From the NCBI RefSeq assembly GCF_018069705.1, contig NZ_CP072943.1, forward strand, positions 2,943,945 to 3,007,944: a stretch of 64,000 bases of DNA. Direction: 5' to 3'. This DNA is from Aminithiophilus ramosus. GTDB lineage: Bacteria; Synergistota; Synergistia; Synergistales; Aminithiophilaceae. How positions within the stretch are numbered: the stretch's first letter is position 1; each line of letters starts with the position of its first letter. The notes beneath the pieces were generated by a model. The model did no database searches, had not been told where the DNA came from, and saw nothing but the letters and a program-made list of their open reading frames with translations. Shown piece after piece: positions 1 through 64,000 of the stretch. The translations under genes were made by a program, and so were the position numbers.

Positions 1-7
1 GGTCCAG

Positions 8-901
8 ATGGACGCCTCTCCTTTCGATTGGTTCGAGATCGGTGAGCGTTGCACTCTCCACGGCGTGATTGACGATGCCACAGGAGAGGTCCTCGGTCTG
101 TGGATGGCCAGGAATGAGTGCCTCTTCGGCTACTTCCGCGTGCTCCGTCAGATGCTTGATCGCCACGGCGTGCCTCGCGAGCTTTACGCCGACCGCCACA
201 CCATCTTCCTTTCTCCCAAGTCGGAAAAACTGACGATCAAGGAGGAGCTGGAGGACTCGGCGCCTGTAACCCAGTTCGGCCGCGCTCTGGAGGCTCTCGG
301 AACTCGCTATGTCCCTGCAGGGTCTCCCCAGGCGAAGGGGCGGATCGAAAGGCTCTGGGGAACTCTTCAGGATCGTCTCGTCGTCGCCTTCCGACGGGCC
401 GGAGTGAAAACGATCGAAGAGGCCAACGTCCTGCTCGCCGCCTACCCGGGAGAGGTCCATAACCCGAGGTTCGCTCGTCCTCCCGCAGAGGGGGCATCTG
501 CCTTTCTCCCTCCGCCGGACGGCCCCGCTCTCGATCTCCTCCTGACTCGCCAGACCGACCGGAAGGCCTCGGGAGACTCGACGATTTCCCTCGACGGAAA
601 ACAGTACGCCCTGATAGGCCCCCGCAGACGCCCCCTGCTTCTTGCCAGAGGACAGGCGGTCAAGGTCATCGAGAAGCTCGACGGGAAACTCCTGGCTCTT
701 GTCCATGACGGGCTCTACGATCTCGCAGCCGTCGACAAAGAGCCCCCTGCGACTCCCCCGCCTGTCATCGAGACGAAGACAGGCACTCCATGCAAAACGA
801 AGAAGCAGAGGAAGCCGGCGGCAGACCATCCCTGGCGACAGAATCCCGCTCCTCCTGCCGCGGCGGTCGGCTCCGAGCAAGGGACGGGTTCCCCTCCCTA
901 G
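8..901 (+). CDS. DDE transposase (rve/integrase-core superfamily, IS481/ISNCY-like), 5' end cut by window edge
   Basis: ORF translation contains the rve-type catalytic region including YVPAGSPQAKGRIERLWGTLQDRL (conserved K-G-x-x-E-R). The ORF runs off the window start. Confidence 0.6.
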   Translation: MDASPFDWFEIGERCTLHGVIDDATGEVLGLWMARNECLFGYFRVLRQMLDRHGVPRELYADRHTIFLSPKSEKLTIKEELEDSAPVTQFGRALEALGTRYVPAGSPQAKGRIERLWGTLQDRLVVAFRRAGVKTIEEANVLLAAYPGEVHNPRFARPPAEGASAFLPPPDGPALDLLLTRQTDRKASGDSTISLDGKQYALIGPRRRPLLLARGQAVKVIEKLDGKLLALVHDGLYDLAAVDKEPPATPPPVIETKTGTPCKTKKQRKPAADHPWRQNPAPPAAAVGSEQGTGSPP

Positions 902-1115
902 AAGGACCTCCGCCGCGGAGGAAAGCCAAGGCGGGCTGTTGACGGGGGCGATTTCAGCCCCTCGAAAGCGACACTTTCATTGTCCCTCAGACCCTCTTTT
1001 TAGATGACATTTTTAGTGTCCCTTGACAGCCCGAACAGGCGCTTGGCCTCCGAGGAGATTTGGTCTAAAATGATCAGGTCTCTCTCTCGCTTTTTCCTCG
1101 AAAGGAGGCCCTCCC

Positions 1116-2246
1116 ATGGCCGACCGAGCCCTCTCCCTTTTCTTTCTCGTCTTCTTCTCCCTCTACGGAGCGATCAACGTCTACCTCGGCTCCTGGCTTT
1201 TCAGGGCTCTGGCCTCGTCGAGGGGCCTCCGCCCCGCCGGGGCCCTCTTCGTTCTCGTCGCGGCCGCCTACCCCGCAGGGCGTCTCCTGTCGCGGAGCCT
1301 TCCCGGCCCAGCAGGGGCCCTTCTCCGCCTGGGCAATCTCTACCTGGCTTTCATGGCCACGGCCTTCGCCGTCGCCGTCGCCGCAGAGGCGGTCCTTTTC
1401 GCCGCCCGCCTCTTCGGGATCCGCCCCTCGACGGAGGCCCTCCGGCGGGCCGTCCTCTTCGCCTCCCTCCTCGTCGTCGCCGTCACGGCGGCGGGAGCCG
1501 TCGCCGCCCGTTTCCCTCAGGTGCGCGTCATCGATCTCGAACTGCCCCGTCTCGACGGGGCGGGGCGGGAGATGACCGTCGCCTTCGCCTCCGACCTTCA
1601 CGCCGGGACCGTCATCCACAACGCGAGGCTGGCCGCGATGGTGGACCTCATCGCCGGCCTCGACGCCGACCTGATCCTCCTCGGAGGCGATCTCGTCGAC
1701 CGGTCCGTCACGGAGGCCGTCGAAGAGGATCTTTCAGGCGAGCTCGCCCGCCTGAAGGCCCCGCTGGGCGTCTTCTCCGTCGCCGGCAACCACGAGTACT
1801 ACGCCGGCCTCGAGGCCGCGACGGCCCACATCGAGAAGGGAGGCGTCACGGTCCTTCTCGACGAGGCCCGCGCCGTCGCCGACACGGTCCTCGTCGTGGG
1901 ACGCCACGACGTCCAGGCGCCCCGTTTCGGCTTCGACCGCAGACCCCTGGCGGAGCTGACGGCTCCCCTGGGAGGACGCCTGCCCGTCATCGTCGTCGAC
2001 CACACCCCCCGAGACCTGGCCGAGGCCGCCTCGGCGGGCGCGGCCCTTCAGCTTTCGGGCCACACCCACAGGGGACAGCTCTGGCCCTTCAACCTGCTCA
2101 CGGAGGCCCTTTTCGAGATCGCCTACGGCCCGGGGCAAAAGGACGAGACCTGGATCTACGTCTCCAGCGGCCTCGGGACCTGGGGCCCGCCGGTGCGGAC
2201 CAGCGGCCGTCCCGAGGTGATCCTCTTCAGGCTCCGCTTCCGCTAG
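1116..2246 (+). CDS. Membrane-anchored calcineurin-like metallophosphoesterase (YkuE-like)
   Basis: N-terminal hydrophobic helices, then the phosphoesterase motifs GGDLVDR, AGNHEYY and GHTHRGQ. Confidence 0.7.
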   Translation: MADRALSLFFLVFFSLYGAINVYLGSWLFRALASSRGLRPAGALFVLVAAAYPAGRLLSRSLPGPAGALLRLGNLYLAFMATAFAVAVAAEAVLFAARLFGIRPSTEALRRAVLFASLLVVAVTAAGAVAARFPQVRVIDLELPRLDGAGREMTVAFASDLHAGTVIHNARLAAMVDLIAGLDADLILLGGDLVDRSVTEAVEEDLSGELARLKAPLGVFSVAGNHEYYAGLEAATAHIEKGGVTVLLDEARAVADTVLVVGRHDVQAPRFGFDRRPLAELTAPLGGRLPVIVVDHTPRDLAEAASAGAALQLSGHTHRGQLWPFNLLTEALFEIAYGPGQKDETWIYVSSGLGTWGPPVRTSGRPEVILFRLRFR

Positions 2247-2436
2247 AGGCCCCGTCACGGCCTCTTTTCGGTCACCATGAAACGAGCCAGACCGACCTTC
2301 CGTCGACGGGACCGTCTTTTCGCGGCGCCGGTGAACCTCCTCGGCCGCCCCGCAGGAAAGTGCCGGGGAGAATGACGCAAGTGGCCTTGCACGAGGCGAA
2401 GAGAGTGAGTAGAGTTCCCTGGGAGGTGATCCACCG

Positions 2437-4017
2437 ATGAGGGAAAAAAGGAAAACCGGCAGGGGCGAAGGCGCCCTGTGCCTGATGGTCGTGATGCTTC
2501 TCCTTCTGACGGGAAGGGCTCCGGCCGAAGAGGCGTCTCCCGCCGAGGAGGCCTTTTCCTCGGGCAACGCCGCCATGGCGGCCTTTCCCGAGGAGCCCGT
2601 CGTCACCCGCCACCGGGGCACCTTCGGCGGGCGGAGCCTGGCCTATACGGCCACGGCCGGTCTGATGCCCCTTTTCGACGGCCGCAGCGGCGACGAACGG
2701 GGACGGCTCTTCTACGTGGCCTACCAGGCCGAGGGGATCAAGCGCCTCGAGACGCGGCCTATCACCTTCGTCTACAACGGCGGCCCCGGGAGTCCCTCTC
2801 TCTGGCTCCACATGGGCCTTTTGGGACCCAAACGGAGCCCCGTGGCCGACGACGGGCTGGCCCATCCCCGCCCCCCCTACGGCGCCGTCGACAACGGGGA
2901 GAGCCTCCTCGACATCACCGATCTCGTCTTCATCGATCCCGTGGGAACGGGATTCTCCCTGACGACGCCGCCCGGCGACGACGAGGCGGGGCGGGCCTTC
3001 TGGGGCGTCTGGGAAGACGTCGAATGGGTGGCCGAGTTCATCCGCCTCTTCCTGAGCCGCAACGACCGCTGGCAGTCGCCTCTCTTCCTCGTCGGCGAGA
3101 GCTACGGCGGCATGCGCTCCTGCGGTCTCGCCTCCCAGCTTCAGGATCTGGGCATCGAACCGGCGGGCATCGTCCTCGTCGCCCCGGCCGTCAGCTACGG
3201 CGATCTGGAGAGCGACAGCGCCAACGACAGGCCCTACGTCCACGCCCTGCCGACGATGACGGCGGCGGCCTGGGTCCACGGCAGGCTCTCGCCGCCCCTT
3301 CAGGCCCTCTCCCTGGACGAGGCCGTCGAACGGGCCGAACGCTTCGCCTTCGGTCCCTACCGCAATGCCCTCTGGAAAGGCGCCGCCCTCGCCGGGGAGG
3401 AGCGGACCGCCCTCGCCCGGGAACTGGCCGAGCTGACGGGACTTCCCGACCCCTTCTGGCTGAGGTGGAATCTCCGCGTCGACATCGACCGCTTCGCAGG
3501 AGAGCTCCTGGCCGACGAGCGGCGCTTCGTCAGCCTCTACGACAGCCGTCTCTCGGGCCACGGCTCGGAGTACCGCCTCTGGGAGGATCCTCTCATGGCC
3601 CGCGTCGGAACGGCCTTCGTCACGGCCTTTCAGAGCTATCTCCAGCAGGACCTGGAGTATCTGACCGACTGGAGTTACAAGACATCGGGCGACGAGGCCT
3701 TCCACAACTGGAACTGGCTCTCGGGCATGGAAAACGGCTTCAGGGGAAGTCCCAACACGATCCGCGAGCTTGAGCTGGCCATGAGGCGCAACCCCTGGAT
3801 GAAGGTCTTCGTCGCCATGGGGCGTTACGATCTGGTCTGCCCCGTCGACTCCGTCGTCTACAGCCTGAACCGCATCGACGTTCCGGCCGAGACCTTCAGG
3901 AACGTGACCTTCAGGACCTACCCGGCGGGGCACATGATGTATATCCACGAGGAGACCCTCAAGAACCTCAAGAAAGACCTGGCCGTCTTCTACGGAGAGG
4001 CCCTGGGACGCCCTTAG
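2437..4017 (+). CDS. Secreted alpha/beta-hydrolase, serine carboxypeptidase (S10)-like
   Basis: Signal peptide. The motifs NGGPGSPS and GESYGG resemble the S10 GGPGCSS and GESYAG motifs. Confidence 0.45.
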   Translation: MREKRKTGRGEGALCLMVVMLLLLTGRAPAEEASPAEEAFSSGNAAMAAFPEEPVVTRHRGTFGGRSLAYTATAGLMPLFDGRSGDERGRLFYVAYQAEGIKRLETRPITFVYNGGPGSPSLWLHMGLLGPKRSPVADDGLAHPRPPYGAVDNGESLLDITDLVFIDPVGTGFSLTTPPGDDEAGRAFWGVWEDVEWVAEFIRLFLSRNDRWQSPLFLVGESYGGMRSCGLASQLQDLGIEPAGIVLVAPAVSYGDLESDSANDRPYVHALPTMTAAAWVHGRLSPPLQALSLDEAVERAERFAFGPYRNALWKGAALAGEERTALARELAELTGLPDPFWLRWNLRVDIDRFAGELLADERRFVSLYDSRLSGHGSEYRLWEDPLMARVGTAFVTAFQSYLQQDLEYLTDWSYKTSGDEAFHNWNWLSGMENGFRGSPNTIRELELAMRRNPWMKVFVAMGRYDLVCPVDSVVYSLNRIDVPAETFRNVTFRTYPAGHMMYIHEETLKNLKKDLAVFYGEALGRP

Positions 4018-4018
4018 C

Positions 4019-5044
4019 ATGACGCGACGGAGCCTCCTCCTTCTTCCTGTCGTCCTGGCGGCGGCCATCGCCGGGATTCTCCTCTTCCGGGCCCCCGACG
4101 CCGAGGAGCTCCGGGAGCGACGGGTCTTCCTGATGGGAACGACCGTCACGGTCCGGGGTTCCCTCTCCGAACCTCTTCTCGACGAGACGATCGCCCTCCT
4201 GGGCGCCCTCGAAAGGCGCCTCTCGGCCCATCTCGACGACTCCGAGATCGGCCGCGTCAACGCCGATCCCTCGTCGGAACACCCTCTCTCGCCGGAGACG
4301 GCCCAGGTTCTCGCCCGAGCTCTCTATTGGGCCCGACGCAGCGACGGCGCCTTCGATCCCACCGTGCGCCCCCTCACCCTGCTCTGGAACGGCGACGGGA
4401 CACGCCATCGCCCCCCCTCGCCGGAGGCCGTCGCCGAGGCCCGGCGTCACGTCGGCTGGGACCGGGTCCGCCTGGACGGCGATATCCTCCGTCTCGAGCC
4501 CTCGATGGGCCTTGACCTGGGCGGAATCGCCAAGGGGTACGGAGCCGACGAGGCGGTCCGATTCCTGCGCGACAGAGGCGTCACGCGGGCCATCGTCGAC
4601 CTGGGCGGAAACGTCGTCGTCATCGGCGACCGTCCCGGCGGCGGCCCCTGGCGCATCGGCATCCAGGACCCCCAAAAAGAACGAGGCGAGCGCCTGGGCG
4701 TTCTCGAGGGGCGCGACCTTTCCGTCGTCACGTCGGGCAACTACGAGCGCTTCTTCGACTGGGAGGGAAAACGCTGGGGGCACATCGTCGATCCCGCCAC
4801 GGGATGGCCCTCCGAGTCGGACCTCCTGAGCGTCACCGTCGTCTGCGAAGCGTCCCTCGACGGAGACGCCCTGGCGACGGCCCTCTTCGTCCTGGGCCGG
4901 GAAAGGGCCCTATCCCTGAAGGGAGAGCTGGAGAAGGAGGGTTACGCCTTCATCCTCGTCGGCGACGGCCTCGTGACGATCTCCCCCTCGCTGGAGAGCT
5001 CCTTCCGCCTCGAATCGACGGAGTATGACCTTGAAACGCGGTGA
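4019..5044 (+). CDS. apbE: FAD:protein FMN transferase ApbE
   Basis: Signal/lipoprotein-like N-terminus. DLGGIAKGYGADEAV is the hallmark of the ApbE family. Confidence 0.8.
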   Translation: MTRRSLLLLPVVLAAAIAGILLFRAPDAEELRERRVFLMGTTVTVRGSLSEPLLDETIALLGALERRLSAHLDDSEIGRVNADPSSEHPLSPETAQVLARALYWARRSDGAFDPTVRPLTLLWNGDGTRHRPPSPEAVAEARRHVGWDRVRLDGDILRLEPSMGLDLGGIAKGYGADEAVRFLRDRGVTRAIVDLGGNVVVIGDRPGGGPWRIGIQDPQKERGERLGVLEGRDLSVVTSGNYERFFDWEGKRWGHIVDPATGWPSESDLLSVTVVCEASLDGDALATALFVLGRERALSLKGELEKEGYAFILVGDGLVTISPSLESSFRLESTEYDLETR

Positions 5045-5408
5045 CCGGCGGGTCCTCCTCCTCCTGGCGGGACTCCTCCTTCTTTCCCTCCTGCCCCGCC
5101 TTTTCTCCTCCGACGGGGGACCGCGGTGGGCCGTCATCTACGTCGACGGGACGGAGCGTCACCGGCTCGACGTCGATGGCCCCCTCCGGGAGATCGCCAT
5201 CGTCACCGACGACGGACACCGCAGCGTCATCGCCGTCGGCGAAGGCGGGGCCCGATTCGTGGACAGCGACTGCCCGGACAGGCTCTGCATCGCCCGGGGA
5301 CACCTCGACAAAGCGGGCCAGTCGGCCCTCTGCCTCCCCAACAGGATCGAAGTCCGCCTCGAAGGCGCGAAAAACGGAGAGGACGATGTGGACGCCCACT
5401 CCCAGTGA
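5025..5408 (+). CDS. NusG domain II-containing membrane protein (DUF1312-like)
   Basis: N-terminal TM helix. Small beta-rich protein in the typical position between ApbE and a Gx transporter. Overlaps both neighbours, which suggests translational coupling. Confidence 0.5.
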   Translation: MTLKRGDRRVLLLLAGLLLLSLLPRLFSSDGGPRWAVIYVDGTERHRLDVDGPLREIAIVTDDGHRSVIAVGEGGARFVDSDCPDRLCIARGHLDKAGQSALCLPNRIEVRLEGAKNGEDDVDAHSQ

Positions 5409-5919
5409 GCCGTCGCCGACGCGGCGCATCCTGATCGTCGGCCTCCTCAGCGGCCTTTCCCTCGCCCTGGCCCTTCTCGAAAACGCCCTCCCCCTTCCCG
5501 CTCCGGGAGTCAAGCCGGGGCTGGCCAACGCCGTCTCCCTCCTGGCCCTCCTTCTCTACGGCCCCCGAACGGCCTGGTCCGTCCTGGCCGTTCGGCTTCT
5601 TCTTGCCGGGCTCTTCTCGGGCAACCTCTTCGCCCTGGGCTGCAGCGTCGCCGGAGGCATGGCGGCCATGACCGTCATGACGCTGCTTGTCCGAGGGGCC
5701 GCCGGAGAGGTGTCGCCGCCCGTCGTCAGCGCCGCCGGAGCCGTCACCCACAACGGCGCCCAGCTTCTTTTCGTCGTGGCCCTCCTGGGAAGCCGGGCCC
5801 TCCTGGCCTATCTTCCCCTCCTCGTCGTCTCGGGCCTCGCCTCGGGGCTGGCCGTGGGCTTCCTGGCCGAGTGGACCGCGAAGAGGCTCGACCGGATCCG
5901 CAGGGAATCGATGCCGTAA
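5386..5919 (+). CDS. Gx transporter family protein (heptaprenyl diphosphate synthase component I-like, PF07456)
   Basis: Polytopic membrane protein with glycine-rich helices (ALGCSVAGGMAAM). In-frame ATG at 5386 within the longer track ORF. Confidence 0.55.
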   Translation: MWTPTPSEPSPTRRILIVGLLSGLSLALALLENALPLPAPGVKPGLANAVSLLALLLYGPRTAWSVLAVRLLLAGLFSGNLFALGCSVAGGMAAMTVMTLLVRGAAGEVSPPVVSAAGAVTHNGAQLLFVVALLGSRALLAYLPLLVVSGLASGLAVGFLAEWTAKRLDRIRRESMP

Positions 5920-6023
5920 GGTCCTGTCGGGCGAAAGTCCGCTGCCTGGCCGCCACGGCCCCCCGGCAGGCAGCGGTTGCGTCGTCGGCCCCGCCGGGCC
6001 GACGACGGAACGGGCACGACGAC

Positions 6024-6073
6024 AGAAGGAACGCGCAGGTCCGGATTTGCCGCCGGACCTGCGCGTTCCTTCT
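6024..6073. terminator. Hairpin terminator between convergent genes
   Basis: Perfect 21-bp inverted repeat AGAAGGAACGCGCAGGTCCGG / CCGGACCTGCGCGTTCCTTCT, followed by a T-rich tract on the plus strand. Confidence 0.6.
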
Positions 6074-6102
6074 GTTCTCTCGCTTTTGGTCGCCTCCGGC
6101 CT

Positions 6103-6930
6103 CTACGATGCCTTGGGCGTGATCTTTCCGGCCCCGGCAGGCGTGATGAGGATGGCCTTGACGGGGCACTTCTCGACGCACTTGCCGCAGGCGACGCAGA
6201 GGGAACCGTCGATGACGGGGAGGTTGTCCTTCATCACGATGGCCTTGGCCTCGCAGAACTTGGCGCAGAGGCCGCAGCCGATGCACCCCTCGGGACAGAC
6301 CTCCCGCACCTGGGCGCCCCTGTCGGCGTTGTTGCAGGCCAGGCGGACGGGCTGAGAGAGGGGGATCATCTCCAGCACGCCCCGGGGACAGGCCTCGACG
6401 CACTTGCCGCAGCCGACGCAAAGGGCCCGCTCGACGACGACGATGCCGTCGCGGACGGAGAGGGCGCCGAAGGCGCAGGCCGCGATGCAGGTGCCGAAAC
6501 CGAGACAGCTGAAGCTGCAGGCGTTGGGGCCGCCTCCGGGGAGGACGGTGGCCTTGCGACAGTCCCGGATTCCCTGGTAGATGTAGGCCTCGATGCCGCG
6601 GTCGCAGCCGGTGCGGCAGCGGACGGAGGCCACTTTTCTCTCCTCCGCTCCGGCATCGCTGCCCATGAGACGTCCCAGGGCTGCGGCCAGGTCGGGGCCG
6701 CCGATGGGACAGCGGTTGGTGGCCGCCGCCCCGGAGGCGACGTTTTCGGCGTAGATGTCGCAGCCCTCGAAGCCGCAGGCGCCGCAGTTGGCGCCGGGCA
6801 GAAGGGCCCTGACGGCCTCCACCTTGGGATCGACGGGAACGGCGAACTTTTTCGAGGCGAAGGACAGGAGAAGGCCGAAGGCCAGGCCCAGCCCGCCGAG
6901 CGCGATTACCGGGTAAAGGAGGCTCTCCAT
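6103..6930 (-). CDS. rnfB: Rnf complex subunit B (4Fe-4S ferredoxin-type)
   Basis: N-terminal TM helix and CGACGFEGC cysteine cluster, followed by several CxxCxxC ferredoxin motifs. Last gene of the rnf operon. Confidence 0.85.
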   Translation of the reverse strand: MESLLYPVIALGGLGLAFGLLLSFASKKFAVPVDPKVEAVRALLPGANCGACGFEGCDIYAENVASGAAATNRCPIGGPDLAAALGRLMGSDAGAEERKVASVRCRTGCDRGIEAYIYQGIRDCRKATVLPGGGPNACSFSCLGFGTCIAACAFGALSVRDGIVVVERALCVGCGKCVEACPRGVLEMIPLSQPVRLACNNADRGAQVREVCPEGCIGCGLCAKFCEAKAIVMKDNLPVIDGSLCVACGKCVEKCPVKAILITPAGAGKITPKAS

Positions 6931-6949
6931 CGTTCACACTTCCCTTCGA

Positions 6950-7528
6950 CTAGAAGATTCCCTGGAAGCCCATGAAGGCCAGGGCCATGAGCCCCGCCGT
7001 CACCAGCGACAGGGGGAGTCCCCGCAGCGCCTCGTGGACGTCGCGGCTCGATTCGGCCATGCGCTCCCTCAGGCCGGCGAAGAGGACCAGGGCCAGCATG
7101 AAGCCCGCCGCCGTCCCCACGGAGTGGACGAGGGACTCGACGAAGCCGAAACCTTCGCGGACGTTGAGGACGGCCACGCCGAGGACGGCGCAGTTCGTCG
7201 TGATGAGGGGCAGGAAGATCCCGAGCGAGCGGTAGAGGGCGGGCCAGAGCTTCTTCATGACGATCTCGACGAACTGGACGACGGCGGCGATGACGAGGAT
7301 GAAGGCCATCGTCGAGAGGTAGGTGATCCCCAGAGGTTCGAGGATGGCGTAGTAGACGAGCCACGTCACCGACGAGGCCAGGGCGATGACGAAGATGACG
7401 GCCAGTCCCATGCCGCGGGCCGTGCCCATCCGCGACGAGACGCCCAGGAAGGGGCAGACGCCGAGGAAGCGGGCCAGGACGATGTTGTTGACGAACATGG
7501 CGCCGAAGAAGAGTTCGAACCAGTGCAT
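6950..7528 (-). CDS. rnfA: Rnf complex subunit A
   Basis: Polytopic membrane protein of the RnfA/NqrE family. N-terminus [31 protein letters not shown]. Confidence 0.85.
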
Positions 7529-8205
7529 CAGGCTTCAGCCCCCTTCCCCGCCGAGGGGCAGTTCTCGCCGCAGAGGCTGCAGCTGCCGCAGCCCGTGGGG
7601 GCCACCGATCCCTTGCGGCGAAGCTGGATGACGCGAACGAGGGCCAGGAGGACGCCGAGGGCGATGAAGGCGCCGGGAGCCATGGAGAGGACCAGGGCGG
7701 GCTGGAATCCGGCGGGCAGGAAGGACTTGCCGAAAAGGGTTCCGGCGCCGAGGATCTCGCGGACACTGCCGAGGATCGTCAGGGCGGCGGTGAAGCCCAG
7801 CCCCATGCCGACGGCGTCGCAGAGGGAGGCCAGAAGGCCGTTTTTCGAGGCGTAGGCCTCGGCCCGGCCCAGGATGATGCAGTTGACGACGATGAGGGGG
7901 ATGAAGATCCCCAGGGAGCGGTTGAGCGTCGGAGTCCAGGCCTCCGTGGCGAACTGGACGATGGTGACGAACCCGGCGATGACGACGATGAAGGAGGGGA
8001 TGCGCACCGTGGCCGGGATGAAACGCCGCAGGAGGGAGATGACGGCGTTGGAGCAGAAGAGGACGGCCAGAACGGCCAGTCCCATGCCGAGGCCGTTGGT
8101 GGCGCTCGACGTGACGGCCAGAGTGGGGCACATGCCTATGGCCTGAACGAAGATGGGGTTTTCCTTGACCAGGCCGGCCCAGAGTCTCTCCTGAAGCACC
8201 TTCAC
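7528..8205 (-). CDS. rnfE: Rnf complex subunit E
   Basis: RnfE/NqrD-like membrane protein ([16 protein letters not shown]). Position in the operon. Confidence 0.8.
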
Positions 8206-8759
8206 GAGACGCCGCCTCCCTTCACCTGACGAAAGACATCAAGAGCCCTGTTGAGGCCGTCGGCGACGGCCCGGGTCGTGATGGTCGCTCCCGAGATGGC
8301 CTCGACCTCGTTGGCCCGGGGCTGCTGTTTCGTGACCTCGACGGGACCGGTCATCCCCTTCAGAGGGTCCCGGAAGGCCTCGCCGGCGGCCTTGGCTCCC
8401 AGGCCCGGCGTCTCGGAGTGGGAGAGGATCTCCACGCCCGTGACGGCGCCGTCGCTGCCGATGCCGACGAGAAGGCGAATCTCGCCGCCGTAGCCGGCCG
8501 TGTCGAGGGTGACGCAGAGCCCCACCGAGTCGCCTCCGGCCAGGGCCTCCTCGACGGAGACGATCCCGGGGAAGTCGCCGTTCTCGACGGGGCGGAAGCT
8601 TTCCGCCGCGGGAAGGGCCCGACGCAGGGCCTCGGCCCTCTCCCTCTCTCTCGTGAGACGGATGGGCTCGGCGGTGAGGTTCTGGACGAAGCCGAGGAGA
8701 AGGCCCGTCAGAGCCGTGACGATGAAAAGAATCCAGGCGGGGCGGAGCGCGTTACCCAC
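8202..8759 (-). CDS. rnfG: Rnf complex subunit G (FMN-binding)
   Basis: N-terminal TM helix. Motif SGATITTRAV is the FMN attachment site typical of RnfG/NqrC. Confidence 0.8.
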   Translation of the reverse strand: MGNALRPAWILFIVTALTGLLLGFVQNLTAEPIRLTRERERAEALRRALPAAESFRPVENGDFPGIVSVEEALAGGDSVGLCVTLDTAGYGGEIRLLVGIGSDGAVTGVEILSHSETPGLGAKAAGEAFRDPLKGMTGPVEVTKQQPRANEVEAISGATITTRAVADGLNRALDVFRQVKGGGVS

Positions 8760-9690
8760 GGCTTGTCACCTCCCCGAAGCGACGGGGTCCGAAGCCTCTG
8801 TCGATGAGGGGCGTCACGAGGTTCATGAGAAGAATGGCGAAGGAGACGCCCTCGGGATAGCTGCCGTAGAGCCTGATGAGGGCCGTCAGAAGGCCGCAGC
8901 CGAAGGCGAAGACGGCCCGGCCCTTGACGGTCATGGGCGACGTGACGTAGTCGGTGGCCATGAAGATGGCGCCGAGGAAGAGGCCGCCGGAGAGAATCTC
9001 GTAGAGGGCGTTGCCCGTGAAGAAACCGTCGCGACCGAGAATCCAGGTGAAGAGGGCCGTCGTGGCGATGTAGACGACGGGAATCTCGGGCGTGATGACG
9101 CGGCGCCAGAGGAGCCAGGCCGCCCCGACGAGGAGGGCCAGAGTCGACGTCTCGCCCAGGCAGCCGCCGACGTGGCCGACGAAGAGGTCCATCATGGAGG
9201 GAAGGGCCTGCCCCCCCTCTTTGAGGATGCCCAGGGCTGTCGCCGACGAGAGGCCGTCGACGGTCCAGGTCGTCATCGCCCCCGGCCAGGAGGCGAGGAG
9301 GAAGGCCCGGGCCGCCAGGGCCGGGTTGACGACGTTCTTGCCCAGGCCGCCGAAGAACTGCTTGACGATGACGACGGCGAAGGCGCCGCCGATGGCGGCC
9401 ATCCAGAGGGGGAAGGTGGGCGGCACGTTGAAGGCCAGCAGGACGCCCGTCAGGGCGGCGCTGCCGTCGCCGATCGTGACGGTCCGCCCCAGCAGCCTCT
9501 GCCAGAGGTACTCCGAGGCGACGGCCGAGGCGGCCGTGACGGCCGTCAGGATCAGGGCTCGGGGGCCGAAGAAGTAGACGGCGGCGGCCAGAGCCGGGAC
9601 AAGGGCGATGAGAACGTCGCCCATGACGGTCCGCACCGACGAATTGGCGTGGACGTGGGGCGACGCGGAGACGACCAGTTTTTCACTCAC
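8752..9690 (-). CDS. rnfD: Rnf complex subunit D
   Basis: RnfD/NqrB family polytopic membrane protein. Operon position. Confidence 0.85.
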   Translation of the reverse strand: MSEKLVVSASPHVHANSSVRTVMGDVLIALVPALAAAVYFFGPRALILTAVTAASAVASEYLWQRLLGRTVTIGDGSAALTGVLLAFNVPPTFPLWMAAIGGAFAVVIVKQFFGGLGKNVVNPALAARAFLLASWPGAMTTWTVDGLSSATALGILKEGGQALPSMMDLFVGHVGGCLGETSTLALLVGAAWLLWRRVITPEIPVVYIATTALFTWILGRDGFFTGNALYEILSGGLFLGAIFMATDYVTSPMTVKGRAVFAFGCGLLTALIRLYGSYPEGVSFAILLMNLVTPLIDRGFGPRRFGEVTSRG

Positions 9691-9694
9691 GGCT

Positions 9695-11029
9695 TCACTT
9701 CCTCCTTCGGGCGCCTGCCGTCCGCTTGGCCTCGCGCAGGCTCTGGACGAGGTAGCGCATGGCCGGGCAGGTGTAGGAGCAGGAGCCGCACTCGATACAG
9801 TCCATGCCGCCTTCGTCGACGAAGGCGTCGTAGTCCTCCAGCAGGGCCAGGCGGTTGAGGCGATTGGGGGCGAGCCCCATGGGACAGACCTCGATGCAGC
9901 GGCCGCAGCGGATGCAATCCTGTTCCGGCTCCGTCAGGGTCATCGACTTGGGCTGGGCCAGGAGGCCCGACGTCCCCTTCACGACGGGAACGTCGAGGCG
10001 CGTCAGGGCGACGCCCATCATGGGACCCCCGGCGATGACCTTGCCCGGCTCCTCCTTGAATCCCCCGGCGGCCTCGACGAGCTGGCTGACGAGAGTCCCC
10101 AGAGGGACGAGGAAGTTACCCGGCGAGACGAAGGCCTCGCCCGTGACGGTGATGACGCGGTCCATGAGGGGACGCCCCTCGGCGACGGCCAGATACATGT
10201 TGCGCACCGTGGCCACGTTCTGGACGAGACAGCCCACGACGCAGGGCAGCTTGCCCGACGGGACGGACCGCCCCGTCACGGCGTAGATGAGCTGCTTTTC
10301 CGAGCCCTGGGGGTACATGACGGGGAGGGCCCGGACCTCGGCCCCGCCGCCCGAGCCCGCGAAGGCCCTGCGCAGGGCCTCGATGGCCTCGGGTTTGTTC
10401 TCCTCGAGGCCGACGACGACGGAGGCCTCGGGGAAGAGAAGCCGAAGGAGCTCCGTCCCCTGGGCGATCTCGTCGGCGTGTTCCCTCATGATGCGGTCAT
10501 CGCAGGTCAGATAGGGCTCGCACTCGGCGCCGTTGAGGATGACCGTGTCGATGGGGGAATCGGGCGGCGGGTTGAGCTTGACCGACGTGGGAAAGCAGGC
10601 CCCTCCCAGGCCGACGATGCCCGAAGATCCGACGAGGGAGAGGATCTCCTCGCGAGAGAGTTCACGCCACCGGGGCCGTTCCTCGAAGGGGACCTCCCTG
10701 GCCTGGCCGTCGCTCTCGATGACGATGGACGGCCCCCGGCCGCCGATGAGAGGACGGACCTCGACGGCTTTGACCGTGCCGGAAACGCTGGAGTGAATCG
10801 AGACGCCCATGCGCCCCTCGGGAGGAGAGGCGATCAACTGACCCCGCAGGACCTCCTGCCCCTTCTCGACGAGGGGAAGGCAGGGGGAACCGATATGCTG
10901 AGCCAGGGGGAAAACGTGAATCCCGCCCGGAGAGAAGGGGACGATCGCCTTCTCACTTGTCAGCTCCTTACCGCCCTCGGGGTGTACGCCGCCCCGAAAC
11001 AACCGGTGCTTCACAGCACCACCTCCCAT
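9695..11029 (-). CDS. rnfC: Rnf complex subunit C (NADH-binding, 4Fe-4S)
   Basis: Glycine-rich nucleotide-binding segment and C-terminal CIRCGRCIEVCP ... CIECGSCSYTCP ferredoxin motifs. Confidence 0.85.
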   Translation of the reverse strand: MGGGAVKHRLFRGGVHPEGGKELTSEKAIVPFSPGGIHVFPLAQHIGSPCLPLVEKGQEVLRGQLIASPPEGRMGVSIHSSVSGTVKAVEVRPLIGGRGPSIVIESDGQAREVPFEERPRWRELSREEILSLVGSSGIVGLGGACFPTSVKLNPPPDSPIDTVILNGAECEPYLTCDDRIMREHADEIAQGTELLRLLFPEASVVVGLEENKPEAIEALRRAFAGSGGGAEVRALPVMYPQGSEKQLIYAVTGRSVPSGKLPCVVGCLVQNVATVRNMYLAVAEGRPLMDRVITVTGEAFVSPGNFLVPLGTLVSQLVEAAGGFKEEPGKVIAGGPMMGVALTRLDVPVVKGTSGLLAQPKSMTLTEPEQDCIRCGRCIEVCPMGLAPNRLNRLALLEDYDAFVDEGGMDCIECGSCSYTCPAMRYLVQSLREAKRTAGARRRK

Positions 11030-11837
11030 TGATTATAGAAAGAAAGCACCAACCCCGAGTCCATGCAGGAACAGAGCTACGCAAGGAAGAGAGGAGGACC
11101 TTTCGCCCCGTCGACGGCGAAAGCCTCCCCTCTGCGCAATCTCACGAGGCCCGGACCCTTTTCGAGGTCATGTTGCCAGAGTACCGGGAAAAAGTCAACG
11201 TGAGACAAAGTTTACAGATGCACAAGAGACAACACAAGAGGGCAAAGACGGGGCATTGCGCACTCGACTGACAACGCCGACGAAGGACCCCGGCGCCATC
11301 GGCCGACGGGCGATCCCCGCCGCCAACGACCTCGACGCCGGAGAGACGGACAGCCGCGGCGAAGCCGACGCCTCACGAGGACGCCCCACAGCCCCGCTCC
11401 GCGAAGGGCAAGGCGCGGGGATCGGTGATCCTCCTGCCACGAACCCTCGCGACGGAGTCGATGGCGTAGCCTCACCCGCGTCCGATTCCCGGGAACGAAA
11501 AGCCCGACGGACGCCTCGACGTGGCGAGGGGACCGTCGGGCCTCTCCGAAAAAAGGTTGGTTGCGCCTGCCCCGGGGGCTGTCGGACGTCTCCGGGAAAA
11601 GGTTGATTGGGCCTGCTCTCTCGGACTAAGATCGCGACTTCAAGAACAAAAGATTTCCTCTGGATAGCACAAAAGGGCATCGATCAACGATCGTCAGGCC
11701 GAGCCCGACGGGCCCCTAGGATGAAAAGCCGGGCTTCGAGGTCAAAGAGTCTCTTCCGGACAGCACGAAGGGCTATTGGCTGGCAGGCATCGGTCCACGT
11801 CCGACGGGCTTCTCGACGAACCGACTGGCTGAAGCCG

Positions 11838-12974
11838 TCAGCCGATGACGAGGCTTTCCAGATCTTTCGGATAGGATGTGACCTGTCTGGCCCCCCCGGC
11901 CGTGACGATGACGGTGTCGGAGTGACGGAAGCCCCCCCGGCCCCGCAGATAGAAGCCGGGTTCGATGGACAGGGCCATGCCCTCCTTCAGGACAACGTCG
12001 TTGTCGAAACGAAGCGACGGCTCTTCGTGGGAGGTGACGCCGATGCCGTGGCCCGTACGGTGGTCGAAGGCCTCGCCGAATCCGGCCCCGTCGATGACGC
12101 GCCTGGCGGCTCCATCGACGTCGCCGGCCCGGACTCCCGGCCTGACGGCCGCGACGGCCGCCGCCTGGGCCTCGGCCATGACGGCAAAACACCGACGTTG
12201 GAAGGGATCGGCCGATCCGACGAAAAAGGTCCTTTCGCATTCGGCCCTGTAGCCGTTCAGGCCGACCTGGCGGCTGTGGATGACGCCATCTCCGAGCTGA
12301 AGAGCGCGCGTGCTGGAAAAGACATGCTGCATGGCGCTTCTCTCCCGTCCGGAAGGACTCATGACGAAATGATCCACCGTGGCCGAGGGGAAATCCCTGG
12401 CCACTCGAGCGAAAAGAGCCGACGTGCCGGCCAGATCCAGCTCCATTTCCGTCATGCCCGGACGGGCCCGTTCCAGAGAGGCCCTGAGGGCGTAGCTGAC
12501 GAGGTCTCCGGACAGGGTGATGGCCTCGATTTCCTTGGGCTCCTTGACCGTTCTGGCCAGGGCGATATCACGTCCCACATCGACGAGGACGAAGCCCTTT
12601 TCCTCGAGGAAACGGCCCAGCTCCAGGGGAAGGTATCCCTTCTCGACGCCCAGGCGGCACGAGGGCCTCAGGGGGGAGACAAGGGCGTCGAGAGCCGCCA
12701 GGAAGGAAGATCCTCTGTCGATTCGCTCGGGCGTCTCGTGATAGATCTGAAGACGGTCGGCACGGGCCTCCTTCCGGACGTGCTCCTCCTCCAGGGAAGG
12801 AAGGGCCATGGAGAGCCCGTCGCTTTCGACCAGATAGGCGAAGGGACGGGAATAGATGATGGCCTTGAAGCCGCTGAGATAGAAAAGATCGTCAGGCTGA
12901 AGAATCAACGAGGCCTCGACGTTCCTTTCCTCCATGACCCCTCGCAGGGCACGAAGCCGTTCTTCCGTGTTCAC
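11838..12974 (-). CDS. M24 family metallopeptidase (Xaa-Pro aminopeptidase/prolidase-like)
   Basis: Creatinase N-domain followed by a pita-bread fold with the metal ligands (HGIGHGIGVTSHEEP, ALSIEPGFY). Confidence 0.75.
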   Translation of the reverse strand: MNTEERLRALRGVMEERNVEASLILQPDDLFYLSGFKAIIYSRPFAYLVESDGLSMALPSLEEEHVRKEARADRLQIYHETPERIDRGSSFLAALDALVSPLRPSCRLGVEKGYLPLELGRFLEEKGFVLVDVGRDIALARTVKEPKEIEAITLSGDLVSYALRASLERARPGMTEMELDLAGTSALFARVARDFPSATVDHFVMSPSGRERSAMQHVFSSTRALQLGDGVIHSRQVGLNGYRAECERTFFVGSADPFQRRCFAVMAEAQAAAVAAVRPGVRAGDVDGAARRVIDGAGFGEAFDHRTGHGIGVTSHEEPSLRFDNDVVLKEGMALSIEPGFYLRGRGGFRHSDTVIVTAGGARQVTSYPKDLESLVIG

Positions 12975-12987
12975 CTGACCATCTCCT

Positions 12988-14103
12988 TCAGCTCAGTCTG
13001 TCCGGATTGAGATCCCCCAGGGCCTCGACGACGAAAAGACCGTCCTTGCGGATCAGCCTGTCGTCGAAGTAGATCTCCCCTCCCCCGTATTCCGGCCTCT
13101 GGATGCAGGTGAAATCCAGATGCACCGAGGAGCGGTTGCCGTTGTCGGCATTGGCATAGGCGTTGCCCGGCGTCAGATGGAAGCTGCCGGCGATCTTCTC
13201 GTCGAAGAGGACATCGGCCATGGGGTGGAGAATCTCGGGGTTGACGCCGAGGGCGAACTCGCCGGGGAATCGGGCTCCCTCGTCCGTGTCCAGGATGGCC
13301 TCGAGGCGCGGTCCGTCGTTGCAGGAACAGGCGACGACGCGCCCCTCCCGAAAGACCAGCTCCACATCGGAGAGGACGAAGCCCTCGTAGGGAAAGGGGA
13401 CATTGAAGCGCACCCGCCCCTCGACGGAACCCCGGACCGGCGCCGAATAGACTTCGCCGTCGGGAAGATTGCGGCGACCGGCCAGGGCGACGGCTCCTAT
13501 CCCCTTGATGGAGAAGGCCAGATCGACGCCGGGACCGACGACGCGGACCCGATCGGTCCCCTCCATCAGGTCGACGAGAGGCCTCATGGCCCGCTCCATC
13601 CGGCCGTAGTCGACGAGACAGGCCCCGAAGTAGAAGTCCTCGAAGGCCTTCGTGCTCATTTTGGCCTGTTGGGCCATGGCGTCGTTGGGGTAGCGCATGA
13701 CGCTCCACCGGGTATGGCCGCAACGGCGCTGCAGATGGAGGGGACCGAAGTAGCGGCTCCGGTAGAGGTCGAGCTTTTCCTGAGGCACGTCGCTCCAGGC
13801 GTAGAGGTTTTCCGTCCCCCTGATGTCCACGTAGGCATCCATCTTCTCCATCCGGGCCACCTCGAAGGCGGCGATCTCCTCCAGAAGAGAGGCGTCGGCT
13901 CCCCGCAGAAGGGCCCGCTCCAGACGGTAGTCGTGGCGGTGGACGAAAGGACGGGCCCCTCTGTCGAAGCTCTCCTCGACGACGGCCAAGGCCAGAGGCA
14001 GCCCCTCGCCGTGAAGTTCGACGAGCAGACGGTCCCCGCGCTGCAGTTCAAGGGCGAAATCGACGATATGCCGGGCCAGCAGGCGAACTCTCCCGTCTTC
14101 CAT
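12988..14103 (-). CDS. Aminopeptidase, M29 (AmpS/aminopeptidase T)-like
   Basis: Motifs RRNLPDGEVYSAP and VHLDF resemble the M29 family. Size is consistent. Confidence 0.5.
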   Translation of the reverse strand: MEDGRVRLLARHIVDFALELQRGDRLLVELHGEGLPLALAVVEESFDRGARPFVHRHDYRLERALLRGADASLLEEIAAFEVARMEKMDAYVDIRGTENLYAWSDVPQEKLDLYRSRYFGPLHLQRRCGHTRWSVMRYPNDAMAQQAKMSTKAFEDFYFGACLVDYGRMERAMRPLVDLMEGTDRVRVVGPGVDLAFSIKGIGAVALAGRRNLPDGEVYSAPVRGSVEGRVRFNVPFPYEGFVLSDVELVFREGRVVACSCNDGPRLEAILDTDEGARFPGEFALGVNPEILHPMADVLFDEKIAGSFHLTPGNAYANADNGNRSSVHLDFTCIQRPEYGGGEIYFDDRLIRKDGLFVVEALGDLNPDRLS

Positions 14104-14113
14104 GACGCCCGTC

Positions 14114-15517
14114 CTAGCGGGCCGCCGTCTCCGGCCGACGGCCGGTGACGAGACTGACGACGATCAGGACGAGGATGGACATAGGAGCGGCGACGAGAAT
14201 GGCGTTCCAGCCCAGGGGCCGTTTGAGGACGATCTCCCAGATCAGCACGGCGGCACCGCCCGTAACGATGGAGGCCAGCCCTCCGGCCTTGGAGACGCCC
14301 GGCCAGAGGATGGCCCCGAGAAGGGCCGGAGTGATGGCCGCTCCGTACATGGAATAGGAGTACATCTGCATCTTGAGGATGTCGGGGAAATAGGTCCCGA
14401 TGACGTAGGCCAAAAGCCCCAGGGCGACGATACAGGCCCGGGTGTAGACGATCTTCTCCCGCTCCGTCATATCGGGCTTGAAATACTTCTGGATGATGTC
14501 GTAGACGACGTTCGTGGCCGTAGAGAGGAGAAAAGAGTCGCCCGTCGTGATCATGAAAGCCACGGCCGCCGCCAGGATGACGCCTCCGATGACGAAGGGG
14601 ACGCCGCCCATGGCCATCTGGAGGATGGCCGTGTCGGGTCGGATGCCGGGGAAGAGGACGATGGCCGCCGTGGCGTAGGTGACGGCCAGACCGATGACGA
14701 GCCACTCGCCGATGAAGAAGCCGACGTTGGAGCGGGCCGCCGTCTTGGCGTCCTTGGCGCAGCCGAAGCGTTGGAACATGTTCTGGTCACCGAGGATGAG
14801 GAAAATCAGCGGGAGGATATAGCCCAGAAGCTGAACCGTCGAAAGCCCGCCCGACCAGGAAAGCTGTGCCGGCGAGAGCTGGCCGAGAATGGAGCTCCAG
14901 CTTCCCGCCTTCCCGAAGACGAAGGGCAGTCCGATCCCCATTCCGCCGACGATGAGCAGAGCGCTGAAGAAATCCGTGTAGGCGATCGTCACCATCCCTC
15001 CCGTGACGGCGAGCAGGACCATGACAAAGGCGGAAATGATGGTCCCCGTCTGAAGATCCATGCCCGTCGTCAGGTTGAGGACGTAACCGCCTCCCTTGAA
15101 CTGGTAGGAAATGATCCCCAGATAGGCCAGCATGATGCAGATCGCCGAAAGGAAACGAGCCAGAGAGCCGTAGCGCATCTCCAGAATCTGGGGCACCGTG
15201 TAACGCGCCAGGGCACGCACCTTGCCGGCGACGAAGAAGAGGATGACGATGCCCACAGGGGCTCCGATGAAAAAAAGCAGCCCGGCAAAGGGCCCGTAGG
15301 TGTAGATGAAATTGGCCGATCCGGTGACCGTGCCTCCTCCGACCCAAGTGGCCAGAAGCGTTCCGACGAGGACGAGCAGAGGCAGACGGCGTCCGGCCAC
15401 CATGAAATCATCGCTGTTGCCGACCTCCCGCTTGCCCAGGAAAAGCCCCATGAGAACCAGCAGGACCAGGTATCCTCCGACAAAAAGCAGGTACGACGAA
15501 TCGCTCACCACAGTCAC
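14114..15517 (-). CDS. Sodium:solute symporter (SSS family)
   Basis: About 13-TM protein with the SSS-type N-terminal region (GKREVGNSDDFMVAGRRLP). Confidence 0.75.
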   Translation of the reverse strand: MTVVSDSSYLLFVGGYLVLLVLMGLFLGKREVGNSDDFMVAGRRLPLLVLVGTLLATWVGGGTVTGSANFIYTYGPFAGLLFFIGAPVGIVILFFVAGKVRALARYTVPQILEMRYGSLARFLSAICIMLAYLGIISYQFKGGGYVLNLTTGMDLQTGTIISAFVMVLLAVTGGMVTIAYTDFFSALLIVGGMGIGLPFVFGKAGSWSSILGQLSPAQLSWSGGLSTVQLLGYILPLIFLILGDQNMFQRFGCAKDAKTAARSNVGFFIGEWLVIGLAVTYATAAIVLFPGIRPDTAILQMAMGGVPFVIGGVILAAAVAFMITTGDSFLLSTATNVVYDIIQKYFKPDMTEREKIVYTRACIVALGLLAYVIGTYFPDILKMQMYSYSMYGAAITPALLGAILWPGVSKAGGLASIVTGGAAVLIWEIVLKRPLGWNAILVAAPMSILVLIVVSLVTGRRPETAAR

Positions 15518-15558
15518 TCCCTTTCCTTATCGACCGGAAAAACACCTTTTCCGTCCCG

Positions 15559-16296
15559 TCAGGCACCGCGTTCTTGACGACTCGCCTCCTTCTCTTCCGG
15601 CGACGCGAAATAGAATTCCTCCACAAGCGTTTTCTGACGCTCGTAGTTCCAGTGCACTTCCGCCATGTACAGAGCCGCTCCCTGGCGATCCCCCCGAGCC
15701 AGGAAAGCCACCAGTTCACGGTGTTCCTCAAGAGAGCGGCTCGCCCAGCGCGGCGTGAACCGACGGCGCGCCGGGAAATCGTAGAGCCGCTTTCTCAGCC
15801 TGTCGGCCAACCCCAAAAGCAAATCGTTTTCCGAGACGGAAAGAAGCGTCTCGTGAAAACGACGGTTCAGCTCCCAATATCTCTCGTAGAGCCCCTCCCG
15901 AAGGACCATGGCCGTCTCGGCGTTGACGGCCTCCAGACGGGCCATGCAGTTTCCGCCGATGCGGCCGAAGTCCTGGAGGATCACCGAAGACTCCAAAGCC
16001 CCCAGCACCTGATAGGCATGCGCGATCTCGTCGGCCGTAAGGCCACGGACCTCCACGCCCCGTCGCGGATGAAAGAGGACGAAGCCCTCTCCCTGAAGCT
16101 CGAAAAGGGCATCGCGCAGCGGTGTCCGGCTGATTCCCAGGCGGGCGCTCATCTCCCGGATGTTGATCATCTGGCCGGGGCAGAGACGGCCGGCGGCCAT
16201 CTCCTCTTTCAGGAAATCATAGACCTGCTCCCGCAGAGCCTTGAAATTGAAGGAGACATCCAGAGCCACAGCCACTCCTCCTCGCTTTTCCGCCAT
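15559..16296 (-). CDS. GntR-family (FadR/FCD subfamily) transcriptional regulator
   Basis: N-terminal wHTH (MSARLGISRTPLRDALFELQGEGFV) and C-terminal FCD-like helical domain. Confidence 0.8.
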   Translation of the reverse strand: MAEKRGGVAVALDVSFNFKALREQVYDFLKEEMAAGRLCPGQMINIREMSARLGISRTPLRDALFELQGEGFVLFHPRRGVEVRGLTADEIAHAYQVLGALESSVILQDFGRIGGNCMARLEAVNAETAMVLREGLYERYWELNRRFHETLLSVSENDLLLGLADRLRKRLYDFPARRRFTPRWASRSLEEHRELVAFLARGDRQGAALYMAEVHWNYERQKTLVEEFYFASPEEKEASRQERGA

Positions 16297-16349
16297 GCCA
16301 TTCTCCTGTTGGAATCTGGAATTCCAGATTCCAACAGGAGAATGGCATG
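16294..16349. promoter_or_regulatory. 56-bp perfect palindrome spanning the start codon/RBS and upstream region of the GntR gene
   Basis: Every base 16294-16349 pairs with its mirror partner (CATGCCATTCTCCTGTTGGAATCTGGAATTCCAGATTCCAACAGGAGAATGGCATG). Verified base by base. Confidence 0.7.
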
Positions 16350-16382
16350 CTTTTCTGGTCTTGTCAACAGTTCCGATGCCTC

Positions 16383-16418
16383 AAGAAAAGAGGCGCCCTC
16401 GAGGGCGCCTCTTTTCTT
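16383..16418. terminator. Palindromic terminator-like hairpin downstream of the GGDEF gene
   Basis: AAGAAAAGAGGCGCCCTC / GAGGGCGCCTCTTTTCTT, a perfect 18-bp arm with T/A runs inside the stem. Confidence 0.5.
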
Positions 16419-16448
16419 CCATCCTTGTCTCCTTCGGCTTTGTCTCCT

Positions 16449-17669
16449 TCAGCGGATGCAGCTTCTTCCTGCGGCCTTGGCCCGATAGAGGGCCCCGTCG
16501 GCCGCAGCCAGCAGGGCCTCTCCATCGCGACCGTCTTCGGGGAAGAGGGCGACGCCGATGCTGCACGAAAGAGAGATTCCGTCTGTGGAGGAGCCGATCG
16601 TCTCGATGGCCTCCTTGAGACCTTCCGCCGCCGCCTGCGCGACGCGACGGTCGGCCATCTCTTTCATGAGAACGACGAATTCGTCTCCGCCGAGGCGGGC
16701 CACGACGTCTCCCGGTCCGGCGCTCTCGGAGAGTCTGCGGCCGATCTGACGGAGAAGAGCGTCGCCTCGGCCGTGGCCGAAGGAATCGTTGACCTCCTTG
16801 AAGTGATCCAGGTCGAGATAGGAAAGGGCGAAGGGGTCGCCTTTTTCGAGGAAGTCGCGAAGGGTGGCCATGAGGGCGCGACGGTTCATGAGATCGGTCA
16901 GGTCGTCGCGGCAGGCCTGTTCAAGGGCAGAGGCCTCCCGGTCCTTCTGATCGGTGATATCGACGGCGACGGCCAGGATTTGCGTGACGGAACCTCTCTC
17001 GTCGCGCCGGAAGGGCGTCTCTCTGACGAGGAACGTCCGATACCGGCCGTCGCGGTGACGGAAACGGAGGATGACCTCCGTCGACTGCCCCTCCGCCAGA
17101 GGAGCCAACCGTTCCGGCAGGGCCCGGACGACGGGAAGATCGTCGGGATGGAGGATCGACGCGACGGGAAGGGATCGGCTGCAGCGATACCCCAGAGGGC
17201 TGAGCCCCTCCTGGCTGAGGAGGACGGAACGCCCCTCGGAGACGAAGTAGAGGAAGGCCGCCTGGGGAACGGAGCTGTGAAGCCGCTCCAGGAAGGCCTC
17301 GCCCGCGGCGAGGGCCTCCTCCTCGCCGACGCGGACGCTGATGTCGACGGCCGTCACGTAGAGCCTGGCCCGGCGTTCCTCGCGAAAGAGAGAGAGTTCC
17401 ACCCAGAGCGCCCCCCCCTTTCGACGGCGAAGGCGGACATCGAGCGTCGCCTCTCTCTCGAGACGACGCAGAACGCCCTCGACCAGACGGGCGTCCTCCT
17501 CGTGAACGAGATGGCAGAGCGGCTCTCCCCGAATCTCCGAAAGGGCCATGGCCGTCGCCTCCAGCCAGGCCGGGTTGACGGCAATCAGGCGTGCCCTGTC
17601 GTCGCAGACGGCCATGAGATGGCGGCTGCGCGAGAAAAACTGCTTCAGGTCCTCTCCGGTGATCTCCAT
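16449..17669 (-). CDS. PAS-domain diguanylate cyclase (GGDEF)
   Basis: Two PAS-like segments and a C-terminal GGDEF domain with an intact RLGGDEF motif. Confidence 0.8.
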   Translation of the reverse strand: MEITGEDLKQFFSRSRHLMAVCDDRARLIAVNPAWLEATAMALSEIRGEPLCHLVHEEDARLVEGVLRRLEREATLDVRLRRRKGGALWVELSLFREERRARLYVTAVDISVRVGEEEALAAGEAFLERLHSSVPQAAFLYFVSEGRSVLLSQEGLSPLGYRCSRSLPVASILHPDDLPVVRALPERLAPLAEGQSTEVILRFRHRDGRYRTFLVRETPFRRDERGSVTQILAVAVDITDQKDREASALEQACRDDLTDLMNRRALMATLRDFLEKGDPFALSYLDLDHFKEVNDSFGHGRGDALLRQIGRRLSESAGPGDVVARLGGDEFVVLMKEMADRRVAQAAAEGLKEAIETIGSSTDGISLSCSIGVALFPEDGRDGEALLAAADGALYRAKAAGRSCIR

Positions 17670-17794
17670 GGCCCTTCTCCTCCTGACGGCAGGTTCTGTT
17701 CCGGCCCGGTCATTGTACGTCAGAGCCGGCCCGGACGTCGACGGGTTTCGGCGACGGGCGCGCCGCCGGAGACCGCCGACTCCGAATCCGCAGT

Positions 17795-17905
17795 CTCCTC
17801 AAGACAAACGCCCTCGGCCCCACGGATTCAAGGCCCGTTCAAATCCCTTCGCAGGTGCGGGTTCGAGGCGAGCGTCTCCGTTTTTCAGGCACCTCCTGGC
17901 CGGGC
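17795..17905. repeat. Copy A of a roughly 115-bp intergenic repeat family
   Basis: About 80 percent identical to 60373-60485, including the shared blocks GATTCAAGGC, CGTTC, TGCGGGTTCGAG and GCGTCTCCGT. Confidence 0.55.
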
Positions 17906-18157
17906 CGAAGAGGCTTCCATCCTGTTTTTGCCTGCGGATCCAGGCCGGCAACTCATCCTTGACATGAGGACAGAAAAGGAGAATACTGAGCTCCGATCCC
18001 GCAAGGGGAGTAGCCGCACGTGACGGCATCAACAGCATGGCCGGAAGGCCTGGTGCCGTCGTCGGAGAGAGACCGATCGGCGAGACCTTCGGAGACGACG
18101 CGAGTCGGATTCGAAGGTCTCGCCTTTTGTGCCCGAATCGATACAGAGGAGGAACCG

Positions 18158-19072
18158 ATGATGATCTGGATGAAAATCGTGGCGGGGCTGGCCCTGCTGT
18201 ACGGAGGCGGCGAGGTCCTCGTCGGGGGAAGCACCTCTCTGGCCCGGCGGCTGGGACTCTCTCCCCTCGTCGTGAGCCTCACCGTCGTCGCCTTCGGCAC
18301 GTCGGCACCGGAGCTGGCGGCGGCCCTTTCGGCCACCCTCAGGGGATCGGGCGACCTCGTCATGGGCAACGTCCTGGGATCGAACGTGGCCAACGTGGGG
18401 CTCATCCTGGGCCTGGCCGTTCTGCTGAGGCCCATCGCCGTCGACAGAAGGGCCTTCCGCCGCGACCTGCCCCTCCTCGTCCTGACGAGCCTCATCCTCG
18501 TCGCCCTCCTCTCTTTCGGCGAGATCACCCCCCTCATCGGCCTCCTTCTGCTGGCTCTTCTGGGCACCTACACCCTCTTCACCCTGAAGGGGACGGAACC
18601 CGTCGCCGTCGACGCAACAACCCGCCCCGGCCTCCTTCCCGCACTGGCCGCCGTCGCCGGAGCCGTGGCCCTCCTGGCCCTCGGCGCCGACCTTCTCGTC
18701 GACGGCGCCGTCACCCTCGCCCGCCACCTTGGAGTGGGCGAACACCTCATCGGCCTCACCGTCGTCGCCCTGGGGACGAGTCTCCCCGAACTGTCGAGCT
18801 GCCTCGTGGCGGCCCGGCGGGGCGATTCGGACTTCATCCTGGGCAACCTTCTGGGATCGAACATCTTCAACGTCCTGGCCATCCTGGGCGTCTCGGCCCA
18901 GCTGGGCCCTCTCAAACTCTCCTGGAACCTCTTCGGCCCCGAAGGGTTGGGCCTCGTCGCCCTCTCTCTCCTTCTGGTCCTCTTCTCCTTCACGGGGTTC
19001 CGCCTGGCCCGACGGGAGGGAGCCTGCCTCCTGGCCTGCTACGGCGGCTATCTGGCCCTCCTCGCCGCCTGA
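18158..19072 (+). CDS. Ca2+/cation antiporter (CaCA family, YrbG-like)
   Basis: Two alpha-repeat motifs (GTSAPELAAA and GTSLPELSSC) in a 10-TM protein. RBS GAGGAGG upstream of the ATG at 18158. Confidence 0.8.
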   Translation: MMIWMKIVAGLALLYGGGEVLVGGSTSLARRLGLSPLVVSLTVVAFGTSAPELAAALSATLRGSGDLVMGNVLGSNVANVGLILGLAVLLRPIAVDRRAFRRDLPLLVLTSLILVALLSFGEITPLIGLLLLALLGTYTLFTLKGTEPVAVDATTRPGLLPALAAVAGAVALLALGADLLVDGAVTLARHLGVGEHLIGLTVVALGTSLPELSSCLVAARRGDSDFILGNLLGSNIFNVLAILGVSAQLGPLKLSWNLFGPEGLGLVALSLLLVLFSFTGFRLARREGACLLACYGGYLALLAA

Positions 19073-19110
19073 CGGCCGTTTCTACCTCGACGGCGAGGGA
19101 AAACGCGGAA

Positions 19111-19158
19111 GGGAGCACAAAGGGGGCGCCGCTTTTTCGGCGCCCCCTTTGTGCTCCC
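19111..19158 (+). terminator. Intrinsic terminator hairpin
   Basis: GGGAGCACAAAGGGGGCGCC loop CTTTTTC GGCGCCCCCTTTGTGCTCCC, a perfect 20-bp stem. Confidence 0.6.
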
Positions 19159-19363
19159 TTCCGCCTCCCCTGCCGAGAGGCAGACTCCCTCTGCGGGGGG
19201 AGGACGCGACAGCCTCCGGCAAACCTTTCCGTCCCCGTTGATCTCCGATCCGCCCCTGAAAGGAATACAAATTTGACAACGGAACTTCCCTGACCTACAC
19301 TTTCGACATCACCCCCTGTTTAGGAAATATCTTTTCCAAATAGGAAACAAGGAGAGACGCCCA

Positions 19364-20116
19364 TTGAGCAGCCTCGACAAAGGGATCCGCATCCTCAAAC
19401 TTCTCGGAGAGCCACCCTACGAATACGGCCTCAAAGAGATCTCGGAAAATCTGGACATGGGGCGGAGCGGCGCCTTCAAGCTTCTCGACGCCCTCAGGGC
19501 GGAACACGTCGTCATTCAGGATCGGTCGACGAAAAAGTACCACCTGGGTCCCGTCGTCCTGCGGCTGGGGCGGGTCTACGGCCAACTCAAAGGGCTGGAG
19601 GAGCTGGCCGATCCGATCTTGGCCTACATCCATCGCTCCAGCGGGGAGACGACCTATCTCACCCTCTGGGAGGGCGACCGGGCCTTCCCGGCCTACAAGA
19701 AGAGCACCCCCGAGGGGATCTACGGCTACAACGACTTCATCGGCAAGAGCATCCCCGTCAACTCCGGTGCCTCGGCCATGGCGCTCTGCGCCTTTCAGGG
19801 CGGGGAGAAGATCGCCGCCCTCCTCGGCCAGGCCGAGCTGCCGAAGCGGACCCCCCTCACCGAGACCGACCCCGAACGACTGACGGCGCTCTACGAGACG
19901 ATCCGCCAGAAGGGCTACGCCTTCGAGGACCGGACGTTCAGCCTCGAACATGTCAGTCTCGCCGTTCCCGTCTTCGACCGCAACGGAGAGGTCTGGTCCT
20001 GCCTCTGCCTTTCGGCGGCGACGGAGCGCGCCACAGAGGAAAGGATCACCCAATGGCTTCAACTGCTCAAGGACGGAGCGGAGGAACTTTCGCTCAAACT
20101 CCAGTTCCGTCGCTGA
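19364..20116 (+). CDS. IclR-family transcriptional regulator
   Basis: N-terminal wHTH (ILKLLGEPPYEYGLKEISENLDMGRSGAFKLL) and C-terminal IclR effector domain. TTG start with RBS AAGGAGAG. Confidence 0.75.
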   Translation: MSSLDKGIRILKLLGEPPYEYGLKEISENLDMGRSGAFKLLDALRAEHVVIQDRSTKKYHLGPVVLRLGRVYGQLKGLEELADPILAYIHRSSGETTYLTLWEGDRAFPAYKKSTPEGIYGYNDFIGKSIPVNSGASAMALCAFQGGEKIAALLGQAELPKRTPLTETDPERLTALYETIRQKGYAFEDRTFSLEHVSLAVPVFDRNGEVWSCLCLSAATERATEERITQWLQLLKDGAEELSLKLQFRR

Positions 20117-20221
20117 GCTTTCTGCCTGGCCGTCGAAAAAGGGGAGGTGGTGCGCCGTCAAGCGCTCGAATCGGGGACGGGAAGGGGAAAGGGAATACGG
20201 TGACAGAGAAAGGGGATTGCG

Positions 20222-21229
20222 ATGAAAAAGGCGAAGCGTTTTTTGCTCCTCGGAGCCGCCCTGCTTCTGGCGGTAACGGTCGGAACGGCCCCTGTGGCCT
20301 CGGCCAAGACGACGATCAAGGTGGCGGGGATATCGCCCGTCGAGTACCGCTCGACGCAGTCGCTCTACCGGATCGCCGAAAAGGTGAAGGAGCGGACCGA
20401 CGGTCGCATCGAGATGAAGGTCTTTCCCATGAACCAGCTGGGCGACTACACCCAGGTCTTTGAGGAGATCCGCCGGGGGACGATCGAGATGGGCCTCATC
20501 TTCCTCCCCAGCCAGTTCGACGTGACCCTCGAACTGGGTTCCATGCCCTTCCTGGCCGAGAACTACACCCAGATCCGGCAGGCCCTCTCACCGGGGGCCT
20601 TCGTGTGCGACACCCTTGACGCGGCCCTGGACAAGCTCGGCGTCAAGCAGCTTCGGATCTTCGGCGAAGGCTTCATCGGACTGGGATCGACGAAAAAGCC
20701 GGAAAAACCCCTGGACCCCAAGGCCGACAAGGGCCTTCTCGTGCGGGTCGCTCCCGTGGCCGTCTACAAGTACATGGCCGAGGACATGGGCTTCCGGACG
20801 ACGACGATTCCCTATGCCGACACCTACAGTGCCATTCAGACGGGCGTCTGCGACGGATGGATCGGCGGATCTTCCCAGATCAATTATCAGGTTTTCGGCG
20901 ATGTTATCAAGCACTACGTCGCCTACGACAGCCTTTTCGATCAGACGACGATGATGATCAACAAAAAGCTCTGGGAAGGCCTCTCCGAGGAGGACCGGAC
21001 GGTCCTTCAGGAGGCCGTCGACGCCGAGGCCGATCTGAGCTTCCAGCTCTGCCAGCAGGAAGACGGCGACTATCTGGCCAAGATGAGGGAACGGGGCATC
21101 GAGGTGACGACCTTCACCGACGCCGAGAAGGCCGAGATGGCCCGCTACATCCGTGCCCGGACCTGGCCCAAGCTGAAGGAGCGGCTCGGCGACGATCTCG
21201 TCGATCGCCTCATGGAGGCCTACCAGTAA
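20222..21229 (+). CDS. dctP: TRAP transporter substrate-binding protein (DctP family)
   Basis: Signal peptide and DctP-like fold. Followed by DctQ and DctM. Confidence 0.8.
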   Translation: MKKAKRFLLLGAALLLAVTVGTAPVASAKTTIKVAGISPVEYRSTQSLYRIAEKVKERTDGRIEMKVFPMNQLGDYTQVFEEIRRGTIEMGLIFLPSQFDVTLELGSMPFLAENYTQIRQALSPGAFVCDTLDAALDKLGVKQLRIFGEGFIGLGSTKKPEKPLDPKADKGLLVRVAPVAVYKYMAEDMGFRTTTIPYADTYSAIQTGVCDGWIGGSSQINYQVFGDVIKHYVAYDSLFDQTTMMINKKLWEGLSEEDRTVLQEAVDAEADLSFQLCQQEDGDYLAKMRERGIEVTTFTDAEKAEMARYIRARTWPKLKERLGDDLVDRLMEAYQ

Positions 21230-21291
21230 GACATCGGTCGGGGAGGAAGGAAACCGCTCTTCCTCCCCGACCTCAGACCGGAGGTGACTTC

Positions 21292-21834
21292 GTGAACGCC
21301 ATCGAAGCGATCAAAGGCTCCCTGTTCTGGAGGGTTCTGGGCCTCTTCCAGAAGGCGATCCTCATCCTGTCCAGCCTCTTCGTCGCCCTCATCATGTGCG
21401 CCCAGGTCCTGATGCGCTACGTCTTCAAATCCGATCTCTACGGGATGGAGGAGATCATCGTCATCGTCGCCTTCTGGCTCTATTTCATGGGCAGCTCCTA
21501 CGGCGTCTACGAAAAGAGCCACGTAAGGGCCGACATCATCCCCCAGCTTCTGTCGGAAAAACCCCGGAGGATCCTCTCTCTGGCCGTTCAGGCTACGATG
21601 ACGGCTCTCTGCCTCCTCTTTTCCTGGTGGGGGCTGGACTTCATCGGCTACAGCCTTCAGGAGATGCCCCGGACTCTCATCTGGGCGATCCCTCTCGCCG
21701 TAGGCCAGTCCTCGGTCCTCGCGGGCTACCTGATCATGAGCTTCTATTCCGTCGTCTACCTCGCCGAGGAATTCCTGGAGATCCGGGCTTTCCTGCGCAA
21801 GGATTCGACGGCTGAAGCCACCCAGGCGAGGTGA
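21292..21834 (+). CDS. dctQ: TRAP transporter small permease (DctQ)
   Basis: 4-TM protein. GTG start at 21292 preceded by GGAGGTG. Confidence 0.7.
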   Translation: MNAIEAIKGSLFWRVLGLFQKAILILSSLFVALIMCAQVLMRYVFKSDLYGMEEIIVIVAFWLYFMGSSYGVYEKSHVRADIIPQLLSEKPRRILSLAVQATMTALCLLFSWWGLDFIGYSLQEMPRTLIWAIPLAVGQSSVLAGYLIMSFYSVVYLAEEFLEIRAFLRKDSTAEATQAR

Positions 21835-21841
21835 GCCCGCG

Positions 21842-23146
21842 ATGACGATCGCCGCAGCCCTTCTGCTCATCGTGCTCACCCTCCTCGTCGGCCTGCCCGT
21901 CCCCTTCTGCTTCATGCTCTCCACGACCTTTCTCGTCCTGACTCAGGGCTACGCGCCCAGCTTCCTTCTGCCCTACAGTTTCGGCCAGATGAGTTCCGTC
22001 GTCCTCCTGGCCATTCCCCTTTTCATCATGGTCGGCGGCCTCATGGACCGGGGAGGCATCGGGTCGTCCCTCGTCAATCTCGTCGATGTCGTCGTCGGGC
22101 GCGTCAAGGGAGGCCTGGGCGTCGTCGCCGTCGTCTCCTGCGCCGTCTTCGGCTCCATCTCGGGGAGCTGTGCCGCCACCATTTCCTGCATCGGCTCCAT
22201 CATGTTCCCCCGCCTCCGAGAGAACGGCTATCCCATGGGACACAGCGCCGCCCTCGTCTCCTGCGCCGCCCCGCTGGGGCTGCTCATTCCGCCCAGCTCG
22301 CAGATGATTCTCTACGCCTGGGTGGGGCAGCAGTCCGTCCTGGCCTGTTTCCTCTCGACCGTCGGTCCGGGGATCCTTCTGACCGTTCTCCTATCGATCC
22401 TGAACGTCATCATGCTCCGCAGGGACGAAAAGATCTACGTGGCCCCTCCCATGAGCGGGACCGAAACGATGCGGACCTTGGGCAAGCGCTCCTGGGAGGC
22501 CGCTCCGGCCCTCCTCATGCCCGTCATCGTCCTCGGCGGGACCTACGGCGGCATCATGACGCCCACCGAGGCCGCCGCCGTGGCCGTCCTCTACTCCATT
22601 CCCGTCGGCTTCTGGATCTACCGGGGCCTGAACGGGAAGACCTTCGTCGACGTTCTCGTCGAGACCTCGACGACGACGGGCGTCGTCATGCTCATGATGT
22701 TCTGCATCATGATGCTGAGCCGCATCTATGTCATGGAAGATCTTCCTTCGATGATCATGAACGTCCTCCGCTCCGTCTCGACGAACCCCAAGGTCATTCT
22801 CCTCATGCTCAATATCTTCATGATCATCGTGGGCATGATCATGGATGACGTGAGCGCCATGCTTCTGTGCACCCCCATCCTCCTGCCCGTCGTCATGAAG
22901 CTCGGCGTCAGCCCCATCCACTTCGCCGCCATCATCGGCGTCAATCTCGGCATGGGAAACGTGACGCCTCCGACGGCGCCGACGCTCTACTTCGGCGGCC
23001 GGCTGGCCAAGACGCCCGTCTCTCAGATGCTCAAGCCCGCCATGATTTTCATCCTTTTCGCCTGGCTGCCCACTCTTCTGGCCGTCACCTACCTTCCCGA
23101 CCTGGCCCTATGGCTCCCGCGCCTCGTGCTGGGCAACCGATTCTGA
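21842..23146 (+). CDS. dctM: TRAP transporter large permease (DctM)
   Basis: Polytopic DctM-family protein (GGLMDRGGIGSSLVNLV). Confidence 0.85.
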   Translation: MTIAAALLLIVLTLLVGLPVPFCFMLSTTFLVLTQGYAPSFLLPYSFGQMSSVVLLAIPLFIMVGGLMDRGGIGSSLVNLVDVVVGRVKGGLGVVAVVSCAVFGSISGSCAATISCIGSIMFPRLRENGYPMGHSAALVSCAAPLGLLIPPSSQMILYAWVGQQSVLACFLSTVGPGILLTVLLSILNVIMLRRDEKIYVAPPMSGTETMRTLGKRSWEAAPALLMPVIVLGGTYGGIMTPTEAAAVAVLYSIPVGFWIYRGLNGKTFVDVLVETSTTTGVVMLMMFCIMMLSRIYVMEDLPSMIMNVLRSVSTNPKVILLMLNIFMIIVGMIMDDVSAMLLCTPILLPVVMKLGVSPIHFAAIIGVNLGMGNVTPPTAPTLYFGGRLAKTPVSQMLKPAMIFILFAWLPTLLAVTYLPDLALWLPRLVLGNRF

Positions 23147-23162
23147 ACAAGGAGGATCGATC

Positions 23163-24797
23163 GTGGAGCGACGGGAAAAGATCCTCGAACTGCTTTTTGA
23201 TCTCTGCCGCATTCCCAGCGTCTCTCCCGACGCCGAAGGAGAGCTTGCCGTCGTAAACCTTCTGCGCGACCGCCTCGCCCGGGAACCCTATTTCGCCGAT
23301 TCCGGCGGCGATCTGCGCCTTCTCGATCTCGAGAACGATCCGTTGGAACGGAAGGCCCTCTGGGCCCTCGTCCGGGCCGAACCTCCCACGGAAGCGACGA
23401 TCCTCCTCATGGGACACATCGACGTCGTCGCCCCCGAACCTCTGGCCGATCTGCAACGGCTCGCCTTCGACCCTCGGGCCTACACGGAGGCCCTCAAGGA
23501 AATCGTCCTGCCTCGAAAGATCGACGACGATCTCCGCTCGGGCCAATGGCTCTTCGGCCGAGGCGTGGCCGACATGAAAGGCGGCGTCGCCGTCGAAACC
23601 ATTCTCCTGGCCGAGGCCTCCCACCGTCCTGCGACCCTTCCCTGCAACGTGGCTCTCCTCGTCGTACCCGACGAGGAGACGAGCTCCCTGGGCATGACGG
23701 GGTCTCTCCCCCACCTGGTCCGCCTTCAAGAAGAGGGGCTCCGTTTTCTGGGCTGCATCGACGCCGAGCCCACGGTGACGACGGGAGAGGGTGAGGAGGC
23801 CTCCATCCACCTGGGGAGCATCGGCAAGATCAACCCCTTCTTCCTCTGCCTCGGCAGACGAGCCCACGTCGGAGAGTACTACGAAGGCCTTTCGGGAGCC
23901 CTCATCGGCTCTCACCTCAACACGATCCTCGACGGCAACGCCGACCTGACGGACCGCCTCGACGGCGTGGCCTACCCCGGCTACGCCTCCATCTGGCAGA
24001 GAGATCTCCGGCCCGATTACGGAGCCACCCTGGCCGACAGACAGGGACTTCTCTACAGCCGGCTCACCGTCGACGGCCTCCCCTCCGACCTCATGGAGGA
24101 GCTGACGGCGGCGGCCCTGGAGGCTCAGCGACGGGCTCTGTCCCAGATCGACGCCTCGGCGCGCTCCTTCTCTTTCCACCGCCCCCGCCCCGTGACGCCT
24201 CCCGCAGGGGAGCCCCGGGTCGTCCGCTACGAAACGCTGCTCGATCAGGCCTCGGCGGCAGGCGTCGACGTGACCTCTCTGACGGAAACCGTCCTCGAAA
24301 AGAGAAAAAGCGAGGACCCTCGCCTCGCCGCCCTGGAAATCGCCTCGGCCCTCCTCGACGCGTCGGGAGAGAGGGGCCCCCTCATCGTCGTGGGCTTTCT
24401 CTTCCCCTACTACCCGCACCGGATCAACGGGGGACGTTCCGAGGGCGACCGCCGCATGGCCGCCGTCGCCCAAGCCGTGGCCGAGGCGGCACGAAGCCGT
24501 TTCGGCCGTCATCTGGGCCTCCGCCCCCTTTTCGAGGGCGTCAGCGACCTGAGCTACTGCGGCTTTTCCGCCGACAGGGCCGAGCTGGATCTGCTGGCCC
24601 GTAACGTCCCGGGCTGGGGCAGGCTCTACCGCTTTCCCCTGGAGGCCCTGGCCTCTCTCGATATCCCCATCCTCAACGTGGGTCCTCTCGGGCGGGACGC
24701 CCACAAGAGCACCGAGCGCGTCCATCTCCCTTACCTCCTCGACGAACTTCCCTCTCTTCTGGAAGTGGCCATGGCCGAGGCAGCGGCCTTTCGCTGA
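23163..24797 (+). CDS. M20-family metallopeptidase/amidohydrolase
   Basis: GHIDVV motif and ArgE/DapE/CPG2-type fold. Co-operonic with the TRAP transporter. Confidence 0.65.
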   Translation: MERREKILELLFDLCRIPSVSPDAEGELAVVNLLRDRLAREPYFADSGGDLRLLDLENDPLERKALWALVRAEPPTEATILLMGHIDVVAPEPLADLQRLAFDPRAYTEALKEIVLPRKIDDDLRSGQWLFGRGVADMKGGVAVETILLAEASHRPATLPCNVALLVVPDEETSSLGMTGSLPHLVRLQEEGLRFLGCIDAEPTVTTGEGEEASIHLGSIGKINPFFLCLGRRAHVGEYYEGLSGALIGSHLNTILDGNADLTDRLDGVAYPGYASIWQRDLRPDYGATLADRQGLLYSRLTVDGLPSDLMEELTAAALEAQRRALSQIDASARSFSFHRPRPVTPPAGEPRVVRYETLLDQASAAGVDVTSLTETVLEKRKSEDPRLAALEIASALLDASGERGPLIVVGFLFPYYPHRINGGRSEGDRRMAAVAQAVAEAARSRFGRHLGLRPLFEGVSDLSYCGFSADRAELDLLARNVPGWGRLYRFPLEALASLDIPILNVGPLGRDAHKSTERVHLPYLLDELPSLLEVAMAEAAAFR

Positions 24798-24855
24798 AAG
24801 CCCCATGGGCGATACGTAAAACATCCAAGGACACCCAAAGACCAGCCAAAACGGC

Positions 24856-24890
24856 ACAACGGGGCTCTCAAAAACGGAGAGCCCCGTTGT
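24856..24890 (-). terminator. Rho-independent terminator at the 3' end of the gas-vesicle operon
   Basis: ACAACGGGGCTCTC loop GAGAGCCCCGTTGT, with a T-tract on the minus strand after the hairpin. Confidence 0.7.
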
Positions 24891-24929
24891 TGGATAAGCC
24901 GATATATAAATAAATTTATCGAAAATTAT

Positions 24930-25193
24930 CTATTCAATATCCGTATTACCTCTATAACGCAGGTTTTTTCGTTCAAATGAAATCAATCCTCCATTTTCGT
25001 CGAGAAAGACATCGTAACGACCCAACACATCCATCGTTTCCGGTATGGATTTACGCTCAAGCCCTTCGACAGACACAATCCATTGACCATCCATCCTAGA
25101 AACTCCCACCACTCTCTCTACAGAAAGTTGAGCTAAAAGAGAAAGATCTTCTCTGGCTTTTTTAATAGCCTCTTCAGCATTCACAATTTTCAC
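24930..25193 (-). CDS. Small hypothetical protein, last gene of the gvp operon
   Basis: 87-aa ORF, AT-rich codon usage like the rest of the island. No recognisable motif. Confidence 0.4.
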   Translation of the reverse strand: MKIVNAEEAIKKAREDLSLLAQLSVERVVGVSRMDGQWIVSVEGLERKSIPETMDVLGRYDVFLDENGGLISFERKNLRYRGNTDIE

Positions 25194-25215
25194 TTCCCAT
25201 CATTATATTTACATT

Positions 25216-25779
25216 TCAAGCTATAGAGTTAATCCTATTTTCTAAAACGGATTTGATTTTAAGCATATCACGAGAACGCAACAAGAATGAACCACCTGAC
25301 ACAAGAGAGAAATCCATGACATCCATTTCCAAACTACCTTCATCTTTCTTTTTAGTTACATTAAATATATTTACATCCGACAAAAAACATCTCAATATGA
25401 CATTTTTAGAGTTGTTTTGAGAAACAATTAGTTCGTTAGATGTAATACAAAGAAATCCTGATTTCCAATTTTCATAAGGACAATTATTTTTTAGTATAGA
25501 AACAAATGTTTTCAAAAAGACTTTTTCATTCAAATTTAAAATAAGTTTATTTTTTTCTGTTTCTTCAATGGCATATGCCCTTTGAGCTTCATCCCAATCA
25601 TTCCATATGCCATAACGAAGCATTGTCTCCATTCCAGCAATACAAGCCTTAAGACTTAATCCTAACAAAGGAATTCCAGCAACATGAATAATTATATCAG
25701 CATGAAGAACAATTCCTTTATCTAGAATTCTCTCTAACAAATCAACCAAAGTTGCATCGTAATCCCTAGTAGGCTTCAT
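25216..25779 (-). CDS. GvpJ/GvpM-family protein (GvpA-like core plus C-terminal extension)
   Basis: N-terminus LVDLLERILDKGIVLHADIIIHVAGIPLLGLSLKACIAGMETMLRYG aligns with the GvpA core. Confidence 0.7.
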   Translation of the reverse strand: MKPTRDYDATLVDLLERILDKGIVLHADIIIHVAGIPLLGLSLKACIAGMETMLRYGIWNDWDEAQRAYAIEETEKNKLILNLNEKVFLKTFVSILKNNCPYENWKSGFLCITSNELIVSQNNSKNVILRCFLSDVNIFNVTKKKDEGSLEMDVMDFSLVSGGSFLLRSRDMLKIKSVLENRINSIA

Positions 25780-25788
25780 GCTAACGCT

Positions 25789-26625
25789 TTATTCCACGTA
25801 GTTAGAGCTAATACTCCGAGAAATTCCACTTATATCACCAACAAAGCTATAAAGTGGCCAAGGCCCTGTAAATCTGACAGAAAAACTATCATATAATTTT
25901 ATTTCATCCAAAAAATTACCTAAACCGTCAATTTTATCGTTATCAACCATACAGGACAGGTTTAATATCATTTTAGACGAAGCATCAGTTTTTTTAGGCT
26001 TTTCTATTACAATTTCACTGCAGCAAGACAAAACTTTATTATAAAAATAATCAGAAAACTTATTTATTTCAATTAAAACTTCATCCTTAATGGCCTTATC
26101 TAGTTTTTGTTTATACATATAAGCAACTCCCGGAGACTTCAAATCAATATCTTGCTTTAATTTAAGTAGATATTTATTTTCAAAAGCTATTTTATTTTCC
26201 AAAACATCCGTTGCACAAAAAAGCTGGACAACATATTCATTTTTATTTTTAAATCTACGCATCATGCAGGTTAGAGATTCTTGCTCTTCTTGAAGCCATT
26301 TTAATATTACATGATCAGAAGAAAGCTCTCCCTGAGCGCAGACAATCGTATCAAAACTAACAGGGACAACACAATCAAACACCTTACTCGCTTCATCGAG
26401 CACTCGATGATGATCCATCACCCACGCTCGAACTGAATCCGCCTCTGCCGATCGATAAGGCTGCGGAAGACAATCATGAACGATAGCGCATAAATCCCCG
26501 GAGATAATCATGCGAACCGGTTTGCCACCAATCCCCAAAGAAGTGAAAGACACTCTCTCCAAAATCAAGGCAAGACCATAAACGTACCTCCCATCCTCTT
26601 CAAAAGGTGGAAAAACCTTCTCCAT
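25789..26625 (-). CDS. Gas vesicle protein GvpF/GvpL family (copy 2)
   Basis: N-terminal YVYGLALI..GIGG..V motif typical of GvpF/L. Size 278 aa. Confidence 0.65.
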   Translation of the reverse strand: MEKVFPPFEEDGRYVYGLALILERVSFTSLGIGGKPVRMIISGDLCAIVHDCLPQPYRSAEADSVRAWVMDHHRVLDEASKVFDCVVPVSFDTIVCAQGELSSDHVILKWLQEEQESLTCMMRRFKNKNEYVVQLFCATDVLENKIAFENKYLLKLKQDIDLKSPGVAYMYKQKLDKAIKDEVLIEINKFSDYFYNKVLSCCSEIVIEKPKKTDASSKMILNLSCMVDNDKIDGLGNFLDEIKLYDSFSVRFTGPWPLYSFVGDISGISRSISSNYVE

Positions 26626-26696
26626 CGCCAGCGCCCCCTCATTCAGACAAAAAAGGCCCTGTCCTCCATGGCAAACCCATGGCTAAAGCCTCATCT

Positions 26697-27011
26697 TTAT
26701 CTATCAATCTCATCACGCCAACGCTCTGGATTCACAATACGATCCAAAACGTCACCAACCACTTGATCCAATCCATCGCGCACAGCTTGAACCGACTCAA
26801 CAAGGTCATTATCCTTTTTGATTTCTTCTAGAGCAATTTCAAGCTCCATTAAAGCCTCTCCAAGACGCTCACACTCTGCCTCTCGGATAGAGCCTTCATC
26901 CATTCTTTTAACGGCTTCAATTTTAAGAGCATCGCGAATGACTTCAACAAGAGCTACGACCAACCCCAACAACCCCTGCTTCAAATTTCCTTCGTCAATA
27001 TTAAGAGACAT
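26697..27011 (-). CDS. gvpK: Gas vesicle protein GvpK
   Basis: LLGLVVALVEVIRDALKIEAVKRMDEGSIREAECERLGEALMELE matches the GvpK consensus. Confidence 0.7.
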   Translation of the reverse strand: MSLNIDEGNLKQGLLGLVVALVEVIRDALKIEAVKRMDEGSIREAECERLGEALMELEIALEEIKKDNDLVESVQAVRDGLDQVVGDVLDRIVNPERWRDEIDR

Positions 27012-27014
27012 TAA

Positions 27015-27455
27015 TTACTCCTTGTCAAGCGTTATCTTCAACACACCATTCCTATATTCAATTATATGAGACATTTCGTTTGGTATTCTAGGGACGACGT
27101 TCACGGATGCGATTAAAGTAATTTTATTCCCTTCAGAATATATATCCATACATGAAAATTCTTTATTTAATCCTATCTCATCCACAAACCACCACTGGAA
27201 AAACCATTGCTTACCGTCACACGGATCTATTTTTGATTCTTTAAAAACAATAATGGAGTATCCTAATATTTTTTCAGAATTTGTATTTATTATATGTTTT
27301 ATTCTATAAATTATCTCAAAGTCATTCCTACAGCTTAAATCCCGTCTAAGATCCACTATGCTTGCATGACGTCTCCACCAAACGTCCAGCAGCAAAATTT
27401 TGCTTATTGAATCTATGGAATCCAACAAGTCAGATAAAAAATTCCTGTTGTCCAT
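27015..27455 (-). CDS. Hsp20/alpha-crystallin-like small protein (possible GvpH-type chaperone)
   Basis: C-terminal ...EYRNGVLKITLDK resembles the Hsp20 C-terminal beta strand. Weak overall. Confidence 0.4.
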   Translation of the reverse strand: MDNRNFLSDLLDSIDSISKILLLDVWWRRHASIVDLRRDLSCRNDFEIIYRIKHIINTNSEKILGYSIIVFKESKIDPCDGKQWFFQWWFVDEIGLNKEFSCMDIYSEGNKITLIASVNVVPRIPNEMSHIIEYRNGVLKITLDKE

Positions 27456-27463
27456 ATTTAAAT

Positions 27464-27844
27464 TTAATCTACGATAGCAATGGATTCTTCGTTTTTATCC
27501 AACAAAGACTCTCTAGCCCTGGCACTGACCCATCCGCACCAAGGACAACATTTCGACAAAAGCTCTTCCGTAAAAACTCGCTTTCCGCACTGAGGACATG
27601 TTTCCTTGCCTTTTTGCGCTTCTTTCCAGGCATCTGTATTGTAATTTGTTCCACTTGGAAATTCCAATCCATAATGAGCCGCAGTTTCGAAAGAAGCTAA
27701 AGCAGCTCGTATCTTTATTCCAAGCAATTCAACACCTGCTACAGACACGCAAATATCGGCATTGATAACTAAACCCTTATCTAAAACACGGTCGATAACA
27801 TCGACCAGCGTCGAACTTGCCTCTCGTGTGGGTTGCATAGACAT
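27464..27844 (-). CDS. GvpJ/GvpA-family protein fused to a C-terminal zinc ribbon
   Basis: LVDVIDRVLDKGLVINADICVSVAGVELLGIKIRAALASFETAAHYG (GvpA-like) followed by CPQCG...CPWCG. Confidence 0.7.
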   Translation of the reverse strand: MSMQPTREASSTLVDVIDRVLDKGLVINADICVSVAGVELLGIKIRAALASFETAAHYGLEFPSGTNYNTDAWKEAQKGKETCPQCGKRVFTEELLSKCCPWCGWVSARARESLLDKNEESIAIVD

Positions 27845-27853
27845 CGACCGTTC

Positions 27854-28090
27854 TCACCTCTCAGCCTTTATTTTTTTTAATCTTTCTATTAGATCATTTT
27901 CGAGTTCATCGTATTCATTTTCACTCAAGTTTCCATCTTCCAATGATTTTTGAATTTCTTTAAGCCTAGCTCTAATGGCATCTTCTGTCATCAGGCCTTC
28001 CTTATCTATTTCTTTTTTAATGGCAAGAATAATTTCTTTCGACAAAATAACGGGGATACCTATGAAAATATCTTTTATTAAACCTAACAT
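27854..28090 (-). CDS. gvpG: Gas vesicle protein GvpG
   Basis: 78 aa. MLGLIKDIFIGIPVIL...GNLSENEYDELENDLIERL matches the GvpG family pattern. Confidence 0.7.
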   Translation of the reverse strand: MLGLIKDIFIGIPVILSKEIILAIKKEIDKEGLMTEDAIRARLKEIQKSLEDGNLSENEYDELENDLIERLKKIKAER

Positions 28091-28842
28091 GGTTTTTTAA
28101 AATAATTCATTTCCACATTCAAAAACGTATAGGGAGGCAGAGGAGCAATACACTTAAAATTAAATTTATTATTATACTTTTCATCCAATTTATGGATTGA
28201 TTTTATAAAATCGTCTTTATCGGCTTTTTTTACAAGAAATGAGGCGTTTAGCACATTTTCTATACCAGATTCAGAGTCTTTATGGCTATCAAGAGCTATA
28301 TTTTTGAAATAACCATATATATCATCAGAATAAATATTTCTTTTGTCTAGAAGCAATGATTCTACTAATTTGCCAGCATCTATTTTAATATTTTGTTTTT
28401 CTAACAAAGAAGATGTTTTATTAATTTTAGATTTAATTTTAACTATTTCCTTGTTGTTGACTTCAATTTCTTTTATTTCTGAGTTATAATCCCAATAAAC
28501 CTTGACAACCACCTCAATGACGCCTGATAACCGATTTATTTCATTGACTATGGATTCTTTGCTTTTTTGCAGTAAATCCATCATTTCATTCTTAGATGCA
28601 AGTACACCAAATCCTGCTGGGAGTAAAGTGTATTTATCCATCAAAAATTCTTGCACGGTCGCGTGTGTGGAAATATTTTTCCTGGTCGGATATATTTCAT
28701 CGTTACCAAAGTCACTGACAACAGCAGAAATTTTATCTATACTAATAGAATAAACTTTTGAACTATTAATACCAATTACATCAAAAATCTTAAAATCAGG
28801 CTCATTTATAATACCATAAAAATATTTATTTTTAATATTCAT
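28084..28842 (-). CDS. Gas vesicle protein GvpF/GvpL family (copy 1)
   Basis: KYFYGIINEP...KVYSISIDKISAVVSDF is the GvpF/L N-terminal signature. Confidence 0.65.
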   Translation of the reverse strand: MNIKNKYFYGIINEPDFKIFDVIGINSSKVYSISIDKISAVVSDFGNDEIYPTRKNISTHATVQEFLMDKYTLLPAGFGVLASKNEMMDLLQKSKESIVNEINRLSGVIEVVVKVYWDYNSEIKEIEVNNKEIVKIKSKINKTSSLLEKQNIKIDAGKLVESLLLDKRNIYSDDIYGYFKNIALDSHKDSESGIENVLNASFLVKKADKDDFIKSIHKLDEKYNNKFNFKCIAPLPPYTFLNVEMNYFKKPC

Positions 28843-28846
28843 AAAA

Positions 28847-30973
28847 TCACCTCTTGCGTTCCATTACACTATTAATGGCTAAATCAAAATGATTTTTAAG
28901 TATAACAATTTTATTTTCACCGTTTGAAGCCATATATTCTCTTAACGCCAAGCGAGCTGCTTCTTGACATAACTGCTTGAGCTCTGCTCCAGAAAAATCT
29001 TCTGTACGCATAGAAATTTCTTCAAGCGAGACATCGCCATCCAAAGGCATTTTTTTGCTATGTATCTTAAGGATTTCTATCCGATCATCTTTATCTGGAA
29101 GATTGAAATTTAAAATTAGATCAAATCTGCCCGGGCGAATGATCGCTGGATCTATCAAATCTTGCCTATTGCTTGCAGCTAAAACTAAAACATCTTTGAG
29201 CTCTTCAATTCCATCCATTTCGGAGAGGAATTGGCTGATTACTCGATCAATAACTTGAGAATCTCCAAAAGAATGTCTTAGAGGGACCAATGAATCAAAT
29301 TCATCGAAAAATAAAATACAAGGGCTTGCCTGTCTCGCTTTACGAAATACCTCTCGAACTCCTTTTTCCGACTCTCCAACATATTTAGACAAAAGCTCCG
29401 AGCCTTTTACGGATATGAAATTAATTTCACTTTCGTTGGCCATGGCCTTCACCACTAACGTTTTACCCAATCCGGGAGACCCCGAGAGCAAGATGCCCTT
29501 CGGCGGCCGAAGCCCCACGCTCGCAAGCAGCTCGCCATGCTTAAGCGGCCAAGCCACCGCCTCCGAAAGCTGCCTCTTGATCTCGCGAAGGCCACCGACA
29601 TCTTCCCAGCTCACGTCGGGCACCTCCACGAAAACCTCCCGAATGGCCGATGGTTCCACTTCTTTGAGGGCACCAAGGAAGTCGTCCATCATCACTTCCA
29701 TTTGCAAAATATCGATGTCGGCGACCTCTTCGATCCGACAGGTGTAATCGGGAACGACCCTCCGCAGGACGCTCATGGCTGCCTCCCGACACAGGGCCTC
29801 CATATCGGCACCGACAAAACCGTGAGTCACTCGCGACAACCTCTCCAAATCGACATCGGAGGCGAGCGGCATGCCTCGAACGTGGATGCTCAATATCTCC
29901 AACCTGTCCCTCTGGTCCGGTATGGCGATCTCCAGCTCCCGATCAAACCGTCCCGGGCGACGAAGCGCCGGATCCAAGGCGTTGGGTATATTCGTCGCAC
30001 CGATGACAATGACGTCACCGCGCGACTCTAGGCCATCCATCAGAGCCAACAGCTGCGCGACCACCCGCCTCTCCACCTGTTTCTCCCCGCCCATTTCCTC
30101 CCGCTTGGGGGCAATGGCATCGATCTCGTCGATAAAAAGAATCGACGGGGCATTCTTTCTGGCCTCTTCAAAAAAGCCCCTCAACCTGGCCTCGCTCTCA
30201 CCATAAAACTTGCCCATAATTTCAGGCCCCGTCACATGGACGAAATACGCTGCCGTTTCACTGGCGACAGCCCTGGCGATCAGGGTTTTTCCACAGCCCG
30301 GAGGACCATAGAGCAATACCCCCTTCGGGGGATCTATACCCAGTCGATCGAAAAGGCGGGGACATTTCAGAGGAAGTTCGATCATTTCTCGTATTTTTTT
30401 AAGCTCTCTTGACAATCCACCTATATCTTCATAGGATATTTTGGATCTTTTAGTTGAATTTTGTTGAATTTTATCTAATAAAATACGAGTTTTTTGCGAA
30501 ATAAGGACAGGTCCGCCAGGAGTGGTATTATTGACCAAAAAATCCTGATTCCTGTTTCCCATAAAGTTAACTCTTATGAAATCACCCTCTATAACGGCAA
30601 GACCTGTCAAAATGGATCCTATATAGGAAATATCCTTATCTCCAAGTGGAATACGAACGTTTGACAAAGGAGCTATGACAATCTTTTCCGCTAATTTAAA
30701 ATCTATCTTTATTACATTGACGTTATTGTTCAATGACGTTTTTGCATTGTTTCTTAGAGTCCAATCCATTTGAATTATTCTTTTTCCTCGATCTTGCGGA
30801 AAAGTAGGCATTATTTTAGCTATAGTTTGCCTTTCTCCTTCAATCTGAACCACATCGCCTACACTTACACCCATTATTTCCATATCTACAGGGTCTATGC
30901 GAACAATTCCTCTCCCGACATCTTTTAAATTAGATTCAGCTACAATAAATACTGAATTATTGATTTTTCCCAT
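28847..30973 (-). CDS. CDC48/VCP-like AAA+ ATPase (N-domain plus two AAA domains)
   Basis: CDC48-type N-domain (SNLKDVGRGIVRIDPVDMEIMGVSVGDVVQIEG) and two Walker A motifs, GPPGCGKT and GSPGLGKT. D1 is encoded by a GC-rich block. Confidence 0.8.
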   Translation of the reverse strand: MGKINNSVFIVAESNLKDVGRGIVRIDPVDMEIMGVSVGDVVQIEGERQTIAKIMPTFPQDRGKRIIQMDWTLRNNAKTSLNNNVNVIKIDFKLAEKIVIAPLSNVRIPLGDKDISYIGSILTGLAVIEGDFIRVNFMGNRNQDFLVNNTTPGGPVLISQKTRILLDKIQQNSTKRSKISYEDIGGLSRELKKIREMIELPLKCPRLFDRLGIDPPKGVLLYGPPGCGKTLIARAVASETAAYFVHVTGPEIMGKFYGESEARLRGFFEEARKNAPSILFIDEIDAIAPKREEMGGEKQVERRVVAQLLALMDGLESRGDVIVIGATNIPNALDPALRRPGRFDRELEIAIPDQRDRLEILSIHVRGMPLASDVDLERLSRVTHGFVGADMEALCREAAMSVLRRVVPDYTCRIEEVADIDILQMEVMMDDFLGALKEVEPSAIREVFVEVPDVSWEDVGGLREIKRQLSEAVAWPLKHGELLASVGLRPPKGILLSGSPGLGKTLVVKAMANESEINFISVKGSELLSKYVGESEKGVREVFRKARQASPCILFFDEFDSLVPLRHSFGDSQVIDRVISQFLSEMDGIEELKDVLVLAASNRQDLIDPAIIRPGRFDLILNFNLPDKDDRIEILKIHSKKMPLDGDVSLEEISMRTEDFSGAELKQLCQEAARLALREYMASNGENKIVILKNHFDLAINSVMERKR

Positions 30974-31502
30974 TTTTAGGAGATATTTCTATTTTAAAAA
31001 TTCCATTTAAATAAGAATGAAGGAGTGTGTTTTGGTTTACATTGAATTCAGTTTTGATTTCCTTAAAGTATTTTCTTGATTTGCTCTCTGCTTGAACAAC
31101 TATAGTTCCATCTGTTATTTCAATCATAATATCTTCTTCATTCACGCCGGGCATTTCTAGAACTATAACCATTCTATCTTTTTCGTTAAAAATATCCGTT
31201 ATAGGTTCCCTGACTTCTTGTTGGTTATTTTCCAAATCAGATATTTTTTTATTTCCAAATGTTTCAATTATCGGCTTGCCTGCTAAATTTTTTACAGTAA
31301 AACCATAAATGCCCCGAATTCCTTCGGGGCTTTCAATAGATCCCTTTTTTTCAACTACATCAAACCTATCGACCATATCCAATAAACTACCTAACCCCTT
31401 AAAAATTCCTTCAAAACTTATTTTACCTTTTTTGAAATCTATCTCTATTTTATCTTTCTCTTCATCCGGATTTTCTTTTTTTTTACTATTATCCATTGTC
31501 AT
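30957..31502 (-). CDS. Hsp20/alpha-crystallin family chaperone (GvpH-like)
   Basis: Alpha-crystallin domain: MVIVLEMPGVNEEDIMIEITDGTIVVQAE ... NGIFKIEISPK. Confidence 0.75.
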   Translation of the reverse strand: MTMDNSKKKENPDEEKDKIEIDFKKGKISFEGIFKGLGSLLDMVDRFDVVEKKGSIESPEGIRGIYGFTVKNLAGKPIIETFGNKKISDLENNQQEVREPITDIFNEKDRMVIVLEMPGVNEEDIMIEITDGTIVVQAESKSRKYFKEIKTEFNVNQNTLLHSYLNGIFKIEISPKNGKNQ

Positions 31503-31535
31503 TTACGCAACACCCCGATCTAGGCGCTAAAACAT

Positions 31536-32465
31536 CTAATAATTCTCAACATTACCATATGGTTCTCTTTCAATATTGCTGGCTGCATCAATAATAAGCC
31601 TAGAAACCGAGGCTCTTTTTTTACTTGATATAATTGGCAATATAGTATCGTTGCATATTTCAATAAATCTATCTTCAGATATGTTGCCCTTTTTATCCAA
31701 AAAATCTATATATTTCGCTATTTTAATAGAAGACCGCACAGTGGGAGTAAGTTTATCCGAATAGTTATTTCTTATGGTTCTTATTAATTTAACTATTCTA
31801 ACTATTTCGCTTTCACATAAATCCACTCTACCTCGCACAATTGCTACTTCCGTCTCTTCGTCAAAGCTGCTTAACTCCAATGTTACCAGTCTATCTTTTA
31901 ATGCATCTTGACTTTTATAAACACCGGCATATTCCTCTGGGTTGGACGTGAATATCGCCCTGAAGTCGGGATGAACCCTAACGTAAGACTCTTTACCATT
32001 TCTACCCGAAACAGGAAGTATTTTACTCTCCAGCACTGATAAAAGGACGTTATTGGCCTCTGGTCTAGATCTAGTGAATTCATCATAGACAAGCGTCAGT
32101 CCACGCTCACACGCGACAGTCAGCCTGTTATCAAACCACTGAGACGTCATTACATCTTCTGTCTTGACAACAGACCTAATAAAATTGTCTTTAGTGTAAT
32201 TATGACGATATCCGGACACATAACCGACCAGATCGGAAGTTCCAAATTCATGATCACCACAAATCAAAACGACAGGACGACCTATTTTTGCGGCCACATG
32301 CATCGCTAAAGTCGTCTTGCCCACTCCAGTAGGTCCGCTTAAATGAATAGGAAAGCCACAGGAAGAATAACTAAGGGCTTTTTCGGATATTTTTGATATG
32401 TATGGAGTTTCTACAAACTCCAAGCTTGGCCTTGAAGTAATAAGCGTCATCCTTCCTCGATCCAT
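31536..32465 (-). CDS. gvpN: Gas vesicle protein GvpN (MoxR/CbbQ-like AAA+ ATPase)
   Basis: Walker A LSGPTGVGKTTLA, Walker B LVYDEF. Size 309 aa is typical of GvpN. Confidence 0.8.
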   Translation of the reverse strand: MDRGRMTLITSRPSLEFVETPYISKISEKALSYSSCGFPIHLSGPTGVGKTTLAMHVAAKIGRPVVLICGDHEFGTSDLVGYVSGYRHNYTKDNFIRSVVKTEDVMTSQWFDNRLTVACERGLTLVYDEFTRSRPEANNVLLSVLESKILPVSGRNGKESYVRVHPDFRAIFTSNPEEYAGVYKSQDALKDRLVTLELSSFDEETEVAIVRGRVDLCESEIVRIVKLIRTIRNNYSDKLTPTVRSSIKIAKYIDFLDKKGNISEDRFIEICNDTILPIISSKKRASVSRLIIDAASNIEREPYGNVENY

Positions 32466-32492
32466 AACTTAAATACCTCCAAAATCACAGGA

Positions 32493-32873
32493 TCAGTAAT
32501 GCATTTCAAAATTCTCATCATTCACTGCGTCGCCATCGCTTGAGTCGCACATATCAGAGCTATTCTCTTTTTGCAGTTCTCTGCGCAACTCCATCAGGGC
32601 TTTATTTTTGTCAATAATAACTGCAAGCTTCTTTCTGGAATTCAAAAGGCGCGCCCTGGCTCTCTCGACCGATTGCAACCTAGAGGCGAAACGCCTCTTC
32701 TCTCGCTCGAGCATCGTTTGGAAATTGCGATCCTTTTCCAAATCCGGAGCATCGTTATTATCAAAGGCACGAAACAAAGCACCTGTCGTCCTGGCTTTTT
32801 GGCCACGGAAAACTTCAGCATTGCTTTTAATATGGCGCATTGTTCGAAGTTTAGTCAGAGCTTCACTTTTCAC
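32493..32873 (-). CDS. Hypothetical basic protein between the coiled-coil gene and gvpN (possible GvpO-like)
   Basis: 126 aa, helical and charged, with an acidic C-terminus. No firm motif. Confidence 0.4.
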   Translation of the reverse strand: MKSEALTKLRTMRHIKSNAEVFRGQKARTTGALFRAFDNNDAPDLEKDRNFQTMLEREKRRFASRLQSVERARARLLNSRKKLAVIIDKNKALMELRRELQKENSSDMCDSSDGDAVNDENFEMHY

Positions 32874-33888
32874 CGATTTCTACCTCCCCTTCTGACAAAG
32901 GGAAATAAAGCTTACCCTCCCTTCGAATCCCGCCCTCATCCAAGAGATTTCTTGACACTCGTCCCAACGCCACTGTGGCCATGCCCAACTTATCGGCCAC
33001 ATCGGTCAGGGAGATACCTTCAGGATGCGCCTTAATGACTGACAAAAACCTGGTCTTAAGATCTTCCCCCGTCACAGCAAAGTCCTCTTCCTCCGTTGCG
33101 CGTTCAAGTACGGAGCAATCCGGGTCCCTCTCATCCGCCTCGGGAGAGGCGTCATCTCTTGATTCGACGGAAGGTTCGGCTTCAACCTCATCGTCTTCGC
33201 AAGACTCTTCATTCACAAGGCATTCCGACCAAACCGCTCTCGTCTCCTCAAGCAAGTCAATAATGACCTGCCTTTCTTTGTTTAAATTATTTCTTAACAT
33301 ATCTACGCTTTGTTTCATGTTGGAAATATCCGCTAATCTTTTTTGACGTAATTCATCGAATTGATTTTTTAATGATTCACGAATGTCACTTAAAATATCT
33401 TTAACCTCTTTATGCAGGTTTTCTATCTCAATCTTACGGTTATTGATATTCAATCTAACATTTTCATTATACTGTTTTTTTAGCGATAAAATCTTTTCTC
33501 TTGATGCTTCTATTCTCTTCTTATTTTCTTCTTTGAGCTCTTCTCTTATATCTGGGGTATTTTTTTGGGATGCCAACCTTGACGCCTCAAAAAGAAGATC
33601 AAGCTCTTTTTTGAAGCCATCCAACATATCTGCCGTGGATTTTTTAATTTCCATGACTTCTTCTTCTATTTTCTTTTTATTTTGAACCAGCTTTGATTTC
33701 ATCGACTCTTTCTCATCAAATCTCTCGGTAGAAAAGGTTTTAAGTGTTTCATCTATTGTTTTTTTAAGATCTTGGAGATTTTGATATCTATCGGCATGAG
33801 AATCAGCCAACTCCTGAACCAATGACCTAGTCTCTTCCAATAAATTCACAGTCCATCCCTCCTCGGTTATTATGGTTTTAAATCTCAA
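32863..33888 (-). CDS. Coiled-coil protein with C-terminal winged-helix (MarR/ArsR-like) domain
   Basis: About 230 aa of heptad-rich, K/E-rich sequence, then ISLTDVADKLGMATVALGRVSRNLLDEGGIRREGKLYFPL. Confidence 0.5.
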   Translation of the reverse strand: MRFKTIITEEGWTVNLLEETRSLVQELADSHADRYQNLQDLKKTIDETLKTFSTERFDEKESMKSKLVQNKKKIEEEVMEIKKSTADMLDGFKKELDLLFEASRLASQKNTPDIREELKEENKKRIEASREKILSLKKQYNENVRLNINNRKIEIENLHKEVKDILSDIRESLKNQFDELRQKRLADISNMKQSVDMLRNNLNKERQVIIDLLEETRAVWSECLVNEESCEDDEVEAEPSVESRDDASPEADERDPDCSVLERATEEEDFAVTGEDLKTRFLSVIKAHPEGISLTDVADKLGMATVALGRVSRNLLDEGGIRREGKLYFPLSEGEVEIGEK

Positions 33889-33939
33889 AACCCATTATTT
33901 TGCAATTTAACATAAAAATTCATCTAAATGCATTAATAA

Positions 33940-34641
33940 TCAAATTTCATCGCGTGTTGCGATAGGTTCTATTCTATATTGCGATCTTTCATCTTTAAAT
34001 CTACCCAAAGTGGCTCTTACTTCTTCTCTTCTTAAATCCCTATCTTGTTCTCTTGTAAATCTACTTTTTATTGTTTCAAGCTGCCACATGTCTTTCATTT
34101 CTAGGGAGCTGGACCGCTCCAACAGGCGGCGCATAGAATTGTTCCATTCCAACATTATTTTTTTATAGCATTGAATTTTATACTGAAATTTACATAATTG
34201 CTGAAATACGTCGTCTCCGTTTTTTTGATAAGTCCCTTTCATTTCATCAACGAAACATTCCAGCTCTTTTTTATCTATAGTCTTTTTAATGCAATTATAA
34301 ACTTTAGTTTTAAGAGTTAGCGTCAACTCTATCTGTTCTTTTAAATATCTCCTCAGAGATAGCTCGATTTCTTGACTATCAGCTATAAGAACGTCTCTAT
34401 CTTTATCTATTCCATCAAAAAGCCTATTCATGAAGTTATCAAAATCTTTTTTTCTGAAAGAACAATTTCTCGCTGCCATCTCTCTCAAGTCTACGCGCAG
34501 GTGATCGCGCTCTTTATGAAGGATTTCCAAATCCTCCGCCAAGCTCGACGTGACCTCATGGACCGTAGAGACCATCTCTTCCACCATGAGGATCCTTGAC
34601 GAATGGGCATCGATAAGATCAAGGAGCATACATTCATCCAT
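33940..34641 (-). CDS. Hypothetical helical protein immediately downstream of the gvpA array (GvpC-position)
   Basis: ORF extends to 34689, but the compositional change suggests the start at MDECMLLD (34641). Confidence 0.4.
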   Translation of the reverse strand: MDECMLLDLIDAHSSRILMVEEMVSTVHEVTSSLAEDLEILHKERDHLRVDLREMAARNCSFRKKDFDNFMNRLFDGIDKDRDVLIADSQEIELSLRRYLKEQIELTLTLKTKVYNCIKKTIDKKELECFVDEMKGTYQKNGDDVFQQLCKFQYKIQCYKKIMLEWNNSMRRLLERSSSLEMKDMWQLETIKSRFTREQDRDLRREEVRATLGRFKDERSQYRIEPIATRDEI

Positions 34642-34732
34642 TTTCGATACTTGGCCTCCCGAGGAAGGGCATATGGCCTGGCAGGGCACGCTTGCGAAAC
34701 AAGGGAACCCTGGCAGACCTCCACAAAGGAAC

Positions 34733-34942
34733 TTACGCGGAGATCGGAGCCGTCAGGCCGACCGCTTCGGCGTACTTCAGGTAGGTCTCCACACCGGCGA
34801 CGACCACCCGTGCCTCGACGGTCAGAAGTTCCAGCCCCAACAGGGAGATCCGCACCCACGCATCGATCACGAGACCCTTGTCGAGAATCCGATCGATGAC
34901 CTCAGCCAGACCCGACGAAGCCATAGACGTCTGCACTGCCAT
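34733..34942 (-). CDS. gvpA: Major gas vesicle structural protein GvpA (copy 3 of 3)
   Basis: [69 protein letters not shown] is canonical GvpA. Confidence 0.95.
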
Positions 34943-35011
34943 TTCGTTCCGCCTCCTTACGAGTCTTTCCTTGGGCTTTCCTTGCCTCCTGCGGGAGGGC
35001 GCCGCCGATCC

Positions 35012-35221
35012 CTACGCGGAGATCGGAGCCGTCAGGCCGACCGCTTCGGCGTACTTCAGGTAGGTCTCCACACCGGCGACGACCACCCGTGCCTCGACGG
35101 TCAGAAGCTCCAGCCCCAACAGGGAGATCCGCACCCACGCATCGATCACGAGACCCTTGTCGAGAATCCGATCGATGACCTCAGCCAGACCCGACGAAGC
35201 CATAGACGTCTGCACTGCCAT
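35012..35221 (-). CDS. gvpA: Major gas vesicle structural protein GvpA (copy 2 of 3)
   Basis: Protein identical to the other copies. RBS GGAGG 8 nt upstream of the ATG. Confidence 0.95.
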
Positions 35222-35290
35222 TTCGTTCCGCCTCCTTACGAGTCTTTCCTTGGGCTTTCCTTGCCTCCTGCGGGAGGGCGCCGCCGATCC

Positions 35291-35500
35291 CTACGCGGAG
35301 ATCGGAGCCGTCAGGCCGACCGCTTCGGCGTACTTCAGGTAGGTCTCCACACCGGCGACGACCACCCGTGCCTCGACGGTCAGAAGCTCCAGCCCCAACA
35401 GGGAGATCCGCACCCACGCATCGATCACGAGACCCTTGTCGAGAATCCGATCGATGACCTCAGCCAGACCCGACGAAGCCATAGACGTCTGCACTGCCAT
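35291..35500 (-). CDS. gvpA: Major gas vesicle structural protein GvpA (copy 1 of 3, promoter-proximal)
   Basis: Identical GvpA. RBS AGGAGGTG upstream. AT-rich promoter region at 35510-35640. Confidence 0.95.
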
Positions 35501-35509
35501 TTCGTTCAC

Positions 35510-35650
35510 CTCCTTTCTTGTACGCTAAACTTGCAGAATACTACATCAGCATTCTTCAAGGAACAAGGCCTTTTTAGCATTTTTTAATAAATATTTATAC
35601 TTCTTGACATGAGTCTCCGTCAGACAGGGGCAATAATATTAGAAGATACT
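35510..35650 (-). promoter_or_regulatory. AT-rich promoter region for the gvpA-led operon
   Basis: Only AT-rich stretch upstream of gvpA. Contains TTGACA-like and TATAAA/TAATAT-like hexamers. Exact -35/-10 pairing not resolved. Confidence 0.4.
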
Positions 35651-36252
35651 GCTCTGTTCTCCGCCTTGTTTCATTTTTTTGGAAAACACGACCAACAGCA
35701 CCCCCGGCAATCGCTTCAGGGGAGACAAGACAGACCAGCACCGCAGGACCTCGGAGAGGCCCGCGTACGAGAACGAACCCACAGCCGGATTCACCTGGGG
35801 CTCAACCCCAGCACGACAACCCTGCTACGGCGACGGAACAGGCGAAAAGGGGAGAGGAGAGGTAACATAGGGAGAACAGCGGAGAGGAAGATGGGAAGGA
35901 ACGGCGTCGAACGTCGTTTTCGCTTCGCTGCACCTGTGAAGGGAAGGCCAATAGAACAAGACGAACTATTGAAAATTGCAACCTTACAAGCAGATTATAG
36001 CACCTGATTGCCTCTGTCAAGGACCGCTTTTTCTCTTTATCGTGGACGAAGAGGGCTCGTCTCCGCCCGTGGGGAAGGCTCGGAAAGCCCCTGGCGGAAG
36101 GGGACGGGCTGTCGCACCATGACGGCGTCCAGGAAGACGTCTTTCGAGGCTTTTGACCGCCCGAATCGGCTCTGGCTCGCGAAAACAGGGAGAAAACGGT
36201 CGGTCCGGGATGCCCTTCGGGCAGTCTTCACCGCTCCCGACGGGAGGCCTCC

Positions 36253-37470
36253 TTGCGGAAAGGACGACGAACCATGGGGAAAGGCCCTTCGGAGACAGGA
36301 ATTCCTTCCTCGGCTCTTTCGGATAGAATCTCTCCGCCCTTCCGCCTCATAGGGGGCGATCCCTCGTTCACGGGAACTCCGCTGAAAAAAGGCGCCGTTT
36401 TTCGCCACCCCTTCGACGGGGAAGGAGGCCAACGTCTCTGGGTCGATTCGGGGCGCTCGGCCCTGGCCGTCGCCCTGGCCGCCCTGAGGGAGAGGGGAGC
36501 TCGGCGGGCCTGGCTGCCCTTTCTCTGCTGCAGCTCCGTCGTCGAGCCCTTTCTCGAGGCCTCCTTCTCGCTCCGCTTCTACGGCCAGTCGGGCCGCACC
36601 CCTTTCTGGACCGCTCCCCCCTCGGAGCTGAGACCGACAAAAGACGACGTCCTTCTGTTCATCCACTATTTCGGCTTCCTCAACGAGGGGATGGCCGCCT
36701 TTCTCGACGGGCTCGACGAGGCCAGGCGTCCCTTCGTCGTCGAAGACGCCGTCCCGGCCTCCCTCACCGAAGGGACGGGGCGTTGGGGCGACGTCACCCT
36801 CAGGAGTTTCCGCAAATTTCTCCCCGTCGCCGACGGCGCCGTCGTCGCCTCCCGCGATGCCTTCCTGGCGGGAACGGTCTGCCTGGGGGCACCCGACATC
36901 CGACGGCTGCGGCTCAAGGGCTGGGCCGCCCTGGGGCGGTACCTCTGCCCCGACGAGGGACGGCGCTGGCTCGCCCTGGCTCGCCAGGGCGAGGAGCGCT
37001 TCGACGGAAGGCCCCGGCTCCCCTCGCCTCTGAGTCTGAAGATCCTGGCGCGCTGCGATCTGCCCTCCGTCGTCGCGGCTCGGCGACGGAACTACGAAAG
37101 GCTCCTTGAAGAGCTCGAGCGCCACCGTATCCTGGACCCTCTTCACCCTATCGCGGAGAGGCTCCCTCCCCACGTCGTCCCCCAGGGACTGCCCCTCCGC
37201 CTTTTCGGTGGCTCCCGGGACGAAGTCCTGCGCCGCCTGCGCCGTGAAGGGATCTTCTGCCCCGTCGACTGGGGCGTCAACAGCCTGGCCGAGGCTCCCG
37301 CCGAGGAGGATGCAGGCGTGGCCCGCTCCCTTCTCGTCCTTCCCGTCGATCAGGGGCTGAACGGCCAGGCTCTGTCCTTCATCGCCGACAGGGTGGGAGA
37401 CGCCCTGCGGACGGGCGGACAGCCCCCTTCACTCTCGCGCCGCCGGGGAGACCGGCCGGCGACACGTTGA
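36253..37470 (+). CDS. PLP-dependent DegT/DnrJ/EryC1/StrS-family aminotransferase-like protein
   Basis: Family pattern SGRSALAVALAAL..RAWLPFLCCSSVVEPF and SFRKFLPVADG (SF-x-x-K lysine). True start may be internal. Confidence 0.5.
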   Translation: MRKGRRTMGKGPSETGIPSSALSDRISPPFRLIGGDPSFTGTPLKKGAVFRHPFDGEGGQRLWVDSGRSALAVALAALRERGARRAWLPFLCCSSVVEPFLEASFSLRFYGQSGRTPFWTAPPSELRPTKDDVLLFIHYFGFLNEGMAAFLDGLDEARRPFVVEDAVPASLTEGTGRWGDVTLRSFRKFLPVADGAVVASRDAFLAGTVCLGAPDIRRLRLKGWAALGRYLCPDEGRRWLALARQGEERFDGRPRLPSPLSLKILARCDLPSVVAARRRNYERLLEELERHRILDPLHPIAERLPPHVVPQGLPLRLFGGSRDEVLRRLRREGIFCPVDWGVNSLAEAPAEEDAGVARSLLVLPVDQGLNGQALSFIADRVGDALRTGGQPPSLSRRRGDRPATR

Positions 37471-37622
37471 TGCGATACTTGCAATATTCACAGTCAAATA
37501 AAAAAACAACGCAACAGGAGGGGCAACGGCGCCGACGGCCGAGACCGAAGCTGATATAATACCGTCACGCTCTCCCGGAGCGGAGTCCCCTCAATACCTC
37601 TTTTAACGGATTCGGAAAGGGT

Positions 37623-39776
37623 GTGTCCTCCTTGCTTGGTCGTCTCAAAATCGGTCCGAAACTGACCCTCAGCTTCGGCGTCCTCCTTCTGCTCTTCTGC
37701 CTCGCCGGTTTCTTCGCCTGGAGAAACCTCGACGTCGTCAGAGCCGGGGCGGACGATCTCGCCCTGGCCCGCATCCCTCAGGTCTCCTCGGCCACGGGCG
37801 TGGAGCGCAACGCCTTCCTCAGCATGTATTCCATCCGGGGCTACGCCCTCTCCGAGAGGGAGGATTTCCGCCGCAAGGGGGAGGAGTATCTGGAGTGGAC
37901 CCAGGCGGCCATCTCCCAGCTCGGCGTCCTCACGGACCGTTTCGCCCAGCTGGCCGACTCCAGGGAGGCCGTGACCGAGGCCCAGCGACAGCTCGATCTC
38001 TACCGGAGCGAGTTCGAGGGCACGACGCGATCCGTCGCCGCGATGGCTGCCGCCAGGGAGGCCATCGTCGCGGCCGGAAGCCGTTTCGACGAGGAGGGCC
38101 AGGCGCTGCTCCAGAACCAGAGGGACGTCCTCGAAGAGGGCTTCACCTCCGGGGCGAGCCAGTTCTTCCTCGAGCTTTCGGCCCGACGGATCTACGAAAC
38201 GGAGGCGGCCGTCATGGCGGGAACGGGGCTCCGCCTGCGCACCTTTCAGGCCCTGGCCCAGGACCGCCCCGAGATGCTCGAGGGCATCGAGACCGATTTC
38301 GACGCCCTGGCCGCCTCGCTCCGCGATCTGGAGCGGAAGGTCACCCACGGAGAGAGCCTCCTTCAGGTTCAGGCCCTCGACAAGGCTCTCGAGGACTTCA
38401 GGGCCAACCTCCTCCAGCTGCGCCAGACCTGGAAGGATCTGAGAACCGCCGGCCTCCAGCGGGAGGCGGCCGGCGAGGCCCTTCTGACGGCCGCCCGCAC
38501 CGTCTCCCAGAGCGGCCTGAAAAGCACGCAGGCCATCGCCGCCGAAGCCCAGAGCCGAGCCGTCTCGACGGCCCGTACGCTGGGAATCACCATCGCCATC
38601 GCCCTGCTGGCCGGCGTCGTCGTCGCCTTCCTGATGACGCGGGCCCTGACGCAGCCCCTCAAGCGGGCCCTTTCCCTGGCGGAACGGGTCCAGAGGGGGG
38701 ACCTCACCGTCACGCGGGAGGATTTCTGCACGGAGAACTGCGACGAGATCGGCCTCCTCGCCGACGCCCTGGCCCGCATGGTCGCCACGCAGCGCGACGT
38801 CATCGAATCGGTCATCGCCGAGGCCGGGAGCGTCGCCGAGAAGGCCTCCTCCCTGGCGGCCTATTCGCAGGAGACCAACGCCTCCATGGAGGAGGTCAAG
38901 GCCTCCGTCGACCAGACGGCCCAGCTCTCCGAGACCAACTCGGCGGCCCTGGAAGAGGCCAACGCCGGCGTCGAGGAGGTGGCCTCCGCGGCCCAGGCCT
39001 CGGCCGAAGCGGCCTCGGGCGGAGCCGAGGCCGCAGAGAGGACGCGCCGCCACGCCGAGAAGACGACGGAGGAGATCGGAGAGGTCATCGGCGCCCTGAC
39101 GACCGTCAGCGGCAAGAGCAAGGAGACGCTGGAGGGGGCCAAACAGCTTCAGCAGTCCGTCGGCGAGATCGGCAACTTCGTCGCCACCATCGTCGGCATC
39201 GCCGACCAGACGAACCTCCTGGCCCTCAACGCCGCCATCGAGGCGGCCCGGGCCGGAGAGGCGGGACGGGGTTTCGCCGTCGTCGCCGAAGAGGTCCGCA
39301 AGCTGGCCGAGGATTCGGCCCGAGCCGCCCAGGAAGTCAACACGCTCACCGACAGGCTCCGGAAAGAGGCCCACCACTCCCAGGAACTCTCCGACGAATC
39401 GGCCCGGATCACGGCCGCCACGGCGGAGCGGGCCGGGAAGGCCAGGGAGAACCTCGGCCACCTGCTCAAGGAGATCGTCACCGTCAGCGACGCCATGGGG
39501 CACATCGCCTCGACGGCGCAGGAGCAGTCGGCCTCGAGCCAGGAAATGGCCGCCGCCATCGACGGCGCCACCCGGTCGACCCTCGACGTCGTCCGCATGG
39601 TCGAGGCCATCAAGGCGGCCGCCGAGGAAACGGCCACGACGTCCGAGGGCGTCGCCACGGAAGCCCAATCCATGGCCGAGACGGCCTCCCGCCTCCAGAA
39701 GCTCGTCGAATCCTTCACCGTCGCCCGGGCCTCCGAGCCGGGCCTGGTCCCGGCGGCCCTGCCGGAGAAGATCTGA
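37623..39776 (+). CDS. Methyl-accepting chemotaxis protein
   Basis: N-terminal TM, sensor region with second TM, HAMP, and the highly conserved MCP signalling hairpin ([36 protein letters not shown]). Confidence 0.85.
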
Positions 39777-39787
39777 GCGCACGACAC

Positions 39788-39840
39788 AGGACAAAAAAGG
39801 TTCCGGCCTCCGCGGAGGCCGGAACCTTTTTTGTCCTGTC
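39788..39840 (+). terminator. Rho-independent terminator after the MCP gene
   Basis: GGTTCCGGCCTCCG / CGGAGGCCGGAACC stem followed by TTTTTTG, inside a larger 53-bp palindrome. Confidence 0.75.
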
Positions 39841-39892
39841 GGGAGGCCGTGCGGCTTCCGGGCCTTTCCTCTCCAGAGCCTTTCCTCAGCGG

Positions 39893-40273
39893 AGAGGGAC
39901 CAGCCCCCCCTTTTCCCCGTCGACGACGAAGCGCTCCGTGAGACGGCGGAGGTCGTCGGCCGTCTCCATGACCGAAGCCGTCCTGTCGATGAGGGCGATG
40001 ACCTTCTCCGACCGGTCCACCTGCTGGGCCGTGGCGACGATGATGCGCCCTATGGCCGCCGAGGAGCCGGTTTTTCTCGAGCGCGGCCCCGGTGCTCCCG
40101 TTCAGAAGGGCCTGCTTGGCCACGAGGGCCTGGTAGAGATCGCGGTCGCCGTTGAGGACGAGGCTCTGAGCCACGAAAGCCTCCTGGTGAATCCTTTCCA
40201 TGAGATCTCTGTAGACGACGCCGGCCGAGCGGACGGAAAAGGCCGCCACGCCGACGATGCCCCGAAGCGGCAC
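39893..40273 (-). pseudogene. Remnant of an MCP gene (C-terminal end), disrupted and frameshifted
   Basis: One minus-strand frame gives ...IIVATAQQVDRSEKVIALIDRTASVMETADDLRRLTERFVVDGEKGG*, which resembles an MCP C-terminus. Another frame gives an MCP-like helical segment. No intact ORF. Confidence 0.4.
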
Positions 40274-40531
40274 ATCTCAAAAAGCGACCCCCTCACCGTT
40301 CTGCGACGGAGACGAGAACGTCTCCGTCGCTTTATCATTTTACATGACTCGCCTACCGACGAGAAGGTCGAAGGCGTTACTGATTGAGAGGGATTGAAGT
40401 TTAAAGACACGAACAAACCCGACGCCGGGAAAAGGCAGGGCTTCTATAGTGGACCCCGAAAACTGGACCACGAGCTAAGTTGCAGTTGAAGTCGGGCTGT
40501 ATCATAGGGTCCCAGAAAGAGAGGGGACATC

Positions 40532-40816
40532 ATGGCAGCCAAGCGACAGAGGCGTTCAGCGGAGTTCAAAAGCAAAGTAGCCTTCGCTGCCCTGAAAGGG
40601 GATAAGACCCTGGCTCAATTGTCGGGTGAGTTCGAGGTTTCCGCCGTCCAGATCGGTCAGTGGAAGAAGCAGCTTCTGCAAGGGGGTCCGGAGATCTTTC
40701 AACGCAAAGGCACTCCGATGGATGTCGAGACGTCGATGGCCCCCCTCTACCAGGAGATCGGTCGGCTCAAGATGGAGCTCGACTGGCTCAAAAAAAAATC
40801 AGGCGCTGACGCTTGA
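40532..40816 (+). CDS. IS3-family transposase OrfA (HTH)
   Basis: MAAKRQRRSAEFKSKVAFAALKGDKTLAQLSGEFEVSAVQIGQWKKQ is the typical IS3 OrfA. Confidence 0.8.
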   Translation: MAAKRQRRSAEFKSKVAFAALKGDKTLAQLSGEFEVSAVQIGQWKKQLLQGGPEIFQRKGTPMDVETSMAPLYQEIGRLKMELDWLKKKSGADA

Positions 40817-41663
40817 GGGAAAGCGGACCTCCATCGATCCCGAGCACCCTTCGATCAGTGTTCGTCGGCAATGTGACCTCCTTGATCTTAACCGGTCCAG
40901 CTTCTACTACGCGAGCTCTTCCGCGACGGAGACGGCGGAGAACCTTGAAATCATGGAGCTCATCGACGGCCGGTACACCTGCGCCCCCTCTTACGGGAGC
41001 CGCCGGATGACGGCCTGGCTGCGTCGACAGGGACAGGACGTGAACCGCAAACGGATCGGACGGCTGATGAGGCTTATGGGGCTCGAAGGGATTGGCCCCA
41101 AACCGGGAACCAGCAAGCCTCACCCCGAACATGAGATTTATCCCTACCTGCTCCGGAACGCCGTCATCGTCAGACCGAATCAGGTCTGGAGCACCGATGT
41201 CACCTACCTCCCGATGAGTGGCGGTTTCATGTACCTCGCGGCCGTCATCGATTGGCACAGCCGCTTCGTTCTCTCCTGGGAACTTTCCAACACCCTGGAC
41301 GCAGAGTTCTGCGTCGTCGCCCTCGACAGGGCCCTTCGGCAGGGAACGCCGGAGATCTTCAACACCGACCAGGGCTGTCAGTTCACCAGTAAGGCCTTTC
41401 TGTCTCTGCTCAAGGAAAAGGAGATCCGGATCAGCATGGACGGTCGTGGCAGGGCCCTCGACAACATCTTCGTGGAACGCTTCTGGCGGACCCTCAAGTA
41501 TGAGTGGCTCTACTTGAACGACTACGAGCGGGTCCGCGATCTCCGCTGCGGCCTGCGGGAGTATATGGACTTCTACAACGACGAAAGGCTTCACTCCTCA
41601 CTGAACTACAGGACACCGCGGGAGGTTCACTTTGCCGACCGGGAGGGACCGATGGCGGTCTGA
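40626..41663 (+). CDS. IS3-family transposase OrfB (DDE/rve). Functional part begins at the frameshift site near 40795
   Basis: rve domain: VWSTDVTYL...YLAAVIDWHSRFVLSWEL...FNTDQGCQFTS...ERFWRTLKYEWLY. Confidence 0.8.
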   Translation: MSSRFPPSRSVSGRSSFCKGVRRSFNAKALRWMSRRRWPPSTRRSVGSRWSSTGSKKNQALTLEGKRTSIDPEHPSISVRRQCDLLDLNRSSFYYASSSATETAENLEIMELIDGRYTCAPSYGSRRMTAWLRRQGQDVNRKRIGRLMRLMGLEGIGPKPGTSKPHPEHEIYPYLLRNAVIVRPNQVWSTDVTYLPMSGGFMYLAAVIDWHSRFVLSWELSNTLDAEFCVVALDRALRQGTPEIFNTDQGCQFTSKAFLSLLKEKEIRISMDGRGRALDNIFVERFWRTLKYEWLYLNDYERVRDLRCGLREYMDFYNDERLHSSLNYRTPREVHFADREGPMAV

Positions 41664-42047
41664 CTTTAACTAACTTCGGGCCTCAAATGGTCTTGACAAT
41701 GGGGTCCACCATATTCAGGGCGCGCCTCGCGCCTCCCGGAGAACCGCACGGCTAATTTCGCACAGCAGTTGTCTTCCCAAGAAAGGACAAGGACAATTCG
41801 GCCTCATCGATCCTTTCGCCGTGCGGCATTCGCCTCGCCGGCAGCCCGAATCGACGAAAAAAGAGCGAAAATTCCCATCGCCCCGGCAAAGACGCGGCCG
41901 GGGGAGCGGAAACGTTCCCTCGGACCGACACCGGCGAGGTGGTTTGAGCGAAGCTCAAGCGGCTCCGACGACGTTTATCCTGACCGAGCCTGCTCTTCGG
42001 ATTCAGGGCACGAAAAAGGCCGTTCCCCGGGAGTCCCTTTCCCGAGA

Positions 42048-42090
42048 TGCGGAGGGGAGGGTCTCGGCAGAACCTGCCGAGACCCTCCCC
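42048..42090 (-). terminator. Terminator hairpin downstream of the PocR-MCP gene
   Basis: Perfect 20-bp inverted repeat GGAGGGGAGGGTCTCGGCAG aac CTGCCGAGACCCTCCCCTCC. Confidence 0.55.
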
Positions 42091-42217
42091 TCCGGGACCG
42101 CCAAAATCGCCCCGTCGATCCTATGGCCGACTCTCTGGCGGACCAGAGTTTTTTTACCCCTCCGGATCTGCCGGTGCGGGCCTTTCTCCGGCCCGGCCCG
42201 AAAGACCCTCTGGATTT

Positions 42218-43261
42218 TTAATGGAGACGCATCTCTCCCGTGAGGTTCTTGAGCTCTTCGGAAAGGCGGAAGATGGCGTCGAGGTCGCCGAAGGAGGTTC
42301 CCAGGCGGAGCGAATGTTCCTCGACGAGGGCGCCCGTTCCCCTGATCCCCTCCTCGATGCCGTCGACGCCCTCGTTGACGCTTTTGAGGATCGTCTCGAT
42401 CTTGGCCGCCGAATCGACGCTCACATCGGCCAGCTTGCGGACCTCGTCGGCGACGACGGCGAACCCCCGGCCGTGGACGCCGGCACGGGCGGCCTCGATG
42501 GCGGCGTTGAGGCCCAGGAGCTTGGTCTGATTGGCCACGTTGCGGATGAAGGAGAGGATCTCGTCGGTCTCGTTGACCATCTTCCTCGCCTCGCCGCTTC
42601 TGAGAAGAAGCCTCTCGGAGGTGGCCGTCATCGACTCGATGCCCGTCTTGAGCTCGGCGATGCCCTCCTGGATCGTGGCGATGCGCTCGAAGAGGCGCGT
42701 GGCCAGTTCCTCGAACTGGAGGGCCTTGCGCTGGGACTGGAGACGGCGGTAGCCGATCTCGGACAGGGTGTTGGTGACGAGAAAGAGGAGTTCGGCGGCG
42801 TTGCGGATCGACTCCTCGGGGCGGATCTCGATCTTGGCCAGGGCCTGGATGTAGCGGTCGGGATCGACGCCGATGTCGGAGGCGATGCGGCGGAACTTGG
42901 CCTCGTCGGGCTTGGCGGGAAGGATCTGGCCCGCCAGGACCGACCCGAGCTGGCGGCCGTCGACGACGATGGGCGCCCCCATGTCCATGAGACCGGCGTG
43001 GCAGAAGTAGACCGAGGGCTTGCCCGTCCGGGCCGCCTCCTCGCCGCCTTTGCGGTCGCACTCCTCGCAGAGGCGGCGCCCCTTCTCGGTCTGACGCGTC
43101 AGGTTGATGCAGAAGTCGGTGAAGCGGCTCGGCTCCGTGACGGGCTTGCCCTCCTTGTCGACGGTCACGGCGGCCATTCCCATGGCCTTGGCGAAGGCGT
43201 CCTGAAACTTCTGCATGAACTTCACGTCGAGGATATCCTGCAACGCCAGCTCTTTTTCCAT
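42218..43261 (-). CDS. Cytoplasmic chemoreceptor: PocR sensory domain fused to MCP signalling domain
   Basis: Start at MEKELALQ (43261). PocR-like region with [35 protein letters not shown]-terminal MCP hairpin [33 protein letters not shown]. The upstream part of the track ORF is Arg/Pro-rich junk. Confidence 0.7.
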
Positions 43262-43389
43262 CGGCACATTCCCCCCGTCTTCAATCTCCTTTTTTAATAT
43301 TAAGACTATGTCACGGAGAAATGAAAGCAAGGGGTTTTTGTTTTTTTGTCCTTTTCCCTCTTTTTTGATCCCAACGATCGTTCCGACCG

Positions 43390-45570
43390 CTAGGATCGGG
43401 GCGATGCCTTCTCTCCCCCCCTTTCGCCCAATCCCTTCATGGAAAGGGAAATGCGCTTCCGGGCCCTGTCGACGTCGACGACGGAGACGGTGACGCGCTG
43501 GCCCGGCCTGACGACGGAGGCCGGGTCGGCGACGAAGTGATCGGCCAGGCGGCTGACGTGGACGAGGCCGTCCTGATGGACGCCGACGTCGACGAAGGCG
43601 CCGAAGGCCGTCACGTTGGTGACGACGCCGGAGAGGATCATGCCCGAGCGGAGGTCGTCGATCTCCTTCACGTCGGGATCGAAGGCGCAGCTCTCGAAGG
43701 CCTCGCGGGGATCGCGGCCGGGCTTTTCCAGCTCGGCCAGGATGTCCTTCAGCGTCGGCAGCCCCACGTCGTCGCTGACGTAACGGGTCACGTCGATGGC
43801 CCGTCGTCGTTCGGGATCTTTCAGAAGGTCCTCGACGGAACAGCCCAGGTCCCGGGCCATCTTCCGGACGAGGGGGTAGCGTTCGGGGTGAACGGCGCTG
43901 CCGTCGAGGGGGTCGTCGCCGCCCCGGACGCGCAGGAAACCGGCACACTGCTCGAAGGCCTTGGGTCCCAGACGGGGAACGGCACGCAGCTCCGATCGGC
44001 TCCGGAAGGGCCCCTGAGCCTCGCGATGGGCGACGATCTTGGCGGCAAGGGACTCGCCCAGCCCCGAGACGTGAGTCAGAAGCTGGCGGCTGGCCGTGTT
44101 GACTTCGACGCCGACGGCGTTGACGCAGGAGAGGACGACGTCGTCCAGGGAGGACTTGAGGAGTTTCTGATCGACGTCGTGCTGGTACTGGCCGACGCCG
44201 ATCGATTTGGGATCGATCTTGACGAGCTCGGCCAGGGGGTCCTGAAGACGGCGGCCGATGGAGACGGCCCCTCGGACGGTGAGGTCCTGGTCGGGAAATT
44301 CCTCGCGGGCCACGTCGGAGGCCGAGTAGATGGAGGCGCCGCTTTCGTTGACGAGGACGACGGGAATCGACGCCCCCAGGTCGAGGTCCTTCAGGAAGGC
44401 CTCGGCCTCGCGCCCTCCCGTGCCGTTGCCGACGGCGACGGCCTCGATGGAGAAGCGCTCGACGAGGGCCCGGACCTTCCGCTCCGCCTCGGATCGGTCC
44501 TTCCTCCCCACGGCGTAGACGACGTCCGTGGCGAGCAGCCTTCCCTGGCCGTCGAGGGCGACGACCTTGCAGCCCGTGCGGATGCCGGGGTCGACGGCCA
44601 GAAGGCGCTTCTGTCCCAGAGGGGAGGCCATGAGAACCTCGCGGACGTTGCGGGCGAAGACGGCCACGGCCTCGACGTCGGCCTTCTTTTTCAGCGCTCC
44701 CCTCAGCTCCGTCTCCATCGAGGGGGCAGCCAGGCGGCCATAGCCGTCGACGACGGCCCGGCGGACCTCCTCGGCGGCCGCTCCAGAGGCCGTGACGAAA
44801 AGGCGCTCCAGGACCTTGACGCCCTCGTCGGCCTCGGGCTGGAAGGAGAGGGAGAGGAACCCCTCCTTCTCGCCCCGGAAGAGGGCCAGCAGACGATGGG
44901 AGGGGGCCTGGCGGGCCTTCTCGCTCCAGTCGAAGTAGTCGCGGTACTTGGCCCCCTCCTCCTCCTTCCCCTTGGCCACGGAGGAGCGGACCTCGGCCCG
45001 GCGCACGAAGAGAAGGCGCAGGGCATGACGGGCCCGGCCGTCTTCGCTGACGGTCTCGGCGATGATGTCCCGTGCCCCGGCCAGGGCCTCGTCGACGTCG
45101 GCGACGCCCTTCTCGCCGTCGACGAAGGCCCGGGCCGCCTCGAAGGGATCGGCGAGGATCTCTCTGCCCTGAGCGGCGGCCAAGAGCCTTTCGGCCAGGG
45201 GGGCGAGCCCCTTCTCGCGGGCCATCGTGGCCCGCGTCCGTCTCTTGGGGCGGTAGGGGAGGTAGAGGTCCTCCAGCTGGGTCATGGTCCGGGCCGCCTC
45301 CAGGGCCGTCCGGAGTTCGTCGGAGAGGAGATCCCTCTCGGCCAGGGAGGCGACGATGGCCTCTCGGCGCCGGTCCAGCTCGGCGAGCTGGACGAGGCGG
45401 TCGCGGATGGAGACGAGGGCCACCTCGTCGAGGGATTCCGTCGCCTCCTTGCGATAGCGGGCGATGAAGGGGACCGTGCTTCCCTCTTCGAGAAGGCGGG
45501 CGGCGGCGCTAACCTGAGAGGGGCCCAGGGAGAGTTCGGCGGCGATCTCTTCGACGTGACGAGCGTTCAT
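43390..45570 (-). CDS. tex: Transcription accessory protein Tex (S1 and YqgF domains)
   Basis: Start at [15 protein letters not shown]. Tex-typical HTH, YqgF, HhH and C-terminal S1 domain ([31 protein letters not shown]). Confidence 0.85.
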
Positions 45571-45732
45571 GCGAAAACCTGCCTTTCCTGTCTTGGGGCC
45601 CGAGGCCCCCCGCGACGGGCGAGGCACGAGGCCCGGCCCGAACGTTCCGCAGCAAGAAGCGACAGGCCCCGAAGGACCTGTCCTTTTCGTCCGGCCCGAT
45701 TGATCGGGTAAAAGAGAGCCCTTACGGCGGAC

Positions 45733-47874
45733 TCAATCGGTGAGGAAGCGAAGGACGATGTCGACGGCCTGGCCCCGCGTGACGCTCGAAAAGGGATCGA
45801 CGGCGGCCTCGAAGCCCAGAGAGAAGAGGAGGCGCCTCTGCCTGAAATCCTCGACGATCTCGGCCAGGCCACGACGGCGTCCCGTCGAGGCGTCGAGGGC
45901 CCGGAGGAGGACGGACAGGCGGAGCCTGGGGCCCTCGTTGAGGAAGGGCCCCAGGGGATCGTCGAGGTCCAGGGCCCGCCGGAGCAGGAGCTCGCCTTCG
46001 GCGACGGTCAGGGGACGGTCGACGCCGAAAAGGCCCTTCGTCGATCCCTGGCGCGAGGCGGCAAGGACGGCATCGAGGTCGTCGATGCGCGGCGCCGGCG
46101 ACGTGGGCAGGGCGAGGGGGTCGATCCAGCCCCGGACGGTGGCGACCTGGACGGAGGGCCAGAGAGGATGGGTTTCGGCCACGTCGGAGAAGAGGCAGAG
46201 GGCGATGCGGCTTCCCCCTTCGGCGACGGCCCGCTGGACCTTGAGGGGATCGACGCGACGGGGGGGCAGCCCTTCCGCGACGGCCAGGGCCGCCAGGGCG
46301 CCTGCGGCCTGGCCCGTGGCCATCGAGATGGGCTGAAGGCGAAGGGCTCCCGCGGCGAGGCGCGTCATGGAGAGATTTTTCTCGGCGGCGACGAGGCCGT
46401 CGATCCTCTCGGGGATGAAGATCCCGATGGGAACCTGGAAGGGACCGCGGGGCTTGTGATCGACGATGGATTCATGGCTCTCTCCGAAGGCGGCCTCGAG
46501 GGCCTCCGTCTCGTCCGAGCCGTGGAGGTCCAGGATGTAGCGGCCCGTGGCGACGGAAGTCGCCTCTTCCCGTCCGGGAGAGCCCTCGAGGTAGCTGTCG
46601 CCGTTTGCGCGCAGGGCCGCCGACGTGAGGGTCTCGACGCCGACGAGACGCCGGCTCTCCCGGACGTAGGGAACGGGCGGGAAACGGCGGGCCAGGGACG
46701 CGTAGCGCGCCGGAACCCCCTCTTTCACGGCCTCCCAGGTGGCCCCGTCGTCGAACTCGTCATCGGCCACGGACCAGGGCAGACCCAGTTCGACCTGAAC
46801 GTAGTGGAGGAAGCCCAAGGTCTTGATCATGGCCAGCTCGTGGGCCCGGCGTCGGAAGGAGAGGTCCTCCAGATAGGTCACGGGAAGGCCGCTCCGTCCC
46901 TCGTACCCGCCCTCGCCCGGGTAGTCGTTTCCCCAGTTGACGCCGCTTTTCGTCAGCAGCTGGAGGCTCAGAGGCGACGAGCAGTCGGCGTCGCCCGCGA
47001 CGGACGAGTCGGGCAGGCCTCTGTAGCCGTTGTGGGTGGCCATGTTGACGGGAAGCCTGACGGGATAGCCCGAGAAGGGAAACCCGTCGAGGGCCAAGTG
47101 GTTCCTGTAGGTGGAGACCCAGTCGTCGTAGCCGGGAGGGGCCTCGTCGACGCGCAGCTCGGCCGGAACGCCGCCGGGATATTTCTTGAGGACGACGACC
47201 CAGGTGATGTCCTGGATGCGGGCGTCGTCGTCGAAGCCCTCCTGCCGGAGGCCTCCGTCGGCGACGACGTTCCGCCCCGTCCGGCAGGCCGCGCCGGCCA
47301 GGGCAAGCAGGTCGCCCCACTCGGTGGCGTCGACGACGACGGAGGCCTCGAAACGCGCCTCCCTGCCGTCGACGAGGGCGACGACGCCCTTAAGGACATC
47401 TCCGTCGCGGAGGACCTTCACGACGGAGGCCCTCAGGAAGAGGTCGACAGAGCCGCCGAAGCGGCAGGTCTCGTCGATCATCTCTCTCAGGATGGCCTCT
47501 CCGACGGCGGGCTCGAAGGCGAAGGTGAAGGTCTCCCAGTAGCAGGTCCCCACCGATTTGCCCCTCTCGCCGTAGAGGGCCCGGACGCGGTCGTAGAACT
47601 CGCCGTAGAGGCCGCTGCGGTTGCCGTACATGTCGTCCATGGTGGAGACGGCCGAAGCCGTCATCTGGCCGCCGACGACGGCCGACTCCTCCAGAAGGGC
47701 CACGGCGGCCCCCATGCGGGCCGCCTCGATGGCCGCCGCCGTCCCCCCCGGTCCGGCGCCGACGACGACGACGTCGTAGGAGGCCGCCCGGGCCGACGGG
47801 CCGACGCAGCCCATCCAGATCAGAACGAGCAGCAATGCCCTGCCGATCCTCACCGATTCATCTCCCTTCCTCAT
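45733..47874 (-). CDS. Secreted FAD-dependent oxidoreductase (PF12831-like)
   Basis: Signal peptide and Rossmann dinucleotide motif YDVVVVGAGPGGTAAAIEAARMGAAVALLE. Confidence 0.65.
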   Translation of the reverse strand: MRKGDESVRIGRALLLVLIWMGCVGPSARAASYDVVVVGAGPGGTAAAIEAARMGAAVALLEESAVVGGQMTASAVSTMDDMYGNRSGLYGEFYDRVRALYGERGKSVGTCYWETFTFAFEPAVGEAILREMIDETCRFGGSVDLFLRASVVKVLRDGDVLKGVVALVDGREARFEASVVVDATEWGDLLALAGAACRTGRNVVADGGLRQEGFDDDARIQDITWVVVLKKYPGGVPAELRVDEAPPGYDDWVSTYRNHLALDGFPFSGYPVRLPVNMATHNGYRGLPDSSVAGDADCSSPLSLQLLTKSGVNWGNDYPGEGGYEGRSGLPVTYLEDLSFRRRAHELAMIKTLGFLHYVQVELGLPWSVADDEFDDGATWEAVKEGVPARYASLARRFPPVPYVRESRRLVGVETLTSAALRANGDSYLEGSPGREEATSVATGRYILDLHGSDETEALEAAFGESHESIVDHKPRGPFQVPIGIFIPERIDGLVAAEKNLSMTRLAAGALRLQPISMATGQAAGALAALAVAEGLPPRRVDPLKVQRAVAEGGSRIALCLFSDVAETHPLWPSVQVATVRGWIDPLALPTSPAPRIDDLDAVLAASRQGSTKGLFGVDRPLTVAEGELLLRRALDLDDPLGPFLNEGPRLRLSVLLRALDASTGRRRGLAEIVEDFRQRRLLFSLGFEAAVDPFSSVTRGQAVDIVLRFLTD

Positions 47875-48084
47875 CGGGACGTCACCGGTCCCGCACGGAC
47901 GAGAGGAACCCCTTGATCTTTCTTCCCTCTCCCCTTATATTCTCCGACAGGATCGACGCTTAGGGAAGCCCTCGCCCCTCGTACCCGCCCTCGCAAAAAG
48001 AGACCCTTTCGCCGCCTGCAGGCCGGCCCGATCCGGCAGAGACCGTTTCCCCCGGGGGAAACGGCTCTTTCGTGAAGACAGGAG

Positions 48085-50052
48085 ATGAAGAAAATTTTCG
48101 CTTTCCTTGCAGCCGCCCTGCTCCTCGCGGGAACCGGTCTTGCGGCGCTTCTTCCCCGGATGCGGGAGGAGGTGGCCGTCGCCGGAGTCTTCGCCGCCGC
48201 GGCGACCGTTCTCGTCCCCGTCGTCACGGTTCTGAGAGGGGAACCGGTCTCCCCTCTTTCCCTTCCCTGGCCCCTCCCCTGGGGAAACCTCTCTCTGGGT
48301 CTGGACGGCCTTTCGGCCCTCTTCTGCCTGCCCACCGTCGTCCTGGCGCCCCTGAGCGCCCTCTACGGCCTGGGCTATCGCCGCGGCGGGGGGAAGAAGG
48401 CGTCGCCTTTCCTCTTCAACCTCCTCGTCGCCTCGCTGCTGCTCATCCCGGCCGCCCGCGACGGTCTCCTCTTCCTCCTCTGCTGGGAGACGATGGCCCT
48501 CTCGTCCTTTTTCCTCGTGGGCGAGCATCACGAGGCGGAAAAGGTCCGCCGAGCCGCCTGGATCTACCTGGTGGCGACCCATCTGGGCACGATGGCCCTT
48601 CTGGCCTTTTTCGCCTTTCTCGGCAACGAGGCCGCCTCCCTCTCCTTCGAGGCCTTCGCCGGCCTCGACCTTTCTCCCTCCGCCGCCACGACCCTCTTTC
48701 TTCTGGCCCTCGTCGGCTTCGGAGCGAAGGCCGGGTTGGTGCCCTTCCACATCTGGCTTCCCGAGGCCCATCCCGCCGCGCCGAGCCACGTCTCGGCCCT
48801 TCTCTCGGCCGTCATGCTCAAAATGGGCCTTTACGGCCTGCTGCGAACCCTGACCTTTTTCCAGCCCCGGGAGAGCTGGGGGTGGGCCCTTCTCTTTCTC
48901 GGCCTCGCCTCGGCCCTTTCGGGCCTTCTCTTCGCCCTGGGGCAGAAGGACCTGAAGCGGATGCTGGCCTATTCGAGCGTCGAGAACGTGGGCATCGCCG
49001 TTCTGGCCTTCGGCATCGCCCTCGTCGGCCGCTGCCGCGACCTGCCCTCCGTGGCCTTTCTGGCCTTCTCGGGAGGTCTGCTCCACGTCCTCAACCACGC
49101 CCTTTTCAAGGGACTCCTCTTCCTGGGATCGGGGACGGTCCTCCGCCGCTGCGGCACGGGGGAGATGGACCGCCTGGGAGGGCTCCTGAGGGTCATGCCC
49201 CGGACGGGCGGCGCCCTCTTCGTCGGGAGCTGGGCCATCGCCGCCCTTCCGCCGTTGAACGGCTTCGTCGGCGAATTTCTCCTCTACCTGGCCGGCATCG
49301 AAAGCGTCATGGCGAAAGAGACGCCCTCCATCGCGGCCGGCGCGATCGTCCTCGCCGGCCTGGCCTCCGTCGGGGCCCTGGGAGCGGCCTGTTTCGCCCG
49401 GTTCTTCGGCATCGTCTTCCTCGGCCAGGGCCGTTCCGAAAGCGCCCTTCAGGCGACGGAAGCGCCTCTTTCCATGACGCTCCCCCTTGCCCTTCTGGCC
49501 CTGCTCTGCCTCGCCGCCGGTCTCGCCGCTCCCTTCATGCTCTTTCTGGCGGCGCCGGGAGCGGCCATCCTGACGGAAAGCGCCGATGGGACGCTCCTCG
49601 CCGGGGCTTCGGCGACGCTGCACAAGCTCACCCTGTCCACAGGCCTCCTCGTCGCCGCCGTCGCCGTCGTCGCCGCCGTCCGCCGGGGCATCTCCGGCAG
49701 GGCGCCGCGGGACGAGGGCCCCACCTGGGATTGCGGCTACGGGAGGCCCACGCCGCGCATGCAGTACACGGCCACCTCCTTCAGCCGCCCTCTGACGGAC
49801 CTCTTCGCCCCCCTCCTGAGAACGGGCTTTCGGGGACACCGCCCGGAGGGCCTCTTTCCCGAGCCCGTCTTTCTCTCGACGGAGACGCCGGGAACGGGAG
49901 ACGACGGCCTTTTCCGGCCCCTTTTCCGGGCCGTCGATCGGCTCCTGGCGCCGCTGCGCCTCCTCCAGCAGGGGCGGGTCCAGCTCTATGTCCTTTACAT
50001 CGCCCTCACCCTCGTGGCGCTTCTGATCGGAAAGGCGGGATCGCTCCGATGA
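48085..50052 (+). CDS. Group-4 hydrogenase-type membrane antiporter-like subunit (HyfB/NuoL family)
   Basis: 655-aa polytopic protein with the NuoL/MrpA-like core (WLPEAHPAAPSHVSALLSAVMLKMGLYG). Confidence 0.75.
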   Translation: MKKIFAFLAAALLLAGTGLAALLPRMREEVAVAGVFAAAATVLVPVVTVLRGEPVSPLSLPWPLPWGNLSLGLDGLSALFCLPTVVLAPLSALYGLGYRRGGGKKASPFLFNLLVASLLLIPAARDGLLFLLCWETMALSSFFLVGEHHEAEKVRRAAWIYLVATHLGTMALLAFFAFLGNEAASLSFEAFAGLDLSPSAATTLFLLALVGFGAKAGLVPFHIWLPEAHPAAPSHVSALLSAVMLKMGLYGLLRTLTFFQPRESWGWALLFLGLASALSGLLFALGQKDLKRMLAYSSVENVGIAVLAFGIALVGRCRDLPSVAFLAFSGGLLHVLNHALFKGLLFLGSGTVLRRCGTGEMDRLGGLLRVMPRTGGALFVGSWAIAALPPLNGFVGEFLLYLAGIESVMAKETPSIAAGAIVLAGLASVGALGAACFARFFGIVFLGQGRSESALQATEAPLSMTLPLALLALLCLAAGLAAPFMLFLAAPGAAILTESADGTLLAGASATLHKLTLSTGLLVAAVAVVAAVRRGISGRAPRDEGPTWDCGYGRPTPRMQYTATSFSRPLTDLFAPLLRTGFRGHRPEGLFPEPVFLSTETPGTGDDGLFRPLFRAVDRLLAPLRLLQQGRVQLYVLYIALTLVALLIGKAGSLR

Positions 50053-50948
50053 CCTCCTGGCTCTTCCCCCTGGCGGCCTGGCTCGCCGCCCCCCTCCTGC
50101 CGGGCCTGATCTATCGCGTCAAGGCCCGCTTCGCCGGAAGGCGGGGCACATCGGCCGTCCAGCTCTACCGCGACATGGCCAAGCTCTTCCGCAAGGGCGT
50201 CGTCGTCAGCGACGTCTCCTGCGGCCTCGTCCGTCTGGCCCCCCTCTGTTCTCTGGGCGCCCTCCTGACGGCCTCTCTCTTCCTCCCCTGGGGGGGGATG
50301 GCCGGCCCCCTCTCCTTCCGGGGCGATTGGGTCTTTCTGGCCTATCTTCTGGGCCTGTCCCGCTTCGTCACCGTCCTGGGCGCCCTCGACACGGGGTCGA
50401 GCTTCGAGGGCATGGGAGCCTCCCGGGAGGTCCTCCTCGCCCTTTTCGTCGAGCCGTCCCTCTTTCTGGGAATGGCGGCCCTTCTCCCCTCCTCGGGAGA
50501 GGGGACCTTGGCCTCCCTCTTCGCCCCCGGCCAGGGCGCGGCCCTGGGGCTCCTCGTCGCCTCCTCCTGGTTCGTCGCCCTTCTGGCCGAGAACGCCCGC
50601 ATCCCCGTCGACGATCCCAAGACCCATCTGGAGCTGACCATGATTCACGAGGTCATGATCCTCGACTCGAGCGGCCCCGATCTGGCCCTCATTCACTACG
50701 CCGGAGCCCTCAAGCTCTGGCTCTTCTCCGCCCTCGTGGCCGACCTTCTTCTGGCCTCGCTGCCCGTCGACGGAGCCCTGCGCCTCGGTCTCTTTCCCCT
50801 CCTCGTGGCGGCGACGGTCCTTGCCGTAGGCCTCGTCGAGTCGACGATGGCCCGGCTTCGCCTCAACCAGGTGCCCAAGCTGCTCCTCGGCGCGGGAGCC
50901 CTGGCGGTCGTGGCCCTTCTGCTCAAGCTGACGGGAGAGCGGCTGTGA
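50049..50948 (+). CDS. HyfC/HycD/NuoH-like membrane subunit
   Basis: Start overlaps the stop of the upstream gene. NuoH-like N-terminus (LYRDMAKLFRKG). Confidence 0.7.
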   Translation: MTSWLFPLAAWLAAPLLPGLIYRVKARFAGRRGTSAVQLYRDMAKLFRKGVVVSDVSCGLVRLAPLCSLGALLTASLFLPWGGMAGPLSFRGDWVFLAYLLGLSRFVTVLGALDTGSSFEGMGASREVLLALFVEPSLFLGMAALLPSSGEGTLASLFAPGQGAALGLLVASSWFVALLAENARIPVDDPKTHLELTMIHEVMILDSSGPDLALIHYAGALKLWLFSALVADLLLASLPVDGALRLGLFPLLVAATVLAVGLVESTMARLRLNQVPKLLLGAGALAVVALLLKLTGERL

Positions 50949-51601
50949 ACGCCCTCGCGGCCCTGCTCATCCTCTCGGGACTCCTCCAGCTCGGGTCGAG
51001 CCGCCTGGGCCTCTCGATCCGGATGATGGCCTTTCAGGGCATCGTCCTCGCCCTCGTCCCCCTCCTCACCGAAGGCGGTCATGGGGGATTCGGGGTCTGG
51101 CTCCTGGCGTCGGGGACGCTCCTCCTCAAGGGCATCGCGCTCCCCTTCCTGCTCGATCACGTCCTCCACCGCGTGTCGATCCGCCGGGAGATCGAGCCCT
51201 TCGTGAGCTATCCCCTCTCCATCCTGGCCGGGATCGCCCTGCTGGGCCTCTCCTTCTGGGTCACGGCCGGCCTTCTGCGCGTGGGAAGCCCCTTCCCCCT
51301 TCTTCAGGCGACGGCCTTCTTTCTCGTCCTCGTCGGCCTCTTCCTCATCGTCAGCCGGCGGAAGGCCATCACCCAGGTCCTGGGTTACCTCGTCCTGGAG
51401 AACGGCATCTACGCCGTCAGCCTCGCCCTGGGCAGCTCGCTCAACGCCTTCGTCGAGCTGGGCGTCCTCCTCGACGTCTTCGTCGGCGTCTTCCTCATGG
51501 GAATCCTGATCTTCCACATCAACCGCGAGTTCGACCACATCGACGCCGACCTCTTCAACGAACTCAGCGATCTTCCCTCGGGAAGGGAGACAGTGCGATG
51601 A
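50945..51601 (+). CDS. HyfE-like membrane subunit
   Basis: GTG start. 218 aa, LENGIY motif typical of hydrogenase-4 component E. Confidence 0.65.
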   Translation: MNALAALLILSGLLQLGSSRLGLSIRMMAFQGIVLALVPLLTEGGHGGFGVWLLASGTLLLKGIALPFLLDHVLHRVSIRREIEPFVSYPLSILAGIALLGLSFWVTAGLLRVGSPFPLLQATAFFLVLVGLFLIVSRRKAITQVLGYLVLENGIYAVSLALGSSLNAFVELGVLLDVFVGVFLMGILIFHINREFDHIDADLFNELSDLPSGRETVR

Positions 51602-53058
51602 CTCTCCTCTGGTCTTTGATCCTCCTGCCCGCCTGCGCCGGAATCGCGGCCTTCCTCGTCGGCCGCGACGACGCGCGACGCCTGCTCTGGGGCGTTTCGG
51701 CCCTGGTCGAAGGCCTTCTGACCCTCCTGGCCGTCAAGGCCGGTCCCGTTCGGGGACCCTGGATCGGCCTCGACGAGATCTCCCTCCTCTTCCTGGCCCT
51801 GACGGTCCTCCTCTTCCTGGCCGTGACGGCCTACAGCCTGGGCGAGGTCCGGAACCGTCCCGCCCCTCTCCGCCGTCAGGGAGAGGGCCTCCCCTACGCC
51901 GTCGACGCTCCGGAGGCCGTCTTCACGGGAGGCATGCTGCTCTTTCTGGCCAGCATGGTCTTCGTCGTCGTCAGCCGTCGCCTGGCCCTCCAGTGGGTCG
52001 CCATCGAGGCCACCACCCTGACCAGCGCCCCGCTGATCTACTACCACCGTCACCGCCGTTCCCTCGAGGCGGCCTGGAAGTACCTCCTCGTCTGTTCCGT
52101 CGGCATCGCCCTCTCCCTCATCGGCGTCTTTTTCATCGCCGCCGCCTGTCCGCCCGACGTGACGACCCTCTCCTTCGACGGTCTCATCGCCGCCGCAGGC
52201 CGCCTCGACAGGCCGCGTCTCCAGATGGCCTTTCTTTTCATCCTCGTCGGCTACGGGACCAAGATGGGGCTGGCCCCTCTGCACACCTGGCTGCCCGACG
52301 CCCACAGCGAGGCCCCTTCGCCCGTCTCGGCCCTCCTCTCGGGGGCGCTGCTGAACTGCGCCTTCCTGGGCCTTCTCCGCGTCCAGCAGATCGCCGTCGC
52401 CGCCGGAACGGGGCGCTTCGGCGGCGACCTGCTTATCCTTTTCGGACTCCTCTCCCTGGCCCTGGCCGGCGTCTTCATCCTGCGACAGCCCGACTACAAA
52501 CGCCTCCTGGCCTACTCGAGCGTCGAACACATGGGACTCATCGCCCTGGGCGTCGGCCTCGGCGGAGGCGGCGTGGCGGCCGCCCTCTTCCACGCCGTCA
52601 ACCATTCTCTCGTCAAAGGGGCCCTCTTCCTCGCCTCGGGAAACATCCTCTCGACCTTCAAAAGCAAAGGAGTCGGCGACGTGACGGGGCTGGGCCGAAG
52701 GCTGCCCCTCTCGGGAGCCCTCTGGTTCGGCGGTTTCCTGGCCCTCGTCGGCTCGCCCCCCTTCGGACTCTTCCTGAGCGAATGGGGACTTCTCAAGACG
52801 GCCCTCCTCCAGGAACGCTGGCTCGTGACGGCCCTCTACCTGCTTTTCCTGAGCCTGGCCTTCGTCGCCATGTCGGGCCCCTTCATCTCCATGACCTTCG
52901 GCGAGGCGACCGGCCCGATCCGGAAGGAGCCCTTATGGGCCGTCCTTCCCCCCTCGGTCCTTCTCGTCTCGGCCCTCGTGCTGGGCCTTATGCCGCCGCG
53001 ATCCCTTCTTAACCTGCTGAAGGGCGCCTCTGCCGCACTGGGAGGGACCGGACTGTGA
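51598..53058 (+). CDS. HyfF/NuoN-M-like antiporter-type subunit
   Basis: WLPDAHSEAPSPVSALLSGALLNCAFLGLLR (NuoM/N core). Overlapping start/stop. Confidence 0.75.
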   Translation: MTLLWSLILLPACAGIAAFLVGRDDARRLLWGVSALVEGLLTLLAVKAGPVRGPWIGLDEISLLFLALTVLLFLAVTAYSLGEVRNRPAPLRRQGEGLPYAVDAPEAVFTGGMLLFLASMVFVVVSRRLALQWVAIEATTLTSAPLIYYHRHRRSLEAAWKYLLVCSVGIALSLIGVFFIAAACPPDVTTLSFDGLIAAAGRLDRPRLQMAFLFILVGYGTKMGLAPLHTWLPDAHSEAPSPVSALLSGALLNCAFLGLLRVQQIAVAAGTGRFGGDLLILFGLLSLALAGVFILRQPDYKRLLAYSSVEHMGLIALGVGLGGGGVAAALFHAVNHSLVKGALFLASGNILSTFKSKGVGDVTGLGRRLPLSGALWFGGFLALVGSPPFGLFLSEWGLLKTALLQERWLVTALYLLFLSLAFVAMSGPFISMTFGEATGPIRKEPLWAVLPPSVLLVSALVLGLMPPRSLLNLLKGASAALGGTGL

Positions 53059-54545
53059 CCGTCTTCGCGCCTCTGCAACGCTCGATTCTGCCTCTGGACG
53101 CCCTGCCCCTCTCGGCTATGGCCGATTTCGGCCCCGCCCTGACCGAACGGGTCCGGGAGGGAATGCGTCTCAGCGCCCTCTTCGCCGTCCCCCGCGCCGA
53201 AGGTTTTCTCCTCCTGGCCCTTCTCTCCGGAGAGGACGCCCTCCTCCTGGCCGGGGCGACGGAGACCGACGGGAGCTACCCCTCCCTGACGCCGGCCCTT
53301 CCCCAGGCCCATGCCTTCGAGCGGGAAATGGCCGAGACCTGGGGCCTCCGCCCCGAAGGGCATCCCTGGCTCAAGCCGCTCCGCTTCTGCCCGCCCCGGA
53401 ACCTCCGGGGCGGAAAGGAAAGGCCCCTTGCGGGAGAGGCCGACTTCTACCGCGTCGAAGGGGCGGAAATCCACGAAGTGGCCGTGGGCCCCATCCACGC
53501 CGGCGTCATCGAGCCGGGCCATTTCCGGTTCCAGTGTCACGGCGAAGAGGTGCTCCATCTCGAGATCAGTCTGGGCTACCAGCACAGGGGCGTCGAAAGG
53601 GCCCTCGTCGGCGGCCCCGACCGGAGGACCATGGCCTACATGGAGACGCTGGCCGGCGACAGCACCATCGCCCACGGCACGGCCTACGCCCTCGTCGCCG
53701 AGGCCCTCTCGGACCAGGACCCCTCGCCGGGAGCCCGTCGGCTCCGCTCGGCCGCCCTCGAGCTGGAGCGTATGGCCAACCACGTCGGCGATCTGGGAGC
53801 TCTGGCCGGCGACGTGGGTTTTCTTCCCACGTCGGCCTACTGCGGCCGCCTCCGCGGCGACCTGCTCAACCTGACGGCCCTCCTCTGCGGCAACCGTTTC
53901 GGCCGAGGCCTCGTCCGGCAGGGAGGGGTGGTCCCCCTTCTTTCTTCCCAGCGGCGGGAGACGCTGCTGATGCGCCTTCGGGCCATCGTCGCCGACGTGG
54001 AGTCGGCCGTCGGCCTTCTCTGGGAGGCCCCCTCCGTCCTGGCCCGGTTCGAGGGAGTCGGAGCCCTGTCGGCCCCGACGGCCCGCGATCTCGGCCTCGT
54101 GGGACCGGCCGCACGGGCCTGCGCCGTCTCGAGCGATCTGCGAACCCGCCGCCCCTGGGACGCCTTCGTGGAATTTCCCGTCCCGGAGGCCCTCTGGACG
54201 ACGGGCGACGTCATGGGACGGGCCCGCGTCCGGGCCCTGGAGTTCAGCCGGTCGGCGGACTTCGTCGAGAGGGTTCTGGCCGAAGAGATCGAGACCGCCC
54301 CTCCAGCGTCATCGGCCCCCCTGAAGGCCGACCACCTGGGGGTCTCCCTCGTCGAGGGGTGGCGGGGCGAGGTCTGCCACGCGGCCCTCACCGACGGGCG
54401 GGGGCGCCTGGCGCAGTACAAGGTCGTCGATCCCTCCTTCCACAACTGGCAGGGCCTGGCCATGGCCATGAGAGGGCAGGCCATCTCCGACTTCCCCGTC
54501 TGCAACAAGAGCTTCGGCCTCTCCTACTGCGGCCACGATCTCTAA
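53055..54545 (+). CDS. NuoC-NuoD fusion-type large subunit (HycE/HyfG-like) that lacks the N-terminal NiFe-ligating cysteines
   Basis: VGPIHAGVIEPGHFRFQCHGEEVLHLEISLGYQHRGVE is HycE-like. The expected R-x-C-G-x-C-x-x-x-H motif reads ETLAGDSTIAH. The C-terminus has C-x8-C instead of DPCxxC. Confidence 0.7.
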   Translation: MTVFAPLQRSILPLDALPLSAMADFGPALTERVREGMRLSALFAVPRAEGFLLLALLSGEDALLLAGATETDGSYPSLTPALPQAHAFEREMAETWGLRPEGHPWLKPLRFCPPRNLRGGKERPLAGEADFYRVEGAEIHEVAVGPIHAGVIEPGHFRFQCHGEEVLHLEISLGYQHRGVERALVGGPDRRTMAYMETLAGDSTIAHGTAYALVAEALSDQDPSPGARRLRSAALELERMANHVGDLGALAGDVGFLPTSAYCGRLRGDLLNLTALLCGNRFGRGLVRQGGVVPLLSSQRRETLLMRLRAIVADVESAVGLLWEAPSVLARFEGVGALSAPTARDLGLVGPAARACAVSSDLRTRRPWDAFVEFPVPEALWTTGDVMGRARVRALEFSRSADFVERVLAEEIETAPPASSAPLKADHLGVSLVEGWRGEVCHAALTDGRGRLAQYKVVDPSFHNWQGLAMAMRGQAISDFPVCNKSFGLSYCGHDL

Positions 54546-54557
54546 GGAGGTCTTTCA

Positions 54558-55325
54558 ATGCTGGACATCATCAGGGCCCGCCTCCTTCAGGGGTACAGGA
54601 CCCACCCCTTTCCGAAAGAGCCGCCGACCCTCCCCGAGGATTTCCGGGGACTGCCCCTCCTCGAAGGCGGCTGTCCCGGGACGTGCCGAAGCTGCATCGA
54701 CGTCTGCCCGACGGGAGCCCTCTCGAAGGACGACGGAGAGTTGGTCCTCGACATGGGGCTCTGCCTCTTCTGCGGCGCCTGCGCCCGGGCCTGCGCACGA
54801 GGGAAGATCGCCTTCTCCCGCGACTATCGCCTTGCCCGCCGCCGCCGGGAGGACCTTCTCGTCCGGCCCGGCCCGGCACGCCCCCTCTTCGAGACGCAAG
54901 GTCCCTCACCCTTCCGCCACAGCCTCCACCTCCGTCAGGTCAGCGCCGGAGGCTGCAACGCCTGCGAGGCCGACTGCAACGTCCTGGGGACGCTGACGTT
55001 CGACATGGAACGCTTCGGCATCTTCTTCTCCGCCTCGCCCCGTCACGCCGACGGCCTCCTCGTCACGGGACCGGTGACGGCCAACATGGCCCTGGCCCTG
55101 AGGAAGGCCTACGACGCCCTTCCCCGGCCCCGCCTGGTCATCGCCGCCGGAAGCTGCGCCGTCTCGGGCGGACTCTACGCCGGTCACGACGAGACGCTAC
55201 GGGGAGCCCCCTCGCTCCTGCCCGTCGACTGCTACATCCCCGGCTGTCCGCCCAGCCCCTGGACCCTTCTGGACGGCCTGCTGCGCCTCATGGGAGGACC
55301 CGTCCGGAACGGCGCGGAAGGCTAG
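54558..55325 (+). CDS. Fused 2x[4Fe-4S] ferredoxin (HycF/HyfH-like) plus NuoB/HycG-like small subunit
   Basis: N-terminal CPGTCRSCIDVCP and CLFCGACARAC. C-terminal GGCNACEAD, GSCAVSGG and PGCPP cluster-ligand motifs. Confidence 0.7.
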   Translation: MLDIIRARLLQGYRTHPFPKEPPTLPEDFRGLPLLEGGCPGTCRSCIDVCPTGALSKDDGELVLDMGLCLFCGACARACARGKIAFSRDYRLARRRREDLLVRPGPARPLFETQGPSPFRHSLHLRQVSAGGCNACEADCNVLGTLTFDMERFGIFFSASPRHADGLLVTGPVTANMALALRKAYDALPRPRLVIAAGSCAVSGGLYAGHDETLRGAPSLLPVDCYIPGCPPSPWTLLDGLLRLMGGPVRNGAEG

Positions 55326-55342
55326 AAAGGGTAGAGCCACAG

Positions 55343-55381
55343 ACAGCAGGCCCTCCGGCTTCCGGCCGGAGGGCCTGCTGT
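55343..55381. terminator. Hairpin between convergent operon ends
   Basis: ACAGCAGGCCCTCCGGC ttcc GCCGGAGGGCCTGCTGT, a perfect 17-bp stem. Confidence 0.5.
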
Positions 55382-55450
55382 CGTCGCGGTGGCGGACGGG
55401 AATCCGCCGCGAGGCGGGTGCCCCTCAGGGGCGAAAAAGGAACATCCTCT

Positions 55451-56215
55451 TCAGAGACGGAAGGCCATCCACTTGTCGCGGAGACGGATCAGGACGCCCT
55501 CGGCCTTCAGGTCGGCCAGGGCCCCGTTGAGCGCCTCCAGAAGTTCCCTGTCGTCGCGCCGCAGGGCCAGGGCCTTGGCCGATCCTGCAATCTCCCAGTC
55601 CAGGGCCAGGGCGATTTTCCCCACGAAGGGCTCGCGGCCGGCCATGGAGACCGCCACGGGACGGTCGACCAGGGTGGCGTCGGCCTCGCCGGATAGAAGG
55701 GCATCGAAACAGTCGTCCGTCGTCGGACGGCTCAAGACATCCAGTCCCTCCAGGGTCGTGACGTAGACCTCCTGAACCGTGCCGGCGATGACGGCGACGC
55801 GTCGGCCCTTCAGGTCGTCGGGCGAACAGAGGGGGGGCCATCCGGCAGGGACGACGAAGGTGCTCCGCGAGATCTCGTAGGCCTCGGTGAAGGCCACCCG
55901 CCGGGCCCGCTCCTCGGTGGCGCTCATGCCCGAGGCGATCAGATCGATCTCGCCCTCGACGAGGGCGTCGATGAGGTTCGTGAAGGGCCTGTCGATCCAG
56001 ACGAGTTCCCTGCCCAGCCGGGCGGCCAGGGCCTCGACGAGGTCGACGTCGAAACCGGCCAGGCCCGAGGGGCCGCGAAGGACATAGGGAGGATAGGCGG
56101 CATCGGTACCGACGCGCAGAGGCACCTCTCCGGCCCCGAGAGGAACGGGACCGGCAAGCGCAACGGCCAGGAAAAAAAGGAAGACGTTCAGGGTACGGCG
56201 CACCGATGCTCTCAC
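55451..56215 (-). CDS. Amino-acid ABC transporter substrate-binding protein (family 3 SBP)
   Basis: Signal peptide and SBP_bac_3-like sequence (LRVGTDAAYPPYVL, DLIASGMSATEER). Confidence 0.7.
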   Translation of the reverse strand: MRASVRRTLNVFLFFLAVALAGPVPLGAGEVPLRVGTDAAYPPYVLRGPSGLAGFDVDLVEALAARLGRELVWIDRPFTNLIDALVEGEIDLIASGMSATEERARRVAFTEAYEISRSTFVVPAGWPPLCSPDDLKGRRVAVIAGTVQEVYVTTLEGLDVLSRPTTDDCFDALLSGEADATLVDRPVAVSMAGREPFVGKIALALDWEIAGSAKALALRRDDRELLEALNGALADLKAEGVLIRLRDKWMAFRL

Positions 56216-56481
56216 CTTTCGGCCTCCTTTTTCCGGCCTCTCGCGAGGACGGCAGCCAAAGGGGTTCTGAAACCTCTCTCCGATCGACGGCCTGAATATC
56301 CTATATTTTAATAATCTTACAGGTCCCTGTCAAAGGCGAACCCTGCGTCGGCGAGAGCTATATAGTTTAATGATATTTTTCTGAAAAAACCTTTCATCCC
56401 GCTCCTCTATGGCTTGATTTTTTCACGCTGCAACTCTAGACTGAAAAGAGTTCCCGTTCATTTCGATGGAGGTGACCGTCC

Positions 56482-58257
56482 ATGTGGAGCAACAGAACGT
56501 TCCGCCGCCCGAGCCTCGCTCTCCTGATCGCCCTTTCCCTCGTCTTTCTGGCCTCTCTGGCCTGGGCCGATCCCGAGGCGAGCCGCCGGGACGGCAGGGC
56601 CTACGGCCGGGCCAACGCCGAGGCCGTGGCCGAAAGCGTCGGCGAGCTCCTGGAGAAGGGGCGCGCCCAGGGAATCGACTACGGCTCCGTCCTCGCCGAG
56701 GCCCGCAGACGGGAGGCCCTCTACCGCCAGGTCCTCCCCGACAAGATGGCCTGGATCGAGGGCGTCGCCCAAGGGTCAGGCGTGGCCTACGACGATCTCC
56801 TCATCCTGAACGCGGCCGACCGCCTGATGACGGGCTTCGTCGGCGAGTGCACCACCTTCATCGCCCACGGCACGGTTCTGGCCGAAGGCAAGGGGTCCCT
56901 CATCGCCAAGAACCGCGACCTCGGCTCCCACACCCTGAGCGAGGTGGCCTTCGAGGAGGCGGCCCGCCACGATTCGAAGGACGTCTATCGAGGGGCCTAC
57001 ATCGACATTCCCCAGGTCGAGAAGACCTACCGCTTCGTCGGCTCCCGCTCGGCCGGCCGCTGGGGCTACGGCATGGGCATCAACGAACGCCAGGTCCTCG
57101 TCGCCGACAACGACGCCCCCACCCGTGACGCCCTCGCCTTCACCGAGGGACTTCACGACAACGACTACATCCGCCTCGTCCTCGAGCGGGCCGGAACGGC
57201 CCGGGAGGGCGTCGAGATCCTCACGAAGCTGACGGAGAAGTACGGCCAGGCCTGGAACTCCATCATGTTCGAGATCGCCGACCCCAAGGAGCTCTGGGTC
57301 GTCGAGATCGCCGGCTACCGCTGGGTGGCCAAGAAGTACGAGAACACCTACACGGCCCGGTCCAACCAGTTCCAGATCACCGACGACTACGACCTGGCCG
57401 CCGAGGACCTTATCTCCTTCGCCGTCTCCCAGGGCTGGATCGACAAGGACGTGAAGAAGATCAACTTCCGCGCCGTCTACGGCGGCACGACGCTCTACCC
57501 CGACGACAACGAGAACCTCAAGGACCGCCCCGCCACGGAGATCCTCTACAACACGGAGATGCGCTACCGTCGGGCCATGGAACTTCTGGGCGCCATCGAC
57601 GGCAAGATCTCGCCGGAGACGGTTCTTCCCCTCGTCCGCGACCACTACGACACCTACACCCTTCCCAGCGGTGCCGTCCTGGAGCTGAACCAGATCCCCT
57701 TCTACAGCAGCAAGTACGCCGACATGCAGGAGTGGATCACCCAGTTCCCGGAAAAGGACACCTTCGAGCGCACGATCTTCCCCCGGGCCATCTGCCACCA
57801 CGCCTTCGAGGGCATCACGGCCTCGTCGGCCATCCTCGTCGCCCGTCCCGGCATCCCCAATGAACTGGGCTACATGCTCCACTGTTTCATGCAGCCCTGC
57901 AACAGCCTCTTCATCCCCTTCTACGTCGGGGCCTCCCGCGTCGATCCCCGCTTCACGACGCCCGAGGCGGGAAGCCTCTTCATGATCATCTCCAAGATGG
58001 CCTTCGGCGCCTACGAATCCTACCACGGCGCCATCCGTAACCTCTTCGATCCCTACGAGAAGGACCTCTTCGGCGCCATGGCGACGATGGAGACGGAGTA
58101 TGCCGCACTGATCAAGGCAGGCAAGGGCGACGAGGCCCGCCACCTTCTCGACGCCTTCAGCGACGCCAAGGGAGCCGAGGGAATCGACCTGGCCCGCGAG
58201 GCCATCGAGGCCGTCTTCGCCGAGACGGCCGCCTCGTCGGCCTGGAGCCGCGACTGA
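56482..58257 (+). CDS. Secreted C69-family dipeptidase
   Basis: Signal peptide, N-terminal-nucleophile region FVGECTTFIAHGTVLAEGKGSLIAKNRD, and large size. Typical of peptidase C69. Confidence 0.7.
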   Translation: MWSNRTFRRPSLALLIALSLVFLASLAWADPEASRRDGRAYGRANAEAVAESVGELLEKGRAQGIDYGSVLAEARRREALYRQVLPDKMAWIEGVAQGSGVAYDDLLILNAADRLMTGFVGECTTFIAHGTVLAEGKGSLIAKNRDLGSHTLSEVAFEEAARHDSKDVYRGAYIDIPQVEKTYRFVGSRSAGRWGYGMGINERQVLVADNDAPTRDALAFTEGLHDNDYIRLVLERAGTAREGVEILTKLTEKYGQAWNSIMFEIADPKELWVVEIAGYRWVAKKYENTYTARSNQFQITDDYDLAAEDLISFAVSQGWIDKDVKKINFRAVYGGTTLYPDDNENLKDRPATEILYNTEMRYRRAMELLGAIDGKISPETVLPLVRDHYDTYTLPSGAVLELNQIPFYSSKYADMQEWITQFPEKDTFERTIFPRAICHHAFEGITASSAILVARPGIPNELGYMLHCFMQPCNSLFIPFYVGASRVDPRFTTPEAGSLFMIISKMAFGAYESYHGAIRNLFDPYEKDLFGAMATMETEYAALIKAGKGDEARHLLDAFSDAKGAEGIDLAREAIEAVFAETAASSAWSRD

Positions 58258-58261
58258 GGCC

Positions 58262-58741
58262 GTGAGGCGCCTCTCGGCCCCGGGGGCTCTCGTCCTTCTC
58301 TGCCTTCTGGGAACGGCTGCGGCGACGTCGGGCGGAGAGTGGACCCTCCCGCAGGAAGAGAGACTCCTCGCCCCCGTCGATGCGGGAAAAGAGGGGGACC
58401 TCCATGAGGGGACTCCCCTCCCCTGGACGACGACGCGAGGGGACGAGATCCACCTCGACGGGCGCATCTCCGGCCTTTTCTCCTCCTACCCCGGCGACGG
58501 GCAGAGGATTCTGGGACGTTACATCGCCGAGGCCTGCCCCCTGTCATCGATCAAGGGGGAGACCTTCGCCCTCACCCTCGAGCGACGAGGCGACGGCACG
58601 CCTCTTTACCGGATCGGCCTCGTCGAGGAGGGGCGCTTCGCCCTCTACCTCGTCACGGAGGAGCTCTACCGGGCCCTGGCGCCGCGGTGGAAGACCCCCC
58701 AGATCCCGGCAGGCGATCCCTCCGTCAACAACGGCGCCTGA
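58262..58741 (+). CDS. Hypothetical secreted protein
   Basis: Signal peptide (LVLLCLLGTAAATSG). No recognisable domain. Confidence 0.4.
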   Translation: MRRLSAPGALVLLCLLGTAAATSGGEWTLPQEERLLAPVDAGKEGDLHEGTPLPWTTTRGDEIHLDGRISGLFSSYPGDGQRILGRYIAEACPLSSIKGETFALTLERRGDGTPLYRIGLVEEGRFALYLVTEELYRALAPRWKTPQIPAGDPSVNNGA

Positions 58742-59033
58742 CGGTGAAAGAGGCGGGCGTGTCCCGCCTTTCGAGCGGCGCCGGAGGGGCTCGCGGAATC
58801 CATACGCAGCGGGGAGGCGACAGAGTCGCCTCCCCGCTCCATGTATCCGAAAGGCGGACCCGAGAGGCCTTCGCCGTCGGATCGGCCCTCGACCCTCTCC
58901 CGGAGCGCCTCTCCCCTGCGGGAGCCGGTCGCCTTCCCTGGAGCCGCACGGTCCCGTCGACGTCCTCCCTACCCTTCGTTGCGCGCCGATGGACGGGAGG
59001 AAGACCTCGCCCCTTCAGAAAGCCTCCGCCCGT

Positions 59034-59165
59034 TTAATCGCGCTTCTGTTCCCTGGCGCGCCGTTCCTGGCCCTGCATGGTCTTCCAGATGCACCAGGCA
59101 AAACCGCCGAAGGTGATGCCCAGAATCAGGACCATGTTGACGATCCACGTCGTTCCGCCTTCCAT
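59034..59165 (-). CDS. Putative 43-aa single-TM small protein (not in ORF track)
   Basis: GGAGGGATGGACG RBS then ATG. MEGGTTWIVNMVLILGITFGGFAWCIWKTMQGQERRAREQKRD. Resembles small accessory subunits of solute symporters. Confidence 0.3.
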   Translation of the reverse strand: MEGGTTWIVNMVLILGITFGGFAWCIWKTMQGQERRAREQKRD

Positions 59166-59439
59166 CGTCCATCCCTCCTTCTGCGCCCCGCAAACGGGGC
59201 GCGACCGAAGACGCTCGGACAGAGCGCTCTCCCGGGCGAGGGCCTGGCGCGGAGAAGGAGATCGATAAGGAAAAAGGGAGGGAAGGGAAGACGATCGAGG
59301 TCGGTCTCAAAGGGCCTCGGCGCAAAGTCCTCGCTTTCACGCAAAACCCTTCGTTTCAACCCGATCATAATACAGGAGATCGGGAAAGGCAACGCCTCCG
59401 TCCCGGGTTCCGCGAAAAGCCCGGGGCGGAGGCGCCGTC

Positions 59440-60189
59440 TCAGGCCCCGGCCCGGCCCTGGCGGGCGACGGCCTCGGCGGCGGCCTCGGCGGCCTCGGGA
59501 TCGCCGAGGTAGTAGTGTCTCTGCGGCCGCAGCTCCTCGTCGAGCTCGTAGACGAGGGGGATGCCCGTGGGGATGTTGAGGCCCACGATCGCCTCGTCGG
59601 AAATGCCGTCGAGGTATTTGACGAGAGCCCGGATGCTGTTGCCGTGGGCCACGACGAGGACGCGGCAGCCCGAGCGAAGGGCCGGGACGATCGTCTCGTG
59701 CCAGAAGGGGAGGACGCGGTGGACCGTGTCGTCGAGACACTCCGTCAGGGGCAGATCCTCCTCGGGAATCTCCCTGTAACGGCGGTCATGGCCGGGCCAG
59801 CGCTCGTCGGAGCGCTCCAGCTCGGGAGGCCGGACGGCGTAGCTGCGACGCCAGACCAGGACCTGATCGTCGCCGTAGCGGGCCGCCGTGTCGGCCTTGT
59901 TGAGTCCCTGGAGGGCCCCGTAGTGGCGCTCGTTGAGGCGCCAGCTCCGCACGACGGGAAGCCACATCAGATCCATCCTGTCGAGGGCGATCCAGAGGGT
60001 CCGGATGGCCCGCTTGAGGACGGAGGTGAAGGCGATGTCGAAGGTGTATCCCTCGTCCCTGAGAAGGTCGCCTGCGGCTCGGGCCTCGTCGAGGCCCTTT
60101 TCGGACAGGTCCACGTCGGTCCAGCCCGTGAAGCGGTTCTCCCTGTTCCAGTCGCTTTCGCCGTGTCTGAGAAGCACCAGTCTGATCAT
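59440..60189 (-). CDS. gpmA: 2,3-bisphosphoglycerate-dependent phosphoglycerate mutase
   Basis: [32 protein letters not shown] with the catalytic RHGES motif. Only the 3' 750 bp of the long track ORF is real. Confidence 0.9.
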
Positions 60190-60372
60190 GTTCTTCCCTC
60201 TCCTTTCCGGTCGACGGGAAGGCCTCTTCTCTCTCTTCCCCGTTATCGTTCTCCCATTATAGGGGTCGCACCCCCCTCCGCAATCGAAGGGCCCGTGACG
60301 ATCGGGGGAAAGGGCGACGGCAACAAGCATGGTAGAATAAAAAAATCGAGTTGTCTCCTGCCCCTTAAACCG

Positions 60373-60485
60373 AAGGCTCGTCAGGACAAACTCCGTCGGA
60401 TCCGCCGATTCAAGGCTCGTTCCAATCACCTCGCCGATGCGGGTTCGAGACAGCCGTCTCCGTCCCCCGGACGTCTCCCGGCCAG
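60373..60485. repeat. Copy B of the roughly 115-bp intergenic repeat family
   Basis: See 17795-17905. Blocks shared in order over about 115 bp. Confidence 0.55.
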
Positions 60486-60624
60486 GCCGATGGCGGTTGC
60501 CGTTCCGTCTTTGCCGGTGGATCGGGGTGCCCCTGAGCCCACGGACAAAGAAAGGCCAAAGCGTCGGACACGCCGCAAAACGCCTGTGGCGTGACGGTCG
60601 TGCCCCGAAGCGGCGGGCCCGGTC

Positions 60625-60735
60625 GAACCGGACCGACCCCGTCAGGCCCGCCGATCCGAGGTCCGTTCGAAACGCCCGGTCGGCCCGGACTCGAGGCCCG
60701 TCCCTCGATCCCGGAGACGTCTCGCGGCCCCGTCG
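60625..60735. repeat. Degenerate copy C of the same repeat family
   Basis: CGTCAGG...GATCCGAGG.CCGTTCGAA...GGACTCGAGGCCCGTCC...CCGGAGACGTCTCGCGGCC, collinear with copy B. Confidence 0.4.
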
Positions 60736-60801
60736 AAGACCCTTCCACGGCGCTTTGCCCGCGACTTCGGGCTCCATCTGTCCGAGAAAGAGAGGTCGCC
60801 C

Positions 60802-63048
60802 ATGAAAAGAGGCCTGTCCCTCCCCCTTGTCCTTCTGATTCCGGCCCTGCTCCTCCTCTCGGCCCTCCTCTCTGCCGAGGCCAGGGCCTTCGACGTGACC
60901 ACGGCCGACGTCGAGGCCCTGGAGGAGCGGGCCCGAAGTCTCGACGACGCCATCGCCGAGGCGATGCGCACCGATCTCTCCTTGGAGGCGGCCCGTCTCG
61001 GCCTGGAGCCGTCGCAGATCGCGGAGCGTCGGGAACGCCTCGAGGCCCTGCAGGCGCTCTACCGCCGGCTGTCGACGACCCTTTCCCGCGCGGAGCGGCT
61101 GCAGAAAGAGACGCAGGCCATCGAGGAGGCCGCCAGCTCCGGAGGCCGGGCGTTCCAACAGGAGCCGCCCTATCCCCTCTCTCTCCTGGACGAACAGACG
61201 GAACACCTTCAGGGCCTGCAACAGCAGCTTGACGCTCTGCGAAGGTCCAAGGCTCTGACCCAACGGGCTCTCGAACGGGCCAAGACGGGGTTGAGCGACG
61301 CCGAGGCCTTCAGGAGACGACTGGCCGACGGGGTCCGCGGCGGAGAGCCCTCTCCCGGCCTGGCCTGGCGGATCAGCCTGGCCGATCTGGCCATCGCCCA
61401 GAACCGGGCCGAAAGTTTCCTGCAGGAGAAGCTCATGGCCAATACCGCCCTGAGCGAAAAAAAGCTGGCCATCGAGATCGACTTGGCCCGTCAGAACCGC
61501 GACTGGGTCGCCAAGAACCTCGTCTACAGCGAAGAGGATCTCCAGTCCCAGCTCAAAGCTGAAGAAACCCGCAAGGCCGATCTGAGCCGCCGCGTCGAAG
61601 AGGGAATCCGCCTCCGGGAAAGGCTGGAGAAGGAGCTGACTCAGGCGCAGGCGGTCGTCCAGAAGGCACAGACGGAGGACCAGGCTCTCGTCGCCTCGGC
61701 CCAGCTGCAGACGAAGACGCTGCAACTCACCTACGCTCAGTCGGATCTGGAGTTGCTGCAAGGACGCATCGACCTGGCCTCCAAGGCCCAGCAGATCTGG
61801 AGGGCCCGGTACGCCATGCTCAAAGGAGGCCTCCCTTCGGAGGAGCTTTTCGCCTTCCAGAACAGCGCCGAGGCCTGGTCGGAGGAGCTGGACGAATCCC
61901 TGTCGGCCCTGCAGGCCTACCAGACCACTCTGTCCAGCAACAGGGAGTCGCTCAACCGCGACCTGGCCGCGGCCAACCTTCTGCCGAAAGTCGTCGAAAA
62001 CCTCAAGACAAGAGAGACGGATCTCTCGGCGGCCATCGAGAACAACCTGGCCGCCCTCTCCGACGTGCTGCGTCTTTCGGCCCTCAACGACCGGTTCGTC
62101 GAGGAGACCAAACAGACGATCGGAGCCGTTCAACTCGCGGAGAAAGTGACGTCCATGGGACGCCGTCGCGTCGTCGAGGTCTGGCAGACCGAGCTCTGGA
62201 CCAGCGGCGATCACGGCGTCACCGTCGGCAAGCTTCTGATCGCCCTCGTTCTCATGGTCATCGGCTCCGTCGCGAGCCGACGCGCCGCCCAATACGTGGG
62301 CGACAAGCTGCTGACGCGCTTCGAAATGGAGCTGGGAGCGGCCCAGGCCGCCAAGAACCTCTCCTTCTACCTGCTGATCCTTCTTTTTTTCCTCGCCGCC
62401 CTGAGGGTCGTCAACATTCCCCTCACGGCCTTCGCCTTCCTCGGCGGCGCCTTCGCCATCGGCATCGGCCTCGGCGCCCAGAAGTTCTTCTCCGACCTCA
62501 TCAGCGGCTTCGTCATCCTCATGCAGAAGCCCTTCCGCATCAACGACATGATCCAAGTCGACGGCATGTTCGCCACCGTCATCGAAGTGGGCAGCCGCTA
62601 CACCAAGATCCGCACCTTCGACAACGCCGACGTCATGATGCCCAACGGCTACCTCCTGGATAACCGGATCATCAACTGGACCTTGGGCGACCGCATCATG
62701 CGCAGCAAGGTCACCGTCGGCGCCGGCTACGACTCGGACCCCAAACGCGTCCGGGAGCTCCTTCTCCAGGCGGCATCGGAGCACCTCAAGGTGCTCCCCA
62801 AGCCGGCCCCCTTCGTCGTCTTCAGCGACTTCGGCGACAGCGCCCTCGTCTTCGACCTCTACTTCTGGGTCCATATGGATTTCGCCTCGGCCCTGGTCGT
62901 CGGCAGCGATCTCCGCTACCGCATCACCGAGCTCTTCCGCCAGGACGGGATCTCCATCGCCTTCCCCCAGAGCGACGTGCACCTCGACGTCGTCGGGCCC
63001 CTCAGGGTCCGCCTCGAAGGAGCGACCGGCCCGGACGAGAGGGACTAG
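60802..63048 (+). CDS. Mechanosensitive channel, MscK/KefA-like (MscS family) with long periplasmic coiled-coil N-domain
   Basis: Signal peptide, about 430 aa of coiled-coil, TM bundle, and MscS beta domain ([49 protein letters not shown]). Confidence 0.8.
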
Positions 63049-63467
63049 GTCGTCAGGCGCTCCATCAGGGCCGTCCCCTCGTCGACCACTTCCCTCCTGG
63101 CCCGTACGGCCTCGGCGCAGGCGGCGGCAACGTCGTCGGAGTGATTCAGGATATAGAGCAGACAGGCCAGCCTGAGATCGAGCCCCATGTCATCGACGTA
63201 GCGCCTCAGCTCTCCGTCACCCGTCGTCGGGTCGTATTTGCAGACGTATTTCCCCTTGTCGCCCAGGGCGACGGTGAACGCCATCGTCCCCCAGGAGAAG
63301 GAGACCTCCTGACCGCCGTGGGAAACCACCGTGGCCAGGGCGTTGAGGAAGCGGTTTCCCTCCAGGTATATCTGCCCCGCACCCTTGAGAAGGGCCTCCC
63401 GAGAGGCCTTCAGTTTCATCGTCTCCTCCCGAAGCCGGGAGATGGCCGCACCGTAGACAAAGGCCAT
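63045..63467 (-). CDS. Hypothetical protein
   Basis: 140-aa ORF with host-like codon usage. No motif recognised. Confidence 0.35.
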
Positions 63468-63688
63468 GGCCCCGTCCCCCCTTTCGATCGTCTCCCTTTC
63501 ATTGTAGTCGCTCCCCCTCGGAACCGCATCCGGGACCTCGTAGGGACCGTTACGGAACTCCCGAGGGCGTAACAGAGCCGTGACAGAGCCGTAAAGCCTC
63601 CGTTACGCCCTCCCCCTATACTGACGATCAAGAGGAAGGGCCATCGAGCCCCTTCCGGAAACCAACGATCGTCAAGGGGGAATGTTCT

Positions 63689-64000
63689 GTGAAGGTAACG
63701 AAGGTGCTCCTCGCCGCTTTGCTGTCTCTGACTCTCTCCATCGGCGCCGCTTTCGCCGGTGACCTGGCCATGAACGGATCGACGACGGTTCTGCCCATCG
63801 CCCAGGCGGCGGCGGAGAAGTACATGGAGGCCCACGGCGACGTCAACATCTCCGTCTCCGGCGGCGGCAGCAGCAACGGCATCAAGGCCATCATCGACGG
63901 GACGACGGACATCGCCAACGCCTCGCGCTTCATCAAGGACAAAGAGGTCGAGGCGGCCGTGGCCGGCGGGGCCTATCCCGTTCCCTTCGGCATCGCCCTC
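63689..64000 (+). CDS. pstS: Phosphate ABC transporter substrate-binding protein PstS (3' end beyond window)
   Basis: GTG start, signal peptide, GSTTVLPIAQAAAEKY...ISVSGGGSSNGIKAIIDGTTDIANASR. Confidence 0.8.
   Translation, partial: MKVTKVLLAALLSLTLSIGAAFAGDLAMNGSTTVLPIAQAAAEKYMEAHGDVNISVSGGGSSNGIKAIIDGTTDIANASRFIKDKEVEAAVAGGAYPVPFGIAL

Follow-up and report, generated by a model that had tools for sequence, protein, structure and literature searches.

A GC-rich tract inside the AT-rich CDC48-type ATPase gene of a gas vesicle cluster in Aminithiophilus ramosus

AT-rich islands that were acquired horizontally reportedly ameliorate toward the composition of their host, as described in the model of Lawrence and Ochman. 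Why bacterial genomes can be GC-rich despite a generally AT-biased mutation is an old open question, with selection and biased gene conversion as the candidate answers, and Lassalle et al. (2015) reportedly described GC-biased gene conversion in bacteria, with genes that recombine having a higher GC3. Compared with core DNA, accessory DNA generally has the higher AT content (PMC5303225). Homologous recombination between diverged alleles can produce mosaic genes, for which the penicillin-binding-protein genes of Streptococcus and Neisseria are an example (methods paper PMC3241670). Here we describe a CDC48-type ATPase gene from the chromosome of Aminithiophilus ramosus (Synergistota), of which the AT-rich sequence is interrupted by a GC-rich tract, and compare it with these cases. 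Our literature search returned no paper on a linkage of CDC48 to bacterial gas vesicle clusters and nothing on the gas vesicles of Aminithiophilus.

The gas vesicle cluster and the tract in its CDC48-type gene

The window, i.e. the whole 64,000-nucleotide stretch of DNA that was analysed, contains an AT-rich gas vesicle gene cluster of ~10.7 kb at ~24870–35600 on the minus strand, which was delimited by composition, ORFs and Pfam matches. Outside two tracts, the cluster has a GC content of ~36%, versus 65–70% for the chromosome, and its borders are sharp, namely that the GC fraction drops from ~0.65–0.70 to ~0.30–0.40 at ~24850 and is back at the flank level at ~35600–36000. The genes are ordered as gvpA (three copies), orf249, orf341, orf126, gvpN, hsp20, CDC48, gvpF, gvpG, gvpJ, orf146, gvpK, gvpL/F, gvpJ/M and gvpO, and Pfam matches were obtained to Gas_vesicle, GvpL_GvpF (twice), GvpG, GvpK, GvpO and AAA_5 (GvpN-like); the occurrence of gvpA together with gvpN, F/L, G, J, K and O identifies a gas vesicle cluster. 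No tRNA was detected anywhere in the window and no flanking border repeats at the cluster, and none of the ORFs in the island or at its borders is integrase-like. The M20 peptidase gene beside the island (23163–24797, plus strand; assigned by Pfam, GC3 0.80) is a host core gene and was used as a divergence calibrator.

The cluster encodes an intact CDC48/VAT-type double AAA+ ATPase of 708 aa (28847–30973, minus strand), assigned by Pfam and by a 100% protein match to the NCBI entry 'CDC48 family AAA ATPase [Aminithiophilus ramosus]'. Its N-terminus matches CDC48_N (7e-22, residues 9–90) and CDC48_2 (4.9e-09, residues 113–164), and AAA (2.7e-88) and AAA_lid_3 each match in two stretches; the product thus has both features of the CDC48/VAT type, a double-psi barrel N domain and two tandem AAA domains with lids. 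Two Walker A/B pairs are present in the translation, GPPGCGKT/ILFIDEID in D1 and GSPGLGKT/ILFFDEFD in D2. Directly upstream, and overlapping the CDC48 start, lies an Hsp20-like gene (30957–31502, minus strand; Pfam HSP20, 1.1e-05), and gvpN, encoding an AAA_5-type ATPase, is found at 31536–32465 (minus strand; Pfam AAA_5, 1.4e-16); both genes are AT-rich, with a GC3 of 0.23 and 0.33, respectively. At least two gas vesicle genes were present nearby at 60 of the 67 loci of CDC48 orthologues, where this bacterial subfamily adjoins gas vesicle genes and an Hsp20-like gene.

Along the CDC48 gene, the GC3 of 30-codon windows was 0.17–0.40 in codons 1–195, 0.57–0.80 in codons 211–510 and 0.23–0.37 thereafter. 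A two-breakpoint maximum-likelihood fit yielded a GC3 of 0.70 within codons 215–513 (29435–30331, minus strand) and 0.28 elsewhere in the gene, with a likelihood-ratio statistic of 127.8 versus a maximum of 19.3 in 200 codon shuffles, so that the internal block departs significantly from the remaining codons. The tract begins shortly before the D1 Walker A and ends slightly beyond the D2 Walker A, and so covers the D1 AAA domain, the D1 lid, the D1–D2 linker and the D2 Walker A. It is flanked by an AT-rich 5′ part with the N domain and the N–D1 linker (30332–30973, minus strand; GC3 0.26), and by an AT-rich 3′ part with most of the D2 AAA domain (28847–29434, minus strand; GC3 0.30), where even the most conserved motifs are AT-rich. 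These limits closely reproduce those of a preliminary description, in which a GC-rich block at 29440–30330, reaching from GPPGCGKT to GSPGLGKT, had been noticed between AT-rich N-domain and D2 regions. The GC3 difference of D1 minus N/D2 amounts to +0.40 in this gene, versus at most ~0.1 in ~75 orthologues from other genomes. The likelihood support for the breakpoints was narrow, covering codons 205–230 (start) and 511–515 (end) in the window, and codons 191–198 and 494–498 in the orthologue L001, whereas the nucleotide alignment displayed graded shoulders with synonymous changes of mixed direction. Reading the ~18-codon boundary shift between the window and L001 as separate recombination events was considered weak, given the graded shoulders and no swapped alleles.

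The codons of the block had been called 'flank-like' in the preliminary description, which is not really the case: the GC3 of the block is lower than that of the genes on either side (0.78–0.90), G > C applies at its third positions (A.10, C.28, G.41, T.20), opposite to the C > G of the host (C 0.55, G 0.31), and its RSCU correlation with host genes was just 0.45. Host-avoided codons are used in D1 (TTG 0.34, AGG 0.36, GGT 0.35 and GAT 0.56). A view of D1 as decayed host-like DNA was dropped, as decay of host usage would yield neither the frequencies of TTG, AGG and GGT nor third positions with G > C. The amino-acid make-up is AT-shifted in the 5′ part, and the ratio GARP/(GARP+FYMINK), which relates amino acids with GC-rich codons to those plus amino acids with AT-rich codons, was 0.37 in N, 0.64 in D1 and 0.42 in D2; the mosaic thus extends to the protein, suggesting a prolonged exposure to opposed compositional pressures.

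A second GC-rich, slowly diverging tract was identified by repeats, Pfam Gas_vesicle matches and GC3 at 34500–35570 (minus strand). It contains the three tandem gvpA genes (a repeat family of 3 × 279 nt with a coding GC3 of 0.79) together with the intergenic spacer and roughly 60 codons at the start of orf249, and therefore crosses a gene boundary from gvpA through the spacer into a poorly conserved gene. Between the lineages A and C defined below, its nucleotide identity is 95–100%, and the third-position identity of orf249 codons 1–60 is 0.92–0.95.

Lineages, relatives and divergence of the mosaic

The mosaic is common to three lineages at one chromosomal locus, namely A (the window, identical to L089), B (L086 and L087) and C (L001–L004), and was seen in two complete genomes, in a MAG and in six or more independent ENA/Logan metagenome contigs. 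All cluster genes are intact in lineages B and C, and the lineage C contig reaches the 3′ end of the M20 peptidase gene. The mosaic is old and predates the split of the three sampled lineages. The overall GC of the AT part of the cluster is 0.365, 0.359 and 0.362 in the three lineages. Its GC3 is 0.316 in lineage A versus 0.303 in lineage C with W/S mismatches, i.e. A or T in one lineage and G or C in the other, at 68% of saturation, and that of D1 is 0.70 versus 0.71 with such mismatches at 52% of saturation. Thus, the cluster shows no amelioration toward the host composition. Parsimony polarisation of the AT part between A and B (180 W-to-S versus 86 S-to-W changes) gave the appearance of amelioration, which was rejected on the equal direct GC counts in the three lineages; parsimony is known to be biased with a distant outgroup in a skewed composition, and this bias is held responsible for the asymmetry.

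N, D1 and D2 have the same nearest relatives, P0005/P0006 first and Chloroflexi-type orthologues next, and the branch of this gene is lengthened 1.3–1.4-fold in all three segments; D1 is phylogenetically congruent with N and D2. This disagrees with a chimera of two sources, which the preliminary description had suggested and for which it had itself named shared closest relatives as the contrary outcome. The two nearest relatives outside the clade, L005 and L006, have a flat composition with a GC3 of ~0.6. The third positions of L005 (A.16, C.26, G.38, T.20) are D1-like and unlike those of the host, and the gene order, including three lineage-specific ORFs, is common to this 50% GC relative. 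Because the nearest outside relatives keep a GC3 of ~0.6 along the whole length, the AT-rich remainder is most simply taken as the derived part, and D1 as an old stretch of this gene that has not shifted.

The best D1 outside the clade was 79–80% identical and came from gas-vesicle-linked orthologues (75–80% for these relatives), and the non-gas-vesicle CDC48 genes of other Synergistales were more distant, with 70–71% in D1; no D1 of >80% identity outside the own clade was found in the 5.8 billion proteins searched. A D1-centred protein search with a query of 421 aa, which returned full-length proteins (a D1-only query returned only proteins of ≤536 aa), contained no second Aminithiophilus/Aminirod protein among its best 120 matches (cut-off ~73% identity), and no paralogue of the CDC48 gene occurs within the window; these paralogue negatives cover the window and the protein search, the contig scan having been made on genomes other than the source genome. 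Neither a uniformly AT-type or GC-type close relative nor a donor was found in the protein and genome collections searched. P0241 (929 bits) was tried as a donor and dropped, since it is a fragment from Bathyarchaeota with a D1 identity of just 61%.

Synonymous divergence differs strongly along the gene. The dS of the tract was 0.023 versus lineage B and 0.535 versus lineage C, compared with 0.165 and 1.19 for the 5′ part (N) and 0.153 and 2.09 for the 3′ part (D2), respectively, i.e. 2–7 times lower in D1 than in N and D2. Between A and B, dS was 0.025–0.073 for core genes (0.057 for the M20 peptidase) and 0.07–0.23 for AT-rich genes; between A and C, the third-position identity was 0.76 in a host M20 fragment (37 codons) and 0.74 in D1. 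Thus, the tract diverges at the rate of the host core, and the AT-rich parts do so at roughly three times that rate yet are still AT-rich. The gene is under purifying selection (dN/dS ~0.04 versus lineage B), and the dN of D1 is 0 versus lineage B.

At the 20-codon scale, GC3 was correlated with protein conservation across all windows (rho 0.35), and the correlation was gone without D1 and gvpA (rho 0.08, p 0.43). Nine highly conserved windows outside D1 and gvpA, the D2 Walker B region included, have a GC3 of only 0.37; the D2 windows at codons 521–560 are 85–100% identical to L005 in protein, yet have a GC3 of 0.25–0.35, and a poorly conserved D1 window (codons 401–420) is still GC-rich. Since the tract is independent of local protein conservation, an origin by recombination stays the leading idea.

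Explanations for the GC-rich tract

Had D1 been converted by a paralogue in the host, namely a native AAA gene of the CDC48-like or FtsH-like kind as proposed in the preliminary description, this would account for a block that is GC-rich like the host genome and coincides with the most conserved AAA domain. We consider such a conversion highly improbable, because the searches of the window and of the protein collections returned no second copy and placed the nearest D1 in gas-vesicle-linked orthologues, the codon usage is not host-like, and the block is older than the three-lineage split and has diverged alongside the lineages. Selection on codon choice, by which accuracy or efficiency would favour GC-ending codons at critical residues in D1 and gvpA, is also unlikely, if less so: D1 is the most conserved segment, gvpA is the gene of the major structural protein, and GC3 does follow conservation when all windows are taken, but this relation is carried by D1 and gvpA themselves, conserved windows elsewhere are AT-rich and a poorly conserved one in D1 is not, the second tract includes a spacer and the start of a gene of low conservation, and D1 favours codons that the host avoids. 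Akashi-type translational accuracy effects are small, and the odds ratio of ~6 found here far exceeds known accuracy effects. The low synonymous divergence of D1 and the long antisense ORFs in the block, e.g. one of 164 aa at 29537–30031 on the plus strand, would fit with an overlapping functional element, be it a gene on the antisense strand or in an alternative frame, or a structured RNA. However, an open antisense frame is expected when TTA, CTA and TCA are seldom used as sense codons, the frame varies in extent from lineage to lineage and is not open in L005, the antisense ORFs had no Pfam match and the island no Rfam match, promoter-like and terminator-like sites occurred at chance frequency, and 78 synonymous changes separate lineages A and C inside the block, all of which make such an element very improbable. 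An assembly chimera or sequencing artefact is suggested by nothing beyond the abrupt change of composition, and the recurrence of the mosaic in complete genomes, a MAG and independent contigs, with an intact reading frame under purifying selection, reduces its probability to almost nil.

A close rival of the recombination mosaic is that two evolutionary regimes have been maintained in place. The cluster would then be native to this part of Synergistota with a starting GC3 of ~0.6; most of it would have escaped a GC-keeping force and would drift faster, near-neutrally, to an AT-rich mutational equilibrium, while D1 and the gvpA tract would still be under a GC-maintaining force. One possibility for this force is recombination-linked GC-biased repair, or strain homogenisation, which would work only where sequences stay recombinably similar. 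In line with such regimes, both compositions are stationary, whereas a host-like process would move the AT part to ~0.54; the rate ratio is alike at the two time depths (A versus B and A versus C); the phylogeny is congruent with proportional branches; the gene order with its three lineage-specific ORFs is shared with L005; and the three lineages have the same GC in the AT part. On the other side, no established mechanism exempts one 900-bp tract, the tract does not track protein conservation at the 20-codon scale, and simple mutation-selection theory (our own calculation) gives a rate ratio of ~1.1–2, not 3–7. GC-biased gene conversion in bacteria is moreover disputed, and the codon choice of D1 is not host-like, so that the force would not simply be that acting on core genes. 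Two regimes could thus be the explanation, though we lean somewhat against it.

Our best, though tentative, reading is that the gene is an old mosaic, formed when a GC-type and an AT-type version of this cluster recombined. In this reading, the block is ~900 bp of contiguous orthologous DNA that has kept the moderately GC-rich, G > C make-up of the outside relatives, with the remainder of the gene and nearly all of the rest of the cluster in an AT-rich state (GC3 ~0.3). Homologous recombination, either allelic replacement or gene conversion, would have joined the two cluster versions before the split of the three sampled lineages, and GC-type tracts would have been left where both versions were most alike, namely in D1 and in gvpA plus the first codons of the gene after it. 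The tract is significant and orthologous, has no paralogue donor in the window or among the proteins searched and is shared by three lineages at one locus; its making by a recombination of two cluster versions is what we infer. Of the recombination reading in the preliminary description, the contiguous mosaic tract was borne out and the paralogue donor and the two different sources were not; of the recombination origins, only an exchange between two versions of one orthologous gene that had diverged in composition still fits the data.

In weighing the recombination mosaic, we counted for it the tract-like behaviour, the second tract, the mosaic amino-acid make-up, the L005-like third positions, the flat composition of L005/L006 and the shared locus, and against it the missing donor, the lack of incongruence with proportional branches and the graded boundaries. 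A single old event leaves unexplained the unchanged compositions in three lineages after 52–68% third-position saturation, and also the 2–7-fold lower synonymous divergence of D1 compared to N/D2.

Meaning of the locus and comparison with known systems

The case is an evolutionary oddity and not a new molecular system. It is conceivable, though on the whole doubtful, that a single vertically inherited operon of a 67% GC genome, and even a single gene in it, stably combines two compositional equilibria, namely an AT-rich, fast one (GC3 ~0.3) and a GC-rich, slow one (~0.7) confined to two tracts. If true, the GC-keeping force on bacterial synonymous sites would be local and tract-dependent, not a genome-wide mutational or translational property; for example, recombination-linked GC-biased repair or homogenisation could persist at recombinable similarity and so form a self-reinforcing two-state system. 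The locus provides a natural experiment, with 900 bp behaving like host core DNA versus a neighbouring 1,200 bp behaving like unconstrained DNA, and since both compositions lie in one gene, one transcript and one host, the expression level, strand, replication context and host are constant. Should the tract be maintained in place, it would offer a concrete test system for a local, tract-dependent force; should it be an old recombination scar, the gene would be an ordinary mosaic with an unusually clean signature. As a caution, an 'AT-rich island' need not mean recent foreign DNA, and a 'GC-rich patch' need not mean host-derived DNA.

With the mosaic penicillin-binding-protein genes, this gene shares a contiguous internal block of another sequence character that ignores fine-scale protein conservation. 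Unlike in those genes, no donor can be named, no incongruence is seen and the boundaries are graded, and the mosaic is old, with both compositions constant through heavy synonymous turnover. The cluster resembles acquired islands in being an AT-rich ~10.7-kb segment with sharp borders in a chromosome of 65–70% GC. It differs from them in having no tRNA, integrase or border repeats, in occupying the same locus in three lineages, in showing no amelioration despite near-saturated third positions, in its two GC-rich internal tracts, and in a gene order with lineage-specific ORFs that is shared with a relative of 50% GC. As in the cases of GC-biased gene conversion, divergence between strains is low in the GC-rich tracts and high in the AT-rich parts; unlike the bacterial cases, however, the contrast lies within a single gene at the 900-bp scale, the codon style differs from that of the host core, and no recombination partner was found. 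The encoded protein itself is built like the CDC48/p97/VAT double-ring unfoldases, with a double-psi-barrel N domain, D1 and D2, intact Walker A and B motifs and lids, and is set apart from them by belonging to a bacterial subfamily that is mostly encoded beside gas vesicle genes and an Hsp20-like gene.

The gas vesicle island and its CDC48-type ATPase

Within a chromosome segment of 65–70% GC, an AT-rich island with compositionally sharp borders spans about 24870–35600, and all of its genes lie on the minus strand. Together they form one gas vesicle cluster, which begins with three tandem gvpA copies, orf249, orf341, orf126, gvpN, an Hsp20-like gene and a CDC48-type ATPase gene, and continues with gvpF, gvpG, a gvpJ-like gene, orf146, gvpK, gvpL/F, a gvpJ/M-like gene and gvpO. 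The ATPase gene (28847–30973, minus strand) encodes a double AAA+ ATPase of 708 amino acids that matches the NCBI entry 'CDC48 family AAA ATPase [Aminithiophilus ramosus]' (Synergistota) at 100%; when tested, the gene fell within the CDC48/VAT family and the locus among gas vesicle clusters. Neither a tRNA in the window nor border repeats of the island were found. The island runs opposite to the checked flanks (DctM and M20 peptidase on one side, orf405 and a chemotaxis receptor on the other), and its coding strand has a strong excess of G over C (plus-strand GC skew −0.2 to −0.4 versus about 0 to −0.15 in the flanks).

Three lineages were compared: A, the window and L089; B, a MAG of the same species with two Logan contigs (L086–L088), whose flanks are 97–98% identical to the window; and C, the metagenome contigs L001–L004, with 82% nucleotide identity in the island and 90% protein identity in the ATPase. 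None of the 15 island genes is disrupted in B or C, and dN/dS is low. The 3.20-Mb sequence of 'Aminirod propionatiphilus' (CP074691, L089) is 99.2–100% identical to 20000–40000 in every 500-bp stretch, and the identical ATPase protein is also held under Aminithiophilus ramosus (3.11-Mb contig), so that this is apparently a single organism filed twice, or else a pair of strains very close to each other.

At least two gas vesicle genes lie near a CDC48-type ATPase gene in 60 of the 67 loci of at least 8 kb (L007–L085), usually with an Hsp20-like gene, and these loci come from many phyla, including Chloroflexi, Atribacterota, Nitrospirota and Acidobacteriota. The CDC48-type ATPase here (28847–31502 with the Hsp20-like gene) belongs to this gas-vesicle-linked subfamily; a full-text search found no literature linking CDC48 to bacterial gas vesicle clusters. 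The three consecutive ORFs at 32493–34689 (249, 341 and 126 aa) lack a convincing Pfam assignment, keep their order in lineages B and C and in L005, a 70%-level relative outside the clade, and look like lineage-specific gas vesicle accessory genes. The GvpJ-like protein (27464–27844), read in translation only, is extended at its C terminus by a segment that has two CxxC pairs (CPQCGK...CCPWCGW) and resembles a zinc ribbon. At 24860–24930, where gvpO and the M20 peptidase gene converge, there is a GC-rich hairpin (AACGGGGCTCTC...GAGAGCCCCGTT), probably a terminator that serves both directions and marks the border of the island. Lineage C has it in the same position, and in the alignment its sequence differences compensate each other.

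Composition and codon use of the D1 block

Along the ATPase gene, the GC content at third codon positions (GC3) was 0.17–0.40 in codons 1–195, 0.57–0.80 in codons 211–510 and 0.23–0.37 thereafter. A two-breakpoint likelihood fit delimited codons 215–513 (29435–30331), with a GC3 of 0.70 versus 0.28 in the remainder of the gene and a likelihood-ratio statistic of 127.8 versus a maximum of 19.3 in 200 shuffles. The GC-rich block that the preliminary description had placed at 29440–30330 in an AT-rich gene is thus real, at nearly identical coordinates. The likelihood support intervals of its edges are narrow (codons 205–230 and 511–515), but at nucleotide level the edges are graded. The GC3 gap between the D1 segment and the N and D2 segments was +0.40 here versus within ∼0.1 in all orthologues extracted from ∼75 loci in other genomes. 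The mosaic extends to amino-acid usage: the ratio GARP/(GARP+FYMINK), which sets amino acids encoded by GC-rich codons against those encoded by AT-rich ones, was 0.37 in N, 0.64 in D1 and 0.42 in D2, at the low end of the family range for N and D2 and at the high end for D1.

In 20-codon windows of ten island genes, the correlation of GC3 with protein identity to L005 orthologues had a rho of 0.35 overall, and of 0.08 (p 0.43) without D1 and gvpA. D2 windows conserved at 85–100% had a GC3 of only 0.25–0.35, yet the poorly conserved D1 codons 401–420 reached 0.80; selection for codon accuracy as the cause of the GC-rich D1 is therefore unlikely and largely excluded, and the block acts like one continuous piece of DNA rather than a collection of sites under selection. 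Nor is its composition host-like: its third positions (A.10, C.28, G.41, T.20) differ from those of host genes (C.55, G.31), and TTG, AGG, GGT and GAT, which the host avoids, are freely used. Since D1 is near the make-up of L005 (A.16, C.26, G.38, T.20), and neither L005 nor the Thermovirgaceae fragment L006 departs from a flat profile with GC3 ∼0.6, the simplest inference is that D1 is near the composition of the ancestor, from which the AT-rich remainder has shifted.

An overlapping element in D1 might be read from its long antisense ORFs. Such a frame opens automatically where sense TTA, CTA and TCA are rare, the extent of these ORFs differs between lineages, they are closed in L005 and they gave no Pfam match; no Rfam match was found in the island, and promoter-like and terminator-like sites were at chance level, leaving such an element very improbable and largely excluded.

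Age, divergence rate and stationarity

The same mosaic profile was obtained in the window, L086 and L001–L003, those computed, and so in all three lineages, which makes an artefact the least credible explanation, likewise largely excluded. Beyond gvpO, a lineage C contig continues over this hairpin and reaches the 3′ end of the M20 peptidase gene, the neighbour of the island in the window too. Given this shared junction, the island with its GC-rich D1 was already at this locus in the common ancestor of the three GC-rich-host lineages, and the mosaic is neither artefact nor recent.

Between A and B, Nei-Gojobori dS was 0.025–0.073 in four flanking core genes and 0.07–0.23 in AT-rich island genes, while within the ATPase gene it was 0.165 in N, 0.153 in D2 and 0.023 in the D1 block (5 differences in 897 bp, without amino-acid change). 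Between A and C, dS was 1.19 in N, 2.09 in D2 and 0.535 in the D1 core, and third-position identity was 0.65 in the AT part, 0.74 in D1 and 0.76 in the host M20 gene (37 codons, the sole host fragment). Therefore, D1 changes at the pace of host core DNA, and the AT part about three times faster.

The GC content of the AT part was 36.5%, 35.9% and 36.2% in A, B and C. Its GC3 was 0.316 in A and 0.303 in C at a W/S mismatch (A or T in one lineage, G or C in the other) of 68% of saturation, where a host-equilibrium process would have taken it to ∼0.54; with 52% of saturation reached, D1 still had values of 0.70 and 0.71. With composition unmoved despite this turnover, the island is not ameliorating. 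An earlier parsimony count had suggested amelioration; polarisation bias explains it best, composition being equal across lineages.

Origin of the mosaic

The preliminary description had ascribed the block to conversion of D1 by a host CDC48/FtsH-like paralogue, or to a chimera of two sources. When N, D1 and D2 were compared separately with 332 retrieved homologues, the ranking of relatives was identical for the three: the own clade, the nearest out-clade proteins P0005/P0006 (identity 54–57% in N, 80% in D1, 65–67% in D2), then a broad Chloroflexi-led group (∼51%, 75% and 61%). These same closest relatives for every segment, which that description itself took as refutation, speak against two sources. 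In a relative-rate comparison, the branch of the ATPase gene was 1.3–1.4 times that of P0005, alike in N, D1 and D2. The top D1 match in species-representative genomes was 79% (a Thermovirgaceae MAG); a D1-centred protein search, on which the D1 protein negatives rest as the D1-only search was length-limited, returned neither a D1 above 80% identity from beyond the clade nor a further protein of Aminithiophilus or Aminirod. Other Synergistales CDC48 proteins without gas vesicle linkage were more distant in D1 (70–71%) than the gas-vesicle-linked ones. With the nearest D1 relatives gas-vesicle-linked and no paralogue of the ATPase within the 64-kb window, conversion by a host paralogue is unsupported, highly unlikely and largely excluded; the mechanism proposed there was mostly wrong.

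A second GC-rich tract extends from the three gvpA copies over a spacer into orf249, of which it takes in roughly the first 60 codons, with a gvpA GC3 of 0.79, G again above C, and 95–100% identity between A and C. The gvpA copies (34734–35570) lie in 279-nt repeat units, of which the first two are 100% identical and the third has 83% identity over the unit; only two copies were found in L086, the same-species MAG, so copy number varies within the species. In the GC-rich stretch 34500–34740 (the spacer after the last gvpA and ∼60 orf249 codons), A/C identity exceeds that of the M20 fragment (88%) and D1 (88–90%), which could mean that the lineages exchanged this DNA recently, or that it contains a regulatory or RNA element so far overlooked. 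Two patches are GC-enriched in lineage A alone (32640–32760 and 31950–32040): GC3 is 0.60–0.75, 0.40–0.60 and 0.20–0.45 in A, B and C for orf126 codons 41–70, and 0.45–0.65, 0.25–0.30 and 0.25 for gvpN codons 151–180, and in one 90-nt window all 7 A/B differences are G or C in A versus A or T in B. Either small conversion tracts or local substitution bursts may account for them.

The cause probably lies between an old recombination of orthologues, to which we give a somewhat less than even chance, and a two-state composition maintained in place, only slightly less likely. In the former, GC-type and AT-type versions of the same cluster would have recombined before the three lineages split, leaving GC-type DNA at the two most conserved places. 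This would explain a contiguous tract ignoring local conservation, a second tract crossing a gene boundary, the mosaic amino-acid make-up and the match of D1 to the sister orthologue's composition, but it leaves the stationarity and the rate gap unexplained; neither parent is among the sampled sequences, phylogenetic incongruence is absent and the edges are graded. In the latter, most of the cluster would have escaped a host GC-keeping force and reached a fast, AT-rich equilibrium, while the two tracts did not, which would account for the unmoved composition, for a rate ratio that holds constant over two time depths and for the agreement of the phylogenies, but comes without an established mechanism; a recombination-linked GC bias, lasting only where strains are similar enough to recombine, is a candidate. 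Recombination as origin and two regimes as maintenance are not mutually exclusive.

Compared with a typical mosaic gene, the ATPase gene has the distinct block, and neither a donor nor phylogenetic incongruence; compared with a foreign island under amelioration, the gas vesicle island agrees in composition only. What is unusual in the D1 mosaic is that it is intragenic, of no identifiable donor, old, and compositionally stationary on both sides.

Follow-up and report, generated by a model that had tools for sequence, protein, structure and literature searches.

A VAT-type CDC48 ATPase linked to a GvpH-like Hsp20 in a widespread type of bacterial gas-vesicle gene cluster

We report that the gas-vesicle (gvp) operon of Aminithiophilus ramosus encodes a CDC48-family AAA+ ATPase with two intact motors, placed directly after the gene of a GvpH-like small heat-shock protein (Hsp20), and that the linkage of this ATPase to gvp genes and to GvpH is conserved. 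Judged by its phylogeny and gene neighbourhoods, the CDC48 gene belongs to a large, conserved, gvp-specific clade spread over many phyla and is not peculiar to this cluster. Since the pairing recurs in about 15 phyla and no paper describing it was found, we regard the CDC48-GvpH pair as a candidate for a chaperone or remodelling activity still missing from accounts of how gas vesicles form. We hold with roughly even confidence that a functional VAT-type CDC48 hexameric unfoldase is a dedicated part of a widespread type of gvp cluster, where it would act with GvpH in quality control during assembly.

Introduction

Passages of two recent gas-vesicle reviews (PMC10903477, PMC9501494) mention a single ATPase for gvp clusters, the AAA+ protein GvpN, and contain no reference to CDC48. 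An earlier note on the DNA analyzed here had placed its CDC48 gene outside described gvp machineries. The literature we searched, to which most subscription journals did not belong, agrees: queries combining gas vesicles or gvp with CDC48, VCP/p97 or unfoldase returned no paper linking them, and broader queries on gvp-cluster ATPases and Hsp20 likewise returned none. The note had also counted the Hsp20 gene as part of the new addition, a point that needs correcting: the protein is, on profile evidence, a bacterial form of GvpH, an accessory protein already known, and Castillo & Saier 2010 (PMC2963123) had recorded the presence of Hsp20 genes among gvp genes.

Data

The window under study is a stretch of 64,000 nt from A. 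ramosus (assembly GCF_018069705.1, contig NZ_CP072943.1, positions 2,943,945-3,007,944 of the forward strand). For comparative analysis we used the closest CDC48 homologues in 80 species-representative genomes (56-66% identity, about 15 phyla), which, together with nine contigs of sampled homologues and one plasmid locus, make up a set of 90 loci that includes some duplicates. Outgroup CDC48 sequences were drawn from a representative sequence library.

Results

Organization of the gvp operon

The gvp cluster spans positions 24930-35509, entirely on the minus strand, and contains gvpA, gvpN, gvpF/L, gvpG, gvpJ/M, gvpK and gvpO as identified with Pfam and NCBIfam models; by gene content, it is a complete gvp operon. 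In the direction of transcription, it opens with three tandem gvpA copies (34733..35509; Pfam Gas_vesicle) repeated with a 279-nt period, two of them identical, followed at 32493..34689 by three conserved ORFs (249, 341 and 126 aa) that match no family in Pfam or NCBIfam and whose tblastn homologues occupy the same position in many related clusters. The MoxR-like AAA+ ATPase gene gvpN lies at 31536..32465, where the earlier note had put it (TIGR02640, 331 bits against a cut-off of 266.8). Next come the 181-aa GvpH-like Hsp20 (30957..31502) and the 708-aa CDC48 ATPase (28847..30973), both starting with ATG and both present as the note had claimed. The first gvpF/L gene (28084..28842; Pfam GvpL_GvpF, E=4.6e-44) starts 4 nt past the CDC48 stop codon, and is followed by gvpG (27854..28090; Pfam GvpG), by gvpJ (27464..27844), a GvpA-family gene (Pfam Gas_vesicle) with halo_gas_GvpJ as its best NCBIfam match, and by a 146-aa truncated GvpH/Hsp20 paralogue (27015..27455). 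The cluster ends with gvpK (26697..27011; Pfam GvpK), a second gvpL/F copy (25789..26625; E=4.2e-47), a gvpM-like gene (25216..25779) encoding a 187-aa GvpA-family protein with a C-terminal extension (Pfam Gas_vesicle; best NCBIfam match halo_gas_GvpM), and gvpO (24930..25193; Pfam GvpO, E=8.3e-19). No protease, regulator, TraB-like or ArsA gene was found in this cluster.

This annotation bears out the earlier placement of the CDC48 gene inside the gvp operon and its tight linkage to Hsp20. From gvpN through gvpK, neighbouring genes overlap or stand 3-33 nt apart. The 17-nt overlap that had been described between the Hsp20 stop and the CDC48 start is seen in the sequence, where the CDC48 ATG falls within the final stretch of the Hsp20 coding sequence ('...aaaATGggaaaaatcaaTAA'); because of this overlap, we infer that the two genes are translationally coupled. 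The overlap is kept in homologues of 90% identity, and more distant homologues show gaps of 2-17 nt. Consensus scans for promoters and terminators across positions 24500-36200 returned sites no more often than in shuffled sequence, and are therefore uninformative on operon boundaries. The gvp region forms an island of about 39% GC in a chromosome of about 65% GC. Among mobile-element signatures at the island borders, no tRNA genes were found, nor any long direct or inverted repeats other than the gvpA tandem.

The CDC48 protein retains two complete motors

Profile searches support the architecture of CDC48 N-domain, D1 and D2 that had been proposed for the 708-aa protein. The N-domain, comprising a double-psi barrel and a beta-clam (residues ~9-164; 30482..30949, minus strand), is matched by Pfam CDC48_N (residues 9-90, E=7e-22) and CDC48_2 (residues 113-164, E=4.9e-9), and two AAA (E=2.7e-88) and two AAA_lid_3 (E=2.2e-29) domains complete the Pfam profile. 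The whole protein scores 891 bits against the NCBIfam model TIGR01243, 'CDC48 family AAA ATPase' (cut-off 802.65), and is 100% identical to the NCBI entry 'CDC48 family AAA ATPase [Aminithiophilus ramosus]'. The earlier note had set a generic FtsH or ClpA fragment against its own proposal; the protein scores below the cut-off for FtsH (476.6 bits against 600) and far below that for ClpA (28.8 against 993), and is thus a fragment of neither. The PAN model also stays below its NCBIfam cut-off for the whole protein, as does that of the anti-phage ATPase IteA (246.8 bits against 510), an assignment we likewise reject.

The D1 ring domain (residues ~176-445; 29639..30448, minus strand), delimited from its motifs, contains Walker A GPPGCGKT (223-230), the pore loop KFYG (255-258), Walker B DEID (282-285), a sensor-1 asparagine and RRPGRFD arginine fingers, all conserved in 87 sequences of the clade. 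The D2 ring domain (residues ~446-690; 28904..29638, minus strand), delimited in the same way, has Walker A GSPGLGKT (498-505), the pore loop KYVG (530-533), Walker B DEFD (557-560), a sensor-1 asparagine and RPGRFD, again conserved. Aromatic pore-loop residues persist in both rings across the 87 clade members (K[FY]YG in D1, K[YWF][VI]G in D2), as they do in VAT, a processive unfoldase. With all motifs intact, both rings are predicted to be genuinely competent for catalysis. A homohexameric double ring with ATP-dependent unfolding activity is likewise predicted, because the protein shares 51% identity with VAT, whose hexamer structures are solved. The CDC48 N-domain is the substrate- and adaptor-binding domain of these enzymes, and 32 of its columns are at least 95% conserved in the gvp-linked clade, about half of them unlike VAT. 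The HbYX motif for docking to the 20S proteasome is absent from the C-terminus (...SVMERKR), and the clade has no conserved penultimate tyrosine.

The adjacent Hsp20 is GvpH-like

The 181-aa Hsp20 matches Pfam HSP20 (PF00011) with E=1.1e-5 (25.9 bits against a cut-off of 20.8) and Sulfolobus Hsp20.1 (PDB 4rzk) with E=1e-13. Its AlphaFold model reaches a pLDDT of about 86-91 over residues ~97-176, and the modelled alpha-crystallin domain superimposes on 4rzk in Foldseek with a TM score of 0.90 and an rmsd of 1.1 A. The protein has no match to Pfam GvpH (PF05455) at E<=0.01, and BLASTP against Halobacterium GvpH gives a local match of 21 residues only, so that profile methods were needed for this comparison. 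An HMM of the cluster Hsp20 family matches Halobacterium GvpH with E=3.8e-12 in hmmsearch and 90% in hhalign, in an alignment that takes in the helix motif at the N-terminus as well as the alpha-crystallin-like domain, and the family profile matches the RefSeq-annotated GvpH of Methylosinus at 99.3%. Several homologues match both PF00011 and PF05455, and some are fused to helix-turn-helix domains. On this profile evidence, we assign the window Hsp20 to the same wider family as GvpH, as the probable bacterial counterpart of this known accessory protein. A GvpH-like ORF is held by 85 of 93 related loci. The conserved N-terminal GvpH motif is present also in clusters without CDC48, and is therefore not evidence of a role in CDC48 docking.

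The earlier description of a second Hsp20-like gene at 27015-27455 holds in part. Its product has no Pfam HSP20 match, yet a profile of its homologues aligns with the cluster Hsp20 family in hhalign (98.5%, E=2.3e-15) with an internal deletion of about 31 residues, so that we regard it, on profile similarity, as a divergent truncated GvpH/Hsp20 paralogue.

CDC48 recurs in gvp clusters across bacterial phyla

Among the 80 species-representative genomes, gvp genes surround the CDC48 homologue in 75, most commonly in the order gvpN–Hsp20–CDC48–gvpF, and all five homologues sampled at 64-90% identity lie in gvp clusters. The absence from all related clusters that the earlier note had counted against itself is thus not what is found, and the breadth of the recurrence makes the finding stronger than that note had supposed. 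Within the set of 90 loci, upstream sequence sufficed for the comparison in 82, and 68 of these have an Hsp20 gene no more than 2.5 kb upstream of CDC48; downstream sequence sufficed in 80, and 66 of these have gvpF/L directly downstream. An adjacent Hsp20 is missing in the other 14 of these 82 loci, so the pairing is frequent, not obligatory. Taking Hsp20 as the seed, three of three contigs found had CDC48 in a gvp cluster, and the annotation of Methylosinus plasmid pMSC49b reads gvpH–hypothetical–'CDC48 family AAA ATPase'. Even in loci with no other visible gvp gene, CDC48 retains a GvpH-like Hsp20 (L042, L062) or a TraB-like gene (L039, L050, L066) at its side.

In a neighbour-joining tree, the gvp-linked CDC48 proteins group as a single clade, 57-68% identical to the query; outside it fall VAT and every other full-length representative, none above 51% identity. 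These data contradict a reading of CDC48 as a chance neighbour, namely that a general-purpose or unrelated (e.g., defence) ATPase happens to lie inside a horizontally acquired island, to which we assign next to no probability: CDC48 proteins are general unfoldases and this one has the weak, sub-threshold similarity to IteA given above, but the gvp linkage holds in 75 of 80 species and about 15 phyla, with conserved position and strand and in a separate clade.

CDC48 was not found in the gvp clusters inspected from Halobacterium pNRC100, Octadecabacter and Spartinivicinus. Gas vesicles are made by Halobacterium as well as by Anabaena, Priestia and Serratia, whose gvp clusters are not known to include CDC48, and the protein is therefore not a universal requirement. 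A 23.4-kb gvp cluster of Desulfobacterium vacuolatum DSM 3385 (FWXY01000008:1268-24724) was reportedly cloned by Hurt et al. in 2023; no match named Desulfobacterium vacuolatum appears among the best 120 to the Desulfobacteraceae CDC48 profile.

Related clusters encode further candidate partners. An ArsA/Get3-like ATPase gene is directly upstream of CDC48 in 20 loci and, wherever inspected, sits in the gap after the Hsp20 gene; other clusters carry J-domain–GvpL fusions and an Hsp70. By these annotations, further proteostasis genes appear to have been recruited into gvp clusters of this type. Fifty related loci encode a protein weakly similar to the TraB/PrgY/GumN family; a conserved protein of about 195 aa gave nothing significant in a PDB profile search and has only sub-threshold Pfam matches, to TraB_PrgY_gumN. 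Two-component or sigma-54 regulators flank many related clusters.

Discussion

A quality-control or remodelling role for CDC48, as the earlier note had suggested, is plausible. Under the reading we prefer, CDC48 would be produced from an operon of assembly factors, right after a GvpH-like sHsp that would serve as an ATP-independent holdase for the hydrophobic, aggregation-prone subunits of the GvpA, GvpJ and GvpM families. The CDC48 N-domain would engage subunits that are bound to GvpH, aggregated or mis-assembled, with GvpH possibly acting as its adaptor, and would pass them on for threading through the D1/D2 pore; the unfolded chains would then be released for reuse by GvpF/L and GvpN or for degradation by host proteases. 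Such a scheme, analogous to disaggregation by sHsp and ClpB/DnaK, would rescue or remove off-pathway GvpA-family subunits. Haloarchaeal GvpH is reported to stop GvpM from aggregating (PMC9501494), and excess shell protein leads to proteotoxic stress in heterologous hosts (PMC12848028). A broader proposal, which we advance tentatively and with some doubt, is that an archaeal-type bacterial CDC48 lineage was captured by gvp clusters and forms with GvpH a dedicated machine for extracting and unfolding shell proteins, which in other lineages might include Get3/ArsA-like, TraB-like, J-domain and Hsp70 partners.

The main rival to quality control is that CDC48 acts in disassembly and recycling, pulling GvpA from collapsed or unwanted walls while GvpH captures the released hydrophobic subunits; such activity would cut buoyancy or recover a large protein investment. 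In favour of this possibility, CDC48/VAT enzymes are established segregases, able to take subunits out of stable complexes, aromatic pore-loop residues in both rings suit processive threading, the TraB/PrgY/GumN-like protein of 50 related loci could be a partner hydrolase, and a 2024 review names the specific mechanism of gas-vesicle degradation as still to be explored (PMC10903477). We nevertheless consider it unlikely, given that the gene sits amid the genes of assembly factors in one operon and its expression would coincide with assembly instead of following it, that the window's cluster has neither TraB-like gene nor protease, and that the gas-vesicle wall would have to be reachable by the CDC48 N-domain. 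Gene order fits roles in assembly and in disassembly alike.

It is improbable, in our assessment, that CDC48 is instead an assembly motor powering GvpA insertion into the growing wall or nucleation, alongside GvpN or partly replacing it. The gene usually lies between gvpN/Hsp20 and the nucleation/chaperone genes gvpF/gvpG, and the ATP-driven steps of vesicle growth are poorly understood (PMC10903477). However, where upstream sequence suffices, most related loci show a gvpN homologue, and nothing points to CDC48 as a substitute for GvpN; moreover, CDC48-family enzymes unfold and extract and do not assemble, and clusters without CDC48 assemble normal vesicles.

The haloarchaeal NTPase GvpD lowers GvpE levels, and by analogy CDC48 might unfold or destabilize a regulator of gas-vesicle formation. 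The regulators flanking many related clusters and the helix-turn-helix fusions of some Hsp20 homologues would fit such a function, which we nonetheless judge very improbable: no regulator is encoded in the window's cluster, CDC48 is unrelated to GvpD, and the genes linked to CDC48 are those of GvpH, ArsA and GvpF rather than regulator genes.

Should the preferred reading of assembly-phase quality control be correct, it would bear on two questions left open in recent reviews: by what means GvpA, an extremely hydrophobic protein, stays in solution, is delivered and is proof-read, and whether gas vesicles are subject to enzymatic degradation or remodelling. A gvp-specific VAT-type unfoldase beside GvpH in about 15 phyla is a concrete candidate for both, and one bacterial CDC48 clade gains a defined cellular context. 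If the broader proposal of a shell-protein machine were true, the machine would be without precedent as an enzymatic system for remodelling, proof-reading or dismantling gas-vesicle walls, and it might also explain why many environmental gvp clusters do not work after transfer when proper proteostasis is lacking. Gas vesicles find use as genetically encoded acoustic reporters, and the majority of mined clusters do not work in E. coli; the insight that many natural clusters carry a putative proteostasis module of their own could inform how such reporters are engineered.

Comparison with known systems

The gas-vesicle passages of Castillo & Saier 2010 (PMC2963123) report an ArsA homologue, as an extra ATPase, and Hsp20 co-occurring with gvp genes in several phyla and do not mention CDC48, whereas the window's cluster has CDC48 and no ArsA; many related clusters carry ArsA/Get3-like genes directly between Hsp20 and CDC48. 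Haloarchaeal GvpH (PF05455) belongs to the same wider family as the window Hsp20, which scores with HSP20 instead, and its gene lies between gvpG and gvpI without CDC48, in contrast to the position between gvpN and CDC48/gvpF seen here. GvpN, like CDC48, is an ATPase of the same operon, but it has a single AAA_5 domain and neither an N-domain nor a pore-loop threading architecture, and it accompanies CDC48 rather than being replaced by it. Cpa and Msm0858 are actinobacterial double-ring Cdc48-like ATPases; to our knowledge, they are tied to the actinobacterial proteasome or have no assigned role, and are not tied to gvp genes. The proposed GvpH-CDC48 pair would follow the logic of the sHsp system of IbpA/B with ClpB-DnaK, a holdase that keeps clients recoverable combined with a double-ring AAA+ threading motor, but the AAA+ protein of the window is a classic-clade CDC48 and is encoded in a structure-specific operon, not a stress regulon. 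The closest comparison is with VAT (VCP-like ATPase) of Thermoplasma acidophilum and archaeal Cdc48, which share the N-D1-D2 order; VAT is 51% identical over residues 5-681 (PDB 5g4f, E=3.6e-208) and agrees with the window protein in its Walker, sensor and arginine-finger motifs and in having an aromatic pore loop in each ring. Unlike these enzymes, the window CDC48 is bacterial, lies in a gvp operon, lacks HbYX and belongs to a separate clade, and it probably acts on gas-vesicle proteins, not on general substrates of the proteasome.

CDC48 in the gvp operon

A complete gas-vesicle (gvp) gene cluster lies on the minus strand of the window, running from 35509 to 24930. Three tandem gvpA copies with a period of 279 nt (34733-35509) come first, followed by three conserved open-reading frames (ORF) of 249, 341 and 126 aa (32493-34689), gvpN (31536-32465), a 181-aa Hsp20 gene (30957-31502), the 708-aa CDC48 gene (28847-30973) and, on the same strand, gvpF, gvpG, gvpJ, a 146-aa ORF (27015-27455), gvpK, gvpL, a gvpM-like gene and gvpO. 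From gvpN to gvpK the genes overlap or are separated by gaps of 3-33 nt, and the stretch therefore reads, from its coordinates, as a single operon. The cluster forms a low-GC island (about 0.38-0.41, versus about 0.63-0.70 for the chromosome). The earlier note had described a CDC48/VCP-type unfoldase translationally coupled to an Hsp20 gene; the coordinates and the 17-nt overlap it reported are exact, with the ATG of the CDC48 gene lying inside ...aaaATGggaaaaatcaaTAA, the 3′ end of the Hsp20 gene. The three ORFs that separate gvpA from gvpN matched no Pfam or NCBIfam family. They have homologues at the equivalent position in many related clusters and lie where cyanobacterial clusters have gvpC; the product of 341 aa resembles a long coiled coil that carries an acidic linker and has a small domain at its C-terminus.

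The CDC48 protein is identical to the NCBI entry ‘CDC48 family AAA ATPase [Aminithiophilus ramosus]’ (Synergistota). Profile searches bear out the proposed CDC48-type architecture, identifying the Pfam domains CDC48_N, CDC48_2, two AAA and two AAA_lid_3, and the NCBIfam CDC48 family model (TIGR01243) gives 891 bits, above its curated cut-off of 802.65. The NCBIfam models for FtsH and ClpA both fall under their cut-offs, so the protein is not a generic fragment of either. Its nearest solved structure is VAT, the VCP-like ATPase of Thermoplasma acidophilum (PDB 5g4f, E=3.6e-208; alignment identity 51%). In an alignment of 87 members of the gvp-linked CDC48 clade, the Walker A, Walker B, sensor-1 and arginine-finger motifs are kept in both ATPase rings (D1 and D2), and the pore-1 loops are aromatic in both (K[FY]YG in D1, K[YWF][VI]G in D2), the matching positions in VAT reading KYYG and KWVG. 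Aromatic pore-1 loops in both rings typify processive threading unfoldases; D1 of human p97 lacks aromatic pore-loop residues. The C-termini in the same alignment are short and basic and contain no HbYX motif, and hence give no sign of docking to the 20S proteasome. By its domains and motifs the gene encodes an apparently intact double-ring unfoldase of the VAT type, and by its position it shares an operon with the gvp assembly genes.

Conservation across gvp clusters

Homologues sampled at 90, 69, 66, 65 and 64% identity all lie in gvp clusters (5/5), with the core order gvpN–Hsp20–CDC48–gvpF–gvpG. In a species scan with CDC48 as the sole query and a single genome for each GTDB species, the 80 closest loci, at 56-66% identity, are assigned by record titles to Chloroflexota, Atribacterota, Acetothermia, Desulfobacterota, Nitrospirota, Acidobacteriota, Planctomycetota, Bacteroidota, Ignavibacteria, Omnitrophota, Cloacimonadota, Latescibacterota, Marinimicrobia, Sumerlaeota, Aerophobetes, Actinomycetota, Clostridia and Binatia. 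Same-strand gvp genes surround CDC48 in 75 of these 80 loci; the gene is thus recurrent among related gvp clusters, and not absent from them as the earlier note had allowed. The other five loci have no gvp match, but two of them (L042 and L062) retain a GvpH-like Hsp20 beside CDC48, and the remaining three retain another conserved partner gene. When the 80 genomes were pooled with nine contigs of the first homologue sampling and one plasmid locus (90 loci, including some duplicates), an Hsp20 gene was found within 2.5 kb upstream of CDC48 in 68 of the 82 loci that extend far enough upstream, and gvpF/L directly downstream in 66 of the 80 that extend far enough on the other side. All three contigs seeded with Hsp20 also carry CDC48 inside a gvp cluster. 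The pairing is repeated on plasmids of cultured alphaproteobacteria: that of Methylosinus sp. C49 shows the order gvpH–hypothetical–CDC48, and that of Methylocella tundrae has an Hsp20 gene, then hypotheticals and a 490-aa ‘AAA family ATPase’, shorter than CDC48. The 23.4-kb Desulfobacterium vacuolatum cluster cloned by Hurt et al. (2023), which yielded vesicles in an E. coli host grown at 30 °C (PMC10344784), may hold CDC48 as well; gvp clusters of similar size in Desulfobacteraceae metagenome-assembled genomes (MAGs) do. Because several independent samples place CDC48 in gvp clusters, the gene is, judging by its neighbourhoods, not a local oddity of this cluster, and the same neighbourhoods show its linkage to putative GvpH genes to be conserved.

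In an alignment of the gvp-linked proteins with VAT and 75 full-length proteins that represent the wider family, the gvp-linked ones are 57-68% identical to the query and all others at most 51%. The neighbour-joining tree groups the gvp-linked proteins into one clade, which takes in just one further representative, of unknown context; the few clade members outside gvp contexts are nested within it. The Methylosinus CDC48 is as distant from the query as VAT (51%), and its nearest neighbours are clade members. This simple distance tree fits, but does not prove, a single old capture of CDC48 by gvp clusters.

GvpH-like proteins and other partner genes

The 181-aa protein was correctly described as an Hsp20 with an alpha-crystallin domain: it exceeds the Pfam HSP20 cut-off, and its modelled domain (pLDDT about 86-91) superimposes on Sulfolobus Hsp20.1 with a TM score of 0.90 and an rmsd of 1.1 A, the N-terminal half being modelled at low confidence. 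A hidden Markov model built from 77 cluster Hsp20s detects GvpH, the haloarchaeal accessory protein, of Halobacterium pNRC100 at E=3.8e-12, and in hhalign comparisons the family aligns over its full length with GvpH (90%), the protein that RefSeq annotates as GvpH on Methylosinus plasmid pMSC49b (99.3%) and the Octadecabacter gvp-cluster Hsp20 (99.9%). Several database homologues match both the HSP20 and GvpH Pfam families. Passages of Castillo & Saier (2010) already note Hsp20 genes in gvp clusters (PMC2963123), and haloarchaeal GvpH is reported to prevent aggregation of GvpM (PMC9501494). For these reasons the Hsp20 is probably GvpH-related and is not new to gvp clusters. The putative second Hsp20-like gene (27015-27455) does belong to this family (hhalign 98.5%), but has no Pfam match and lacks about 31 internal residues; it is best described as a divergent, internally deleted paralogue. 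Among the GvpH-like homologues, some of 230-257 aa (proteins P0331-P0343, P0366, P0369, P0373, P0380 and P0387-P0389) begin with a helix-turn-helix domain (Pfam HTH_3 or HTH_17) and may be regulators built on a GvpH scaffold.

A single-domain ArsA/Get3-like ATPase of ~311 aa (Pfam ArsA_ATPase, E=2.4e-82) is present in 24 related loci and directly upstream of CDC48 in 20, sitting between the Hsp20 gene and CDC48 in every inspected locus of that kind (including L053, L057, L058, L069, L070, L075, L079, L085, L089 and L100). This three-gene module extends the ArsA-Hsp20-gvp association described by Castillo & Saier (PMC2963123). Fifty loci (L027:6255-6842, L090:9267-9863, L039, L042, L050, L066 and 44 more; alignment A1), including ones where no further gvp gene is visible, encode another conserved protein, of 195-250 aa, often adjoining CDC48. 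Its invariant residues are P8, H11, G17, W36, W47, Q68, D69, E109, E117, R144, D145, G167 and H170. It has no match by sequence in PDB, and 11 of 20 members show weak, sub-threshold similarity to Pfam TraB_PrgY_gumN (best E=8.6e-4); possibly, this TraB-like protein is a hydrolase that partners CDC48. L098, a Geobacter MAG locus (JACOUQ010000008.1), combines a GvpL–DnaJ fusion, Hsp70 and a two-domain ArsA beside Hsp20 and CDC48, a full chaperone suite within one gvp cluster; L100 pairs Hsp20–ArsA–CDC48 with a GvpL–DnaJ fusion. The window's gvp cluster has neither ArsA nor the TraB-like gene, and is the minimal version, with the GvpH-like Hsp20, CDC48 and a truncated paralogue of the former.

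Composition and site of the island

The gvpA copies (34733-35509) are host-like (GC 0.62, GC3 0.77-0.80) and all accessory genes (24930-34689) foreign-looking (GC 0.28-0.46, GC3 0.23-0.47), a split shared with Aminirod propionatiphilus (CP074691.1, L095) and a related MAG (JAIVOV01, L096). Across 18 other CDC48-type clusters, gvpA GC3 is mostly far nearer that of its neighbours and none shows so large a split, which suggests either that the most highly expressed gene re-adapted its codons once transferred or that the cluster is a chimera. The island (~24900-35600) occupies one chromosomal site in all three genomes, flanked by chemotaxis-receptor genes and by a peptidase M20/TRAP-transporter operon, and between them CDC48 varies at 0-7 residues. 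The borders of the island show neither a tRNA gene nor long repeats, and no integrase was seen among the flanking genes checked. In L096, gvpJ, gvpK and the 126-aa ORF were not called, which may reflect decay.

Discussion

The function of the CDC48 gene is very probably tied to gas vesicles. To the more specific proposal, that a GvpH holdase and the CDC48 unfoldase provide quality control of GvpA-family subunits, we assign an even chance. GvpH would hold subunits of the GvpA, GvpJ and GvpM families, and the CDC48 N-domain would engage those that are GvpH-bound, aggregated or mis-incorporated; CDC48 would thread them, and the unfolded chains could be degraded by proteases of the host or find re-use through GvpF/L and GvpN. 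In the main rival, which we consider unlikely, CDC48 would pull GvpA out of vesicles that are unwanted or have collapsed, to recycle it or to control buoyancy. The appeal of this reading is that a 2024 review names gas-vesicle degradation as unexplored (PMC10903477), but the position of CDC48 in mid-operon among assembly genes favours a role at assembly time. A growth motor for vesicles, a regulatory unfoldase or a mere passenger gene are less likely.

Holdases, J-domains, Hsp70, Get3-like ATPases and CDC48 have been recruited repeatedly, which argues that clusters of this type bring their own proteostasis toolkit for hydrophobic GvpA-family proteins.

The genes are already annotated as ‘CDC48 family AAA ATPase’ in public records, so the sequences themselves are known. 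A literature search, with most subscription journals outside its reach, found no link of gas vesicles or gvp to CDC48, VCP/p97 or an unfoldase, nor did wider searches on gvp-cluster ATPases, Hsp20 and gvp clusters across phyla. In the consulted portions of two reviews, from 2022 and 2024 (PMC9501494, PMC10903477), GvpN is the AAA+ ATPase named for gvp clusters and CDC48 does not appear, nor is it mentioned in the gas-vesicle passages of Castillo & Saier (PMC2963123). Within these sources, CDC48 stands outside the described gvp machineries, as had been supposed, and the association and its breadth appear undescribed.

CDC48 is absent from the gvp clusters of Halobacterium pNRC100 (gvpMLKJIHGFED-ACNO), Octadecabacter arcticus pOA238_160 (gvpN–Hsp20–gvpF–gvpG) and Spartinivicinus ruber plasmid pA and, to our knowledge, from the model clusters of Anabaena, Priestia megaterium and Serratia. 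Since such clusters exist, CDC48 is an accessory of one widespread gvp cluster type and not a universal requirement, and Octadecabacter, which has the gene order of a CDC48-type cluster but no CDC48, offers a natural comparison.

Follow-up and report, generated by a model that had tools for sequence, protein, structure and literature searches.

Gene content of the locus

The gene content of the locus described here marks it as the start of a complete gas-vesicle operon in Aminithiophilus ramosus (Synergistota). It lies within a stretch of 64,000 nucleotides that was analysed as a whole and is referred to below as the window. The operon runs in the order of three gvpA copies, three genes without an assigned family, gvpN, hsp20, a CDC48-like gene, gvpF, gvpG, a gvpJ-like gene, orf146, gvpK, gvpL, a second gvpJ-like gene, and gvpO (Table 1). 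No gvpC was found after the array: the genes that follow match no Pfam or NCBIfam model, and a protein with 33-residue repeats was not seen there. A search of the open-access literature for gas vesicles in Aminithiophilus or Synergistota returned nothing.

Table 1. Features of the gas-vesicle locus, given in window positions. L182 is a Synergistaceae MAG, and L092 and L093 are the nearest outgroup clusters.
Feature	Position	Strand	Basis or property
Inserted gas-vesicle locus including upstream non-coding DNA	24803..36435	.	Without counterpart in Synergistaceae MAG GCA_016756725.1 (L182)
AT-rich region 5' of gvpA1 (GC 0.36), presumed promoter and 5' UTR	35501..35660	-	Composition; about 83% conserved in sister species
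GC-rich block 1 (GC 0.60; flanks 0.33 and 0.36), 1,030 bp	34469..35498	-	Maximum-likelihood segmentation
gvpA copy 1 (69 aa)	35291..35500	-	PF00741 56.6 bits; NCBIfam GvpA 119.9 bits; GC3 0.80
Spacer 1 (69 nt, GC 0.64; RBS of copy 2; weak 5-bp hairpin)	35222..35290	-	
gvpA copy 2 (69 aa), identical to copy 1	35012..35221	-	Sequence comparison
Spacer 2, identical to spacer 1	34943..35011	-	Sequence comparison
gvpA copy 3 (69 aa), synonymous G114A and TAA stop	34733..34942	-	Sequence comparison
Conserved RNA hairpin directly 3' of last gvpA	34674..34720	-	Folds at -38.5 kcal/mol
orf233/249, conserved, gvp-linked	33940..34641	-	No Pfam/NCBIfam match; syntenic in L092 and L093
orf328/341, conserved, gvp-linked, coiled-coil-like; C-terminal part GC3 ~0.55	32863..33888	-	No Pfam match; L092/L093 synteny
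orf126, conserved, gvp-linked	32493..32873	-	No Pfam/NCBIfam match; L092/L093 synteny
gvpN (AAA_5 ATPase), GC3 0.33	31536..32465	-	Pfam, protein neighbours
Hsp20-like gene, GC3 0.23	30957..31502	-	Pfam, NCBIfam
CDC48-family double AAA+ ATPase gene (708 aa)	28847..30973	-	TIGR01243 891 bits; Pfam CDC48_N and AAA x2
GC-rich block 2, inside CDC48-like gene, codons 214-513	29434..30331	-	GC3 0.70 vs 0.27 and 0.29 on either side
gvpF (GvpL_GvpF family), GC3 0.24	28084..28842	-	Pfam
gvpG	27854..28090	-	Pfam
gvpJ-like (Gas_vesicle domain and two CxxC motifs), GC3 0.35	27464..27844	-	Pfam
orf146, conserved, no family assigned	27015..27455	-	Profile searches, synteny
gvpK	26697..27011	-	Domain search
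gvpL/F	25789..26625	-	Domain search
gvpJ/M-like (Gas_vesicle domain, 187 aa), GC3 0.23	25216..25779	-	Domain search
gvpO, last gene of the operon	24930..25193	-	Domain search

The gvpA array

The tandem array at 34734-35515 is the only one found by TRF, with a period of 279, 2.8 copies and 99% matches, in agreement with the 279-bp unit repeated about 2.75 times that the initial annotation had described. The 69-nt spacers are identical, and GGAGG stands 7-8 nt 5' of each gvpA ATG (for gvpA1 at about 35508-35512), so each spacer does carry its own RBS, as had been noted. One difference in 210 nt is found among the three copies. Within the coding sequence, the downstream copy alone departs from the others, by G114A (GAG to GAA at Glu38), which corresponds to the single synonymous t/c exchange, at window position 34829, by which copy 3 had been set apart from copies 1 and 2. 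The stop codons of copies 1, 2 and 3 are TAG, TAG and TAA, respectively.

The product exceeds the curated cut-offs of Pfam Gas_vesicle (cut-off 25) and NCBIfam GvpA NF006874 (cut-off 100), and is a protein of about 70 amino acids heading a cluster with gvpN, gvpF/L, gvpG, gvpJ, gvpK and gvpO. It is predicted to be GvpA, the major structural protein of gas vesicles, with a role in the ribbed wall. A sigma-70 consensus scan of the operon (minus) strand upstream of gvpA1 gave no match. The spacer hairpins were considered as functional elements, and their folding is no better than that of shuffled sequences.

Tandem multicopy gvpA is found in cyanobacteria, with 2 copies in Calothrix, 3 in Microcystis, 5 in Anabaena flos-aquae, and 7 in Anabaena sp. 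90 (PMC7204071, PMC3542288). As in these arrays, the A. ramosus copies are adjacent, near-identical, on the same strand, arranged head to tail at the operon start, and equipped with an RBS each, and a dosage role is presumed. Unlike the cyanobacterial hosts, A. ramosus is an anaerobic member of the Synergistota; its array is not followed by gvpC, ends in a conserved hairpin, and differs strongly in composition from its own operon, for which no parallel report was found for cyanobacterial arrays. The triplication of gvpA is in itself ordinary, and it is the patchwork of GC-rich and AT-rich DNA in the operon that is unusual.

Copy number and concerted evolution

The triplication is real, as three copies are present in two complete genomes: the second A. 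ramosus genome (CP074691.1) has the same three gvpA copies with the same G114A. In short-read MAGs, 1 or 2 copies are seen and contigs are broken inside the array, a pattern that is indistinguishable from assembly collapse. The last gvpA copy of MAG L008 (~97% identical) also carries G114A, so this difference predates that split; the two copies of L008 differ at 4 sites. A homologous array with at least 2 copies and a 54-nt spacer occupies the same locus in the sister species. All copies of the sister species are separated from all A. ramosus copies by 8 fixed differences, which indicates that the copies evolve in concert. The identical repeats had been called recombinogenic, and the differences shared by the sister-species copies confirm that the copies interact by recombination. 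Homogenisation is incomplete, since the last-copy G114A has been retained in common with L008. Variation of the gvpA copy number between cells or strains is plausible. Among 32 related clusters, 30 have a single gvpA, including the nearest outgroups L092 and L093.

An RNA hairpin after the last gvpA

The covariance model of the hairpin that follows the array has a single match in the window (48.4 bits, E = 4e-12) and, across loci, one match per locus, on the operon strand. In 35 clusters, 92.3% of the pair cells are paired, compared with 79.2 +/- 1.0 in shuffles, and compensatory changes occur in 12 of the 17 pairs. The covarying hairpin is present downstream of gvpA in many phyla; in tandem arrays, namely those of the window and of L078, it follows the last gvpA copy only. 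A search of Rfam 15 gave no match for the hairpin at gathering score in the window, and, in 34400-35700, none that overlaps it at E <= 10. The sequence following the hairpin, AUAUGCCCUUCC, does not qualify as the U-tract of an intrinsic (Rho-independent) terminator, and no such terminator was found in 34300-36300. No literature on a hairpin after gvpA was found.

Insertion of the operon

Relative to L182, a more distant but syntenic relative, the locus is an insertion of ~11.6 kb. The order DctPQM-M20-orf364-MCP-Tex is conserved in L182, where the M20 peptidase gene is followed by 48 bp and then by orf364 and the MCP gene. In blastn, L182 7465-12959 corresponds to window 19323-24802, and L182 13105-13682 to window 36436-37007. 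This empty site indicates that the whole operon, gvpA included, is the insertion, although a precise deletion in the L182 lineage is conceivable. The GC content per kb is 0.29-0.50 in the island and 0.60-0.70 in its flanks. No tRNA was found in the window, no direct repeats bracket the insertion, and no integrase, transposase or mobility domain was detected in the island ORFs. An IS3 element at 40.4-41.7 kb is strain-specific and unrelated to the insertion.

The array had been described as embedded in the island. Instead, it lies at the upstream edge, with the AT-rich promoter region of ~160 bp 5' of it and then ~600 bp of GC-moderate non-coding DNA, which is also inserted. The island contig is binned into an "Atribacteria" MAG.

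The same type of operon, with gvpA, three family-less genes, gvpN, hsp20, CDC48 and gvpF-G-J-K-L-J-O, occurs in Dehalococcoidia/Chloroflexi, Acetomicrobium, and many uncultured lineages (L012-L093). Gene order, protein families and the 3' hairpin after gvpA are shared with A. ramosus. The identity of GvpN and CDC48 is 56-70% and that of GvpA 87-94%, among the matches listed. Among the matches listed, GvpA is closest to proteins of the sister species, Dehalococcoidales/Chloroflexi, the L092 type and Acetomicrobium, and the same holds for GvpN and CDC48. Whereas the related operons mostly have one gvpA and a uniform composition, A. ramosus has three copies and a marked excess of GC3 in gvpA.

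GC-rich blocks in an AT-rich operon

The initial annotation contrasted GC-rich gvpA genes with AT-rich neighbours, and a comparison of GC3 bears this out: the three gvpA copies have values of 0.80, 0.80 and 0.77, the 14 accessory genes 0.23-0.47, and 27 flanking host genes 0.75-0.92. The difference between the GC3 of gvpA and that of gvpN is +0.46 here, while it is -0.008 +/- 0.087, with a maximum of +0.13, in 32 related clusters. The contrast is thus exceptional and not generic to gvpA as a gene. The nearest outgroup clusters are compositionally uniform, without a mosaic, and no literature on GC heterogeneity within gvp clusters was found.

Segmentation delimits two GC-rich blocks. Block 1 consists of the gvpA array with its spacers and a 264-bp tail, in which the hairpin and an RBS are followed by ~57 codons from the start of the next gene. 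Identity with the sister species is 93-100% in this tail and about 82% elsewhere in the operon. The compositional switch had been placed within about 50 bp on either side of the array; this is correct upstream (about 35498-35515) but not downstream, where the DNA remains GC-rich to 34469. Block 2 lies inside the CDC48-like gene, for which a two-breakpoint segmentation has an LLR of 64.3, the largest value in 20 shuffles being 9.1. With the high GC3 of this block, the statement that all downstream accessory genes are AT-rich no longer holds. The CDC48-like gene of the sister species has the same GC-rich block, at codons 195-496, and the mosaic as a whole recurs in the sister species at this locus.

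Non-coding DNA is included in the pattern, the GC content being 0.64 in the spacers and 0.58 in the 3' tail, compared with 0.20-0.56 in the island intergenic regions. Protein constraint was ruled out as a determinant, because GC3 and protein conservation are uncorrelated (rho 0.03-0.14 outside the CDC48-like gene). Within the CDC48-like protein, residues 391-420 combine a GC3 of 0.80 with an identity of 0.43, and residues 541-600 a GC3 of about 0.25 with an identity of 0.80. The GC contrast belongs to two contiguous blocks that ignore gene and domain boundaries. Transcription-associated deamination as a cause of AT-richness was rejected on logic, as it is the GC-rich gene that is transcribed most.

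Like horizontally acquired AT-rich islands, the locus is a low-GC insert in a 66% GC genome and is absent at the syntenic site of a relative. Unlike these, it is without mobility genes, tRNA or flanking repeats, and contains two blocks of near-host GC. The amelioration model for horizontally acquired DNA is said to go back to Lawrence and Ochman in 1997. Unlike islands under this model, the insert is older than the species split, yet still has a GC3 of ~0.3.

Codon usage and silent-site divergence

Host-preferred codons had been ascribed to gvpA. Its CAI-like index is 0.449, which is outside the host range and below all 27 host genes (0.686 +/- 0.056; minimum 0.547). Against an amino-acid-matched null, the index has a z of -3.9, and none of 2000 simulations is as low. 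GCC is used in 2 of the 10 Ala codons of gvpA, while the host uses GCC at 79%. The codon use in the blocks is intermediate, being neither host-like nor island-like. An excess of G3 over C3 in gvpA was considered as a sign of foreign origin; it is weakened by GC-rich actinomycete gvpA genes, which have the same pattern, and the amino-acid-matched test is taken as the valid one.

At four-fold sites, the divergence of the window from the sister species is 0.10 for host genes, 0.11 for gvpA, 0.33 for the centre of the CDC48-like gene, and 0.44-0.51 for the AT-rich genes. The corresponding values for the window and L008 are 0.037, 0.053, 0.026, and 0.105-0.108. In orf233/249, codons 1-45 have a dS of 0.115 to the sister species, and the remaining codons one of 0.82. 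The GC3 of the AT-rich parts is ~0.25-0.3 in both species despite the high silent divergence, and the GC differences between in-group and out-group are symmetric (466 vs 499). When polarised with the sister species as outgroup, the substitutions in the AT-rich part comprise 145 from AT to GC and 71 from GC to AT; this excess is not relied on, as silent sites of the outgroup are saturated and parallel changes from GC to AT give the appearance of such an excess.

Origin of the locus

The reading preferred here, with about even confidence, is that gvpA was amplified for dosage and its copies evolve in concert, within an operon that was inserted horizontally and whose ancestry is mosaic, probably through recombination. 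An ancestral single gvpA was amplified with its RBS to a tandem array upstream of the conserved 3' RNA hairpin, and the copies are kept alike by gene conversion or unequal crossing-over. By analogy with cyanobacteria, three translation start sites per transcript may serve the dosage of the main wall protein. The hairpin may stabilise or end most transcripts, leading to a high ratio of GvpA to accessory proteins. The patchwork would go back to recombination between two forms of this operon family, one GC-richer and one AT-rich, before A. ramosus separated from its sister species. What remained of the GC-richer parent after the crossovers would be the gvpA block and the middle of the CDC48-like gene. 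Since then, silent sites in the AT-rich parts would have diverged 3-6x faster than those of host genes or of the gvpA block.

Mosaic penicillin-binding-protein genes of Streptococcus and Neisseria arose through homologous recombination between diverged alleles. As in these genes, contiguous blocks of sharply different composition and divergence are combined with intact reading frames. Unlike them, the A. ramosus blocks are recognised by GC3 and silent divergence and not by a match to a foreign allele. The two ancestries are read from composition and block shape only, since the search found neither a GC-rich donor nor a second parental operon. For the CDC48 block, all three segments of the gene have the same nearest relatives (segment-wise identity, 119 homologues). 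The best external match has a protein identity of 77-80% among the matches listed, no match in metagenomes exceeds 77% among those listed, and nucleotide BLAST against 80 loci gives at most 73-80% identity. Phylogenetically, a single lineage in which the substitution regime differs locally is more parsimonious than mosaic ancestry. To account for the lower silent divergence of the blocks, something further has to be assumed, either that GC-rich DNA is near the host equilibrium and AT-rich DNA is not, or that the AT-rich parts have a deeper coalescence.

In-situ codon adaptation is conceivable as an alternative, though unlikely. An AT-rich foreign operon would have entered a GC-rich host, where translational selection on gvpA, whose product is by far the most abundant, drove it to GC-ending codons and still constrains them, the rest of the operon being too weakly expressed to adapt. 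This would suit the GC3 contrast between gvpA and the accessory genes and the low, host-like silent divergence of gvpA. In addition, paralogous Gas_vesicle-domain genes with very similar motifs in the same operon have a GC3 of 0.23-0.35, and amplification and adaptation would both fit a demand for GvpA. However, the codons chosen in gvpA are not those of the host, as both the index and the rare use of GCC for Ala indicate. Furthermore, the spacers, the 3' tail and the ~57 codons of the next gene are GC-rich as well, the 900-bp block inside the CDC48-like gene, unrelated to protein conservation, is left unexplained, and no comparable gvpA excess is found in the 32 other clusters, including those of GC-rich hosts. 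The initial suggestion of codon amelioration of the most expressed gene therefore agrees with the GC3 of gvpA itself but not with the GC-rich DNA around it or in the CDC48-like gene.

GC-biased gene conversion, acting among the tandem copies and/or, in the best-conserved segments, with alleles of other strains, appears improbable. It would raise GC over entire conversion tracts, while segments that had ceased to recombine would drift to an AT-rich mutational equilibrium and diverge fast. Concerted evolution shows that conversion is ongoing, and the repeat unit is GC-enriched in coding and non-coding parts alike. The stable GC3 of the AT-rich parts and the symmetric GC differences are as expected near a neutral equilibrium, and these parts evolve 3-6x faster than host genes. 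Against this process, GC richness extends to the 264-bp tail, which is not repeated, and to the CDC48 block, which is single-copy, and the island edges adjoining host DNA are not generally GC-rich. The AT-to-GC excess in the AT-rich part does not indicate an equilibrium, although parsimony bias could produce it. The existence of biased gene conversion in bacteria is itself debated.

A native host gvpA array captured by or fused with an imported AT-rich accessory operon, as had been proposed at first, is very unlikely. The position of the array at the edge of the AT-rich region would fit, and in GC3 as well as in silent-site distance to the sister species gvpA is on a par with host genes. However, the empty site of L182 is without gvpA too, and none of the 27 host genes has a codon index as low as that of gvpA. 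Among the matches listed, the proteins closest to GvpA come from the same groups as those closest to GvpN and CDC48, so a fusion is not supported, and gvpA with its 3' hairpin is the usual head of this operon type in many phyla. Finally, an assembly artefact, be it an array expanded from one gene or a chimeric mosaic, is hardly credible: the copy numbers and contig ends in short-read MAGs would suit it, but the two complete chromosomes, which are independent, agree in having three copies and in the copy-specific G114A, the L008 copies differ from each other, and the mosaic recurs in contigs from several unrelated metagenomes, with reading frames intact over the block boundaries.

Implications

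The amplification of gvpA is not confined to cyanobacteria. The insert is old and shared by two species, and retains a GC3 of ~0.3 in a host with a GC3 of ~0.85, its silent sites diverging several times faster than those of host genes. With its sharply bounded blocks of near-host GC, it provides an unusually clean test case for amelioration, recombination mosaics and biased gene conversion. The "Atribacteria" assignment of the island contig shows that composition-based binning is misled by such islands.

The ratio of shell protein to assembly factors limits the heterologous expression of gas vesicles, and the hairpin is a candidate control point for this ratio. A more speculative proposal, which is regarded as doubtful, is that the GC-rich blocks, instead of being left over from a single old recombination event, are actively maintained by GC-biased conversion or selection on the nucleic acid against an AT-ward drift that has brought the remainder of the operon to its mutational equilibrium, and, linked to this, that the hairpin is a new cis-regulatory RNA, found in many phyla, fixing the ratio of GvpA to assembly proteins. 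If true, the locus would offer a natural view, within a single operon, of the forces by which GC content is set in a bacterium of 66% GC.

The gvpA array and its operon

The tandem gvpA array of Aminithiophilus ramosus stands at the start of a complete minus-strand gas-vesicle operon that extends to position 24930. The array is followed by three conserved genes without a family match, gvpN, an Hsp20-like gene, the gene for a CDC48-family double AAA+ ATPase, gvpF, gvpG, a GvpJ-like gene, orf146, gvpK, gvpL/F, a second GvpJ/M-like gene, and gvpO. Four genes matched no Pfam or NCBIfam family, and all four keep their operon position in the nearest outgroup clusters, L092 and L093. The 328/341-aa product of one of them shows a weak winged-helix-like (RPA_C) match at its C-terminus. 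The GvpJ-like protein carries the CxxC motifs CPQC and CPWC, 14 residues apart, after its Gas_vesicle domain; judged from sequence, the pair looks like a zinc-ribbon tail.

Tandem Repeats Finder reports the gvpA array as its sole array, with a period of 279, 2.8 copies, and 99% matches. Each copy is a 69-codon ORF with GGAGG 7-8 nt upstream of its ATG, and the two 69-nt spacers are identical. The repeat unit runs from about 15 nt before the ATG through the stop codon. The product scores 56.6 bits against Pfam Gas_vesicle (cut-off 25) and 119.9 bits against the NCBIfam GvpA subfamily (cut-off 100). Copies 1 and 2 show no differences, while copy 3 ends in TAA instead of TAG and carries a synonymous GAG to GAA change at coding position 114 (t/c at 34829 of the plus strand). 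The complete chromosome CP074691.1, 99.93% identical to the window, has these three copies as well, down to the copy-specific G114A. Repeat finder, ORFs, and second chromosome thus bear out the initial annotation, which had described three tandem, near-identical genes with a 279-bp unit and one synonymous t/c difference.

Two short-read MAGs show fewer copies, namely two that are four silent sites apart in L008 (~97% identical) and one in L009, and two metagenome contigs end within the array. This is the pattern of repeat collapse, and such counts are therefore uninformative on the true copy number. G114A also occurs in the last copy of L008, so it is older than the strain split and homogenisation of the copies has been incomplete. 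Multicopy tandem gvpA is well known from cyanobacteria, with 2-7 copies, and the three tandem copies of A. ramosus resemble these arrays (PMC7204071, PMC3542288). The triplication belongs to an ordinary class of features, here found in a new lineage, and the amplification would be of the dosage type.

Several records of this region deviate from the window. Gene calls for gvpJ-like, orf146, and gvpK are missing from L008 and L009, although their DNA matches the window, with its intact ORFs, at 97-99.96% identity; this is probably under-calling in an AT-rich stretch. A GvpN identical to that of the window (HCU22337.1) and a GvpL at least 90% identical (HCU22330.1) are deposited on a 10-kb contig of a 'Candidatus Atribacteria' MAG; composition-based binning probably misplaced the low-GC island there. 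A 1,269-bp segment adjoining chemotaxis-receptor genes encodes an IS3-family transposase (292 bits). It is missing from the otherwise 99.9%-identical CP074691.1 and is a strain-specific insertion.

Coordinates of features in the window and, where a locus is named, in compared loci
Feature	Position	Strand	Remark
Gas-vesicle locus (insertion)	24803-36435		11.6 kb
gvpL	25789-26625		
Gene without family match	27015-27455	-	
GvpJ-like gene	27464-27844	-	
GC-rich block 2	29434-30331	-	CDC48-like gene, codons 214-513
gvpN	31536-32465		
Gene without family match	32493-32873	-	
Gene without family match	32863-33888	-	328/341 aa
Gene without family match	33940-34641	-	
GC-rich block 1	34469-35498		1,030 bp
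Hairpin	34674-34720	-	47 nt, imperfect; in GC-rich tail of block 1
gvpA copy 3	34733-34942	-	69-codon ORF
gvpA copy 2	35012-35221	-	69-codon ORF
gvpA copy 1	35291-35500	-	69-codon ORF
Tandem array	34734-35515		
Non-coding DNA	35660-36270		~600 bp
IS3 segment	40445-41713		
IS3 transposase ORF	40626-41663	+	
L092, hairpin	584-629		
L093, hairpin	6229-6277		
L068, hairpin	3050-3106		
L078, two gvpA copies	7627-8235		Tandem, 311 bp apart
L034, two gvpA-like copies	7396 and 8833		
L008, genes not called	17095-18323		
L009, genes not called	10838-12067		
L182, empty site	12955-13002		48 bp

The operon as an insertion

A sister species shares this location of the operon (MCP, orf397, gvpA) on metagenome contigs L001-L006 and L094-L101. 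Its host flanks are ~92% and its operon ~82% identical to A. ramosus. The sister species, too, has gvpA in tandem, in at least two copies with a homologous 54-nt spacer. Eight differences are common to every one of its gvpA copies relative to every A. ramosus copy; the array is thus older than the species split and evolves in concert.

The more distant Synergistaceae MAG GCA_016756725.1 (locus L182) retains the surrounding synteny with host genes 77-82% identical, and only 48 bp lie between its M20 peptidase gene and orf398 homologue, where A. ramosus has the gas-vesicle locus. This empty site indicates that the whole operon, including the gvpA array, is an insertion; precise operon loss in the lineage of the MAG would be less parsimonious. 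Its borders carry no tRNA, no flanking repeats, and no mobility gene. The insertion includes purine-rich, GC-moderate non-coding DNA that separates orf398 from the gvpA promoter region; this DNA is ~83% conserved in the sister species and yielded no function or RNA family. gvpA, the first gene of this inserted operon, has thus been shown to be tandemly amplified and to evolve in concert.

Compositional blocks

The GC3 of the gvpA copies is 0.80, 0.80, and 0.77 versus 0.23-0.47 in 14 accessory genes, confirming the contrast noted initially; the 27 host genes within the window range from 0.75 to 0.92. In 32 related clusters holding both gvpA and gvpN, the GC3 of gvpA minus that of gvpN is -0.008 +/- 0.087 (maximum +0.13) compared with +0.46 here, so the contrast is real and exceptional. 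Two gvpA-like copies occur in only two of these clusters, L078 (a Pseudomonadota MAG) and L034.

Likelihood segmentation places gvpA in a block with a GC of 0.60 between flanks of 0.33 and 0.36. Contrary to the initial description, the GC-rich tract is not limited to the gvpA units. It takes in the spacers (GC 0.64) and extends 264 bp beyond the array into non-coding DNA (GC 0.58), the ribosome-binding site of the next gene, and its first ~57 codons. Nor are all downstream accessory genes AT-rich throughout: a second block within the CDC48-like gene has a GC3 of 0.70 where its flanks have 0.27 and 0.29 (likelihood ratio 64 vs 9.1, the highest of 20 shuffles), with sharp boundaries near both Walker A motifs. 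The view that gvpA uses host-preferred codons did not hold. On a codon index derived from the 27 host genes (0.686 +/- 0.056, minimum 0.547), gvpA reaches 0.449 and the island genes 0.13-0.28. When the GvpA amino-acid sequence was kept and codons were drawn from host usage, none of 2000 draws was as low (z = -3.9).

The sister species has the same mosaic (gvpA GC3 0.80-0.81; CDC48 block at codons 195-496, GC3 0.73). L092 and L093 (Acetomicrobium) retain the gene order with a single gvpA and uniform composition, with a GC3 of 0.52-0.64 and 0.36-0.49, respectively.

Protein constraint was ruled out as the determinant of GC3. Outside the CDC48-like gene, GC3 in 30-codon windows is uncorrelated with protein conservation (Spearman 0.03-0.14). 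Within it, the highest-GC3 window (aa 391-420, 0.80) is poorly conserved (identity 0.43-0.50), and the D2 core (aa 541-600) has an identity of 0.80-0.83, yet a GC3 of 0.23-0.27.

Divergence was measured as the proportion of differences at four-fold degenerate sites, with which Nei-Gojobori dS is consistent. Between the window and the sister species it is 0.10 (64/631) for host genes, 0.11 for gvpA, 0.33 for the CDC48 block, 0.44 for AT-rich genes, and 0.51 for the CDC48 flanks; against L008 the values are 0.037, 0.053, 0.026, 0.108, and 0.105. Thus, the gvpA block diverges like host DNA, and its 264-bp tail is 93-100% identical between the two species. In both independent comparisons, the AT-rich parts (25000-34400) exceed flanking host genes in silent divergence by a factor of 3-6. 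These parts keep a GC3 of ~0.3 in both species despite their high divergence, which is a poor fit to simple rapid amelioration toward host GC. Rapid neutral evolution at an equilibrium rich in AT may have caused their divergence, or the alleles may have a deeper history. Parsimony polarisation gave 145 AT-to-GC and 71 opposite changes, a count biased by the saturated outgroup.

Origin of the mosaic

With about even confidence, the pattern is read as a mosaic of contiguous blocks, for which GC-richer and AT-rich versions of the same operon family would have recombined before A. ramosus and the sister species split. Recombination is favoured because the blocks cross gene, domain, and coding boundaries, codon use is intermediate, and the blocks are common to both species and absent from the outgroups. 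The nearest relatives are the same for all three CDC48 segments, and no donor of the GC-rich blocks was found in this comparison, in the nucleotide comparison with the loci, or among the metagenome matches listed.

That the most expressed gene adapted its codons is a rather unlikely alternative. The strong codon amelioration initially suggested fits the coding sites of gvpA but leaves the GC-rich non-coding DNA, the 5' end of the neighbouring gene, and the CDC48 block unexplained. GC-biased conversion, which accounts for the repeat unit and not for the single-copy parts, is improbable. The initially preferred explanation, a native gvpA array fused to an imported accessory operon, is at odds with the empty site and with gvpA codon use and is thus very improbable. 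Discordant origins of GvpA and GvpN were not seen either. Among the matches listed, GvpA neighbours are the sister species (99%), Dehalococcoidales/Chloroflexi (88-94%), the L092 type (90%), and Acetomicrobium (87%), and GvpN and CDC48 share these groups, although 69 residues give little resolution. An assembly artefact is scarcely credible given two complete genomes and the many independent contigs. The compositional mosaic is real, old, and rare among related clusters.

A conserved hairpin 3' of gvpA

The RNA following the last gvpA copy folds into an imperfect hairpin. L092, L093, and numerous further clusters have the same hairpin 3' of gvpA, one per locus in L012-L093, as do gas-vesicle operons of many phyla. 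In the tandem arrays of the window and L078 it follows the last copy only. Its UGCC/GCC bases are invariant and a C-C mismatch is conserved; seeds were chosen by a pattern demanding the outer motif UUGCC ... GCCAA, and the inner-stem covariation lies outside that pattern. Across 35 distinct aligned sequences, pairing holds in 92.3% of pair cells versus 79.2 +/- 1.0 in shuffles (0/500 attain the observed value), and pairing falls to 33-46% when partners are slid by 1-3 columns. Compensatory changes affect 12 of 17 pairs, with 106 double-change cells versus 36.6 +/- 6.6 in shuffles. RNAalifold independently gives the same structure, and frequent G-U pairs point to the sense-strand RNA.

A covariance model found 37 matches in 1.3 Mb, one per locus and all on the operon strand, including 11 loci outside the seed; the 64-kb window has a single match and the empty-site locus none. 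No Rfam match, no U-tract following the hairpin in a terminator scan, and no literature description of a gvpA-downstream hairpin were found. The hairpin is a candidate new cis-regulatory motif. Its putative role is likely to stabilise or end gvpA transcripts, or to bind a protein that sets the ratio of gvpA to accessory-gene expression.
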